Shown one piece after another: positions 1 to 26,491 of a stretch of DNA of 26,491 bases; the first letter of the stretch is position 1, and the number at the start of each line of letters is the position of its first letter. Origin of the DNA: an uncultured archaeon. Its GTDB lineage: Archaea; Iainarchaeota; Iainarchaeia; Iainarchaeales; CSSED10-239. The stretch is taken from positions 1 through 26,491 of the forward strand of contig CAZQEL010000012.1 of the NCBI GenBank assembly GCA_964591795.1, in the 5' to 3' direction. The notes under the pieces are model-generated. The model had not been told where the DNA came from. It saw nothing but the letters and a program-made list of their open reading frames with translations, and ran no database searches. The translations under genes and the position numbers were made by a program.

Positions 1-250
1 AGTTTTTTAAATTAATAATTACAGTTAATACTAAAAAAGAATAATTACTAATAATACCTGATTTTTCTAAAGATTTAATTCTTGTTCTAACAGCTGGTGG
101 TGTTAAATTTATTTTATTACTTATAGTAACATAATTTAATTTAGAGTTATTAGATAATTCTTTTAAAATTAGTTTATCTTTAGAATCTACTTTATAATCA
201 ATAAACTTTGGATCTTTATTTATTAAAATAGAAGTTATTGGATATTTAAA
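1..250 (-). CDS. Partial Lrp/AsnC-type HTH regulator (runs off the left edge; no canonical start visible)
   Basis: Not in the supplied ORF track because it has no ATG. The reverse-strand frame is open from 250 to the window edge. Translation reads ...FIDYKVDSKDKLILKELSNNSKLNYVTISNKINLTPPAVRTRIKSLEKSGIISNYSFLV..., which matches the N-terminal HTH of Lrp/AsnC regulators. There is an in-frame TGA at complement 253-251 and no ATG/GTG/TTG between it and the HTH. Confidence 0.4.
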
Positions 251-270
251 TCAAAATATACATATAACTC

Positions 271-448
271 TTTTAGATAAAATAGCTTGGTTTATAGTAG
301 ATATTATTGCTTGGACAATTATTACTTATGTAAATCTTAGTTTTAATAACAACATATTTTTATTTATAATACTGATTGGTATTATTAGTTATCTTGCATA
401 TAAATATCCATAATGGAAAATTAAAATTGATTATAGTGAGGAATTTTA
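271..448. repeat. Imperfect direct repeat, copy 1 (left flank of the AbiE-like cassette)
   Basis: Alignable by eye with 2016-2170. Shared blocks include ttttagata.aatagcttg, caattattac.tatgtaaat, ggtattatt.gttat.ttgcatat, atggaaaatt and gtgagga. Copy 1 carries an extra internal gcttgg...gcttgg 24-nt duplication. There is residual coding signal for a hydrophobic C-terminal peptide (AWTIITYVNLSF...LIGIISYLAYKYP). Confidence 0.75.
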
Positions 449-537
449 ATCAAATATAGTGAAATTACTTAAAAATGGGTAATTTTGAATAATTTGACTA
501 ACAAATATTATTTATACACTAGGTATATAATGTCTGG

Positions 538-625
538 TTAATATATAAGTAACATTTATATATGGGTGAAGTTGCTTATATATAAGTAAAGTATTTAAAT
601 ACCTTTTGTTACTTATATATAAGTA
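538..625. promoter_or_regulatory. Three copies of a CTTATATATAAGTA-type palindrome at 37-bp spacing (putative operator array overlapping the abiEi-like start)
   Basis: ttaatatataagta at 538-551, cttatatataagta at 575-588 and cttatatataagta at 612-625. The third copy is a perfect 16-bp palindrome, tacttatatataagta (610-625), whose last base is the A of the ATG at 625. Confidence 0.6.
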
Positions 626-1224
626 TGATTTTAAGAAATATTAAACAATTAAGAATAATTAGAGTACTTTTGGATAATCCTACGGGTATATTAACAAAAT
701 ATAAAATTGCAAAAATTGTAAATTGTTCTATACCTAGAGTTATACAAGTAATTCAAAAACTAGAAAAGATGAATTTTGTTAAGGTTACAAAAGTAATAGA
801 TTTTAATAAATTAATTCAATATTATATAAAAATAGATAATTTAAAATCAGAAAAATATTATTACCATATAGCTAATCCATTAGATTTTTTTAAAAAAATA
901 AAGTTAAATTATGCTTTTACAACATATGCAGCAGAAAACATAATAAATCATCATTTATTCCTTAATAAATTTGATGTATATATATCTAAAAAAGATTTTA
1001 CTAAATGGAGACAACTATTAAAAGATAAAGCATTAATAGGAAAAGGTAACTTAACATTCATAACTCCAAAAGATGAAGATATATTAAAAGAATCTGTAAA
1101 AATAAAAGGATATAATGTTGTATCTACCCCACAATTATTAATTGATCTTAAAAAAGAGGGAGGAGTATGTATTGAAGCATATAACATATTATTAGATAAA
1201 TATGTACAACAAAAAAGAAACTGA
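625..1224 (+). CDS. AbiEi-like winged-helix transcriptional regulator / antitoxin
   Basis: N-terminal wHTH-like segment IIRVLLDNPTGILTKYKIAKIVNCSIPRVIQVIQKLEKMNFV. It overlaps the downstream nucleotidyltransferase gene by 23 nt, and palindromic operators lie upstream. The assignment rests on architecture and context, not strong motifs. Confidence 0.5.
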   Translation: MILRNIKQLRIIRVLLDNPTGILTKYKIAKIVNCSIPRVIQVIQKLEKMNFVKVTKVIDFNKLIQYYIKIDNLKSEKYYYHIANPLDFFKKIKLNYAFTTYAAENIINHHLFLNKFDVYISKKDFTKWRQLLKDKALIGKGNLTFITPKDEDILKESVKIKGYNVVSTPQLLIDLKKEGGVCIEAYNILLDKYVQQKRN

Positions 1225-1963
1225 TATAAGTTATAAATACTTAAAGTCAATTATATCTAAATTAAAAGAACCAATTATAATAATTGGTGGTTGGGCAATT
1301 TATTTATCAGTAAATAAAAATTATAAAAAAGAATTTGGTTTAGATTATATTGGTTCTAGAGATGTGGATTTAGGTTTTAATACAATAAAATCTTTTAAAG
1401 ACACTTGTAATATTTTAGAAGAAAATGGCTTTGAATTTATTAGCTTTAGATATCTAAAAGAAATTAGTTATGAAACAGGTAAAAAACTTACAAAAGAAGA
1501 ATTAAAAACAACACCAATTTACAATATATTTCCAATGTATATTGATTTGTTAATTTCTGAAATTAATTTAAAAGTAAAAAAAGAACTTGGATTTACTCCA
1601 ATTGATGAACTATTAGTAAAGCTAATATTTAAAAATAAAAGTTACAGAACTGAATTAGTAGAATTTAATACAAAATTGTGGTTACCATCTCCATCTTTAC
1701 TATTAACCACTAAAGTAAATTCAATTGCAAATAGAATTTTAGATCATAAAAGAATTAAAGATTATTGTGATATTATTGCTTTATGTTTATATTCTGGTGA
1801 AAATTTAGATGATTTAATTAGTTTTGTTAAAAAACACGCAATTAAAAAAAGAATATTAAAACTTAAAAATATTATAGATCAAAAAGAATTAAAACAAGTT
1901 TCAGATATACTAAGAATAAATGTAGATATAATAAATAGAATTATATTAAAAATAATTGAATAA
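1202..1963 (+). CDS. AbiEii-like nucleotidyltransferase (type IV toxin-antitoxin / abortive-infection toxin family, DUF1814-like)
   Basis: NTase signature hG[GS]-x(n)-DhD: IIIGGWAIYL...YIGSRDVDLGF. A C-terminal motif, KVNSIANRILDHKRIKDYCDIIAL, resembles the conserved K..A..R....(R/K)D.YD block of AbiEii. It is translationally coupled to the upstream wHTH gene. Confidence 0.6.
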   Translation: MYNKKETDISYKYLKSIISKLKEPIIIIGGWAIYLSVNKNYKKEFGLDYIGSRDVDLGFNTIKSFKDTCNILEENGFEFISFRYLKEISYETGKKLTKEELKTTPIYNIFPMYIDLLISEINLKVKKELGFTPIDELLVKLIFKNKSYRTELVEFNTKLWLPSPSLLLTTKVNSIANRILDHKRIKDYCDIIALCLYSGENLDDLISFVKKHAIKKRILKLKNIIDQKELKQVSDILRINVDIINRIILKIIE

Positions 1964-2015
1964 CAACACATAAATATAGCTAATACTTTTCTAATTAATT
2001 ACTTAGTTAAATTTA

Positions 2016-2170
2016 TTTTAGATATAATAGCTTGACCAATTATTACCTATGTAAATATTAGTTATGATTATTACATTATATTATTTATAATAACTATAGG
2101 TATTATTGGTTATTTTGCATATGTATATCCACAATGGAAAATTTTAATTAATTATTGTGAGGATATTTAA
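2016..2170. repeat. Imperfect direct repeat, copy 2 (right flank of the AbiE-like cassette)
   Basis: Homologous to 271-448. In the peptide frame it has TGA (2033-2035) where copy 1 has TGG. It has CAA (2132-2134) where copy 1 has TAA (411-413). Both copies end on a homologous gtgagga(a/t)(t/a)tttaa. Confidence 0.75.
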
Positions 2171-2237
2171 CTTTACTGGCTAGGTATCCCTCCGAAAGTA
2201 TTTTTAAATAAAAGCTATATAATATATATGAAAAAAT

Positions 2238-2900
2238 ATGAATTTAGAAAATATAATTAAACAATTAGAAAAAGAAGTTAAAGAATTATTTAGTAAGGAT
2301 ACAAGTGGGCATGATATTTATCATCTTAAAAGAACATTAAATGTAGCATTAACTATTCAAGAAAAAGAAGGTGGAGATAGATTAATTATAGGGATATCTG
2401 CATTTTTACATGATGTACATAGAATTATTCAAAAAGAAACAGGTAAGTTTTGTACACCAAAAGACTCTTTACCAAAAGTTAAAGATATATTAGATAAAGT
2501 AGAGCTTACAGATGAACAAAAAAGAAAAATATTACATTGTATTGAATTCCATGAAGAATATAATTTTTCTAAAGAAGGAAATAAAGTAACTGATATTGAA
2601 ACACTTATTATTCAAGATGCAGATAATTTAGATGCAATAGGTGCCATAGGAATTGCAAGAGCTTTTAGTTTTGGGGGAACATATAAAATACCAATTTGGA
2701 TTCCAGAAATGCCATTTAATAGAGAAGATTATTGTGAATCAGAGCCAGATCTATCTGAAATTCATCACTTTTATAGTAAATTACTAAAACTAAAAGATAA
2801 TATGAATACAAAAACAGGAAAAAATTTAGCAGAAGAAAGACATAAATTTATGGAATTGTATTTAAAAGAATTCTTTGATGAGTGGAATGGTAAAAAATAA
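2238..2900 (+). CDS. HD-domain metal-dependent phosphohydrolase
   Basis: Motifs GHDIYHLKR, AFLHDVHR and IQDADNLDAIGAIGIARAF are typical of the HD superfamily (YedJ-like subgroup). Confidence 0.85.
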   Translation: MNLENIIKQLEKEVKELFSKDTSGHDIYHLKRTLNVALTIQEKEGGDRLIIGISAFLHDVHRIIQKETGKFCTPKDSLPKVKDILDKVELTDEQKRKILHCIEFHEEYNFSKEGNKVTDIETLIIQDADNLDAIGAIGIARAFSFGGTYKIPIWIPEMPFNREDYCESEPDLSEIHHFYSKLLKLKDNMNTKTGKNLAEERHKFMELYLKEFFDEWNGKK

Positions 2901-2932
2901 ATATTAATTATTGGATACTTAAAGGTGGATAA

Positions 2933-3625
2933 ATGAGTGATTATTTTAATAATTATTTAAAAGCAATAGATAACCCATTAGAAGATAGCAAAAAAGCATT
3001 TGATGATGAATTAAATTTATTTAAAAAATATGTATCAAAATTACCTATAAATAGTCAGATTATTGATATTGGTTGTGGAATTGCAAGACCATTAGATAAA
3101 ATATGTAAAATATATTCTAATTATAACTTTATAGGTATAGACAATAATAAAAAGATGATTAAAGAGGCTAAAAACAGACTACATAAATTAGATAATGTAA
3201 ATATAATCTTTAAAGATATTTTTAATAAAGATTTAGACAAAGATATGTTTAATTTAACTTATTCTACATATAATTTAATAGGGTCTATAAATAATTCTAA
3301 AAGAAATGACTTAATTAAAGAAAAATGTAGAATTACAAAGGATAATGGGTATATAATTACAATTACTTGGAAAACTGATAACTATACTACTGAATTTCTT
3401 AAAAAATATTACCCATATATTAATATAAACATAATAAAAAATAATAGTTTAAAAACTATTACTGATAAAGGAAAATTCGAAAGAGTTTCTGTTGAAGAAA
3501 TTAAAAATCTATATACAAAAAATAATATAGATATTATTGAAATTAAAAATATTGGCAAGATTTGGATTGCTGTTGTTGGAAGAGTAAAAAAGCAGAATTT
3601 AAAGGTGTTAAAAACTGGCAAATAA
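2933..3625 (+). CDS. Class I SAM-dependent methyltransferase
   Basis: Motif I IIDIGCGIARPL and post-I FIGIDNNKKMIKEAK. An SD-like aaaggtgga lies upstream of the ATG. Confidence 0.75.
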   Translation: MSDYFNNYLKAIDNPLEDSKKAFDDELNLFKKYVSKLPINSQIIDIGCGIARPLDKICKIYSNYNFIGIDNNKKMIKEAKNRLHKLDNVNIIFKDIFNKDLDKDMFNLTYSTYNLIGSINNSKRNDLIKEKCRITKDNGYIITITWKTDNYTTEFLKKYYPYININIIKNNSLKTITDKGKFERVSVEEIKNLYTKNNIDIIEIKNIGKIWIAVVGRVKKQNLKVLKTGK

Positions 3626-3721
3626 ACTTTAAAATAAATAAAACTGGTATTAGTTTAATAAATTATTTTAAATTAAAAATATATAGAAGGTAATAATATA
3701 AATATAAATAAAGAGGTAAAA

Positions 3722-4351
3722 AGAATATTATGTTATGGAAATTTAAATACTTGGGGTTGGGTACCTTCAAGTATGGGTAAATCAAGATTTGATATTAATC
3801 TACATTGGCCAGGTATTCTTCAAAGTAAGTTAGGAACTAACTATGAAGTTATTGAAGAAGGATTAGGTGGAAGGACAACAATGTTTGATGATCCTAGACC
3901 TGAATTTCCAGAAAGAAATGGGCTTAAAGTATTACCTATAATATTAGAAACACATTTACCTTTAGATTATGTGATTTTAATGCTAGGTACTACAGATACT
4001 AAGGAAATGATGGTTTTAAATGCTGAAAAAATAGCTGAAGGGCTTAGAAAATTAATTAAAACTGTTAAATAATTTAAAATTTTAGATAATACCATTAATC
4101 CTAAAATATTAGTTGTTGTGCCTCCTATTGTTGATGAAACTGCAAACTTTGCATCACAATTATTTAAAGGGGGAACAGAAAAAGCTAAAGCTTTAATTAA
4201 ATTATACGAATTAATATCAAAAGAAGAAAATGTATTTTATCTTGATCCTACAGATCAAGTTGTTGTTGATAAAATAGAGGGTGTACATATTGATAGTAAT
4301 AATCATAGTAAATTAGCTGAGCTTATATTTAATAAAATTAAGAATATTTAA
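3722..4351 (+). pseudogene. Decayed SGNH/GDSL-family hydrolase
   Basis: One continuous frame covers track ORFs 3773..4072 and 4118..4351, broken only by TAA at 4070-4072. The upstream frame is open back to 3677 and reads RILCYGNLNTWGW, where the family has GDS(N/L)TWG; the nucleophile Ser is therefore replaced (GNL). There is no ATG/GTG/TTG upstream of block I. The block V position reads EGVH rather than DxxH. Confidence 0.7.
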
Positions 4352-4374
4352 ATAAAAATAAAATTGAGAAAATA

Positions 4375-5070
4375 ATGATTAAATTTGAATTAATAGTTTC
4401 AAAAAAAGAAGATATTGAAAATTGGTTGAAATTTATTAAAGAACCTGTTAGTTATGGTAATAATTGGTTAAAAGACTATCCAAAAGATTTTATTGATTTA
4501 TTTATTAATAAAACAGATCCTCAAAAAAAAGAAATTATTGTTAATTATATAGATAAATATTATACTAAAAAATATTTAGATAAATTCTATAATTCTAGTA
4601 AAATATTTGATAAATATAATCAAAAAATTATCAATAGACTAGAAAAGATACATAATAGACAATTTCCAGTAGAAAAAGTGATTATTAAATATAATACTTT
4701 TATAGCATGTCCATATCAATATAGAAAAAATCAAAAGTGGTTTGGAATCTTTTTATCAAAAAGATACATAAATAAAGGTTTTATTGGAGTTGCAGTTCAT
4801 GAACTCATGCATTTATTTTTTCATTATTATTTTTGGGATATTTGTAAAAGTAAAGGATTAAAATCTGATGAAATTCATTTTATTAAAGAATCTTTCACAG
4901 TAATTATAAATAAAGAATTTAAAGATATATTAGATTATAAAGATTATGGTTATTTAGAACATAAGACTTTAAGACAAATAATCTTAAAAGAGTGGAAGAA
5001 AGGAACTTCTTTTGAAGAAATATTAAAAAAAATATATTTAAAAAAGATTAAACATGTTAAAAGCAAATAA
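4375..5070 (+). CDS. Hypothetical protein with an HExxH motif (possible zinc metallopeptidase-like)
   Basis: GVAVHELMHLFFHYYF is the only recognisable motif. It overlaps the next gene by 17 nt. Confidence 0.4.
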   Translation: MIKFELIVSKKEDIENWLKFIKEPVSYGNNWLKDYPKDFIDLFINKTDPQKKEIIVNYIDKYYTKKYLDKFYNSSKIFDKYNQKIINRLEKIHNRQFPVEKVIIKYNTFIACPYQYRKNQKWFGIFLSKRYINKGFIGVAVHELMHLFFHYYFWDICKSKGLKSDEIHFIKESFTVIINKEFKDILDYKDYGYLEHKTLRQIILKEWKKGTSFEEILKKIYLKKIKHVKSK

Positions 5071-5629
5071 AATATTATATTTTGGGATATTAAGTCTACC
5101 CATATGGACTATTTTATATGCAACTAATAAATCCCCTTTTGATTATACATTAAGTATGATAGGAAATTGGTTTGATTATAGAATATATTTTATTATTTGG
5201 GGTATTGTTACAGGTATTTTGTTTACTTCGTTTTTAATATATTTATTTAAAAAAACTAATTTTAATAATAAAAAATCAAAAAAATATGCATATTTATCAG
5301 GAATTTTTCTTATTTTAACAGTTTTAACTCCATCCACTAATCAAGAACCTATTGATAAAGCATTAAGAATATTGCACTTAGATTTACATATTATGTGGGG
5401 TGCTTTATTTGCTTTTTTTCTTTTAACAACACTTTATATGTTTTATAAGTATTTAAAAACAATAAACAAAGAAATTTCAGTAAAATCAAGTAAATATCTG
5501 ATATTTACTATATTTGGATCTCTTTTACTTTTAACTCTTTTTGGAATGACAGGTATTTTTCAAATTTTTTTCTTTATATCAATTATATTTTATATGATTA
5601 TGTTAGATTATTATATTGAAAAAATATAA
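5054..5629 (+). CDS. Integral membrane protein (about 5 predicted TM segments), function unknown
   Basis: Long hydrophobic stretches such as ILYFGILSLPIWTILYA, IYFIIWGIVTGILFTSFLIYLF and FTIFGSLLLLTLFGMTGIFQIFFFISIIFYMIM. It is coupled to the upstream HExxH ORF. Confidence 0.6.
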   Translation: MLKANKILYFGILSLPIWTILYATNKSPFDYTLSMIGNWFDYRIYFIIWGIVTGILFTSFLIYLFKKTNFNNKKSKKYAYLSGIFLILTVLTPSTNQEPIDKALRILHLDLHIMWGALFAFFLLTTLYMFYKYLKTINKEISVKSSKYLIFTIFGSLLLLTLFGMTGIFQIFFFISIIFYMIMLDYYIEKI

Positions 5630-5688
5630 CTTATTTATTATTTTCATAAAAATAAACTTATATATACTCTTGTATTAATAATATTCTT

Positions 5689-5898
5689 ATGGTTAATAAA
5701 TTTAGAGTATTACCAGAACTCTTAAAAAAAAGAAATATAAAAAGAAAAGATCGTTCTATTGATAGTAAGATAACTCCTAAAAGATTAAATAAACAACAAT
5801 TATTAGAATTACAAACAATTAAAAGAGAAAAACAACAATTTCTAAAAGAAATAGGACTTATTGGTAAAACTAAAGATAATTACTTAGATTTAAATTAA
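5689..5898 (+). CDS. N-terminal segment (basic, 69 aa) of a 520-codon frame interrupted by TAA at 5896-5898
   Basis: Same frame as 6283..7251. I read codons 5899-6282 one by one: 128 codons with no stop and no in-frame ATG. Confidence 0.4.
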   Translation: MVNKFRVLPELLKKRNIKRKDRSIDSKITPKRLNKQQLLELQTIKREKQQFLKEIGLIGKTKDNYLDLN

Positions 5899-6282
5899 TT
5901 TAAAAAATATAAATTAAGATTAGAACAATTAAGTAAAAGATCTAGGATATTAGATAAACATTATAATGCAAAATTAAATAATTTATATAAAGATGGTATT
6001 ATTCAATCATTTGCAATTGGTTATATTAAAAAAAATATTATTCCACATCTAAATAATAAAGCCTTAAAAAAAAGATTAGAAAAATTATTTTCTTCAGAAA
6101 AATTAAGTAGATTAGAAGCTTATATTTATCCTAAATGGGATTATAAGCACTCAAGATTTGTTCCAAATGAAGAAGTAATTAAAAGATTTCCTAATTTAGA
6201 AGCTCATTTTAAAAGTGGTGTTGGTAGTTGGAATAAATATTCTAATCCTGATTATGCATCAAGCTATGATATAAATAATAAA

Positions 6283-7251
6283 ATGTTAAAAGTTATATTT
6301 AATAAATATCCATTCTTAAAAGAGTTAAAAAACATTCCAAAAGGAAAAAAACAACTAGAAGTAGAACAAAAAATAATACAACTAAGTAATGATTTAGAAA
6401 AAACAAACGAACATATGAAAAATCCTTTTGAAAAATATATTCGAAGAGAACAAGATGTATTAATCAGAGCTAATGATGCCATGTATAGGCATAATCCTAT
6501 TATTTGGGATAATAAAGTAAATAAATTATTTAAAGAAAGATACGGTATCACTTTAACAGACATTTATAATAAATTTACTAAAGGATATACTGGGTCAAGA
6601 CCCTTAGATATTACTAATTATGTACTTAAAAAAGTCTTAAATAAAAATACACTTATGGTTTTTCCACTTAGAGGAAGTCTTTTTAATTATTATTTAACCA
6701 GAGGTGTTATTGCTGAACTAAAAAGATTAGGTTTAGCTAAAAATGAATTAAATGCAGTAACTATAACTGCAGATACTTTTAAACATTGGAATTCATTTTA
6801 TAATATGGAAGCTTATACTTATGGTACTAGTTATCATGATATTGCAGAAAGAGCGCCAGATATAATTAGTGAACAACTTACAAATATATTAAAAAAACAT
6901 AAAAACACAGCTCAAATAAGTATTGTTGATTTTAAAAATACTGGATTTCAAAAAGATTATATTTATCATTATATTAAAAAACATTATAATAAAGAAAATA
7001 AAAATCATCCAGAACTTGATTTTTTATCAGTAAATGAAGAACAAAAATTTAATTTTTCCAATAAAGAAACAATTGACCCTACAGACTTAGTAAATAAAAG
7101 AGTTGATAAAGAAAGTGCTGGAGCAAAAGGGTACATTGGCACTATAAATAGCAAATCTACTCTAAGTAATATTACAAAAATGAAAGAAATGTTAGAAATT
7201 GCTGGAAGAATGCTTCTAAGATCAGAATTAAAGATAAGAGGCACAATTTAA
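6283..7251 (+). CDS. Uncharacterised protein; the coding frame actually stays open from 5899
   Basis: A 322-aa ORF in the track. The upstream 384 nt are stop-free in the same frame, which is very unlikely by chance at this AT content. No confident family motif. Confidence 0.55.
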   Translation: MLKVIFNKYPFLKELKNIPKGKKQLEVEQKIIQLSNDLEKTNEHMKNPFEKYIRREQDVLIRANDAMYRHNPIIWDNKVNKLFKERYGITLTDIYNKFTKGYTGSRPLDITNYVLKKVLNKNTLMVFPLRGSLFNYYLTRGVIAELKRLGLAKNELNAVTITADTFKHWNSFYNMEAYTYGTSYHDIAERAPDIISEQLTNILKKHKNTAQISIVDFKNTGFQKDYIYHYIKKHYNKENKNHPELDFLSVNEEQKFNFSNKETIDPTDLVNKRVDKESAGAKGYIGTINSKSTLSNITKMKEMLEIAGRMLLRSELKIRGTI

Positions 7252-7280
7252 TTAAATACTTTTAATATAATTAGGTAAAT

Positions 7281-7835
7281 ATGATAAATATGAAACAATA
7301 TATTTTTGGATATGGAAGTATTATAAATAAAGATAGTGTAAATAAAACAACTATTGAAAAAGAAAGAATAATTAAAACTATTACTGGATATAGACGAGAA
7401 TGGAATATAAATATAAAATCTCATTTTCAAACTGCATTAGGAATAGTAAAAAACAAAGATTCTACTTGTAATGGTGTTTTAGTAGAAGTAGATGATATTA
7501 CTGCAGTTGATAAAAGAGAAATAGGTTATACTAGAGAAAAAGTAGATGAGAATATATGGATATATGTTCCTGAACTTACAGGCTCTGCCACAAAAGAATA
7601 TCCAATAATGCAATCATATATTGATGTGATTTTAGAAGGTTGTTTTAAAATATCAAAAGAATTTGCAAAAGAATTTATTGATACCACTGGTGGTTGGAAT
7701 GAACATATTATTTATGATAGAGAAGATCCAAAATATCCTAGAGCACAAAAAGAATTGAAATACAAGTTAGAAATAGATAATTTACTTAGCAATCATCCTA
7801 AAACCAAAGACTTTTTTAAAAAGAAGTTTATTTAA
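7281..7835 (+). CDS. Gamma-glutamylcyclotransferase / ChaC / AIG2-like fold protein
   Basis: N-terminal YIFGYGSIINKDS (the YGSL-type motif) and VDKREIGYTRE, with the conserved Glu context seen in ChaC/GGCT-like proteins. Confidence 0.5.
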   Translation: MINMKQYIFGYGSIINKDSVNKTTIEKERIIKTITGYRREWNINIKSHFQTALGIVKNKDSTCNGVLVEVDDITAVDKREIGYTREKVDENIWIYVPELTGSATKEYPIMQSYIDVILEGCFKISKEFAKEFIDTTGGWNEHIIYDREDPKYPRAQKELKYKLEIDNLLSNHPKTKDFFKKKFI

Positions 7836-7888
7836 TTTATAATACTAAAGTAACTATTCTTAATTTCTTAATTTATAAGTTATTTAAC

Positions 7889-8051
7889 ATTGCGCATTTT
7901 ATTATTTTTTATACGCTGGGATTGCGCAATTTAGCTTTATTTTTTAATACTTTTTTAGGTTATCTAGAAAGTCCTTTAATTATAAGGGTTTAAGGATTAT
8001 TTTTATCTGCGCAATTTGTGTTTTTTTATTAATGATTATTGCGCATTTTAG
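7889..8051. promoter_or_regulatory. Four ATTGCGCA(A/T)TTT boxes in two pairs (putative operators) upstream of the RelA/SpoT-domain gene
   Basis: TGCGCA cores sit at 7891-7896, 7923-7928, 8008-8013 and 8040-8045, giving spacings of 32, 85 and 32 bp. I saw this GC-rich palindromic hexamer nowhere else in the window. A TATA-like tttataaata follows the last box, about 25 nt before the ATG at 8089. Confidence 0.55.
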
Positions 8052-8088
8052 TTTAATTTATAAATACGTCTATTCTATATATATTATT

Positions 8089-9153
8089 ATGAGTATAGTT
8101 GATAATAAATTTTCAAAATCAGAAATAAATCGAGCAGGTAATATTTTATGCAATGACAAAAATTATTCCTCTGAAGAAATTAATAATGCTTTAGAAGTTG
8201 TAAGTTATTGGAAATCAATACATAATTATCCTTTAAATATTTTTAAAAATAGATTAAGTAGAATATCTAAAAAAATAGATGGAAATGCATTATCTGCTCA
8301 AAGATTAAAGAGAGTTTCATCTATAATTTCAAAATTACAAAGAAAATATTATAATAATTTACCTACAATGAAATTAACTCAAATGCAAGATATTGCAGGT
8401 TGTAGAGTTGTTTTATCTAATTTATCACAAGTAAGAGAGTTATATGAAAAATATTATCTTAAAGGAAATTTAAAGCACACTTTAGTAAATGAAAAAAATT
8501 ATATTCAAAATCCAAAATTAGATGGATATAGAAGTATTCATTTAATTTATAAATATACAAGTGATAAAGGTAAAAAAGAATATAATGATTTACTTGTAGA
8601 AATACAAATTAGATCTAAAATACAGCACATTTGGGCAACTGCAGTAGAAACTGTTGATTTTTTTACAAAACAAGCTATAAAATCTAATCAAGGTAATAAA
8701 AATTGGATGTATTTTTTTAAACTTGTAAGTTCCGCATTTGCAATGATTGAAAAATCAACTTTAATTCCTGGTGTTTCTCAAAATGAGAAAGGTTTGTTTT
8801 TAGAAATTAAAAAAAAAGAGATAGAATTAGATGTTATAAAACAAATGACTCAATGGTTTAAATCTTTAAAATTTTTTGATAATTTTAAAAAGAATCAGAA
8901 AATGCATTTTTTTCTTTTAGAATTAGATATTATTACTGAAAAATTAAATATATCTGCATATACTAAAAATCAAGAAAAAGAGGCTATGTTGGCATACTCT
9001 AAGGCTGAAAAAAAGATTTATAATAAACAAGATTATGATGTTGTTTTAGTTAGTGCAGATAATGTTAAAAGTTTAAAAAAAGCGTATCCTAATTATTTTT
9101 TAGATACTAAAGAATTTTTAAAATTCTTAAATATAATTATAAAGAAATACTAA
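8089..9153 (+). CDS. RelA/SpoT-domain nucleotide pyrophosphokinase (small alarmone synthetase / toxSAS-like) with a C-terminal extension of about 130 aa
   Basis: Motifs MQDIAGCRVVL, GYRSIHLIYKY and LVEIQIRSKIQHIWATAVE. The track ORF starts at 8032, but its first 19 codons overlap the fourth TGCGCA box and the TATA-like element. I therefore prefer the ATG at 8089 (MSIVDNKFSKSEINRAG). Confidence 0.8.
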   Translation: MSIVDNKFSKSEINRAGNILCNDKNYSSEEINNALEVVSYWKSIHNYPLNIFKNRLSRISKKIDGNALSAQRLKRVSSIISKLQRKYYNNLPTMKLTQMQDIAGCRVVLSNLSQVRELYEKYYLKGNLKHTLVNEKNYIQNPKLDGYRSIHLIYKYTSDKGKKEYNDLLVEIQIRSKIQHIWATAVETVDFFTKQAIKSNQGNKNWMYFFKLVSSAFAMIEKSTLIPGVSQNEKGLFLEIKKKEIELDVIKQMTQWFKSLKFFDNFKKNQKMHFFLLELDIITEKLNISAYTKNQEKEAMLAYSKAEKKIYNKQDYDVVLVSADNVKSLKKAYPNYFLDTKEFLKFLNIIIKKY

Positions 9154-9167
9154 AAATACTAAATGCT

Positions 9168-9680
9168 ATGATTCATAGAAATTATTTTATTCAAGGAAGA
9201 ATATTAATAGAAATATATGAAGATGAAGTATTAATATTAAATCCAAGTAAGCTTCTTTTTAATTTTAAGGATTTTGGAAAACTTAGTGTTTTAAGAAACC
9301 TTATTTTAGCAGGGTGTTTACAGAGAACAGATCTTATTGAAAAAATAGGTTCCGGTATTAAACGAATAAAAAAACTTTCTCCAAGTGTTAGGTTTAATAT
9401 AGATACTGATTGGTTTAGTGTTATATTTAAGAGAAAAACTTTTTCTATTAAATCTACTGTGAATGTCGGTGTAAAAGACACTGTAAGATTAAGTTTAAAT
9501 CAAATAAAAATATTAACTTTAATTAAAGATAATGGTGGTATTACTATTGAAAAATTAAGTGATGATATTGATATAAATGTAAGAAATATTAAAAAAAATA
9601 TATTGAAATTAAAATAATTTGGTTTATTAGAAAGAATTGGTTCAGATAAGGCTGGATATTGGAAAGTTATTGAAAAGTAA
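9168..9680 (+). pseudogene. 3' fragment of a COG2865-type (HATPase_c_4 + wHTH) gene, lacking the AlbA_2 N-terminus and carrying an in-frame TAA at 9615-9617
   Basis: It begins mid-domain (MIHRNYFIQGRILIEIYEDEVLILNPSKL...RNLILAGCLQRTDLIEKIGSGIKRI). After the TAA the same frame continues FGLLERIGSDKAGYWKVIEK*, the typical wHTH C-terminus of this family. It is a paralogue of 12591..13250. Confidence 0.65.
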
Positions 9681-9724
9681 ATTTAAAAATCGTTTAATAG
9701 CTTAAGGTAGATATTTAGTTTTAT

Positions 9725-10330
9725 TTATAATAATAAAAGTTTACCATAATCTGTTAAATAAAGGAGAACACTTTTTTCTTCAATTAATCCTTTTTCTTTA
9801 AAATCTCTTATATTATTATAAATTGCTGTTCTTCCAAGATTAAATTTATCTGAATTAGCTAAATCTGGTAACGAAATTGCTTTTTTAGAAATTTCTTCTA
9901 GCAAGTCATAAGCTCTTTTTGATATTTCAAAAGAAAGCTTAGGAATAACTACCATTTGGTTTATTTCTTGTGTAAAATAAAGAATTTCTTTAATTTTATT
10001 ACTTCTAGCATAACTTCCAAGCATTATACCAATAGACTTAGATTTTCTTCCAGCAGTAATGTCTACATATATTTCATTTTTTTCTTCATTATATATTTTA
10101 TCTATATTTTGAATAACTTCTTTTGCAATTTCATATATTTCATATAGGTTTGTTTTAATTTCTTTAAATTCTATATGTTTAAAAGTATTTTTTAGTTTTT
10201 CTTTAGTTTGCTTTTGAGTATCATCTGGTTGTTTATCCATAACTAGATAAATAATATCAGGACCTATTCTTGTTATTGCTCCAACCATTGGAGTAAATGA
10301 ATATGTATTTGTTAAAAGTATTTTTTTCAT
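9725..10330 (-). CDS. CARF-like Rossmann domain + C-terminal winged-helix regulator (Csa3-like)
   Basis: N-terminal MKKILLTNTYSFTPMVGAI beta-strand start. The IYVDITAGRKSKSIGIMLG block matches the D-x-T-x-G-x-K CARF signature. The C-terminal LGRTAIYNNIRDFKEKGLIEE is a wHTH. The track start at 10393 adds 21 residues; the internal ATG at 10330 fits the domain boundary better. Confidence 0.55.
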   Translation of the reverse strand: MKKILLTNTYSFTPMVGAITRIGPDIIYLVMDKQPDDTQKQTKEKLKNTFKHIEFKEIKTNLYEIYEIAKEVIQNIDKIYNEEKNEIYVDITAGRKSKSIGIMLGSYARSNKIKEILYFTQEINQMVVIPKLSFEISKRAYDLLEEISKKAISLPDLANSDKFNLGRTAIYNNIRDFKEKGLIEEKSVLLYLTDYGKLLLL

Positions 10331-10508
10331 ATGTTTTTCACTGTAATATATGTTGTCTAATATCTTTTTAAATGTATTTTTTATTAACTTCATTCACAAT
10401 TAAGTGTATTTATATACCTTTTTTTAGATTACTTTAAAAATACTTCTGTGCTATTTATTATATATTAATACAGAATAAAGTGTACTGTACCCAGGAGTGA
10501 GATCTAAA

Positions 10509-11717
10509 ATGAAATCAGAAGTTATAAAAAAAAATTTAAAAAACAATCTAAGATTTATACATATTAAAAATAAACAAAATGAGATTGTTATTAATTTATA
10601 TGTTAAGGTAGGTTCTTTTGATGAAACTGAAGAAACTAGAGGAATTTCTCACTTTATAGAACATATGTTATGGCAAGGTACTGAAAATAATACTGGTTTA
10701 CAAATAAGAACAAAAATAAAAGATCTAGATGGAAGTTATAATGCATATACTTCTCTTAAAAGAACTTGTTTTACTATACGTGGTCCTAGACGACACTATG
10801 AAAAACTTCTTAAAATTATTTTAGATGTTGTTTCAAAACCTCTTTTTGATGAAAAAGAACTAGAAAGAGAAAGACTTGTAATCTTAGATGAATATAAAAG
10901 AGGGCTTGATGATCCAAAAACTATTTTAGATAAAAAAATACACTCTTTTATTTTTAAAGATACAAATCTTTCATATCTTCCAATAGGGACCTATGAAAAT
11001 ATACAATCTTTTACAAAAGAAGACTTAGTTAGTTTTTACAAAAAACATTATTTTTCAAATAATATGATAATAAGTATTACTGGAAACTTAGAAAAACCAG
11101 AAGAATTAATTGAAAAACATTTTATTTTAGAAAAAAAATCAATTACTAAAAGAAAACTTAAAATACCAGCCTTTAAGGGTGTGCATCAATTCAATCTTAA
11201 TGAAGGGGTTTTAGCAACACATTTTGGCTTAGTTTTTAAAACTGTAAATTATTTTGACAAAGACTTACCTGTCTTTGAAGTTATTGATTATTTATTAGAT
11301 TATGGTAAAGAAATAAACTTACTTGAAAGTATAAGACAAAACTTAGGTTTATCATACAGTATATATACCGCTCAAGTCTCTTTTCAAGAAGCAGGTTATT
11401 TATCTATAAATACAACAGTTGAACCTAATAAAATTGATTTTTTAAAAGAATCTATATTTAAGGAAATAGATAAAATAAAAACAATATCTTCTAAAGAATT
11501 AAAGTTTATTAAAAGAAAAATTAAAAAAGGTTATAATTCTATTAAAAAATATCCAATCTTTTTAGAATCAATAACAATAGAAAATGAATTGTTTGGACGT
11601 GACAATTCTTATGAAAAAAGAATAGAATTAATTGAAAAAGTGACTAGTGAAGATCTAAAAAGAGTTTGTGAAGGTTATTTTAATGATTATTTAATAGGGG
11701 TTATACAACCTAAATAG
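10509..11717 (+). CDS. M16-family (pitrilysin/insulinase-like) zinc peptidase
   Basis: Inverted zinc motif HxxEH in GISHFIEHMLWQGT. The SD-like AGGAGTG at 10493-10499 sits 9 nt before the ATG at 10509. The track's GTG start (10497) lies inside that SD. Confidence 0.85.
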   Translation: MKSEVIKKNLKNNLRFIHIKNKQNEIVINLYVKVGSFDETEETRGISHFIEHMLWQGTENNTGLQIRTKIKDLDGSYNAYTSLKRTCFTIRGPRRHYEKLLKIILDVVSKPLFDEKELERERLVILDEYKRGLDDPKTILDKKIHSFIFKDTNLSYLPIGTYENIQSFTKEDLVSFYKKHYFSNNMIISITGNLEKPEELIEKHFILEKKSITKRKLKIPAFKGVHQFNLNEGVLATHFGLVFKTVNYFDKDLPVFEVIDYLLDYGKEINLLESIRQNLGLSYSIYTAQVSFQEAGYLSINTTVEPNKIDFLKESIFKEIDKIKTISSKELKFIKRKIKKGYNSIKKYPIFLESITIENELFGRDNSYEKRIELIEKVTSEDLKRVCEGYFNDYLIGVIQPK

Positions 11718-11756
11718 TTATAAAAAGAGTTGTACATAATATAATAAGTAAGGTAA

Positions 11757-12425
11757 TTGAAAATGAAACTTCCAATAAACCCTAAAAAGTTACTAGAATC
11801 AGACTTAATTGAAAAAGAAAGATTAGAACTTAAAAAAGGTTTTAACCCTGAATCAATTATACATAAAATCACTGCTTTTGCAAATGATTTTAATAATTGG
11901 GGTGGAGGATATATTTTAATTGGAGTTAATGATAATAAAGAAGTTGAAGGTATTAATAAATATGAAATAGATTCAATTTTAAAAAAAATAATTGAACTTT
12001 GTAATAAAATAAACCCCACTTATTTTCCTGTTATTGAACCTTTTGAATATAATAACAAACATATACTAATTCTTTATTGCCCTGGTGGGTCAGAAAGGCC
12101 CTATAAAGCACCAAAATCTTTAGTAAAACCTTATGATTATAAATTATATATAAGGCATGGTCCTTGCACAGTTATAGCTAATTATAAAGAAGAAACAGAA
12201 TTAATTACTTTAAGTGTTATTCCTTTTGATGATAGAATTAATCATAAGGCAAGCATTGATGATTTAGATGATTCTTTAATAAATAAATACTTAAAAGAAA
12301 CAAACTTAAATTTAAAAGAATTATCAAAAATAGATATTTGTAAAAGTTTAAACATAGTTGATGGGTCAAAAGAATATTTAAAACCAAAAAATATAGGTAT
12401 ATTAATGTTTTGTAAAACTCCATAA
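11757..12425 (+). CDS. AlbA_2 (Schlafen-like) DNA-binding domain segment of a COG2865-type putative regulator
   Basis: ESDLIEKERLELKKGFNPESIIHKITAFANDFNNWGGGYILIGVNDNKEVEG matches the AlbA_2 signature. It ends at TAA 12423-12425, but the frame continues stop-free for 55 codons into 12591..13250. Confidence 0.75.
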   Translation: MKMKLPINPKKLLESDLIEKERLELKKGFNPESIIHKITAFANDFNNWGGGYILIGVNDNKEVEGINKYEIDSILKKIIELCNKINPTYFPVIEPFEYNNKHILILYCPGGSERPYKAPKSLVKPYDYKLYIRHGPCTVIANYKEETELITLSVIPFDDRINHKASIDDLDDSLINKYLKETNLNLKELSKIDICKSLNIVDGSKEYLKPKNIGILMFCKTP

Positions 12426-12590
12426 AAATTTATTCAAACCACTTTTATTGAAACTATTATTTTTTTTGATGAAATAGGAGATAAATTTGAAGAAAATAAA
12501 TTTGCTGGAGATATAATTTCACAAATACAAAATTCTTTAGATTATATTAAAAATAAAGTAATTAGTGAAAGAGTTGAAAAAATAGATGGT

Positions 12591-13250
12591 ATGGCTAAAA
12601 GTTTAAGATATTTTTCATATCCTTATCAAGCTATAAAAGAAGCTTTAGTTAATGCTGTTTATCATAAAAGTTATGAAGAGAACGTACCTGTTAAAATAAG
12701 AGTTGAACTTGATAGAATAGATATAGTTTCTTGTCCAGGGCCTCTTCCTCCATTAAATAAAGATAATATTAATAATGATGTTGTAATTTCTAGAAGATAT
12801 AGAAACAGAAGAATTGGTGAATTTTTAAAAGAATATAATTTAACTGAAGGAAAAAATACTGGATTTAGAAAAATCCGAAATGCTCTTAAAAATAATGGTT
12901 CACCTAAACCTATATTTATAACAGATGAAGATAGGGTTCAGTTTATTACAAGAATAAAGATTCATCCTAAATTTAAACAAAATTTTAACTTAGTTCAAGT
13001 TACCCCGCAAGTTACCCCGCAAGCTAGAATTAAAATAATTTTAGAATTTTGTAAAATTGAAAGAAATAGAGACGAAATTCAAACTAAGGTAGATATCAAG
13101 GATAGAGAATATTTCAGATCTAAAATATTAAACCCATTAATAAAAGAAGACTTAATTTCTCAAACAATTCCAGAAAAACCAAACAGTCCAAATCAAAAAT
13201 ACTTAATTACAGAAAAAGGTGTTAATTTTTTAAAAAAAGTAAGTAATTAA
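12591..13250 (+). CDS. HATPase_c_4-like + C-terminal wHTH segment of the same COG2865-type gene
   Basis: YPYQAIKEALVNAVYHKSYEENVPVKIRVELDRIDIVSCPGPLP and RRYRNRRIGEFLKEYNLTEGKNTGFRKI. It is in frame with 11757..12425. Confidence 0.75.
   Translation: MAKSLRYFSYPYQAIKEALVNAVYHKSYEENVPVKIRVELDRIDIVSCPGPLPPLNKDNINNDVVISRRYRNRRIGEFLKEYNLTEGKNTGFRKIRNALKNNGSPKPIFITDEDRVQFITRIKIHPKFKQNFNLVQVTPQVTPQARIKIILEFCKIERNRDEIQTKVDIKDREYFRSKILNPLIKEDLISQTIPEKPNSPNQKYLITEKGVNFLKKVSN
12999..13022 (+). repeat. Perfect 2 x 12-nt tandem duplication (gttaccccgcaa), encoding VTPQVTPQ
   Basis: Read directly: caa gttaccccgcaa gttaccccgcaa gct. It is conspicuously GC-rich for this window. Confidence 0.9.
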
Positions 13251-13493
13251 AAGATATAGATGTTAAATATATCTAAATAAGCATAATATAATATGTGTGA
13301 TTAAAGTTAATTGATCCAAAATAATATATTCAAAAATTAAAATCAAGAGATGAGTTTCTAAAATAAGGCTGGGTACAATTTGTACATACCCTTGAAGTTG
13401 AGACAAAAGGTGGAAATCAAAATATGAATTGTGCTAACACCAAGTCAATTTTTAGGTTATTTGGTTTATAATAAAAAATGAGTGTAATTAAAA

Positions 13494-16400
13494 ATGAGTG
13501 AAAATATTGTTCAAAATCAAGCAATTAAAAAAATTACAGGACCTTGTATTATTTTAGCTGGTGCTGGAACTGGAAAAACAACCACAATACGTCAAAAAAT
13601 TAAATATTTAATAGATAATAAGCACTATAAACCTGAAGAAATACTTTGTTTAACCTTTTCAAACGAAGCTACAAATAATTTAAAAGAAAAAATATTTGAA
13701 GATATTAAAAGCGCTTCTAATTCTTTAACAATAAAGACATTTCATTCTTTTTGTTCTGAAGTAATCAAAGAAAACTATTCTTTTTTTAATATTAATTTTG
13801 ATTTTAAAATAATACAACCAGATGACTCTAAAGTACTAATACATAAATACTTTAATATTGAACCATATAATGCAAATAGATATGTTCATACTATTCAAAA
13901 CTGTAAAGATTTTGGAATAGCTATTGAAGATATTACTAATTATATAAAAAACATCTTAGAACCAAAACTTCTTGTTAAAACAACAATTGATAATATTAAA
14001 GCCTTTTATCTTGAAAGAGAAAAAGAACTTAGAACTATTTACAAAGAAATTAAGCATGAAGACAAAGATATTAGAAAAAACTCAAAAGAATACAAAAAAG
14101 AACTAAAAAAATATATTGAAGATTATAAAAATTATATTAAATTTAATAAATTTGTTAAAACATGGAACGAATATGAACAATTAAAAAAAGAAAAGAACTA
14201 TTTAGACTATGGTGACTTAAACAAACTAGTTTTAGAATACTTTAATGAAAATGGTGCTTCTAAATACACAGAACAATACAAATATGTGTTTGTTGATGAA
14301 TTTCAAGATACAAACAAACTTCAATTTGATTTAATTAAACATATTGCAGAACATAGAAACATAACTGTTGTTGGAGATATGAATCAATCCATTTATGGAT
14401 TTAGAGGAGCTTATAAAGAAAGCTTTGAAAAATTTGAAGAAAATTTTAAAGTTTCAAAAGAAACTGATGTTTTTTATTTAAATAAGTCATACAGGTCACC
14501 AAACACAGTTTTAAATATAGCCTATGAGTTAATAAAGAACAACTATGAAGAAAACAGCAAAGAATGTAAACTAATACAAAATGCAGATAACAGAGATGGA
14601 GAAAAAGTAAAAGTAGTCTCCTTTATTGATCAATATGAAGAAGCAAGATATATTTCTGATGAAGTTGAAAAAGAAATTGAAAATAAAATACCATTAGACC
14701 AAATTGCTATTCTAATAAGAACACATAAACAAGCAGAAATTATAAAACAAGCTCTTATTCTTAAAAAAATACCTTTTGTATACTCAGGAAAAACAAATAT
14801 TCTAGAGTATGCTGAAATTAAAACTGTTGTTTCATACTTATCAATACTTAATAACTTAATTAACAGAACAGCTACTGGTGAACAAGCATGGTGGAATCTT
14901 TTTCATTATAATAATACCTTAGACCCAGTTGACTCACTTAATATAAGTCACTATTTAAAAGCACATAGAAAAGAAAATCTATCCATTGACACACTACTTT
15001 TAGAATCTTTAACTGAATTAACACCAAAGGGTCAGAAAATAGTTAATAGAGTAGTTGAAAAATTAACTATTTTAACCAAACTATCAAATAAACCACTTCC
15101 AGAACTTGTTTTAGACATATATGATATCACTGGTTTAAATAGAAATTTTACATATAAAAGAACAATTGAAAACACAGAACATTTACTTAATTTAAAACAA
15201 TTTTATGAAATTACTAAAAATTATTATGAATTTCATGATAAATCTTTAATTTCATTTATTGATTATCTTGAAATGTTAGATAAACTTGATGTAAATATAC
15301 AAGCAAATCAAGTATCAAACCTTAATGCTATAAAATTAATGACAATTCATGCTTGTAAAGGACTTCAGTTTGAAAAAGTAATACTAACTAACCTTGCTGA
15401 AAAAAGATTTCCACTAGATAGAACACATAATGATCCATTAATTCCAAAAGAATTAATTGAAGATCGTAGACTAGAAATTGAAAGATTTAAACTTGAAAAT
15501 AAAGATCTTTCTTCAATAGATTTAGAAAAAGCAACAGCAGCAAGACTAAAAGAATACGAAAAAGAAATACTTCTACTTGACGAAAGACGTCTTTGTTATG
15601 TTGGATTTACAAGAGCAAGTAAATCATTAACATTAACTTTTGCAAAATCATATAGTTCTTCAGATAAAGCTTCTAAAAATTCAGTATTTTTAGATGAAAT
15701 TAAATATTTAGAAAGCAAAGATGTAGAATATACTGAAAATCTTGAAGATATATCAACAGTAATGGCTCCAAACTCAAAAGCTGAACAATTTAAATCTCTT
15801 TTAAAAAATCAACTTGTTTCTTCATTAGATTCAGATGATTTAGAATCATTAATACAAAGACTTAGTAAATACTTTGCAGTTAGAGAAAAACAATCCTCTC
15901 TTCAAGAAATAATAAACAACGTTGTTCTTGATAAAGAAGAACTACAAAAAGACATTTTAAAATATCAAGAAAATATAAACTCAATTAAATTTAATAAAGC
16001 TGAATTTAAATTCAGCCCATCATCAATTATGACCTATTTAGAATGTCCTAAAAAATTTGAACTTTCAGTAATATATAATATGCCACAAATTGGTGCTTTT
16101 GATGAAATTGAAGAAGAAGATCTAGACTCATCAGGTTCTGCTCTTAACAAAGGTAGTTACCTTCACAAAATTTTAGAAATTTTTATAATAAATAAAAAAA
16201 CCAACATAGAAGACATACAAACCATTGCAAAAGATCTTTTAAAAACAGAATTTTTAGCAAAAATCTATCAAAAAGACTATTTAGAAATAATAGAGCTTTG
16301 TAAAGTTTTTTTAGAAAGAAACCTTGAAAAAATATCCTCCTCTAAAAAACAAGAAACAGAGATTGATATCAACTTTGAGCTTGATGGTTATAGGATACAC

Positions 16401-16817
16401 GGTAAAGTTGATAGAGTAGATTATTTAAAAGGCGATTTAGAAGGTTTTGTTGATATAATTGATTACAAGACAAACAAGAGTGCAATTCCTCTTGAAAAAA
16501 GAAAAGTTCAGCTTGGTCTTTACGCTCTAGGGTTAATGAACCAAGGGTACAAGATAAACAAGATTGTTTTAGACATGTTAAAGCTTGAGTCACCTGTGGA
16601 AATGATAATCGACAACGACAATCAAGACGAAGTCACCGCATCTTTAGGATGTAACAAACTATCAAACTTCACTATCACAGAGTTTAAGCAACATATCTTG
16701 GACACATGTAAAAATATAGAAAAAGATTACGAGCACGATTTCAAGGTTATCGAATCAAACAGTCCATGTAAGTTTTGTGGTTACAAGTTTTATTGCCCGA
16801 AGTGGAGAACTGAATAA
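13494..16817 (+). CDS. UvrD/PcrA-type SF1 helicase fused to a C-terminal Cas4/AddB-like PD-(D/E)XK nuclease with a four-Cys cluster
   Basis: Helicase motifs: ILAGAGTGKTTT (Walker A), VFVDEFQDTN, VGDMNQSIYGFRGA, LNKSYRSPNTVL, MTIHACKGLQFEKVIL and RRLCYVGFTRASKSL. Nuclease motifs: YLECPKKF, GSYLHKILE, GKVDRVDY...VDIIDYKT, QLGLYA and CKFCGYKFYCP (C..CxxCx5C). Confidence 0.9.
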   Translation: MSENIVQNQAIKKITGPCIILAGAGTGKTTTIRQKIKYLIDNKHYKPEEILCLTFSNEATNNLKEKIFEDIKSASNSLTIKTFHSFCSEVIKENYSFFNINFDFKIIQPDDSKVLIHKYFNIEPYNANRYVHTIQNCKDFGIAIEDITNYIKNILEPKLLVKTTIDNIKAFYLEREKELRTIYKEIKHEDKDIRKNSKEYKKELKKYIEDYKNYIKFNKFVKTWNEYEQLKKEKNYLDYGDLNKLVLEYFNENGASKYTEQYKYVFVDEFQDTNKLQFDLIKHIAEHRNITVVGDMNQSIYGFRGAYKESFEKFEENFKVSKETDVFYLNKSYRSPNTVLNIAYELIKNNYEENSKECKLIQNADNRDGEKVKVVSFIDQYEEARYISDEVEKEIENKIPLDQIAILIRTHKQAEIIKQALILKKIPFVYSGKTNILEYAEIKTVVSYLSILNNLINRTATGEQAWWNLFHYNNTLDPVDSLNISHYLKAHRKENLSIDTLLLESLTELTPKGQKIVNRVVEKLTILTKLSNKPLPELVLDIYDITGLNRNFTYKRTIENTEHLLNLKQFYEITKNYYEFHDKSLISFIDYLEMLDKLDVNIQANQVSNLNAIKLMTIHACKGLQFEKVILTNLAEKRFPLDRTHNDPLIPKELIEDRRLEIERFKLENKDLSSIDLEKATAARLKEYEKEILLLDERRLCYVGFTRASKSLTLTFAKSYSSSDKASKNSVFLDEIKYLESKDVEYTENLEDISTVMAPNSKAEQFKSLLKNQLVSSLDSDDLESLIQRLSKYFAVREKQSSLQEIINNVVLDKEELQKDILKYQENINSIKFNKAEFKFSPSSIMTYLECPKKFELSVIYNMPQIGAFDEIEEEDLDSSGSALNKGSYLHKILEIFIINKKTNIEDIQTIAKDLLKTEFLAKIYQKDYLEIIELCKVFLERNLEKISSSKKQETEIDINFELDGYRIHGKVDRVDYLKGDLEGFVDIIDYKTNKSAIPLEKRKVQLGLYALGLMNQGYKINKIVLDMLKLESPVEMIIDNDNQDEVTASLGCNKLSNFTITEFKQHILDTCKNIEKDYEHDFKVIESNSPCKFCGYKFYCPKWRTE

Positions 16818-16905
16818 GAAATAAAAAAAGAAGTTAAATTAAATTAAAATAGACTTAGAATCTAAATTGATGAAATTGTAAGAATAAATCAAAGGATAAG
16901 CAATT

Positions 16906-17775
16906 ATGGTAGATAAAAAAAATAAAATTAGATTGTTTGAACAGACTAAAGTTAGAACTGTATGGGATGAAGAAAATCAAAAATGGTGGTTTTCTGTACT
17001 AGATATTGTTGGAATATTAACTGACCAGCCTAATTTTCAAAAGGCGCGTAATTATTGGAAATGGTTAAAAAATAAATTAAAATCAGAAGGAAATGAAACG
17101 GTTAGTAATACTAACCAGTTGAAAATGAAAGCAGAAGATGGCAAAATGCGTCTAACTGATGTGGCTTGTACTGAACAACTTTTAAGACTTATTCAATCAA
17201 TTCCTTCAAAAAAAGCAGAACCATTCAAGATATGGCTTGCAAAAGTAGGTAATGAAAGAATTGACGAAACAATCGATCCAGAAATTTCAATTGATAGAGC
17301 AATTCAAAATTATTGTAGATTAGGTTATAGTGAAAATTGGATAAATCAAAGAATAAAATCTATTGAAATAAGAAAAGCTTTAACAGATGAATGGGATAAA
17401 AGTGAGGTTAAAAGAGGAAAAGAATATGCAGAATTAACTGATTTAATGAGTAAGACTTGGAGTGGAATGACTACACTTGAATATAAAAAATATAAAAATT
17501 TGAAAAAAAAGAATCTGCGAGATAATATGACAAACACAGAGCTTATTTTAAATATGCTCTCAGAAGTTGCAACAACAGATATTTCTATGGTTCGCAGTCC
17601 AATAGGTCTTCAAGAAAGTAAGAAAGTTGCTAAAGAAGGTGCAAAAACAGCAAAAGTTGCAAGAGAACAACTTGAAAAAAGTACAGGAAAGAGAGTAATA
17701 AGTAAGTCAAACGTTAAAAAATCTGATAAAAACATTTTAGATGATAGATCTAAAATTAATAAATTTGATAAATAA
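16906..17775 (+). CDS. Bro-N domain protein (phage antirepressor / DinD-like family)
   Basis: FEQTKVRTVWDEENQKWWFSVLDIVGILTD...QLKMKAEDGKMRLTDVACTEQLLRLIQSIPSKKAEPFKIWLAKVGNERIDE is a widely conserved Bro-N family sequence. G+C is visibly higher than in neighbouring genes. Confidence 0.8.
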   Translation: MVDKKNKIRLFEQTKVRTVWDEENQKWWFSVLDIVGILTDQPNFQKARNYWKWLKNKLKSEGNETVSNTNQLKMKAEDGKMRLTDVACTEQLLRLIQSIPSKKAEPFKIWLAKVGNERIDETIDPEISIDRAIQNYCRLGYSENWINQRIKSIEIRKALTDEWDKSEVKRGKEYAELTDLMSKTWSGMTTLEYKKYKNLKKKNLRDNMTNTELILNMLSEVATTDISMVRSPIGLQESKKVAKEGAKTAKVAREQLEKSTGKRVISKSNVKKSDKNILDDRSKINKFDK

Positions 17776-17790
17776 AGTTATTGATCATAA

Positions 17791-17928
17791 ACAGTGTTTA
17801 AGCAACATATCTTGGACACATATAAACAAATAGAAAACGATTACGAGCACGATTTCAATCCAGTGGACTCAAAGGACAAATGTAAATTTTGCGGATACAA
17901 ATTTTATTGTCCAAAATGGAGAGAATGA
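17791..17928 (+). pseudogene. Displaced duplicate of the helicase-nuclease 3' end (last 44 codons)
   Basis: It translates to FKQHILDTYKQIENDYEHDFNPVDSKDKCKFCGYKFYCPKWRE*. The corresponding 16677-16817 translates to FKQHILDTCKNIEKDYEHDFKVIESNSPCKFCGYKFYCPKWRTE*. The first 26 nt are identical, and many of the later differences, especially in the Cys-cluster stretch, are synonymous. An in-frame TAA sits immediately upstream (17788-17790) and there is no start codon. Confidence 0.8.
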
Positions 17929-18222
17929 ATATAAATATTAATATAAATATTTATATATTTATTGTTTTTTAAAATGTTGAAAATAGGATTTATAAAAAAT
18001 AATAACTTTATAAAGACTACGTCAACATATATATGTATATGATGCAAAATAATCAATTAATTATGAGTATTTATAACCTATTAGATAACTTTGGACATTT
18101 CTTTATTCATAAAGATAGATTGTGTTTACTTTTGAATAAATTAGATGTAGATTATGATTTAGATAAAATAATTATAAAATTAAATAATTGAAGGTAATAT
18201 AAATAATATATGTGGTGTTGTG

Positions 18223-18786
18223 ATGATAAAAAATAAAAAAAATGATAAGATTGCTTTGATAGTTACTTTAACAATTATTGGTTTTTTAGTTATAATAGGT
18301 ATAATCGCATTACAATCACCTAGTACTAGTTCATCAGAAACAATATATACAAAACAATTATCTAAAGAAAATATTAATGTAATTAATAATAAAAGTTTAG
18401 ATAATAAATATTTAGAAAAGCTTGATAATGGATATATTGAAGTAAAGATACCTAAAAAAATATCTGATAAATTATATTTAGATAATAATCATGTAATAAT
18501 AAACTATTCTTTTGATGGATATAATGATGAATTAATTGTGAATATAAATAATATTGATGCAAAATATTATTTTAATATAAAACAAATTACTTCTTTTGTT
18601 ATAAAAGGTAATAATAATGATATACGTATTAAAAATTGTAATAACATAGAAAGTATAACTATTATGGGTGATTATGATATAGTAAATTTAGATGAAGATA
18701 GTTGTATTGAAAGATTATTTTGGAAAGATACATTATATATATCAGGAGATCATAGTGATGTGGTTGGTGGAGATGATTGGGATTAA
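18223..18786 (+). CDS. Signal-anchored / secreted protein with a C-terminal repetitive beta-rich region, function unknown
   Basis: N-terminal TM segment IALIVTLTIIGFLVIIGIIAL followed by a Ser/Thr linker. The C-terminal part, FVIKGNNNDIRIKNCNNIESITIMGDYDIVNL, resembles short beta-helix-type repeats. A GTG at 18220 or the ATG at 18223 could be the start. Confidence 0.55.
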   Translation: MIKNKKNDKIALIVTLTIIGFLVIIGIIALQSPSTSSSETIYTKQLSKENINVINNKSLDNKYLEKLDNGYIEVKIPKKISDKLYLDNNHVIINYSFDGYNDELIVNINNIDAKYYFNIKQITSFVIKGNNNDIRIKNCNNIESITIMGDYDIVNLDEDSCIERLFWKDTLYISGDHSDVVGGDDWD

Positions 18787-18945
18787 GGTGTTTTTATTTT
18801 AAATAATAATGAAATATCAAATTCAGAAAAAATAGTTTGAAATTTAGTATATATAAATTATATTTATACAAAAAATATTTTTTTGGTGTGTAGATTGGTA
18901 AATAAATATATTTTTTATGTAAATAGAAAATAAAGGAAAAATAAT

Positions 18946-19185
18946 ATGACTAAAAAAAAAGAAAAAATGTCAAAATCAGAAAAAAATAGTAACATTGCTT
19001 TTATTTCATCTATAATTATTTGTATTTTTGCATATATATATTTAGTTAATCCTATTCTTAATGAATTTAATATTGGTATTGGTTGGAAGATTGGGTTTAT
19101 TATTTTTGAATTTTTTGTTTGTTTAGGATTAATTTCTTTAATTCTTAATACTGGAGATGCTATGAAAAAAGGAGTAGATAATTAA
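18946..19185 (+). CDS. Small membrane protein (2 TM)
   Basis: A lysine-rich N-terminus followed by two hydrophobic helices. An SD-like aaggaaaaa lies upstream. Confidence 0.5.
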   Translation: MTKKKEKMSKSEKNSNIAFISSIIICIFAYIYLVNPILNEFNIGIGWKIGFIIFEFFVCLGLISLILNTGDAMKKGVDN

Positions 19186-19286
19186 AGATTTAATTTAGAA
19201 AAGGTTTAATACAGATAGAATACAATTAAATAAATTAAAATGGGAAAAATTCATGGTGAAATTAATATTGCAAAGGTTAAAAAAAT

Positions 19287-19640
19287 ATGAATAAAAAAGA
19301 AAGAATTAAAGAAATTAAATTGCTTAAAAAAGAAGGTTATTCGATTAAAAAAATAATTTCAGAAGGTTTTACTAAATATGAATTATTAAAAGCAGGATAT
19401 TCTAAAAAAGATTTATATATAATTAATCAAAAAAAGACTAATTTAGGTATTTTAAGTATAATATTTGCATGTGGATCTTTATTTTTGTTACCTCCATTTT
19501 TAGGGTTGGCAGGAATAATATTAGGGATTATTGGGATTACAAAAAATGAAGGTGCCACAGCAATAATTGGATTAGTATTAAGTTTCATATTTCCTTTTAT
19601 TGGAATGATATTAGGATTAATGGTTTGGGTTTATTTATAG
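19287..19640 (+). CDS. Small membrane protein: N-terminal triple GYS/GFT short repeat, C-terminal DUF4190-like 2-TM region
   Basis: N-terminal KKEGYSIKKIISEGFTKYELLKAGYSKKDLY. The C-terminal part is GILSIIFACGSLFLLPPFLGLAGIILGIIGITKNEGATAIIGLVLSFIFPFIG. Confidence 0.55.
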   Translation: MNKKERIKEIKLLKKEGYSIKKIISEGFTKYELLKAGYSKKDLYIINQKKTNLGILSIIFACGSLFLLPPFLGLAGIILGIIGITKNEGATAIIGLVLSFIFPFIGMILGLMVWVYL

Positions 19641-19752
19641 GTACTTTTTACATATTTACTCTTCAATATGTTATTGAAAAGGTTAAAAATCATACTAAAA
19701 TAGTTAGATATTTAAATGAATTATAGTTATAATTATAGTATAGTTATATTAT

Positions 19753-20133
19753 ATGAATAAAGTATATTGTAGTGAATGTGGAAAAAAAATATCTAAAAAT
19801 GCAGTTATTTGTTTAAACTGTGGAGGAAAACAAAATCTTGATTCAGTAAAAACGAAAACTAATATTAAAATTAATCAAAGTTTAATAAAAATGGTTAAAT
19901 TAGTAGAGTTTGGTATTGTTCTTGGTATTCTTTTTAATTTTTTTGCATATATTTATTCTTGGAAAGAAGATTATTATAAATTTTGGATTATGCTTGTAAT
20001 TTATTTTCTTTTATCTATAACCTTCTCAAAATTAGGTAATTATAGTATCTATTTTGCACTTTTTTTAATGCTAATTATAATTACTGATTTTTTATCAAAA
20101 AAGGATTCTGAGTTTTATATTTGGAAAAAATAA
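19753..20133 (+). CDS. Zinc-ribbon membrane protein
   Basis: VYCSECGKKISKNAVICLNCGG (CxxC-x10-CxxC) followed by hydrophobic helices. It is a tandem paralogue of the next gene. Confidence 0.6.
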   Translation: MNKVYCSECGKKISKNAVICLNCGGKQNLDSVKTKTNIKINQSLIKMVKLVEFGIVLGILFNFFAYIYSWKEDYYKFWIMLVIYFLLSITFSKLGNYSIYFALFLMLIIITDFLSKKDSEFYIWKK

Positions 20134-20153
20134 TAATTTTAATGTGAGTGTAT

Positions 20154-20504
20154 ATGGGATTAATTTATTGTAGAGAATGTGGAAAAAAAATATCAGATAC
20201 TGCTGATGTTTGTGTTAAATGTGGAGCATCTGTAGACACAGGTAGTAAAATTACAGATAAAAGATTAATTATTGAAAAAAAAAGAAAATCAACCGCTATA
20301 ATATTAGCTATATTTTTTGGTCCTATTGCTTGGACTTATACTTGGAAGTTTGATAAAGCTAAATTTTGGGCTGGTATAATTGTTGATTTGTTATTCTTTT
20401 GGACTATTTTTATTCCTATAGCTATTACTATTTGGGCAATTATAGATATGTCTATAAAAGATGATGATAAATTCGAAAATTATCATAAATATAAAGCAAG
20501 TTAA
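20154..20504 (+). CDS. Zinc-ribbon membrane protein (paralogue)
   Basis: IYCRECGKKISDTADVCVKCGA followed by 2 TM helices (AIILAIFFGPIAW..., IFIPIAITIWAIID). The track start is the GTG at 20148; an ATG at 20154 is an alternative. Confidence 0.6.
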   Translation: MGLIYCRECGKKISDTADVCVKCGASVDTGSKITDKRLIIEKKRKSTAIILAIFFGPIAWTYTWKFDKAKFWAGIIVDLLFFWTIFIPIAITIWAIIDMSIKDDDKFENYHKYKAS

Positions 20505-20625
20505 ATTAAATTAAAAATTAAAAATTGGGTAAAGGTTTTTTAATGAAAAAAATAGTTAATTTTTTTATTATATTTTAATATATTATCTACAGATAAGAAT
20601 ATTTTTAAAAAAGGATAAATTATAT

Positions 20626-21585
20626 ATGAAATTATTTATAAATAGAAATGAAATTAATTCTATATTTGAATTATTAGGTACTAAGGAAAATAATATTACA
20701 TATGCAACAGGCTGGTGTTTTTCTAATATTAAGCCATTTTTAGATATATTTCTTTCAGAAATTGAAAGTAAGAAAATAATTGATGAAATGGATATTAATT
20801 TACAAAAATTTGATGAAGATAAAGGTTATAAAGATATTGAATTAATTTCTAATAATTATCATTATATAATTGAAGCAAAAAAAGGATGGAATTTACCTTC
20901 TAAATTCCAGTTATTAAGATACACTTCACGTTTTAAAAAAGAAAAAAATAATAAGATAATTGTGTTAAGCGAATGTAAAAAAGAATATGCTAAAAAGATT
21001 TTAGCTAAATATAATTCTAAAATACCTATTGAATTTATATCATTTAATAAAATTTATGAACTGATAAAAAAAATAAGATGTGATTGTAATTATAAGCAAA
21101 GATATATTTTGGATGAATTATATAAATATTATAAAAAGGCGGTAAAAATGATTGATATAAATTCAAATAAAGTGTTTTGTGTTGTTATTTCAGACAAAAA
21201 ATTAGTAAAAGATTTTACTTTTTTAGATGTTGTAAAAAAAGGTTATTATTTTTATCCATTAGTAACTAATTGGCCAAAAGATAAACCTCCTACATATATT
21301 GCTTTTAGATCTAAAGGTAAATTATTATCTATTCATTATGTTAAAGATTATGATGTTGTTGAAAAACCAGATAAATATATACCAGAATTAAAAGGCTGGA
21401 AAGGTTGGAGTAATAATTTACATTATATTTTAAAATTAGGTAAAGCATTTAAACCAAACCACGAAGTAAAAAATGGAAAAATATATGCTAGTCAACATTT
21501 ATGGTGTATGTTAGATACGTTATTTACTTCCAAAACAATAAAAGAAGCAAGGGATATAACTCAAAAAAGATGCATAACTAAGTGA
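20626..21585 (+). CDS. Hypothetical protein with an N-terminal PD-(D/E)XK-like motif set
   Basis: KENNITYATGW (Glu), YKDIELISNNYHYIIEAKKGW (D...ExK spacing) fits a restriction-endonuclease-like core. The C-terminal half (YIAFRSKGKLLSIHYVKDYDVV) is unassigned. Confidence 0.45.
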   Translation: MKLFINRNEINSIFELLGTKENNITYATGWCFSNIKPFLDIFLSEIESKKIIDEMDINLQKFDEDKGYKDIELISNNYHYIIEAKKGWNLPSKFQLLRYTSRFKKEKNNKIIVLSECKKEYAKKILAKYNSKIPIEFISFNKIYELIKKIRCDCNYKQRYILDELYKYYKKAVKMIDINSNKVFCVVISDKKLVKDFTFLDVVKKGYYFYPLVTNWPKDKPPTYIAFRSKGKLLSIHYVKDYDVVEKPDKYIPELKGWKGWSNNLHYILKLGKAFKPNHEVKNGKIYASQHLWCMLDTLFTSKTIKEARDITQKRCITK

Positions 21586-21620
21586 AATTATTTAAATATT
21601 TAATTATAGGAAAATAGGAT

Positions 21621-22304
21621 ATGCTAAAAACAAATAATTTAAATAATATTTTAAATTCAAAAAAATTAGTTGAAAGATCATTAACTATTGTGAAAAGAGA
21701 ATATAGACCTTATGATCCTGGTAATTATCTTTATAATTTACTATTAAATAATAATAAAAATATATTTTCTGATAAATATCTTGAGTTAATTTATACCACA
21801 CTTATTTCTTGGAATATGAATTCAAGAGGTGCAAAATTAAAAAATATAAATTCTTTTAAAAAATCTATCCTTAAAAACAGAAAAATAATATCTAATTTAA
21901 AAATATATACATTTAATGATTTAAATAAACACTCTAAAGAGATATTTATACAATTAGAAATATTATATAATAATTTAGAATTATGCATACAAAAATCAAA
22001 GATAGTCACTTTTTCTAAAACTATGCATTTTTTATTACCAAAATTATGTATCCCTATTGATAGAAAATATACTTTAAGATTTTTTTACAATAGTACAAAT
22101 ATAAATTATAACACACAATTTAAGAGATATAAACAAATAAACAAATACTTTTTAGAAATATATAATCAACACAATTTAAAACAATATTTAGATATAGGTA
22201 AAATTATATGGAATACAACTATTCCAAAGATATTAGATAATATAGTAATAGGATATATGATATTAATAGATAAAGAGGAAAAATATGAAAACAAAAGATT
22301 TTAA
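21621..22304 (+). CDS. Hypothetical protein, no family recognised
   Basis: A 227-aa ORF lying 35 nt after the previous gene and overlapping the next by 20 nt. Conserved-looking blocks are LIYTTLISWNMNSRGAKL and SKTMHFLLPKLCIPIDRKYTLRFF. Confidence 0.5.
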   Translation: MLKTNNLNNILNSKKLVERSLTIVKREYRPYDPGNYLYNLLLNNNKNIFSDKYLELIYTTLISWNMNSRGAKLKNINSFKKSILKNRKIISNLKIYTFNDLNKHSKEIFIQLEILYNNLELCIQKSKIVTFSKTMHFLLPKLCIPIDRKYTLRFFYNSTNINYNTQFKRYKQINKYFLEIYNQHNLKQYLDIGKIIWNTTIPKILDNIVIGYMILIDKEEKYENKRF

Positions 22305-23445
22305 TAATTTAAAAATACTTTTAGAAAAAATTAAAAATATTACTTGGATAGAAAGGGTAATTTATTGGAGACCTATTAGATCTTTAAGTTATGATGCTTA
22401 TGATGAATTTAAATCATTAGATAATATTATTGAAGATAATAAAGAAAAATTACAAAAATATGAACAAGATAACAAATTATTAAATAAAGATATAGAAAAT
22501 TATAAAGAAAAAATAAATGATTCTAAATCAGATATAAAAATAAAAGATAACACTGTATACAATCTTAATAAAGAAATAAGTGAAAAAGACAAAATAATAG
22601 CAAAATCAGAAAAAGAATATGAAACACACAGACAAACACATCAAAAATCAATAGATGGTTTTGATAGTAGAAGAAAACAACTAGAAGATGAAAGATTAGA
22701 AGAACAAAAACAAATATTTGAAAAAATGAAAGAAACTTGGCAAAACCATGAAAAAGAGGTAGAAAGAGTAATAAAAGATATATGTAAAAGAAACCAAATA
22801 TCTTATCTTTCAAAAGAAAAAATAGAAATTAAAGGAAAACCAGATAATACTATTAAAATTATAGATGAATATGTAATATTTGATGCAAAATCACCAGCAA
22901 ATGATAATTTAGATAATTTTCCAAAATATTTAGTTGATCAAACTAAAAGAATAGAAAAATACATAAAAGAAAAAAATGTTAAAAAAATAATATATTTAGT
23001 AATACCATTAAACACAGTATCTATATTAAAACAATTTGTATATGAAGTTAATAACTATAAGGTATTTATAGTAACAATAGATTCTTTAGAATCTATAATA
23101 CTATCTTTAAAAGAAGTAGAAAAGTATCATTTTGTAGATAAACTAAGTCCAGAAGATAGAAATCAAATATGTGATATTATAGGAAGATATGCAAATACTA
23201 CAAAAAGAAAGATAGAGATAGATAATATAGTAAATCATGAGTTTTTGAAGATTGCAGACAGTTGCAATGATTTAAATCCAAATATTAAGAAATCAGCAGT
23301 AGAGTATGAGAAAGCATATGCTTTAAATCCACCAATGGCAAAGAAAGGTAAGTTATTAGACCTTGATAAGTTAGATGAGGATATTAAGGTTATTGATCAT
23401 AAGAGGGTACTTAAACAGAAAAAGTTGTTAGGGAAAAAGAAATAA
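22285..23445 (+). CDS. RmuC-like protein: N-terminal coiled coil + C-terminal PD-(D/E)XK-type nuclease domain
   Basis: A long K/E-rich coiled-coil region, then KGKPDNTIKIIDEYVIFDAKSPANDNLDNFPKYLVDQTKRIEKYI and IYLVIPLN. These parallel the RmuC core (PD..i.lp....iviDaK.pl..Y ... mFiP.E). Confidence 0.55.
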   Translation: MKTKDFNNLKILLEKIKNITWIERVIYWRPIRSLSYDAYDEFKSLDNIIEDNKEKLQKYEQDNKLLNKDIENYKEKINDSKSDIKIKDNTVYNLNKEISEKDKIIAKSEKEYETHRQTHQKSIDGFDSRRKQLEDERLEEQKQIFEKMKETWQNHEKEVERVIKDICKRNQISYLSKEKIEIKGKPDNTIKIIDEYVIFDAKSPANDNLDNFPKYLVDQTKRIEKYIKEKNVKKIIYLVIPLNTVSILKQFVYEVNNYKVFIVTIDSLESIILSLKEVEKYHFVDKLSPEDRNQICDIIGRYANTTKRKIEIDNIVNHEFLKIADSCNDLNPNIKKSAVEYEKAYALNPPMAKKGKLLDLDKLDEDIKVIDHKRVLKQKKLLGKKK

Positions 23446-23456
23446 GGAGTGATAAA

Positions 23457-23663
23457 ATGGATTGGATAGAAGTATCATCAAAACGAGTTAGTGAAGTAGC
23501 ATTTGATGTTGTTGAAAAAAAAGTTTTTGTTAAATTTAAAAGCGATGGTGTAATTTATATTTATAATGGAGTATCTGAAGATATATTTAAACAATTTATT
23601 ACAGCCGTATCTATTGGTAGTGCAATACCTTTGTTAGGTAATAATTATCATAAATTAACTTGA
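23457..23663 (+). CDS. KTSC-domain protein
   Basis: SSKRVSEVAFDVVEKKVFVKFKSDGVIYIYNGVSEDIFKQFITAVSIGSAI follows the KTSC consensus (S..i..v.Yd.....L.V.F..G..Y.Y..V....y..l..A.S.G). An SD-like aaggagtga sits 11 nt after the previous stop. Confidence 0.7.
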   Translation: MDWIEVSSKRVSEVAFDVVEKKVFVKFKSDGVIYIYNGVSEDIFKQFITAVSIGSAIPLLGNNYHKLT

Positions 23664-23776
23664 ATATAAAATGAATTAATATATTATGAATATTAATGTA
23701 TGTGGTATCTAAATAAATTTATATTATACATATAATTAAAAATTATAGTTGTAAAAAAATAAAATAAAAATAATTG

Positions 23777-25969
23777 ATGAAAATGGAACTTAATATTAAT
23801 TTAGAAAATTGTTATGGTATAAAAAAATTAGATATGAAATTTAATTTTAATGTCAATAATACTTTTGCAATATATGCTCCGAATGGTAGTATGAAAACAT
23901 CATTTGCAAAAACATTTTTAGATTTAAGTGATAATTATAAAAAATCAGAAGATTTAATAAATCCTGAAAGAAATACTTTAAGAATAATTAAAGATGAAAA
24001 TGATAAAGATTTAGATTGTAATTCTATTTTTGTTATAAAATCATATGATGAAGATTATGCTTCAAAAAAAGTATCAACATTATTAGCAAATCCAAAATTA
24101 AGAAAAAAATATGAATTAATTGTGTTTGATATTACAAAATTAAAACAAAGGTTTTTAAAAGAGTTAAAAGATATATCAAAATCAAGAAAAAATATAGAAG
24201 ATGAATTGTATAAAGTTTTTAATGAAAATGAATTTGTTGGTGTTTTCAAAAAGATTAAAAGTTTAATATGTGATGTAGATTATAATTTTTCAAATTTAAA
24301 TTATGATTTATTTTTTAATGATAAAGCATTTGATTTTTTAAAAACAAGTGGGTTTAAATTAAAGCTTAAAGAATATATTGAGATTTATGATTCTTTATTA
24401 AAAAATTCTAGATTCTTAAAAAATGGATTTAATCATTATAAAGCAAATAAAATAAGTAAAGAATTGAGTAAGGATAGTTTTTTTAATGCAAAACATTCTT
24501 TAAATTTATTTGATGCAAAAACTAATAAAAATATTGAAGTAAAAAGTATAATAAACTTTGATGATATCATTGAGAAAGAAAAAAATTTAATTTTAAGTAG
24601 TAATGAATTAAAATTAAAATTTAAAAGTATTGATTCTAAAATAAAAAATCAAGAATTAGAAGAATTACGTGAATTTTTAAAAGAAAATAAAGAAATTATA
24701 ATTGAATTGAATGATTTAGTTAATTTTGCTCAAAAAATATGGGTGTCTTATATTATTAATAATAATAAAGAGTTATTTGAAGAATTATTTATTAAAGCTG
24801 AGAAAGATATTAAAAACATTTTAATTGAGGTTAAAAAAGAACAAAAAGATTGGAAAGAAGTAATTTCTGAATTTAATAAAAGATTTTTTGTGCCTTTTAA
24901 AATTAAAATAAAGAATATTGAAGATATTGTACTAAAAGGTGAAACTATACCATTTTTTGAATATGAATTTAAAGATAAAGATAATAATACTAATACATCT
25001 AAATCTGAACTTATGACTGTATTAAGTAGTGGTGAAAAGAAAGCTTTATATTTATTAAATATTATTTTTGAAGTAAAAGCAAGAGATAAATTAAGTCAAA
25101 AAACAATATTTATTATAGATGATATTGCTGATTCTTTTGATTATAAAAATAAATATGCAATTATTCAATATTTAAAAGAAATTGCTGAAAATAGTCACTT
25201 TTATCAAATAATTTTAACACATAATTTTGATTTTTTTAGAACAATTCAAAGTAGATTTGTAAGTTATAAAAATTGTTTAATTGCTTCAAAAGATAATTCT
25301 AAAATTAAATTAATATCTAGTAAATATATAAAAAACCCTTTTATAAATGATTGGAAGCTTCATAAATTTAAAGAAGATTCTAAGTTTATTGCATCGATTC
25401 CATTTGTAAGAAATTTAGTTGAATATTGTGGTAATATAAATTATTATGATGTATTAACATCTTGTTTACATATTAAAGAAAATACAAACAAATTAAATGT
25501 AGGTAAAATTAGAACTATTTTTGAAAATGTTTTAAATTTAACTTTTTCTTTAGATAATGAAGATAAATTAATAAAAAATTTAGTTTTTGAAGTTTGCAAT
25601 GATATTTTAAGTGAAAATATCACAGTTAGTGATTTAGATAAAAAGATCACATTATCTATTGGAATTCGTTTACAAGCAGAATTATATTTAATTAATAAAA
25701 TAAAACTATTTGAAAATATAGCAAAACTATATGAAATTTGTAAAGAAAAAAATAAATCTCAAACATATTTTTTATATAGTAAATTTTGTGAATATTTCCC
25801 TAATAATTATAACACAAAATCAATTTTAGATAAAGTAAATTTAATAATACCTGAAAATATACATGTGAATTCATTTATGTATGAACCAATACTTGATATG
25901 GGTTGTAATTCTTTAAAGCAATTATATAAAGATGTGTTTGAATTAAATAAAGAACAAATTAAATTATAA
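23777..25969 (+). CDS. Rad50/SMC-style ABC ATPase (AAA_13 / RloA-PrrC-like architecture) with an atypical Walker A
   Basis: N-terminal P-loop FAIYAPNGSMKTSFAKTF and a coiled-coil insert of about 300 aa. This is followed by the ABC signature LSSGEKKALYLLNIIFE, Walker B TIFIIDDIADSFD and the H-loop region QIILTHNFDFF. A C-terminal domain of about 230 aa is unassigned. The track start is the TTG at 23774; ATGs occur at 23777 and 23783. Confidence 0.75.
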   Translation: MKMELNINLENCYGIKKLDMKFNFNVNNTFAIYAPNGSMKTSFAKTFLDLSDNYKKSEDLINPERNTLRIIKDENDKDLDCNSIFVIKSYDEDYASKKVSTLLANPKLRKKYELIVFDITKLKQRFLKELKDISKSRKNIEDELYKVFNENEFVGVFKKIKSLICDVDYNFSNLNYDLFFNDKAFDFLKTSGFKLKLKEYIEIYDSLLKNSRFLKNGFNHYKANKISKELSKDSFFNAKHSLNLFDAKTNKNIEVKSIINFDDIIEKEKNLILSSNELKLKFKSIDSKIKNQELEELREFLKENKEIIIELNDLVNFAQKIWVSYIINNNKELFEELFIKAEKDIKNILIEVKKEQKDWKEVISEFNKRFFVPFKIKIKNIEDIVLKGETIPFFEYEFKDKDNNTNTSKSELMTVLSSGEKKALYLLNIIFEVKARDKLSQKTIFIIDDIADSFDYKNKYAIIQYLKEIAENSHFYQIILTHNFDFFRTIQSRFVSYKNCLIASKDNSKIKLISSKYIKNPFINDWKLHKFKEDSKFIASIPFVRNLVEYCGNINYYDVLTSCLHIKENTNKLNVGKIRTIFENVLNLTFSLDNEDKLIKNLVFEVCNDILSENITVSDLDKKITLSIGIRLQAELYLINKIKLFENIAKLYEICKEKNKSQTYFLYSKFCEYFPNNYNTKSILDKVNLIIPENIHVNSFMYEPILDMGCNSLKQLYKDVFELNKEQIKL

Positions 25970-26076
25970 ATGTTTATTTATTAATTTATAGAAAATTATG
26001 ATGTTTTATAAGTTTAAACGAAAATGATAATAAAAGGTTTTTTAATTTAAATAATATATAATATATGTGATTAAAT

Positions 26077-26491
26077 ATGGACTCAACAGATACAAGATTC
26101 ATTATTAATGAAAAAGATAGAACTCTTTATGATAGATTTAATGTTTTAATTAAAAATGTATCTATTTTTGACTGTTTAGTAGGTTATTTTTACTCAAGTG
26201 GATTTTATTTGATGTCAGATGCTTTAAAAGATACAAATAAAATAAGAATATTAATTGGTCTTGGAACTGATACTAATACTTTAAATCAAATTAATAAATC
26301 AAAATTAGAGCATTTTATCCCATCTTCTAAAGATATAAATACAAATATTGAAAAAAATATTGAAAATGAATTTGAAAATTCAAAAGATATTAAAGAATTA
26401 GAATTAGGGGTTAATTTATTTCTAGATTGGTTAAAATCTAAAAAATTAGAAATTAAAGCTTATCCTGAGCAAAATTTACATTCTAAGTTAT
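26077..26491 (+). CDS. N-terminal HKD (phospholipase-D-like) nuclease domain of a larger protein that runs off the right edge
   Basis: Not in the track because there is no stop. ATG at 26077; translation MDSTDTRFIINEKDRTLYDRFNVLIKNVSIFDCLVGYFYSSGFYLMSDALKDTNKIRILIGLGTD...LEIKAYPEQNLHSKL. This is the pattern of PLD-type N-terminal domains that precede SNF2/DEAD helicase modules in restriction-like proteins, and the HxK motif falls at the window end. Confidence 0.65.
   Translation, partial: MDSTDTRFIINEKDRTLYDRFNVLIKNVSIFDCLVGYFYSSGFYLMSDALKDTNKIRILIGLGTDTNTLNQINKSKLEHFIPSSKDINTNIEKNIENEFENSKDIKELELGVNLFLDWLKSKKLEIKAYPEQNLHSKL

Follow-up and report, generated by a model that had tools for sequence, protein, structure and literature searches.

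A probable single-chain CapRel-type toxin-antitoxin with its own boxed promoter in an uncultured archaeon

The gene at positions 8089–9153 (plus strand) of the window, the whole 26,491-nt stretch of archaeal DNA analyzed here, probably encodes a fused, single-chain toxin-antitoxin of the CapRel type. The protein would be autoinhibited, triggered by a virus, directed against tRNA, and expressed from its own boxed promoter. As judged by sequence comparison, it is a full-length homolog of CapRelSJ46 and a member of a family that has already been structurally solved and catalogued. The CapRel family itself is known; the archaeal/CPR clade, the near-core conservation of its sensor domain, and the array of upstream boxes are added here to the original prediction. 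The features are as follows.

7891–7900, plus strand: upstream box 1 (TGCGCATTTT), from the motif scan and family-wide enrichment.
7923–7932, plus strand: upstream box 2 (TGCGCAATTT), 32 nt after box 1, on the same evidence.
8008–8017, plus strand: upstream box 3 (TGCGCAATTT), on the same evidence.
8032–8088, plus strand: the 19 codons by which the listed reading frame extends 5′ in frame, probably untranslated, holding the promoter and the proximal box.
8040–8049, plus strand: upstream box 4 (TGCGCATTTT), 32 nt after box 3, from the motif scan.
8057–8066, plus strand: TATA-like box TTTATAAATA, with its first base at −32 relative to ATG 8089, from the sequence and the family-wide TTTAWA hexamer.
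8089–9153, plus strand: CapRel-type fused toxSAS gene, 354 aa, from homolog lengths, PDC-S33, PDB entries 7ztb/9erv and Foldseek.
8089–8733, plus strand: toxSYNTH (RelA/SpoT nucleotidyl/pyrophosphotransferase) domain, about aa 1–215, from Pfam RelA_SpoT.
8734–8892, plus strand: helical linker/anchor, aa 216–268, from AF2 helices, aligned with the anchor helices of CapRelSJ46.
8893–9057, plus strand: pseudo-zinc-finger-like domain (pZFD), aa 269–323, an AF2 strand-strand-helix-strand unit and the predicted sensor/autoinhibitory domain.
9085–9096, plus strand: YXXY neutralization motif, Y333-P-N-Y336 (YPNY), from the translation, aligned with Y352/Y355 of CapRelSJ46.
9100–9150, plus strand: C-terminal helical extension, aa 338–354 (AF2 helix 338–353, pLDDT 93–94).
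9168–9617, plus strand: remnant reading frame (HATPase_c_4 and wHTH), truncated at both ends and not part of the system.

A 373-aa open reading frame is present at 8032–9153 (plus strand), and it contains all of the motifs quoted in the original prediction (DIAGCRVV, GYRSIHL, EIQIRSKIQHIWA, HFFLLELDIITEKLNISAYT and VVLVSADNVKSLKKAYPNYFLDTKEF). The start proposed there, at 8032, is not borne out. The real start is most likely ATG 8089 (Met20 of the reading frame), giving a product of 354 aa. The homologs are 353–358 aa long, and public sources call the exact 354-aa protein. The match to the PDC-S33 profile begins only at residue 20 of the reading frame, and the 19-codon extension, which is aligned by none of the homologs, overlaps both the conserved box 4 and the TATA-like box. 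The spacing of the TTTAWA hexamer in archaeal loci, counted from the ATG equivalent to 8089, favors the same start. The long form was therefore dropped on the basis of profile start, homolog lengths and promoter geometry.

RelA_SpoT (PF04607, aa 90–203 of 373, E=1e-19) is the sole Pfam domain found in the reading frame, in agreement with the predicted absence of a hydrolase domain; the features of long RSH enzymes (HD hydrolase, TGS/ACT) were likewise not found. The C-terminal extension is present as claimed and reaches roughly 150 residues past the catalytic core.

The match to CapRelSJ46 (Salmonella phage SJ46; PDB 7ZTB and 9ERV) extends over essentially the entire protein. The two proteins have similar lengths (373 aa for CapRelSJ46 and 354 aa here), and BLASTP gives 32% identity across 368 columns. 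A phmmer search against PDB 7ztb/9erv aligns residues 24–367 of the query with residues 12–367 of the chain (E=1.1e-46). In a profile search CapRelSJ46 scores 210 bits (E=4.4e-61), as compared to about 55 bits, confined to the core, for RelQ/RelP. The top Foldseek matches of the AF2 model (overall pLDDT 83.7, pTM 0.77) are 9erv_A and 7ztb_A, with E values near 1e-23 and TM scores of 0.68–0.71 over about 360 columns. Compared with the open crystal form, the rms distance is 8.5–9.9 Å at a TM score of about 0.7, a value that would allow for domains arranged differently. The next Foldseek matches are RelQ and RelP, again limited to the core.

The same assignment is obtained with catalogue models. 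The window protein matches the full length of the PADLOC model PDC-S33 (390 bits, E=2.4e-117), and CapRelSJ46 scores 290 bits against it, which places both proteins under this one model. A full-length match was also observed to PHROG 4773 (E=1.9e-97). PDC-S33, a single-gene phage-defense candidate, and PHROG 4773 have no function attached, and a literature search on PDC-S33 and on CapRel in DPANN archaea found nothing specific. The fused CapRel-type toxSAS reading of the original prediction is thus supported by all of the sequence and fold tests run.

The domain order (toxSYNTH, anchor helices, pseudo-ZFD, YXXY, C-terminal helix) is common to CapRelSJ46 and the window protein, and both are encoded by a single gene with no separate antitoxin. 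The functional residues of CapRelSJ46, including the ATP-coordinating arginines, the G-loop tyrosine, the YXXY motif and the scaffold residues, have been defined experimentally (PMC9712102). Arg79, Arg116 and Tyr155 of CapRelSJ46 correspond to Arg72 (8302–8304), Arg106 and Tyr147 here. Tyr352/Tyr355, Ala351, Val338 and Leu339 correspond to Tyr333/Tyr336, Ala332, Val319 and Leu320, so that the ATP-site arginines, the G-loop tyrosine, YXXY and the interface residues are all kept. The toxSYNTH domain also contains the segment Glu171-x-Gln173-x-Arg175. Arg72, Arg106, Tyr147, Glu171, Gln173 and Arg175 are invariant in 46 members of the clade and in 24 bacterial/viral homologs. Val319, Leu320, Ala332, Tyr333, Pro334, Asn335 and Tyr336 are likewise invariant in the clade alignment and the bacterial/viral comparison.

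In the AF2 model, the linker region comprises helices at residues 204–220, 233–247, 249–258 and 261–266. The pZFD, which contains no cysteines in the translation (aa 269–323), is modeled with strands at residues 272–280, 285–292 and 316–322 and a helix at 293–310, with moderate confidence (pLDDT 59–80); the confidence at the hinge is also moderate (pLDDT 62–63). A helix at residues 326–332 follows the pZFD, ahead of the C-terminal helix. The C-terminal topology of CapRelSJ46, described in PMC9712102, is reproduced in the model: three strands, a helix between the second and third, and then a helical extension. Residue conservation and the predicted topology are consistent with the suggestion that the C-terminal domain is an autoinhibitory sensor.

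The public label of the protein is 'ppGpp synthetase/RelA/SpoT-type nucleotidyltransferase', and this annotation, together with the RelA_SpoT Pfam domain, would fit a housekeeping small alarmone synthetase of the RelQ/RelP/RelV kind, acting in stress signaling. We consider this identity extremely improbable. Clustering with such enzymes, which the original prediction had named as the refuting outcome, is absent: the NCBIfam equivalog model YjbM (NF053588) gives 65.6 bits against a curated cut-off of 320. RelA chains appear in the PDB search only at E values near 0.7. RelQ and RelP (PDB 5DEC, 6FGK and 6EWZ) have the core fold in common with the window protein (TM scores to target of 0.6–0.79 over about 190 residues), and their alignment is confined to this core. 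They belong to a single-domain class of about 200 aa and have no conserved C-terminal autoinhibitory domain, in comparison to the roughly 150 extra residues here. Moreover, the scattered genomic contexts of the clade suggest mobility.

A toxic alarmone synthetase is another alternative, in which the activated protein would make (pp)pApp or (p)ppGpp and deplete ATP, like FaRel/Tas1, instead of modifying tRNA. The toxSYNTH fold is common to both kinds of enzyme, the acceptor substrate is not fixed by sequence alone, and RelQ and RelP come next among the structural matches. On the other hand, CapRelSJ46, the nearest characterized relative, pyrophosphorylates tRNA (PMC9712102). Neutralization by YXXY and pZFD is reported to accompany the tRNA-pyrophosphorylating toxSAS enzymes, with the (pp)pApp synthetases neutralized differently and lacking YXXY (PMC11782079), whereas YPNY is invariant in the clade. 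This link favors tRNA as the substrate, and we regard the alarmone-producing toxin as very unlikely.

Toxins homologous to this toxSYNTH domain are also found in two-gene systems. In the bicistronic CapRel/PhRel toxSAS-antitoxin pairs, such as capRel:aTcapRel of Mycobacterium sp. AB308 (PMC7229694), the fused C-terminal domain has its homolog in the antitoxin; these pairs are two genes, whereas toxin and antitoxin form one polypeptide in the window. FaRel2/ATfaRel2 and PhRel2/ATphRel2 follow the same logic, with a YXXY 3-10 helix that blocks the ATP donor site (PMC11782079). Their antitoxins (pZFD/PAD1) are separate proteins acting in trans, unlike the window protein, and full-length similarity to these antitoxins was not detected in the PDB searches.

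The stand-alone layout was examined by clustering of neighbors and small reading frames over 79 non-redundant loci, and the absence of an adjacent antitoxin, noted earlier from the window, is upheld. No reading-frame family within 2.5 kb recurs in more than 5 of the 79 loci, and a separate antitoxin or partner gene conserved among them was rejected. Small reading frames cluster across loci only because of the conserved DNA boxes, and the 23-aa and 29-aa frames in the upstream spacer of the window are not conserved. The HD-domain protein at 2238–2900 was considered as an antitoxin of the SAH type and rejected, as it looks like a generic phosphohydrolase (PRK10119-like, below the cut-off), is 5 kb away and is unlinked in the other loci.

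The downstream reading frame at 9168–9617 had been described as a truncated Schlafen/AlbA_2-family remnant. The truncation is confirmed: about 55–75 N-terminal and about 25 C-terminal residues are missing relative to the nearest homologs. The domains found are HATPase_c_4 and wHTH, which follow AlbA_2 in proteins of the Schlafen/AlbA_2 type, but the AlbA_2 domain itself is absent. The truncation point lies 14 nt past the stop codon of the CapRel gene, and it is plausible that the CapRel gene displaced part of this neighbor. A neighbor of this kind is not conserved beside the CapRel homologs in the 79 loci.

The context of the gene in the window is defense-island-like. PDC-S13 and PDC-S46 are encoded there as well, along with a GajB-like UvrD/PD-(D/E)XK protein, a CARF protein similar to Csa3 and an AlbA_2 gene in broken form. 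Defense-type neighbors in the window and in one other locus of the set (L003) include PDC-S13, PDC-S46, a CARF protein and AbiEii. The window has a GC content of 22% and archaeal-type promoters, and these features, with the Csa3-like gene and the nearest homologs, point to a probable archaeal host of the DPANN type. No tRNA or rRNA genes were found in it, and no CRISPR array was found near the Csa3-like gene.

Upstream of the gene, clade loci carry 2–4 direct copies of a ACCGCGCAA box, and four matches are present in the window, as compared to 0.01 expected. The density of boxes is 9.2 sites/kb in the 300 nt upstream and 0.066/kb elsewhere. At least two sites are found in 72 of the 79 non-redundant loci, with the proximal box near −48 in 59 of them, and the copies lie predominantly on the coding strand (211 on the plus strand, as compared to 13 on the minus strand). 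One half of the box, TTGACA, resembles a −35 element, and in archaea the box adjoins a TATA box. Among 67 archaeal loci, a TTTAWA hexamer is located between −50 and −18 in 65 and starts at −30 or −29 in 60, and the core of the proximal box starts 14–15 nt before this hexamer. In the window, the GCGCA core of box 4 starts 16 nt 5′ of the TATA-like box. As the latter is located at about −32 relative to ATG 8089, the transcript is expected to be of archaeal type and leaderless or nearly so. Boxes are also present in seven of the eight bacterial members of the clade. The array is absent from the 25 bacterial/prophage CapRel loci examined, and the SJ46 locus, unlike the window clade, has neither the array nor an archaeal TATA/leaderless promoter.

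The boxes could instead be a structured 5′ leader RNA or relics of mobile-element ends rather than a protein operator. The boxes in the window are partly palindromic, and folding of the 216-nt region gives z = −2.1, with box 1 paired to box 4 and box 2 to box 3. An orphan pair of boxes, apart from the CapRel gene, is located at 2234–2360 in locus L003. However, the boxes across loci are mostly direct repeats, which means that pairing between them is not conserved, and the TATA-like box at −30/−29 is 3′ of all boxes, which places them outside the transcript. Searches of Rfam with the upstream region gave no match at the gathering score or at E values up to 1. A structured RNA or riboswitch was rejected on this result and on the modest z score, which depends on palindromy specific to the window. 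Terminal repeats flanking the gene were not found, and a search for mobile-element ends or target duplications around it gave only AT-rich noise, the boxes aside. Overall, an RNA or relic origin of the boxes seems quite unlikely.

A protein operator is the preferred explanation. The Csa3-like CARF/wHTH neighbor was rejected as a general binder, as the boxes are conserved and no neighbor is. Since the boxes accompany the gene from phylum to phylum and between domains of life, with no neighbor conserved beside it, the regulator may be the CapRel protein itself. Pfam detected no DNA-binding domain in this protein.

The window gene falls within a tight clade (identity of 55% or more), found mainly in DPANN and Methanoperedens archaea and in a few CPR bacteria; in comparison, the carriers of the CapRelSJ46 kind are enterobacteria and their prophages. 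A pattern-limited scan matched at least 449 GTDB species representatives, and archaea account for 72 of the 80 best matches. A viral origin of the contig was considered and rejected, with no exact match in IMG/VR; the IMG/VR relatives are 33–43% identical and have no boxes.

The conservation of the sensor domain sets this clade apart. In the 24 bacterial/viral homologs, the mean pairwise identity is 0.31 for the pZFD and 0.51 for the core (ratio 0.61). In the clade, on the other hand, the values are 0.69 and 0.77 (ratio 0.89), and the least conserved blocks of the protein are residues 21–30 and 251–260. The pZFD as the least conserved region is a hallmark of bacterial CapRels, though not a strict criterion, and it is not seen in the clade. 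The variability of this domain in bacteria fits an arms race with phage, and its near-core conservation in the clade is a poorer fit to a viral trigger that evolves fast. From these alignments, the conserved sensor domain suggests a conserved trigger. Little is known about the viruses that infect DPANN archaea or about the capsids of these viruses.

These observations also bear on a fused toxin-antitoxin of the addiction type, a selfish cassette passed by horizontal transfer among DPANN archaea and CPR bacteria, maintained by autoregulation and post-segregational effects, without a dedicated role in antiviral sensing. The clade is homogeneous across several archaeal phyla and CPR, with bacterial members up to 86% identical to archaeal ones. 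A library of 50%-identity clusters has no representative more than 55% identical to the window protein, and in one reading very few such clusters take in most of the clade. Moreover, the sensor domain is not hypervariable, the neighborhood is never conserved, and the genes carry their own conserved operator-like array, as in classical type II toxin-antitoxin loci. Against this, the fused CapRels characterized so far are antiviral (PMC9712102, PMC11578894), PDC-S33 is listed by PADLOC as a defense candidate, and defense-type neighbors are present in the window and in L003. A fused antitoxin is also not separately degradable, which makes classical addiction mechanistically awkward. A purely selfish role is therefore unlikely.

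With virus-triggered defense as the preferred reading, homology to the characterized systems points to the following enzymatic activity, substrate, trigger and outcome. In the resting state, the pseudo-ZFD would be folded back onto the N-terminal toxSYNTH domain. The YPNY motif would then insert between Arg72 and Arg106 and block the binding site of ATP, the pyrophosphate donor. A viral protein, by analogy the major capsid protein or another abundant virion protein, would bind the pseudo-ZFD and the anchor helices and hold the protein open. The open toxSYNTH domain could transfer a pyrophosphate group taken from ATP onto the 3′ CCA terminus of tRNAs, which would block aminoacylation and translation and abort the infection. 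Transcription would start from the gene's own archaeal-type promoter, with the TATA-like box near −32 and a near-leaderless transcript. The four direct ACCGCGCAA-type boxes ahead of it most likely bind a regulator, and we infer, purely as a conjecture, that this may be the CapRel protein itself, in the manner of toxin-antitoxin autoregulation.

A further and more tentative proposal, which we consider doubtful at present, is that the clade represents a distinct regulatory and sensing variant, in which the fused protein would occupy the four-box operator of its own gene and would recognize a conserved trigger instead of a fast-changing one. The pseudo-ZFD fold is related to zinc-finger DNA binders, and binding to the operator would possibly occur through this unusually conserved domain. 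If true, transcriptional autoregulation in the toxin-antitoxin style would be joined with infection sensing in a single protein. In that case it would also be the first tRNA-pyrophosphorylating, translation-targeting abortive-infection system shown in archaea, and one that ultra-small symbionts of the two domains, archaeal and bacterial, exchange along with a promoter functional in either.

CapRel is among the few immune sensors with demonstrated direct recognition of a viral protein, and in the literature found it is described only from bacteria and their phages. The clade in DPANN archaea, Methanoperedens and CPR bacteria extends CapRel to hosts whose viruses and defenses are poorly known. 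It offers two testable handles, the conserved sensor domain and the conserved operator array with its fixed promoter geometry. Where archaeal genes of this kind are labeled 'ppGpp synthetase', the annotation is probably mistaken, and the genes of this clade are much more likely to be defense toxins than alarmone synthetases.

The ORF at 8032-9153 (+) contains all the motifs quoted for it in the original prediction, and RelA_SpoT (E=1e-19) is its sole Pfam domain. The predicted absence of a hydrolase domain is borne out, and Pfam finds no TGS or ACT domain either. Sequence, profile, fold and functional residues all place the encoded protein (354 aa from the start at 8089 discussed below) in the fused CapRel family, and together with the single-gene layout they support the CapRel-type reading proposed earlier.

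Of all PDB chains, two match over the full length in a sequence search: 7ztb_A and 9erv_A (both 'RelA/SpoT family protein'; E=1.1e-46, residues 24-367 of the query aligned with 12-367 of the chain). Both are entries for CapRelSJ46, the characterised fused toxSAS toxin-antitoxin of Salmonella phage SJ46. The housekeeping small alarmone synthetases (SAS) RelQ/YjbM and RelP/YwaC follow, with E ~1e-13 and over the core only. A profile was built from 46 members of the clade, defined as relatives of at least 55% identity, mainly from DPANN and Methanoperedens with a few from CPR. This profile matches 7ztb/9erv with E=4e-61 and 210 bits, as compared to ~55 bits for RelQ/RelP. The NCBIfam RelQ/YjbM equivalog gives the window protein 65.6 bits, far below its cut-off of 320. 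A housekeeping SAS is ranked lower in view of these scores.

CapRelSJ46 (locus L088) and the window protein share 32% identity over 368 columns (BLASTP). PDC-S33, a PADLOC single-gene defence candidate, scores 390 bits over the full length of the window protein and 290 bits with CapRelSJ46, and the two therefore fall into one profile family. The top Foldseek matches of the AlphaFold2 model of the window protein (mean pLDDT 83.7, pTM 0.77) are again 7ztb/9erv ('Salmonella tRNA pyrophosphokinase CapRel' and 'CapRel bound to Bas11 Gp54'), with TM 0.68-0.71 over ~360 columns.

The functional residues of CapRelSJ46 were mapped by pairwise alignment, using the numbering of the 354-aa protein. In CapRelSJ46, R79 and R116 coordinate ATP and Y155 of the G-loop is needed for defence (Zhang et al., PMC9712102); they correspond to R72, R106 and Y147. 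In the closed state, the conserved YXXY motif (Y352, Y355) occludes the adenine site, with A77, V338, L339, A341 and A351 as its scaffold, and mutation of YXXY or scaffold residues makes the enzyme constitutively toxic (PMC9712102). Their equivalents are Y333/Y336 (YPNY) and A70, V319, L320, S322 and A332. All mapped positions except A70 and S322 are invariant in the 46 clade members. In 24 more distant bacterial/viral homologues, R72, R106, Y147, V319 and L320 are also invariant, and A332, Y333 and Y336 nearly so.

The published antitoxin domain of CapRelSJ46 has a three-stranded sheet, in which a helix separates strands 2 and 3, and also a helical extension. The C-terminal region of the AlphaFold2 model reproduces this topology, with predicted strands at 272-280, 285-292 and 316-322, a helix at 293-310, and helices at 326-332 and 338-353. 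The zinc-finger-like segment has no cysteine and is therefore a pseudo-zinc-finger domain (pZFD).

Neutralisation by YXXY/pZFD is reported to accompany the tRNA-pyrophosphorylating toxSAS, and for this reason tRNA is favoured as the likely substrate; the (pp)pApp synthetases have another mode of neutralisation and have lost YXXY (Kurata et al., PMC11782079). Synthesis of an alarmone or (pp)pApp, for which the RelA_SpoT fold might be cited, is ranked lower. By homology with CapRelSJ46, the resting window protein would be closed and autoinhibited, with YPNY seated between R72 and R106. Binding of a viral protein to the pZFD and anchors would open it, and the opened enzyme would pyrophosphorylate tRNA CCA ends, leading to translation arrest and abortive infection.

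The comparison set comprises 80 loci from GTDB species representatives and several metagenome contigs, 79 loci being non-redundant. For neighbours, the clustering took in ORFs >=70 aa long within 2.5 kb, and ORFs of 20-110 aa within 500 nt. Apart from pseudo-ORFs arising from DNA boxes, no ORF family is common to more than 5 of the 79 loci. This makes the gene a single-gene module, in agreement with the prediction that it has no separate antitoxin. A selfish or addiction cassette is ranked below the defence function. The window itself looks like a defence island, with the genes at 9725-10393, 11757-13250, 13494-16817, 16906-17775 and 23774-25969 in the list below, which also gives the ORF next downstream and a zinc-ribbon pair:

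9168-9617: remnant ORF with HATPase_c_4 and wHTH only, shorter at both ends than its nearest homologues
9725-10393 (-): orphan Csa3-like CARF + wHTH gene (TIGR01884, 61.9 bits, cut-off 60.2; PADLOC CARF3, E=2.4e-49)
11757-13250 (+): AlbA_2 (Schlafen-like) + HATPase_c_4 + Fic-like_C/wHTH gene, ~497 codons, one in-frame TAA at 12423-12425
13494-16817 (+): UvrD-helicase + PD-(D/E)XK nuclease fusion, 1107 aa (GajB and DRT-associated helicase models, E ~1e-70)
16906-17775 (+): PDC-S13, Bro-N domain protein (PADLOC E=4e-123; PHROG 15286)
19753-20133 and 20148-20504 (+): two adjoining small zinc-ribbon proteins
23774-25969 (+): PDC-S46, 731 aa, no Pfam domain (PADLOC E=5.5e-231; PHROG 38705)

The ORF at 9168-9617 is indeed a truncated remnant, as predicted, and it carries no AlbA_2 domain. 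Its 5' truncation point is 14 nt past the stop codon of the CapRel-type gene, which is compatible with displacement of part of this ORF by the CapRel cassette, although an upstream half that would mark an insertion is absent. The only true AlbA_2 gene nearby is that at 11757-13250, and its in-frame TAA is due either to a sequencing error or to recent pseudogenisation. No cas genes or CRISPR array are found in the window, and marker genes and tRNAs are also missing from it. No GajA-like partner was noticed adjoining the UvrD/PD-(D/E)XK gene. With PDC-S13, PDC-S46 and the CapRel-type gene, three PADLOC 'PDC-S' candidates lie within 26 kb. The GC skew is very high (up to 0.5) at 18000-20500, where the zinc-ribbon pair and a repeat-containing 117-aa ORF are located.

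Archaea contribute 72 of the 80 best GTDB loci, namely Woesearchaeota, Nanoarchaeota, Pacearchaeota, Aenigmatarchaeota, Micrarchaeota, Iainarchaeota, Nanohaloarchaea, Methanoperedens/Methanosarcinales and unclassified archaea. The other 8 are bacterial, mostly CPR/Patescibacteria, and identity to the window protein is 53-71% across the set. For the window, a DPANN-like archaeon is the probable host, judging from its nearest homologues, base composition, Csa3-like gene and type of promoter. Bacterial and archaeal clade members are up to 86% identical, which would be due either to recent transfer between the domains or to contigs binned wrongly. Identities of 81-86% are seen between the proteins of bacterial-labelled MAGs and of Aenigmatarchaeota/Iainarchaeota MAGs (L024 with L018; L015/L017/L025 with L018/L019). 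A library of cluster representatives at 50% identity contains 1394 relatives with E <=1e-30, none above 55% identity to the window protein; on one reading, very few clusters of the large CapRel family take in most of the archaeal/CPR clade.

Among CapRelSJ46 relatives, conservation is lowest in the pZFD, which has been attributed to an arms race with phage (PMC9712102). In the clade, in contrast, it is nearly as conserved as the core:

Mean pairwise identity of the pZFD and core
Clade (46 members): pZFD 0.69, core 0.77, ratio 0.89
Bacterial/prophage homologues (24, IMG/VR plus SJ46): pZFD 0.31, core 0.51, ratio 0.61

As the two sets differ in overall divergence, this comparison is suggestive rather than conclusive of an unusually conserved sensor domain.

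The window is very AT-rich (GC ~22%). The annotated start should be moved to the ATG at 8089, because nearly all of the 120 best homologues are 353-358 aa long, public gene calls give exactly the same 354-aa protein, and the PADLOC profile begins at residue 20 of the long ORF. Moreover, the 57-nt 5' extension holds one conserved upstream box and a TATA-like box. A TTTAWA hexamer is found at -50 to -18 of the corresponding ATG in 65 of the 67 archaeal homologous loci, starting at -30 or -29 in 60. A TATA-like hexamer at such a distance is the archaeal promoter geometry that yields leaderless or near-leaderless mRNA, and we infer such an mRNA for the CapRel-type gene.

Four copies of TGCGCAWTTT (0.01 expected by chance) are located upstream of the gene, at 7891, 7923, 8008 and 8040, and homologues at 73% and 68% identity have the same layout. 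The weight matrix has the consensus taACCGCGCAAAat, often extended by tTGACA; across loci there are 2-4 direct copies of ACCGCGCAA(A/T)(A/T)tGACA:

Window: 7891-8049
L003 (homologous locus): 5782-5960
L005 (homologous locus): 5781-5960
Also in ~70 further loci

The 300 nt upstream in the 79 loci contain 211 coding-strand sites, 9.2/kb as compared to 0.066/kb elsewhere (~140-fold enrichment). At least two sites are present in 72 of the 79 loci, and in 7 of the 8 bacterial clade members. The spacing between successive boxes is 31-33 or 53-55 nt. The proximal core is at about -48 in 59 loci, its GCGCAA starting 14-15 nt ahead of the TATA-like hexamer (-30/-29). The array is missing from 25 bacterial/prophage CapRel loci, including that of SJ46, unlike in the clade.

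The boxes are read as candidate operator sites, because they are directly repeated ahead of the core promoter, match nothing in Rfam, and fold as RNA only weakly and in a manner peculiar to the window. That weak folding would be the support for an RNA leader, which is ranked lower. None of the neighbours is conserved, yet the array stays with the gene in different phyla and in both domains. Most simply, then, the CapRel protein itself would be the binder of the boxes, in TA-style autoregulation; no DNA-binding domain was detected in the window protein. L003 also has an orphan box pair at 2234-2360 (ACTGCGCAAAACGACACTA and TCTGCGCAAAACGACACTAG, 108 nt apart), intergenic, 3.7 kb upstream of the CapRel-type gene and with no gene there to control. 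It may have been left behind by a second cassette or by a rearrangement.

The gene is not categorically new, because the CapRel family is already characterised in structure and mechanism and catalogued for defence. CapRel is described from bacteria and phages only in the literature searched, and a 2024 defence-system survey that covers archaea holds nothing specific on CapRel in DPANN. What is notable here, and not described in that literature, is the archaeal/DPANN host range, together with the apparently unusual conservation of the sensor domain and the clade-specific candidate operator array.

Follow-up and report, generated by a model that had tools for sequence, protein, structure and literature searches.

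Four adjacent genes of a very AT-rich genome are probably neighbours in a variable defence hotspot rather than one system

Introduction

Core defence hotspots, in which variable cargo is located between conserved flanking genes, are documented in P. aeruginosa and E. coli (PMC10250203, PMC10121019). A defensive function is also on record for RmuC-domain proteins: ShdA of the Shield system is an RmuC-domain anti-phage nuclease that stands alone in Shield I, and Shield is known only from Pseudomonas (PMC10270631). Small, all-alpha and highly divergent proteins associated with defence islands or restriction-modification (R-M) loci are represented by the Brig1/Dag HhH glycosylases (PMC11078745, bioRxiv 10.1101/2025.10.29.685425) and by aGPT-Pplase. 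In RmuC itself (YigN, PF02646) a coiled coil at the N terminus precedes the PD-(D/E)XK core. Further relevant enzymes are nucleases that type I R-M operons carry as solitary or "guest" members, and the type IV enzymes (Mrr, McrBC, GmrSD and PvuRts1I-like). PvuRts1I-like enzymes combine an N-terminal nuclease with a C-terminal reader domain.

Here, a stretch of 26,491 nt of DNA (the window) was analysed with respect to four consecutive genes, g1 to g4, which the original prediction regarded as a tightly coupled operon with an anti-mobile-element role that matches no named system. Such a four-component system could consist, for example, of two nucleases with an adaptor and a small regulator. According to our analysis these genes probably do not form one system but lie side by side in a defence-gene hotspot that is hyper-variable and belongs to a very AT-rich genome. 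The site resembles the core defence hotspots in that its framework genes, a uvrD-type gene and g3, are conserved while the cargo varies by genome, and in the signs of horizontal exchange. It differs from those of P. aeruginosa and E. coli in its high AT content and its probable DPANN archaeal lineage, in a framework gene (g3) that appears to encode a nuclease and has itself been exchanged horizontally, in exchange breakpoints that lie exactly at ribosome-binding site/start codon boundaries, and in insertions beside uvrD that duplicate its 3′ end, with no integrase seen in the window.

Materials and methods

The co-occurrence of the four gene families was determined in a census of 149 related loci with a total of 1.36 Mb using tblastn and family HMMs. 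The loci, designated by L numbers, comprised 80 loci anchored on g1, 45 on g2 and 24 on g3, and the comparison of g3 lineages covered nine lineages of the low-GC clade.

Results and discussion

Organization of the window

The features of the window that are relevant for the analysis are the following:

13494-16817, + strand: uvrD, fusion gene for a UvrD-type SF1 helicase and a PD-(D/E)XK (PDDEXK_1) nuclease; conserved upstream anchor of the hotspot
16677-16808, + strand: direct repeat of 132 nt, copy 1; genuine uvrD 3′ end, 81% identical to 17791-17922
16906-17775, + strand: Bro-N gene, PDC-S13 (Pfam Bro-N, 4.5e-10; PADLOC PDC-S13, 4e-123); cargo flanked by copies of the uvrD 3′ end
17791-17922, + strand: direct repeat, copy 2; duplicated uvrD 3′ end, target-duplication scar of a cassette insertion
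18220-20504, + strand: cargo of five small ORFs, four for small membrane/zinc-ribbon proteins (Zn_Ribbon_1 matches) and the fifth of 188 aa
20626-21585, + strand: g1, ORF of 319 aa; hotspot cargo, predicted stand-alone PD-(D/E)XK nuclease (residues ~1-170) and conserved C-terminal domain of no detectable family (residues ~176-319)
21621-22304, + strand: g2, ORF of 227 aa; hotspot cargo, all-alpha product belonging to a large family that is uncharacterised, last 12 codons reading into the g3 unit
22269-23456, + strand: g3 unit; recurrent hotspot element with its own Shine-Dalgarno sequence, the g3 coding sequence and, at its end, the ribosome-binding site of the gene that follows
22285-23445, + strand: g3 coding sequence, ORF of 386 aa
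23457-23663, + strand: g4, ORF of 68 aa; small KTSC-domain protein, cargo 3′ of g3 (slot B)
23774-25969, + strand: ABC/SMC-type ATPase gene; full-length PADLOC single-gene candidate PDC-S46 (E=5.5e-231), slot-B cargo

The four ORFs g1 to g4 are all encoded on the + strand and the junctions of +35, −20 and +11 nt given in the original prediction were reproduced. Among the 24 co-directional junctions of the window, however, 10 are 40 nt or shorter and 6 are 15 nt or shorter, and because tight junctions are this common, a run of three is unremarkable in so compact a stretch. In addition, the −20 and +11 junctions are borne by the conserved g3 unit itself, which likewise argues against reading the tight spacing as the mark of one system. 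No obvious internal terminator was found within g1 to g4. Co-transcription of the four co-directional genes, as initially proposed, is likely, but would be a by-product of compact packing. The four could still interact.

Co-occurrence and gene neighbourhoods

Apart from L104, where g1 lies next to g2, none of the 149 loci contained a second one of these families, and no locus contained three or four of them. A conserved order of the genes in other genomes, on which the original prediction had been made to depend, was thus not found beyond this single pair. In L104, a g2-like gene is located on either side of g1, the upstream one being a fragment, and the g1 and g2 copies are divergent (40% and 34% identity). 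Twofold adjacency with divergent copies, together with the repeated adjacency or fusion of g2 homologues to nuclease and methylase modules, would suit a facultative two-gene module of g1 and g2, in which a nuclease acts with a DNA-modifying, sensing or licensing partner in an R-M- or type IV-like manner and to which g3 and g4 are unrelated. Since the pair is present in only 2 of ~126 g1- or g2-anchored loci, both families are found alone in most contexts, and the homologues of both sit separately, either next to nuclease genes or embedded in type I R-M operons, the latter frequently enough to make chance adjacency in defence islands plausible, such a module is unlikely.

A uvrD-type gene followed by g3 in the same order was detected in at least six lineages (the window, L008, L010, L139/L150, L149 and L156), and the UvrD homologues upstream of the g3 homologues in L008, L139/L150, L149 and L156 showed 49-66% identity. 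In L008, which is syntenic with the window (AlbA_2 70%, HATPase_c_4 87%, UvrD 49-62%), g3 starts only 37 nt after UvrD, with none of the five small cargo ORFs in between, and cas12a comes next. UvrD is followed in L139/L150 by GmrSD, four small genes, g3, a gene for 388 aa, MazG, SLFN-helicase and AAA_15, in L149 by a gene for 248 aa and g3, and in L156 by AlbA_2/HATPase, an AAA+ gene, McrB, McrC, g3, DSPc, DUF87 and an MmeI-like gene. The neighbours on both sides of g3 differ in every genome: nothing, GmrSD or McrBC is found upstream in place of g1 and g2, and cas12a-cas4-cas1-cas2, MmeI-like or SLFN-helicase genes are found downstream in place of KTSC and PDC-S46.

Two slots, one from uvrD to g3 (slot A) and one 3′ of g3 (slot B), hold different and mostly recognisable defence genes in each genome, with GmrSD, McrBC, Cas12a-Cas4-Cas1-Cas2, MmeI-like, SLFN-helicase, PDC-S13 and PDC-S46 as the cargo set. 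As the same flanking genes have different, defence-enriched cargo between or beside them in several genomes, the site is a defence hotspot, in which g1 and g2 are slot-A cargo and g4 and PDC-S46 are slot-B cargo. The entry of cargo beside uvrD duplicates ~130 nt of its 3′ end, and this scar is present both in the window and in L156, where the equivalent duplicate (6214-6303) is located after that locus's own first cargo gene.

A single four-gene system had been suggested by the tight co-directional arrangement, the two nuclease cores and the defence-island setting. It is largely refuted, and we regard it as highly improbable, in view of the census and of L156, the locus with the nearest relative of g3 (91% protein identity), where McrBC is encoded upstream and DSPc, DUF87 and MmeI-like proteins are encoded downstream instead of g1, g2 and g4. 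The statement that no named multi-gene system matches g1 to g4 was confirmed. Each of the four genes would work alone, and an anti-mobile-element role is most plausible for the individual genes, not for a four-gene system.

Horizontal exchange of the g3 unit

The window and L156 (9984-11172) are 92.9% identical in DNA over exactly 22269-23456, with flanks of at most 73% identity. This homology begins at the Shine-Dalgarno sequence of g3 and stops at the ATG of the next gene. The ribosome-binding site of g3 sits inside the end of any upstream ORF, and the g3 unit supplies that of the downstream gene. The two loci share 93% DNA identity in g3, compared with 73% for uvrD and 40% in protein for an M16 peptidase, which means that g3 alone was exchanged horizontally in recent time, as is typical of accessory genes.

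In three of the nine low-GC-clade lineages the genes cas12a-cas4-cas1-cas2 are located 11-18 nt 3′ of g3 on the same strand, which could point to g3 as an accessory gene of type V-A (Cas12a) CRISPR-Cas that was kept in the window after loss of the cas genes. Other genes follow g3 in six lineages, however, neither a cas gene nor a CRISPR array was found in the window, and most members of the g3 family belong to Bacteroidota and lack cas12a. The phylogenies disagree as well, since g3 of L009 is closest to that of L011 (62%) whereas its Cas12a is closest to that of L010 (58%, versus 29% to L011), a discordance that indicates repeated re-assortment at the hotspot site. A Cas12a accessory function of g3 is therefore very unlikely.

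The coiled-coil nuclease g3

The PD...DAK core that had been recognised in g3 proved to be invariant across 38 homologues (G184-x-P186-D187-N188 ... F199-D200-x-K202). In the AF2 model the core strands comprise residues 173-175, 189-192, 195-200, 235-240 and 252-264, and every meaningful Foldseek match, all of them weak, was a PD-(D/E)XK domain (N.BspD6I with E=0.014, McrC, R2 RLE, Can2 and Bax1). With the motif on an alpha-beta-beta-beta-alpha-beta core, g3 is a member of the PD-(D/E)XK superfamily, and this core is combined with a coiled coil of 140 residues.

The architecture is shared with RmuC, as is the order of the motifs (W..E, PD, hhDAK, K.Y, hhhhP, hhhT/S..L). The designation of g3 as RmuC-like was nevertheless not confirmed as family membership. 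No match of g3 to PF02646 was obtained at E≤1 or any other threshold tried, with E. coli RmuC as positive control (3.4e-109), and when the 38 homologues were compared at E≤10, RmuC did not rank among the 25 families with the most frequent matches. Alignment of the g3 family with genuine RmuC by hhalign placed PD and DAK in register, in a weak match over 127 columns (P=0.0047, probability only 7.5%); with the nuclease domains alone the g3-RmuC pair gave a score of 23.1 over 129 columns, whereas control pairs reached 12-19 over 12-47 columns. Unlike RmuC, g3 has no membrane anchor: its maximum mean Kyte-Doolittle hydropathy over 19 residues is at most 1.48 and located in the beta core, compared with 2.46 at residue 5 in E. 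coli RmuC.

ShdA resembles g3 in its RmuC-type nuclease architecture, its occurrence in defence islands, its ability to stand alone and its variable downstream partners. Nevertheless, g3 does not appear to be a member of Shield. It differs from ShdA in its 140-residue coiled coil and in the lack of both a PF02646 match and an N-terminal transmembrane helix; no ShdB-E homologues were identified for g3, and its hosts are archaeal-type and Bacteroidota genomes, not Pseudomonas. By analogy with ShdA, g3 would be a soluble, oligomeric coiled-coil nuclease degrading invading DNA.

Alternatively, g3 could have a housekeeping function as a nuclease of recombination or repair, acting like RmuC and together with the UvrD/PD-(D/E)XK protein, and defence genes would gather round this pair. 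The order of uvrD and g3 kept in six lineages, the RmuC-like architecture, in which the catalytic motifs align with those of genuine RmuC, the large and well-conserved family (at least 1538 clusters) and its absence from 2.9 million viral contigs are consistent with this explanation. Distant Bacteroidota homologues of g3 are found alone among metabolic genes, a setting that suits a housekeeping role at least as well as defence. The recent exchange of g3 alone and the repeated re-assortment seen in the g3 and Cas12a trees argue against it, and the view that RmuC domains are housekeeping only is outdated in the light of ShdA (PMC10270631). A housekeeping role of g3 is possible, although we consider it the less probable choice.

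The nuclease g1 and its C-terminal domain

The D...ExK motif reported for g1 was verified, D70, E72, E83 and K85 (TDIE...IIEAKKGW) being invariant in 32 homologues. Weak matches to PDDEXK_4 were obtained for 14 of these 32 family members (best 1.2e-4), to HSDR_N for 4 and to NucS_C for 3, all of them under the gathering score, and a homologue with 55% identity is labelled "PD-(D/E)XK nuclease family protein" by NCBI. Judged by motif and profile similarity, g1 is a member of the PD-(D/E)XK nuclease superfamily, so that two of the four genes (g1 and g3) would encode such nucleases, as originally proposed.

Like guest nucleases of type I R-M operons, g1 has homologues between hsdS and hsdR (L086, L117) or adjoining hsdM (L068, L133). 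With ~320 aa and a further conserved domain behind the N-terminal PD-(D/E)XK domain it also resembles type IV enzymes. It may be a restriction-type DNA endonuclease whose C-terminal domain probably picks the target, conceivably modified DNA; unlike in the type IV and guest nucleases, this domain belongs to no detectable family, and a modification dependence would be pure conjecture.

The all-alpha family of g2

The original finding that g2 has no nameable family was upheld, as profile searches in Pfam, NCBIfam, PADLOC and PDB gave no match. The AF2 model is a confident all-alpha fold (pLDDT 94.3, pTM 0.91) with no Foldseek match at E<0.3 in PDB or BFVD. The family comprises 1431 representatives (~1,400 at 50% identity) and has an invariant pair, K133...D147, within an "SKTxHF...PIDR" block. 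Homologues of g2 are found in type I R-M loci and beside UvrD/PDDEXK genes (UvrD/PDDEXK_1 in L022 and L057, PDDEXK_1 in L017 and L033), and g2 homologues fused to DUF4268 or a C5 DNA methyltransferase were observed.

Small size, all-alpha structure, high divergence and association with defence islands and R-M loci are traits that g2 shares with Brig1/Dag and aGPT-Pplase. The best biologically meaningful Foldseek match, 8-oxoguanine glycosylase (OGG, 3f10) at rank 2, was insignificant (E=1.3, probability 0.23, TM 0.35), and no other HhH enzyme was among the top 50 in spite of the pLDDT-94 model. One of 31 family members weakly matched aGPT-Pplase3 (E=0.024). Unlike the HhH glycosylases, g2 has no GxG hairpin and no profile match to any glycosylase. 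The g2 product would be an enzyme or sensor tied to DNA modification and restriction.

g4 and the surrounding island

The KTSC domain of g4 was confirmed by a match to PF13619 above the cut-off (34.7 bits versus 25 bits, E=1.5e-8) that covers positions 1-48 of the 58 in the profile. No g4 homologue was found near any homologue of g1, g2 or g3. The gene may encode a small nucleic-acid-binding protein.

The defence-island context described for the window was supported for PDC-S33/RelA_SpoT, CARF, AlbA_2, PDC-S13/Bro-N and the PDC-S46 ABC-type ATPase, of which PDC-S33, CARF, PDC-S13 and PDC-S46 are known candidates, but not for the gene termed AbiE-like (ORF 1202-1963), which has no Pfam match. 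The fused nature of the uvrD-type gene is evident from its Pfam matches (UvrD-helicase 6e-65, UvrD_C 7e-43, PDDEXK_1 2e-24).

Conclusions

A broader picture is conceivable, although less likely than not, in which g3 is a single-gene defence gene and hotspot marker, g2 represents an enzyme family of new fold and g1 is a new two-domain restriction-type nuclease. The g3 family would then form a new branch of RmuC-like nucleases with a coiled coil and no membrane anchor, and it would mark an archaeal hotspot, where cassettes are swapped at precise ribosome-binding site/start codon boundaries and cas12a loci are repeatedly captured directly 3′ of g3. For g2, a link to DNA modification and restriction would follow, perhaps as a glycosylase-like enzyme that is very derived.

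If this is true, the window contains three uncharacterised single-gene defence candidates and not one system. In compact genomes, a multi-gene system can hardly be deduced from close spacing and a common orientation of the genes, and in the present case one close relative was sufficient to overturn the interpretation as an operon. The locus flags three large unannotated families that accompany restriction-modification, McrBC, GmrSD and Cas12a genes, with g1 (nuclease with an extra domain), g2 (confident new all-alpha fold) and g3 (RmuC-like, anchor-free) as candidates for experiment, and it represents a defence hotspot whose cassette boundaries are unusually clean, in a lineage, probably of DPANN archaea, with a poorly known antiviral repertoire.

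Organization of the four genes

The four genes at 20626-23663 (g1 to g4) were found on the forward strand exactly as placed by the original prediction, and they are followed by the ORF g5.

20626-21585, + strand: g1, 319 aa
21621-22304, + strand: g2, 227 aa
22285-23445, + strand: g3, 386 aa
23457-23663, + strand: g4, 68 aa, KTSC domain (PF13619)
23774-25969, + strand: g5, 731 aa, PDC-S46 (PADLOC single-gene candidate defence family)

The small KTSC-domain protein expected at g4 matched PF13619 with 34.7 bits (cut-off 25 bits); all that is known of KTSC is RNA binding and a sporadic occurrence in phages (PMC7824862). The match of g5 to PDC-S46 was full-length (E=5.5e-231). The junctions within g1-g4 are +35, -20 and +11 nt, as predicted, and 110 nt separate g4 from g5. 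These tight junctions are nothing special for the window, in which 10 of the 24 co-directional junctions are 40 nt or shorter and six of the 24 are 15 nt or shorter. The G+C content of the window is about 20%. Scanning it with sigma-70 promoter and intrinsic-terminator models, which are probably inapplicable to an archaeon, gave an uninformative result of 93 promoter-like sites (87 expected) and no terminators; neither CRISPR arrays nor tRNA genes were found in the window. The nearest relatives of g1, g2 and g3 bear the names Ca. Ainarchaeum, Micrarchaeota and Woesearchaeota, which makes a DPANN archaeon the probable source.

Conservation of the gene order

A search for co-occurrence of the four genes, by tblastn with the window proteins, hmmsearch with three family profiles and phmmer with g4, covered 45 genome loci chosen for a g2 homologue, 80 metagenome loci chosen for a g1 homologue and 24 loci chosen for a g3 homologue. 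The order g1-g2-g3-g4 was kept in none of these loci, and more than one of the families was present in exactly one of them, L104, where a g2-like fragment cut off by the contig end (2-505), a g1 homologue (561-1556) and a full g2 homologue (1666-2358) follow each other. The proposal of a novel four-gene system is not upheld by this lack of conserved order, and it is very probable that the four genes do not form one system; they would then act independently. Much lower confidence attaches to the specific functions of the single genes discussed below.

uvrD and g3 as the frame of a defence hotspot

Comparison of the lineages carrying g3 homologues showed a hotspot framed by uvrD (UvrD/PD-(D/E)XK gene, 13494-16817 in the window) and g3, with two variable slots in which most of the cargo can be recognised as defence genes.

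Table. Content of slot A (between uvrD and g3) and slot B (downstream of g3)
Window: A, Bro-N/PDC-S13, five small ORFs, g1, g2; B, KTSC, PDC-S46
L008/L009: A, nothing; B, cas12a-cas4-cas1
L139/L150: A, GmrSD and four small genes; B, 388-aa gene, MazG-like, SLFN-helicase, AAA_15/21
L149: A, one 248-aa gene; B, cut ORF at contig end
L156/L157: A, AlbA_2/HATPase_c_4, AAA+ gene, McrB, McrC; B, DSPc, DUF87, Zn-ribbon protein, MmeI-like enzyme

The nearest g3 homologue outside the 90% identity cluster of g3 itself is that of L008/L009 (55% identity). L008 is syntenic with the window (AlbA_2 70%, HATPase_c_4 87%, UvrD/PDDEXK 49-62% identity), its g3 lying 37 nt after UvrD and directly before the cas genes. 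L156/L157 were found via g3's own 90% cluster; here McrC and g3 overlap by 4 nt, and none of g1, g2, g4 and g5 occurs within 21 kb. A small membrane ORF upstream of g1 (18946-19185) has a 32%-identical homologue directly downstream of g3 in L156 (11180-11356), so that not even the small ORFs stay in one slot.

The predicted setting among defence genes was confirmed by PADLOC, with PDC-S46 accompanied in the window by the following genes:

8032-9153: PDC-S33, RelA_SpoT domain (PADLOC E=2e-117)
9725-10393, - strand: stand-alone CARF3 protein, no cas genes nearby
16906-17775: PDC-S13, Bro-N (PADLOC E=4e-123)

AlbA_2 (11757-12425) and HATPase_c_4/Fic-like_C (12591-13250) are separate ORFs in the window and one gene in L008 (1101-2561, 486 aa) and L156 (4886-6214, 442 aa); in the window, this gene may have been split or have become a pseudogene. 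Another fragment of HATPase_c_4, the third, lies at 9168-9617.

Exchange of g3 as a discrete unit

The DNA identity of 92.9% between the window and L156 is confined to 22269-23456, while UvrD reaches 73% (DNA) and 66% (protein) and the M16 peptidase 40% (protein). The shared block starts at the Shine-Dalgarno sequence of g3, GATAAAGAGG...ATG, which is located inside the 3' end of the upstream ORF (g2 in the window, McrC in L156), and it stops directly after TAAGGAGTGATAAA, the ribosome-binding site for the next gene, whichever gene follows. Therefore, the -20 and +11 junctions come with the g3 unit itself. Judged by these breakpoints, g3 was exchanged recently as a discrete unit.

Three lineages have a g3 homologue ahead of cas12a-cas4-cas1-cas2, in the same orientation and at a distance of 11-18 nt.

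L009: g3 homologue 263-1471, cas12a 1485-5315
L010: g3 homologue 3075-4226, cas12a 4245-8006
L011: g3 homologue 645-1769, cas12a 1781-5842

By g3, L009 is nearest to L011 (62%), whereas by Cas12a it is nearest to L010 (58%) and only 29% identical to L011. These discordant trees imply that type V-A loci were captured or exchanged at the g3 site more than once. A general role of g3 as a Cas12a accessory was rejected because of this discordance and because cas12a is downstream in only three of nine lineages.

Insertion scars and repeats

Around Bro-N/PDC-S13, the 3' end of uvrD is doubled as a direct repeat of 132 nt (16677-16808 and 17791-17922, 81% identity), and in L156 that genome's own uvrD 3' end is doubled after the first cargo gene (4730-4900 and 6214-6303). 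The duplicated stretch of about 130 nt encodes ...CKFCGYKFYCPKW, and the copies resemble the uvrD of their own genome, in the window as in L156. The duplicate is read as an insertion or target-duplication scar, as would be expected from insertion at this place; a recombinase gene was not seen in the window.

A further direct repeat of 159 nt (291-449 and 2012-2170, 81%) surrounds the ORFs 625-1224 (winged HTH) and 1202-1963 (no family), which may be another inserted cassette. The tandem paralogues 19753-20133 and 20148-20504 encode zinc-ribbon and membrane proteins, and their 5' ends form a 97-nt repeat (72% identity).

The exact 14-mer AAAGGTTTTTTAAT is present at 20531-20544, 95 nt upstream of g1, and at 26033-26046, 64 nt downstream of g5. 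A promoter (BRE/TATA-like) element and a cassette boundary are both conceivable, and the 14-mer resembles the former rather than an att site; about 43 nt separate the copy at 26033-26046, and likewise a related sequence at 2195-2256, from an ATG downstream. With up to two mismatches, 12 matches were counted against 6.2 expected, which is weakly above chance.

Candidate functions of g1 and g2

No significant match to g1 or g2 was obtained in Pfam, NCBIfam, PADLOC or PDB sequences, and PDB sequence searches with g1-g3, both single-sequence and profile, gave nothing meaningful. In an alignment of 32 g1 homologues, D70, E72, E83 and K85 are invariant (TDIE...IIEAKKGW); 14 of the 32 weakly match PDDEXK_4, and a few match HSDR_N, NucS_C or AHJR-like. 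Because of these residues and matches, which agree with the predicted motif in 20626..21585, the N-terminal half of g1 is assigned as a PD-(D/E)XK nuclease. A second domain (residues ~176-319) is strongly conserved. Metagenomes gave more than 527 hits to the g1 family. In L086 and L117, hsdS and hsdR enclose the g1 homologue with overlapping junctions; other homologues lie next to hsdM (L068, L133) or, in further loci, next to Nmad2 or Endonuclea_NS_2 genes. Functionally, g1 may be a restriction-type endonuclease in which the second domain would pick the target.

As predicted, no family can be named for g2 (21621..22304). Its predicted fold is a 12-helix all-alpha domain (pLDDT 94.3, pTM 0.91), for which Foldseek against PDB and BFVD returned no structural match below E=0.3. 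The family comprises 1431 representatives at 50% identity. Homologues occur in type I R-M loci (L013, L024, L054, L032, L033) and as immediate neighbours of UvrD/PDDEXK_1 genes (L022, L057) or of a small PDDEXK_1 gene (L017, L033). Multi-domain homologues, including P0381, P0432, P0439 and P0462 among those aligned, are fused to DUF7669 (four members), a C5 cytosine DNA methyltransferase (E=1e-73), DUF7675, DUF7662, zinc ribbons or DUF4268. One family member weakly matches DUF6308. The DUF4268 fusions are one tight lineage (85-90% identical among themselves), and elsewhere DUF4268 goes with GmrSD type IV enzymes (PMC4619093). The idea that g1 and g2 are a split form of this fusion was discarded, since DUF4268 resembles neither g1 domain. 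From their separate R-M and nuclease contexts it follows that both families behave as independent guests of restriction-type loci.

In function, g2 may be linked to DNA modification, either as an enzyme or as a sensor. Glycosylase-like chemistry (PMC8989533, bioRxiv 10.1101/2025.10.29.685425) is suggested by the invariant block SK133TxHF...PID147R, one weak aGPT-Pplase3 match and one weak OGG structural match, and is kept only as a lead because Foldseek gave no significant match in PDB or BFVD.

Relation of g3 to RmuC

The g3 family comprises at least 1538 clusters at 90% identity. Scans of g3 against Pfam, NCBIfam and PADLOC gave coiled-coil noise only, and a scan of viral contigs revealed no g3 relatives. 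The predicted PD...DAK nuclease core was recovered as the invariant G-x-P186-D187-N ... F-D200-A-K202. In the AlphaFold model (pLDDT 78) a single helix over residues 28-169 is followed by an alpha/beta core, and every meaningful Foldseek match is a PD-(D/E)XK nuclease domain, each of them weak (N.BspD6I, E=0.014; McrC, R.BspD6I, R2 endonuclease, Can2, Bax1, Lassa endonuclease).

The description of 22285..23445 as RmuC-like holds for this core and for the architecture, which is that of RmuC, and fails for family membership: PF02646 did not match g3 (3.4e-109 for E. coli RmuC as control), and the 25 families that 38 g3 homologues hit most frequently (E<=10) did not include RmuC. In hhalign, E. 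coli RmuC alone was aligned with the g3 profile in the coiled coil only, and a profile of five genuine RmuC proteins (E. coli, Shewanella, Pseudoalteromonas, Sphingomonas, Nocardia) was used instead. It aligned over 127 columns (P=0.0047, probability only 7.5%) with both motifs, PD and DAK, on their counterparts and the strands that follow them in register. The nuclease domains alone scored 23 over 129 columns, compared with 12-19 over 12-47 columns for control pairs. A remote relationship of g3 and RmuC is thus probable. No transmembrane helix was found in g3, whereas RmuC and ShdA, the RmuC-domain nuclease of the Shield system, possess one. Membership of g3 in the Shield or RmuC family was tested and rejected.

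A housekeeping, RmuC-like role of g3 is a serious alternative, because Bacteroidota homologues sit solitary among metabolic genes. In a defence role, g3 would be a soluble coiled-coil nuclease and an analogue of ShdA, which is membrane-bound and alone enough for defence (PMC10270631).

Implications

The locus shares its overall architecture with core-gene-flanked defence hotspots (PMC10250203, PMC10121019) and is in this respect of an already known kind; g1, g2 and g3 fall in no named defence family. What remains from the finding are three candidate families, large and uncharacterised, and a clear-cut case of cassette exchange.

What the first reader, a model, noticed from the sequence alone, without database searches (positions are those of the whole stretch)
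23774..26491. SMC/ABC ATPase with a Gly-to-Met Walker A, followed by an HKD-nuclease-headed gene
The 731-aa protein has the full split ABC head: P-loop, long coiled-coil insert, LSSGEK signature, Walker B DD and an H-loop-like THN. However, the P-loop reads APNGSMKTS (codon atg at the position of the invariant Gly of GK[ST]). This could be a family-specific variant or a sign of altered or lost nucleotide binding. The gene lies 110 nt downstream of the four-gene operon and 107 nt upstream of a gene opening with a PLD/HKD nuclease domain. That domain pattern usually heads SNF2/DEAD helicase restriction-like proteins. ABC-ATPase plus nuclease/helicase pairings are a recurrent defence logic (PrrC/RloC, PARIS, Gabija, Lamassu type). 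I cannot assign this combination, with its unassigned 230-aa C-terminal domain, to any of them.
Basis: partly seen in the sequence, partly recalled or inferred. Interest (0 to 1): 0.7.

Follow-up and report, generated by a model that had tools for sequence, protein, structure and literature searches.

The report
Restriction-linked ATPase with methionine P-loop
The gene is an intact member of a very large, catalogued but untested family of candidate phage-defence ATPases (PADLOC PDC-S46); the odd methionine in the ATP-binding loop is the family's hallmark, not damage, and the nuclease-helicase gene next door belongs to a separate restriction-like system.

Summary
ORF 23774-25969 encodes a 728-731 aa split ABC/SMC-type ATPase reading APNGSMKTS, LSSGE, IIDD and LTHN. 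A truncated HKD (PLD) gene starts 107 nt downstream.

The interpretation needs revising. The protein matches PADLOC model PDC-S46 end to end (E 5.5e-231). This is one of 145 untested "phage defence candidates" found by guilt-by-embedding. Met replaces the Walker A glycine in 120/120 close homologues and 79/79 genome copies. Among diverse representatives it is Met, or once Leu and once Phe, and never Gly. Lys/Thr, the signature, the Walker B DD and the H-loop His are invariant. It is therefore a family trait under selection, not decay.

The ATPase motifs resemble those of PrrC (AxxGxGKT, IDD, LSKGE, TTH), and some homologues pass Pfam AAA_13. The 216-aa C-terminal domain is a confidently predicted all-alpha fold with no significant match in Pfam, PDB or BFVD.

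No neighbour is conserved across 80 genome loci. However, 30 of the 78 loci with a full-length copy carry restriction-modification genes within 10 kb, often directly adjacent. These are of types I, ISP, IIG, III and PLD-SNF2 plus Eco57I-type methylase. Full-length relatives of the downstream gene are ~960-1150 aa SNF2 helicases, three of which carry the N-terminal HKD domain; four of the six seen in context pair with a large Eco57I/N6-type methylase.

Most likely this is a stand-alone, restriction-linked, PrrC/RloC-like switch-plus-effector. The mechanism is inferred, not shown.

The parts
23783..25969 (+). PDC-S46-family gene (728 aa from ATG 23783; the ORF is open from TTG 23774). It is a PrrC/RloC-like split ABC ATPase fused to a family-specific C-terminal domain.
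   Evidence: ORF list. PADLOC PDLC05023 matches at E 5.5e-231 over residues 5-724 and 3-718 of 719 model positions. More than 6764 homologous 90%-identity clusters were found.
23783..24082 (+). ATPase head, N-lobe (aa 1-100): beta-hairpin NCYGI, strand, P-loop and helix.
   Evidence: AF2 secondary structure gives E2-10, E13-21, E27-31 and H35-49. Invariant residues are C10, Y11, G12, I13, Y31, N34, G35, M37, K38, T39 and S40. There are Foldseek hits to SMC/Rad50 heads.
23873..23902 (+). Walker A variant YAPNGSMKTS. The Met codon at 23891-23893 replaces the Gly of GK[ST].
   Evidence: Sequence. Met is present in 120/120 homologues and 79/79 genome copies. Among 89 full-length 50%-cluster representatives, 79 matched the motif search with Met, one had Leu and one had Phe. 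The other 8 also show MKTS by eye, four of them with the start codon mis-called at that Met. None has Gly.
24083..24892 (+). Helical insert between the two head lobes (aa 101-370). It consists of many short helices plus one beta-hairpin, with no zinc hook.
   Evidence: AF2 DSSP. No conserved Cys pair appears in the alignment. Homologues match Pfam AAA_13 model positions ~282-609 over this region and the C-lobe.
24893..25318 (+). ATPase head, C-lobe (aa 371-512): signature LSSGE (25022-25036), Walker B/D-loop IIDDIADSFDYKNKY (DD at 25118-25123) and H-loop LTHN (His at 25220-25222).
   Evidence: S415, G417, E418, D446, D447, D453 and H480 are invariant. DDIADSFDYKNKYAII is one of the two most conserved 20-residue windows, at 0.96.
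25319..25966 (+). C-terminal all-alpha domain (aa 513-728) of unknown fold class. Invariant polar residues are R543, N544, E547, T559, S560, H563, K565, K621, R629, E633, Q660, N692, H694, N696, Y700, E701 and D705, with T661 and E691 near-invariant. It is the candidate effector.
   Evidence: AF2 on the domain alone gives pLDDT 87, pTM 0.87 and 12 helices. There is no Pfam hit, no PDB sequence hit and no significant Foldseek hit in PDB or BFVD. The PENIHxNSFMYEPILDM stretch has conservation 0.96.
25970..26076 (.). 107-nt AT-rich spacer between the two genes.
   Evidence: Sequence. No terminator-like site was found and promoter-like matches are at shuffle level, so the scan is uninformative.
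26077..26491 (+). First 138 codons of an HKD (PLD-family) nuclease-SNF2 helicase gene, cut by the contig end. The HxK motif lies at 26479-26487. It is a neighbouring restriction-like module, not an obligate partner.
   Evidence: Translation. Homologue fragments carry PLDc_2/RE_NgoFVII and are named 'helicase, partial'. Full-length relatives of 1090-1145 aa have PLDc_2, SNF2/ResIII and Helicase_C domains and sit beside large Eco57I/N6-type methylases.

Best explanation
The gene is an intact member of the PDC-S46 family. This is a stand-alone, horizontally mobile protein in which a PrrC/RloC-type (AAA_13-like) split ABC ATPase head is fused to a family-specific all-alpha C-terminal domain. The Met in the P-loop is an ancestral, selected hallmark of the whole family.

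Shown: family membership, the intactness of this copy, the invariance of Met alongside Lys/Thr, the signature, Walker B DD and the H-loop His, the absence of any conserved partner gene, and recurrent placement next to or inside restriction-modification operons of many types.

Inferred: it works like PrrC or RloC. The head dimerises around a nucleotide bound in a remodelled pocket and acts as a switch. In normal cells the switch keeps the C-terminal domain silent. When phage infection disturbs restriction or DNA integrity, the switch releases the domain, which bears about 19 invariant or near-invariant polar residues including an R-x3-E...H set. The outcome would be second-line or abortive defence. 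RNA cleavage is the leading but unproven guess for the effector chemistry.

The HKD-helicase gene downstream belongs to a separate methylase plus nuclease-helicase restriction-like module. Its methylase presumably lies beyond the contig end.
For: Family membership: PADLOC PDC-S46 matches at E 5.5e-231 over the full length. [quoted passage not shown]

P-loop and catalytic motifs: Met is present in 120/120 homologues and 79/79 genome copies. In diverse representatives it is Met or rarely Leu/Phe, never Gly. There are 104 invariant columns, including K38, T39, S415, G417, E418, D446, D447 and H480.

Resemblance to PrrC: EcoPrrC uses AxxGxGKT, YVFIDD, SSLD, LSKGE and TTH, and lacks a canonical Q-loop (PMC3025547). 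Homologues P0043, P0071, P0072 and P0087 pass the Pfam AAA_13 gathering score. The fold matches SMC, Rad50, AriA, PtuA and OLD heads.

Architecture: the C-domain profile finds 1278 representatives. In every full-length protein among the best 150 listed, the domain lies at the C-terminus of a ~720-aa protein.

Context: no neighbour cluster occurs in more than 7 of 80 loci. RM methylase or R genes lie within 10 kb in 30 of the 78 loci with a full-length copy, and within 3 kb in 22 of them. About a dozen are directly adjacent and co-oriented. The types are III, I, ISP, IIG, a PstI-like fusion and PLD-SNF2 plus Eco57I.

C-domain: the highest-probability Foldseek hits are HEPN proteins (2q00, prob 0.85; HepT 6m6w), but they are not significant. 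RloC's nuclease motif is R-x3-E-x36-52-H (PMC2610378).
Against: No experiment exists for any family member, and 'PDC-S46' appears in no paper text searched. The C-domain has no significant structural or sequence match. It lacks the HEPN Rx4-6H motif, and its E-to-H spacing (15-18 by the motif search) is much shorter than in PrrC (31) or RloC (36-52). The RNase idea is therefore weak. A non-Gly residue before the Walker Lys normally impairs nucleotide binding (own knowledge: PROSITE PS00017 [AG]-x4-G-K-[ST]; Ras G15A), so the head may not bind NTP in the canonical way. About 60% of loci show no RM gene within the DNA available. No matched control set was computed for the RM enrichment. Plasmid copies sit among conjugation or leading-region genes, which also fits other roles.
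Confidence: 0.55

Rival explanations
1. The ATPase and the downstream HKD-SNF2 helicase form a dedicated two-gene defence system. The ATPase would be the sensor and the nuclease-helicase the effector, in the style of PARIS, Gabija or Lamassu.
For: The genes are on the same strand with a 107-nt gap. A related PLD-SNF2 helicase is in the same operon-like cluster in L049 (helicase, then Eco57I methylase, then S46 overlapping by 4 nt). Related SNF2 helicases lie within 6 kb in L053, L067 and L074.
Against: Only 4 of the 78 genome loci with a full-length copy have such a helicase within 10 kb. Of those four helicases only L049 shows a PLD domain, and gene order and orientation vary. The helicase family has its own constant partner, a large Eco57I/N6-type methylase, in loci that show no S46 gene in the stretch examined (Natrinema, Prevotella, Haloferax). 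S46 is equally often adjacent to type I, III, ISP and IIG enzymes.
Confidence: 0.06
2. The Met marks a decayed or enzymatically dead ATPase, either a pseudogene or a nucleotide-independent scaffold.
For: The Gly of GK[ST] is otherwise near-universal (own knowledge). No conserved Q-loop Gln is present. The window protein itself scores below threshold on all Pfam ATPase models.
Against: The ORF is full length and keeps every one of the 104 invariant columns. Met is fixed across bacterial phyla, CPR bacteria and Woesearchaeota. Lys-Thr, the signature, DD, the D-loop and the H-loop His are all invariant, which makes sense only if a phosphate-containing ligand is still bound. DD is also the functional Walker B of PrrC.
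Confidence: 0.07
3. The protein is an accessory or regulatory subunit of restriction enzymes, for example one that tunes or reports their activity, and has no toxic effector of its own.
For: It is frequently adjacent to and co-oriented with R or M genes at gaps of -4 to 133 nt. PrrC physically associates with EcoprrI (PMC2610378 and PMC3710099).
Against: The neighbouring enzymes belong to at least six mechanistically different RM classes, which makes one conserved physical interface unlikely. Most loci and the plasmid copies have no RM gene nearby. The C-domain carries many invariant polar residues typical of a catalytic or ligand-binding site.
Confidence: 0.15
4. The protein serves a non-defence role on mobile elements, such as plasmid establishment, anti-defence, or SMC-like DNA handling.
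For: The gene is found on 29 plasmids, 17 of them conjugative or mobilizable. In Providencia pPROV188-1 it lies between an hsdM fragment and an antirestriction gene close to traM/traY. In an A. baumannii plasmid it lies next to T4SS genes. One phage-like contig carries it.
Against: Chromosomal copies cluster with RM, nSTAND3, DUF2130 and Mrr genes and with integrases, as defence-island cargo does. Defence systems are themselves common plasmid cargo. No conserved linkage to replication, partition or transfer genes was seen.
Confidence: 0.12

Closest known systems
PADLOC PDC-S46 (phage defence candidate, single gene; Payne et al., bioRxiv 10.1101/2024.01.29.577857)
   Same: The protein matches the family HMM over its full length at E 5.5e-231. 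It is a single-gene module repeatedly embedded in or adjacent to RM systems.
   Different: Nothing differs in sequence terms; this is a member. The family itself is only a bioinformatic candidate. It has no tested activity, no described mechanism, and no mention of the Met P-loop in the text searched.
PrrC / RloC anticodon nucleases (Pfam AAA_13 ABC ATPase plus C-terminal HEPN-type RNase)
   Same: The order is an N-terminal ABC NTPase followed by a C-terminal helical domain. The motifs have a PrrC flavour: Ala-first Walker A, IDD Walker B, LSxGE, TH H-loop and no canonical Q-loop. Some homologues pass the AAA_13 threshold. The head is split by an insert, as in RloC. The genes are restriction-linked. 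An invariant R-x3-E followed by His is present in the C-domain.
   Different: The Walker A Gly is replaced by Met. There is no zinc hook. The AAA_13 match stops at about residue 520 and does not cover the C-domain. There is no PADLOC PrrC hit. The E-to-H spacing is 15-18 against 31-52. There is no Rx4-6H motif. The Foldseek similarity to HEPN is not significant. The RM types linked are far more varied than PrrC's type Ic.
Two-component ABC-ATPase defence systems (PARIS AriA/AriB, Septu PtuA/PtuB, Gabija GajA/GajB, Lamassu LmuB, retron-associated PtuA-like ATPases)
   Same: The ABC/SMC-like head fold is shared, with structural hits to AriA, PtuA, OLD and retron Ec83/IA ATPases. The defence-island context is also shared.
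   Different: These systems need a conserved adjacent nuclease partner or a fused TOPRIM domain. S46 has no conserved partner and a different, unassigned C-terminal domain. All of them have canonical GK[ST] (own knowledge).
HKD(PLD)-SNF2 helicase plus Eco57I/MmeI-type methylase modules (downstream gene only)
   Same: The N-terminal 138 aa align with the N-terminus of such proteins, including the HxK motif. Relatives are paired with 1088-1172 aa N6-adenine methylases.
   Different: Only the first 138 codons are on the contig. The helicase domains and the methylase are not visible here. There are weak hits only to PADLOC PbeA (5e-4) and NCBIfam phospholipD_antiphage (0.009).

Membership tests
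PADLOC PDC-S46 | Full-length match to the family HMM (PDLC05023) | tested here: met
   E 5.5e-231, 767 bits, residues 5-724 against model positions 3-718 of 719.
PADLOC PDC-S46 | Single-gene system with no obligate partner gene | tested here: met
   In 80 genome loci the most frequent neighbour cluster occurs in 7 loci. Among 102 immediate neighbours no Pfam family occurs more than 4 times.
PADLOC PDC-S46 | Anti-phage activity | not testable with these tools
   PDCs are explicitly untested candidates. No paper text mentions PDC-S46.
ABC / SMC-Rad50-type ATPase | Canonical Walker A [AG]-x4-G-K-[ST] | tested here: not met
   The motif reads A-P-N-G-S-M-K-T, with Met at the Gly position in this copy and in all relatives.
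ABC / SMC-Rad50-type ATPase | Signature (C-loop), Walker B acidic pair, D-loop and H-loop His | tested here: met
   LSSGE, IIDD, DSFD and LTHN are present, and S415, G417, E418, D446, D447, D453 and H480 are invariant.
ABC / SMC-Rad50-type ATPase | Q-loop glutamine | tested here: not met
   No invariant or near-invariant Gln lies between the P-loop helix and the insert. PrrC also lacks a canonical Q-loop.
ABC / SMC-Rad50-type ATPase | Head fold split by an insert | tested here: met
   The AF2 model has pLDDT 83. Foldseek against PDB gives cohesin/SMC, Rad50, AriA, PtuA, OLD and RecF heads at E 1e-5 to 3e-3.
PrrC / RloC (AAA_13 plus HEPN anticodon nuclease) | Pfam AAA_13 match | tested here: inconclusive
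   The window protein has no AAA_13 hit at E<=1. Homologues P0043, P0071, P0072 and P0087 score 36-51 bits against a cut-off of 36, covering residues ~193-523 only.
PrrC / RloC (AAA_13 plus HEPN anticodon nuclease) | C-terminal nuclease triad R-x3-E-x31-52-H, or the HEPN Rx4-6H motif | tested here: not met
   R543-x3-E547 is invariant, but the next invariant His follows after 15-18 residues in the loci where the motif search matched. No Rx4-6H motif is present. There are no Pfam HEPN hits. Foldseek HEPN hits have E of 1 or more.
PrrC / RloC (AAA_13 plus HEPN anticodon nuclease) | CxxC zinc hook in the insert (RloC) | tested here: not met
   The only invariant Cys is C10, and the insert has no CxxC.
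PrrC / RloC (AAA_13 plus HEPN anticodon nuclease) | Linkage to restriction-modification loci | tested here: met
   30 of the 78 loci with a full-length copy have RM methylase or R genes within 10 kb, and about 12 are directly adjacent and co-oriented. No matched control was computed.
Two-gene ABC-ATPase plus nuclease systems (PARIS, Gabija, Septu, Lamassu) | Conserved adjacent nuclease or effector gene | tested here: not met
   No conserved neighbour was found. There are no PADLOC hits to AriA, GajA, PtuA or LmuB at E<=1.
HKD nuclease-SNF2 helicase restriction-like proteins (downstream gene) | N-terminal PLD domain with an HxK motif | tested here: met
   NLHSKL lies at 26473-26490. Homologues carry PF13091/PF09565. 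The fragment aligns with the Prevotella protein.
HKD nuclease-SNF2 helicase restriction-like proteins (downstream gene) | SNF2/ResIII helicase core and a partner methylase | not testable with these tools
   The contig ends at 26491, and the exact protein P0001 is not on record on any other contig. Both features are present in relatives.

The most novel reading that the evidence does not exclude
The PDC-S46 family has rebuilt the P-loop so that a bulky hydrophobic residue (Met, rarely Leu or Phe) occupies the position that is Gly in the standard Walker A consensus, while the Lys-Thr, signature, Walker B and H-loop residues are kept. On this reading the pocket binds or senses something other than a standard NTP in the standard way. 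Candidates are a particular (d)NTP, as with PrrC's dTTP, a signalling nucleotide, or ATP in a non-hydrolytic latch. That pocket would control a C-terminal effector domain of a fold class not yet represented in PDB, BFVD or Pfam. Both would be new: a natural, functional non-Gly Walker A and a new defence effector domain.
Probability: 0.2. Interest if true: 0.7.

Novelty: new member of a known kind. Interest (0 to 1): 0.38.

Why it matters
The family is large. It has more than 6700 clusters at 90% identity and about 1300 at 50%, across many bacterial phyla, CPR bacteria, Woesearchaeota and conjugative plasmids. It is consistently tied to restriction systems, yet nothing is known about how it works.

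Its invariant Met at the Walker A glycine is a clean natural experiment on a rule considered almost absolute for P-loop NTPases. Wild type against an M-to-G mutant is a simple and decisive test.

If the PrrC/RloC analogy holds, this would be a widespread third lineage of restriction-linked ABC-ATPase suicide or back-up modules with a new effector domain.

For this window specifically, the practical result is that the finding is explained. It is an intact PDC-S46 gene next to an unrelated HKD-helicase/methylase module inside a defence island.

Tried and rejected
1. Pfam, NCBIfam and PDB sequence searches of the whole protein gave nothing significant: SMC_N 0.14, transporter ABC models 1e-3, Smc4 0.14.
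2. C-domain searches were all non-significant. These were Pfam on 17 members, a PDB profile search, Foldseek against PDB (best E 0.69) and Foldseek against BFVD. The small HEPN hits (2q00, 2jpu, 6m6w) are noted as a lead only.
3. Stand-alone C-domain proteins of ~216 aa among the representatives looked like a split-gene variant. The one traced (P0269/L083) is a contig-edge artefact, because the reading frame stays open to the contig start and continues the ATPase sequence. The idea was rejected.
4. The exact-protein look-up to extend the contig found no record.
5. A homologue search with the 138-aa fragment returned only short partial proteins. Full-length relatives had to be found through plasmid tblastn.
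6. The four upstream ORFs (20626-23663) have no homologue in any S46 locus, so they are not part of the module.
7. The promoter and terminator scan was uninformative in 20% GC DNA. No tRNA or Rfam features were found.
8. Krishnan et al. 2020 (ABC ATPase classification) is not held in the library. Whether the Met P-loop clade is described there could not be checked.
9. A direct profile comparison with the PrrC/RloC C-domains was not possible.


Full report
**What is there**

The window is 18-29% GC and nearly all its genes are on the + strand. ORF 23774-25969 encodes 731 aa counted from a TTG. The database copy of the same protein (P0001, 100% identity, on a 26,491-nt NCBI contig) starts at ATG 23783 and has 728 aa.

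- YAPNGSMKTS, with the Met codon at 23891-23893
- LSSGE at 25022-25036
- IIDDIADSFD, with the Asp pair at 25118-25123
- LTHN, with the His at 25220-25222

The gene lies 110 nt after the previous ORF and 107 nt before an ATG at 26077. That ATG opens a reading frame which runs off the contig after 138 codons and ends in NLHSKL, an HxK motif.

One descriptive point needs correcting. The ~270-residue insert between the two ATPase lobes is predicted as many short helices (none longer than 29 residues) plus a beta-hairpin. It is not a long antiparallel coiled coil, and it has no CxxC hook.

**What family it is**

Pfam, NCBIfam and PDB sequence searches gave nothing significant for this copy. The PADLOC library matches it end to end to model PDC-S46 at E 5.5e-231, covering residues 5-724 and model positions 3-718 of 719.

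PDC systems are 145 untested "phage defence candidates". [quoted passage not shown] The text of the papers held contains no mention of PDC-S46.

The family is large. The C-terminal domain profile finds 1278 representatives at 50% identity. Members occur in many bacterial phyla, in CPR bacteria and in a Woesearchaeota MAG. They are also found on 29 plasmids, 17 of them conjugative or mobilizable, and on one phage-like contig.

**The Met is a family trait**

In an alignment of 32 homologues sharing 44-56% identity with this copy, 104 columns are invariant. They include M37, K38, T39, S40, S415, G417, E418, D446, D447, D453 and H480.

The counts for the P-loop position are:
- Met in 120/120 listed homologues.
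- Met in 79/79 copies, counting the 78 genome loci with a full-length copy plus this window.
- Among 89 full-length 50%-identity representatives, the motif search gave Met in 79, Leu in one and Phe in one. The other 8 also show MKTS by eye, four of them with the start codon mis-called at that Met. None has Gly.

This copy keeps all the invariant residues, so the decay reading is excluded.

The "DD" Walker B is not a defect either. E. coli PrrC, a functional NTPase, uses AxxGxGKT, YVFIDD, SSLD, LSKGE and KFIITTH, and it lacks a canonical Q-loop (PMC3025547). The S46 motifs have the same flavour: APNGxMKT, FIIDD, DSFD, LSxGE, ILTHN, and no conserved Gln.

Four homologues pass the Pfam gathering score for AAA_13, the PrrC/RloC family. 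Their match covers residues ~193-523 and model positions 282-609 of 713. An AlphaFold2 model (pLDDT 83) matches SMC, cohesin, Rad50, AriA, PtuA, OLD, RecF and retron-associated ATPase heads.

What remains unusual is the hydrophobic residue at the Gly of GK[ST]. That Gly is part of the PROSITE P-loop pattern, and substituting it in Ras (G15A) abolishes tight nucleotide binding. This is my own knowledge and was not tested here.

**The C-terminal domain**

Residues 513-728 fold confidently on their own (pLDDT 87, pTM 0.87) into 12 helices. The domain contains 32 invariant positions and one of the two most conserved stretches of the protein, PENIHxNSFMYEPILDM.

It has no significant match by any method used: Pfam on 17 members, a PDB profile search, Foldseek against PDB (best E 0.69) and Foldseek against BFVD. 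The highest-probability small hits are HEPN proteins (2q00 at prob 0.85, 2jpu, and HepT 6m6w), with TM about 0.5 over ~130 columns. That is a lead and not evidence.

The invariant R543-N-x-x-E547 followed by H563 recalls the PrrC/RloC triad, which is R-x3-E-x31-52-H (PMC2610378). However, the E-to-H spacing here is 15-18 and the HEPN Rx4-6H motif (PMC3710099) is absent. In every full-length protein among the best 150 representatives listed, the domain lies at the C-terminus of a ~720-aa protein. Apparent ~216-aa stand-alone versions are contig-edge gene-calling artefacts.

**Neighbourhood**

I fetched 80 genome loci with up to 10 kb on each side. I called ORFs and clustered all neighbours. The S46 cluster is present in all loci. 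The next most frequent cluster occurs in only 7.

None of the window's other genes recurs in those loci, apart from remote helicase, peptidase and HATPase_c_4 similarities. This includes the four upstream ORFs and, at BLAST level, the downstream fragment. Among 102 immediate neighbours, no Pfam family occurs more than four times.

What does recur is the class of neighbour:
- type III Mod/Res
- type I HsdM/S/R
- type ISP single-chain enzymes
- type IIG Eco57I-like enzymes
- a PstI-like M-R fusion
- Mrr, DpnII and D12/C5 methylases
- DUF2130, nSTAND3 and integrases

With iterated profiles built from these proteins, 30 of the 78 loci with a full-length copy carry an RM methylase or R gene within the available DNA. 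In 22 loci such a gene lies within 3 kb. About a dozen are directly adjacent and co-oriented, with gaps from -4 to 133 nt. I did not compute a matched control. Both the proportion and the decay with distance are well above what I would expect for random genes, but that expectation is my own estimate.

**The downstream gene**

Its 138 residues align with residues 3-135 of a 1090-aa Prevotella protein that has PLDc_2/NgoFVII, SNF2/ResIII and Helicase_C domains. Relatives with context include:
- Prevotella: the helicase is followed by an AlbA_2/HATPase_c_4/Fic_C gene and then a 1172-aa Eco57I/MmeI-type methylase.
- Natrinema pNVE500: a 1136-aa methylase followed by a 1145-aa PLD-helicase.
- Haloferax pHV4: a methylase followed by a PLD protein.
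- L049: PLD-helicase, then an Eco57I-type methylase, then S46.

The gene is therefore the R-like component of a methylase plus HKD-helicase module. Its methylase probably lies beyond the contig end. Related SNF2 helicases lie within 10 kb of S46 in only 4 of the 78 loci, and only the L049 copy shows a PLD domain. The pair is one instance of a general restriction linkage, not a dedicated two-gene system.

**How it most likely works**

Shown: an intact, strongly constrained, stand-alone ABC-type head with a PrrC-like motif set and a non-Gly Walker A. It is fused to a constrained unknown domain and habitually linked to diverse RM systems in defence islands and on mobile elements.

Inferred, by analogy with PrrC/RloC and other ABC-ATPase defence proteins: the head acts as a nucleotide-dependent dimeric switch. 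It keeps the C-terminal domain silent and releases it when infection perturbs restriction or DNA integrity, giving second-line or abortive defence.

Because the linked RM enzymes belong to at least six classes, a shared direct protein-protein interface seems unlikely. Co-transfer, or a common trigger such as anti-restriction proteins or DNA ends, is more plausible. The effector chemistry is unknown. RNase activity is the leading guess but has weak support.

**Verdict**

The finding is real. It is largely explained by membership of a catalogued candidate family and by the known habit of such genes to sit beside RM systems. The residual interest lies in two things: the family-wide Met (or Leu/Phe) at the Walker A glycine, and the unassigned, highly conserved C-terminal domain. 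Both are experimentally tractable.

Noticed in passing
window 11757-12425 and 12591-13250: There are two adjacent ORFs: Schlafen AlbA_2 (222 aa) and HATPase_c_4 plus Fic-like_C (219 aa). Together they have the domain order of a single protein that sits inside RM-like operons elsewhere. In Prevotella L082 (12268-13662) that protein lies between the PLD-helicase and the Eco57I methylase, and in L028 (5105-6946) it lies between Mod and Res. The window may hold a split or decayed copy. A third HATPase_c_4 plus wHTH ORF is at 9168-9617.
   Followed up: partly
window 8032-9153 and 9725-10393 (-): A RelA_SpoT-domain protein (373 aa, E 1e-19) lies next to a minus-strand HFX_2341_N / CARF-like Rossmann protein (222 aa). 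This may be a nucleotide-signalling defence pair.
   Followed up: no
window 13494-17775: A 1107-aa fusion of a UvrD helicase and a C-terminal PD-(D/E)XK nuclease is followed by a 289-aa Bro-N domain protein. Weak relatives of the helicase occur in three S46 loci (L040, L044, L053).
   Followed up: no
window 20626-23663: This is the 'four-gene operon' upstream (319, 227, 386 and 68 aa). Only the last ORF has a Pfam domain (KTSC, E 1.5e-8), and the 386-aa protein has a coiled-coil N-half. None has a homologue in any of the 80 S46 loci, so they are unrelated to the ATPase.
   Followed up: partly
window 19753-20504: Two tandem small proteins (126 and 118 aa) each have an N-terminal zinc ribbon and C-terminal hydrophobic helices.
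   Followed up: no
L083 1-686; proteins P0269, P0284, P0288, P0304 and others: Many ~215-220-aa database 'proteins' that look like stand-alone C-domains share a start at the conserved 'CL[MI]' position. In the one traced (P0269/L083) the reading frame is open to the contig edge, so it is a truncated full-length gene. Other database entries (P0307, P0334, P0335, P0364) start at the P-loop Met itself (MKTS...), which indicates mis-called start codons.
   Followed up: yes
L085 (Providencia pPROV188-1) and L084 (A. baumannii plasmid): On plasmids the S46 homologue lies near transfer genes. In Providencia it sits between an hsdM fragment and an annotated antirestriction gene, close to traM/traY/traA. 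Rhizobium copies are annotated 'phage infection protein'.
   Followed up: partly
L028 12160-13596, L035 2812-4134, L038 3459-4664: A DUF2130 protein (401-478 aa) lies immediately beside S46 in three loci. In two it is downstream on the same strand with overlapping or abutting reading frames (gaps -4 and -1), and in one it is on the opposite strand. It is the only non-RM immediate neighbour seen three times other than nSTAND3.
   Followed up: no
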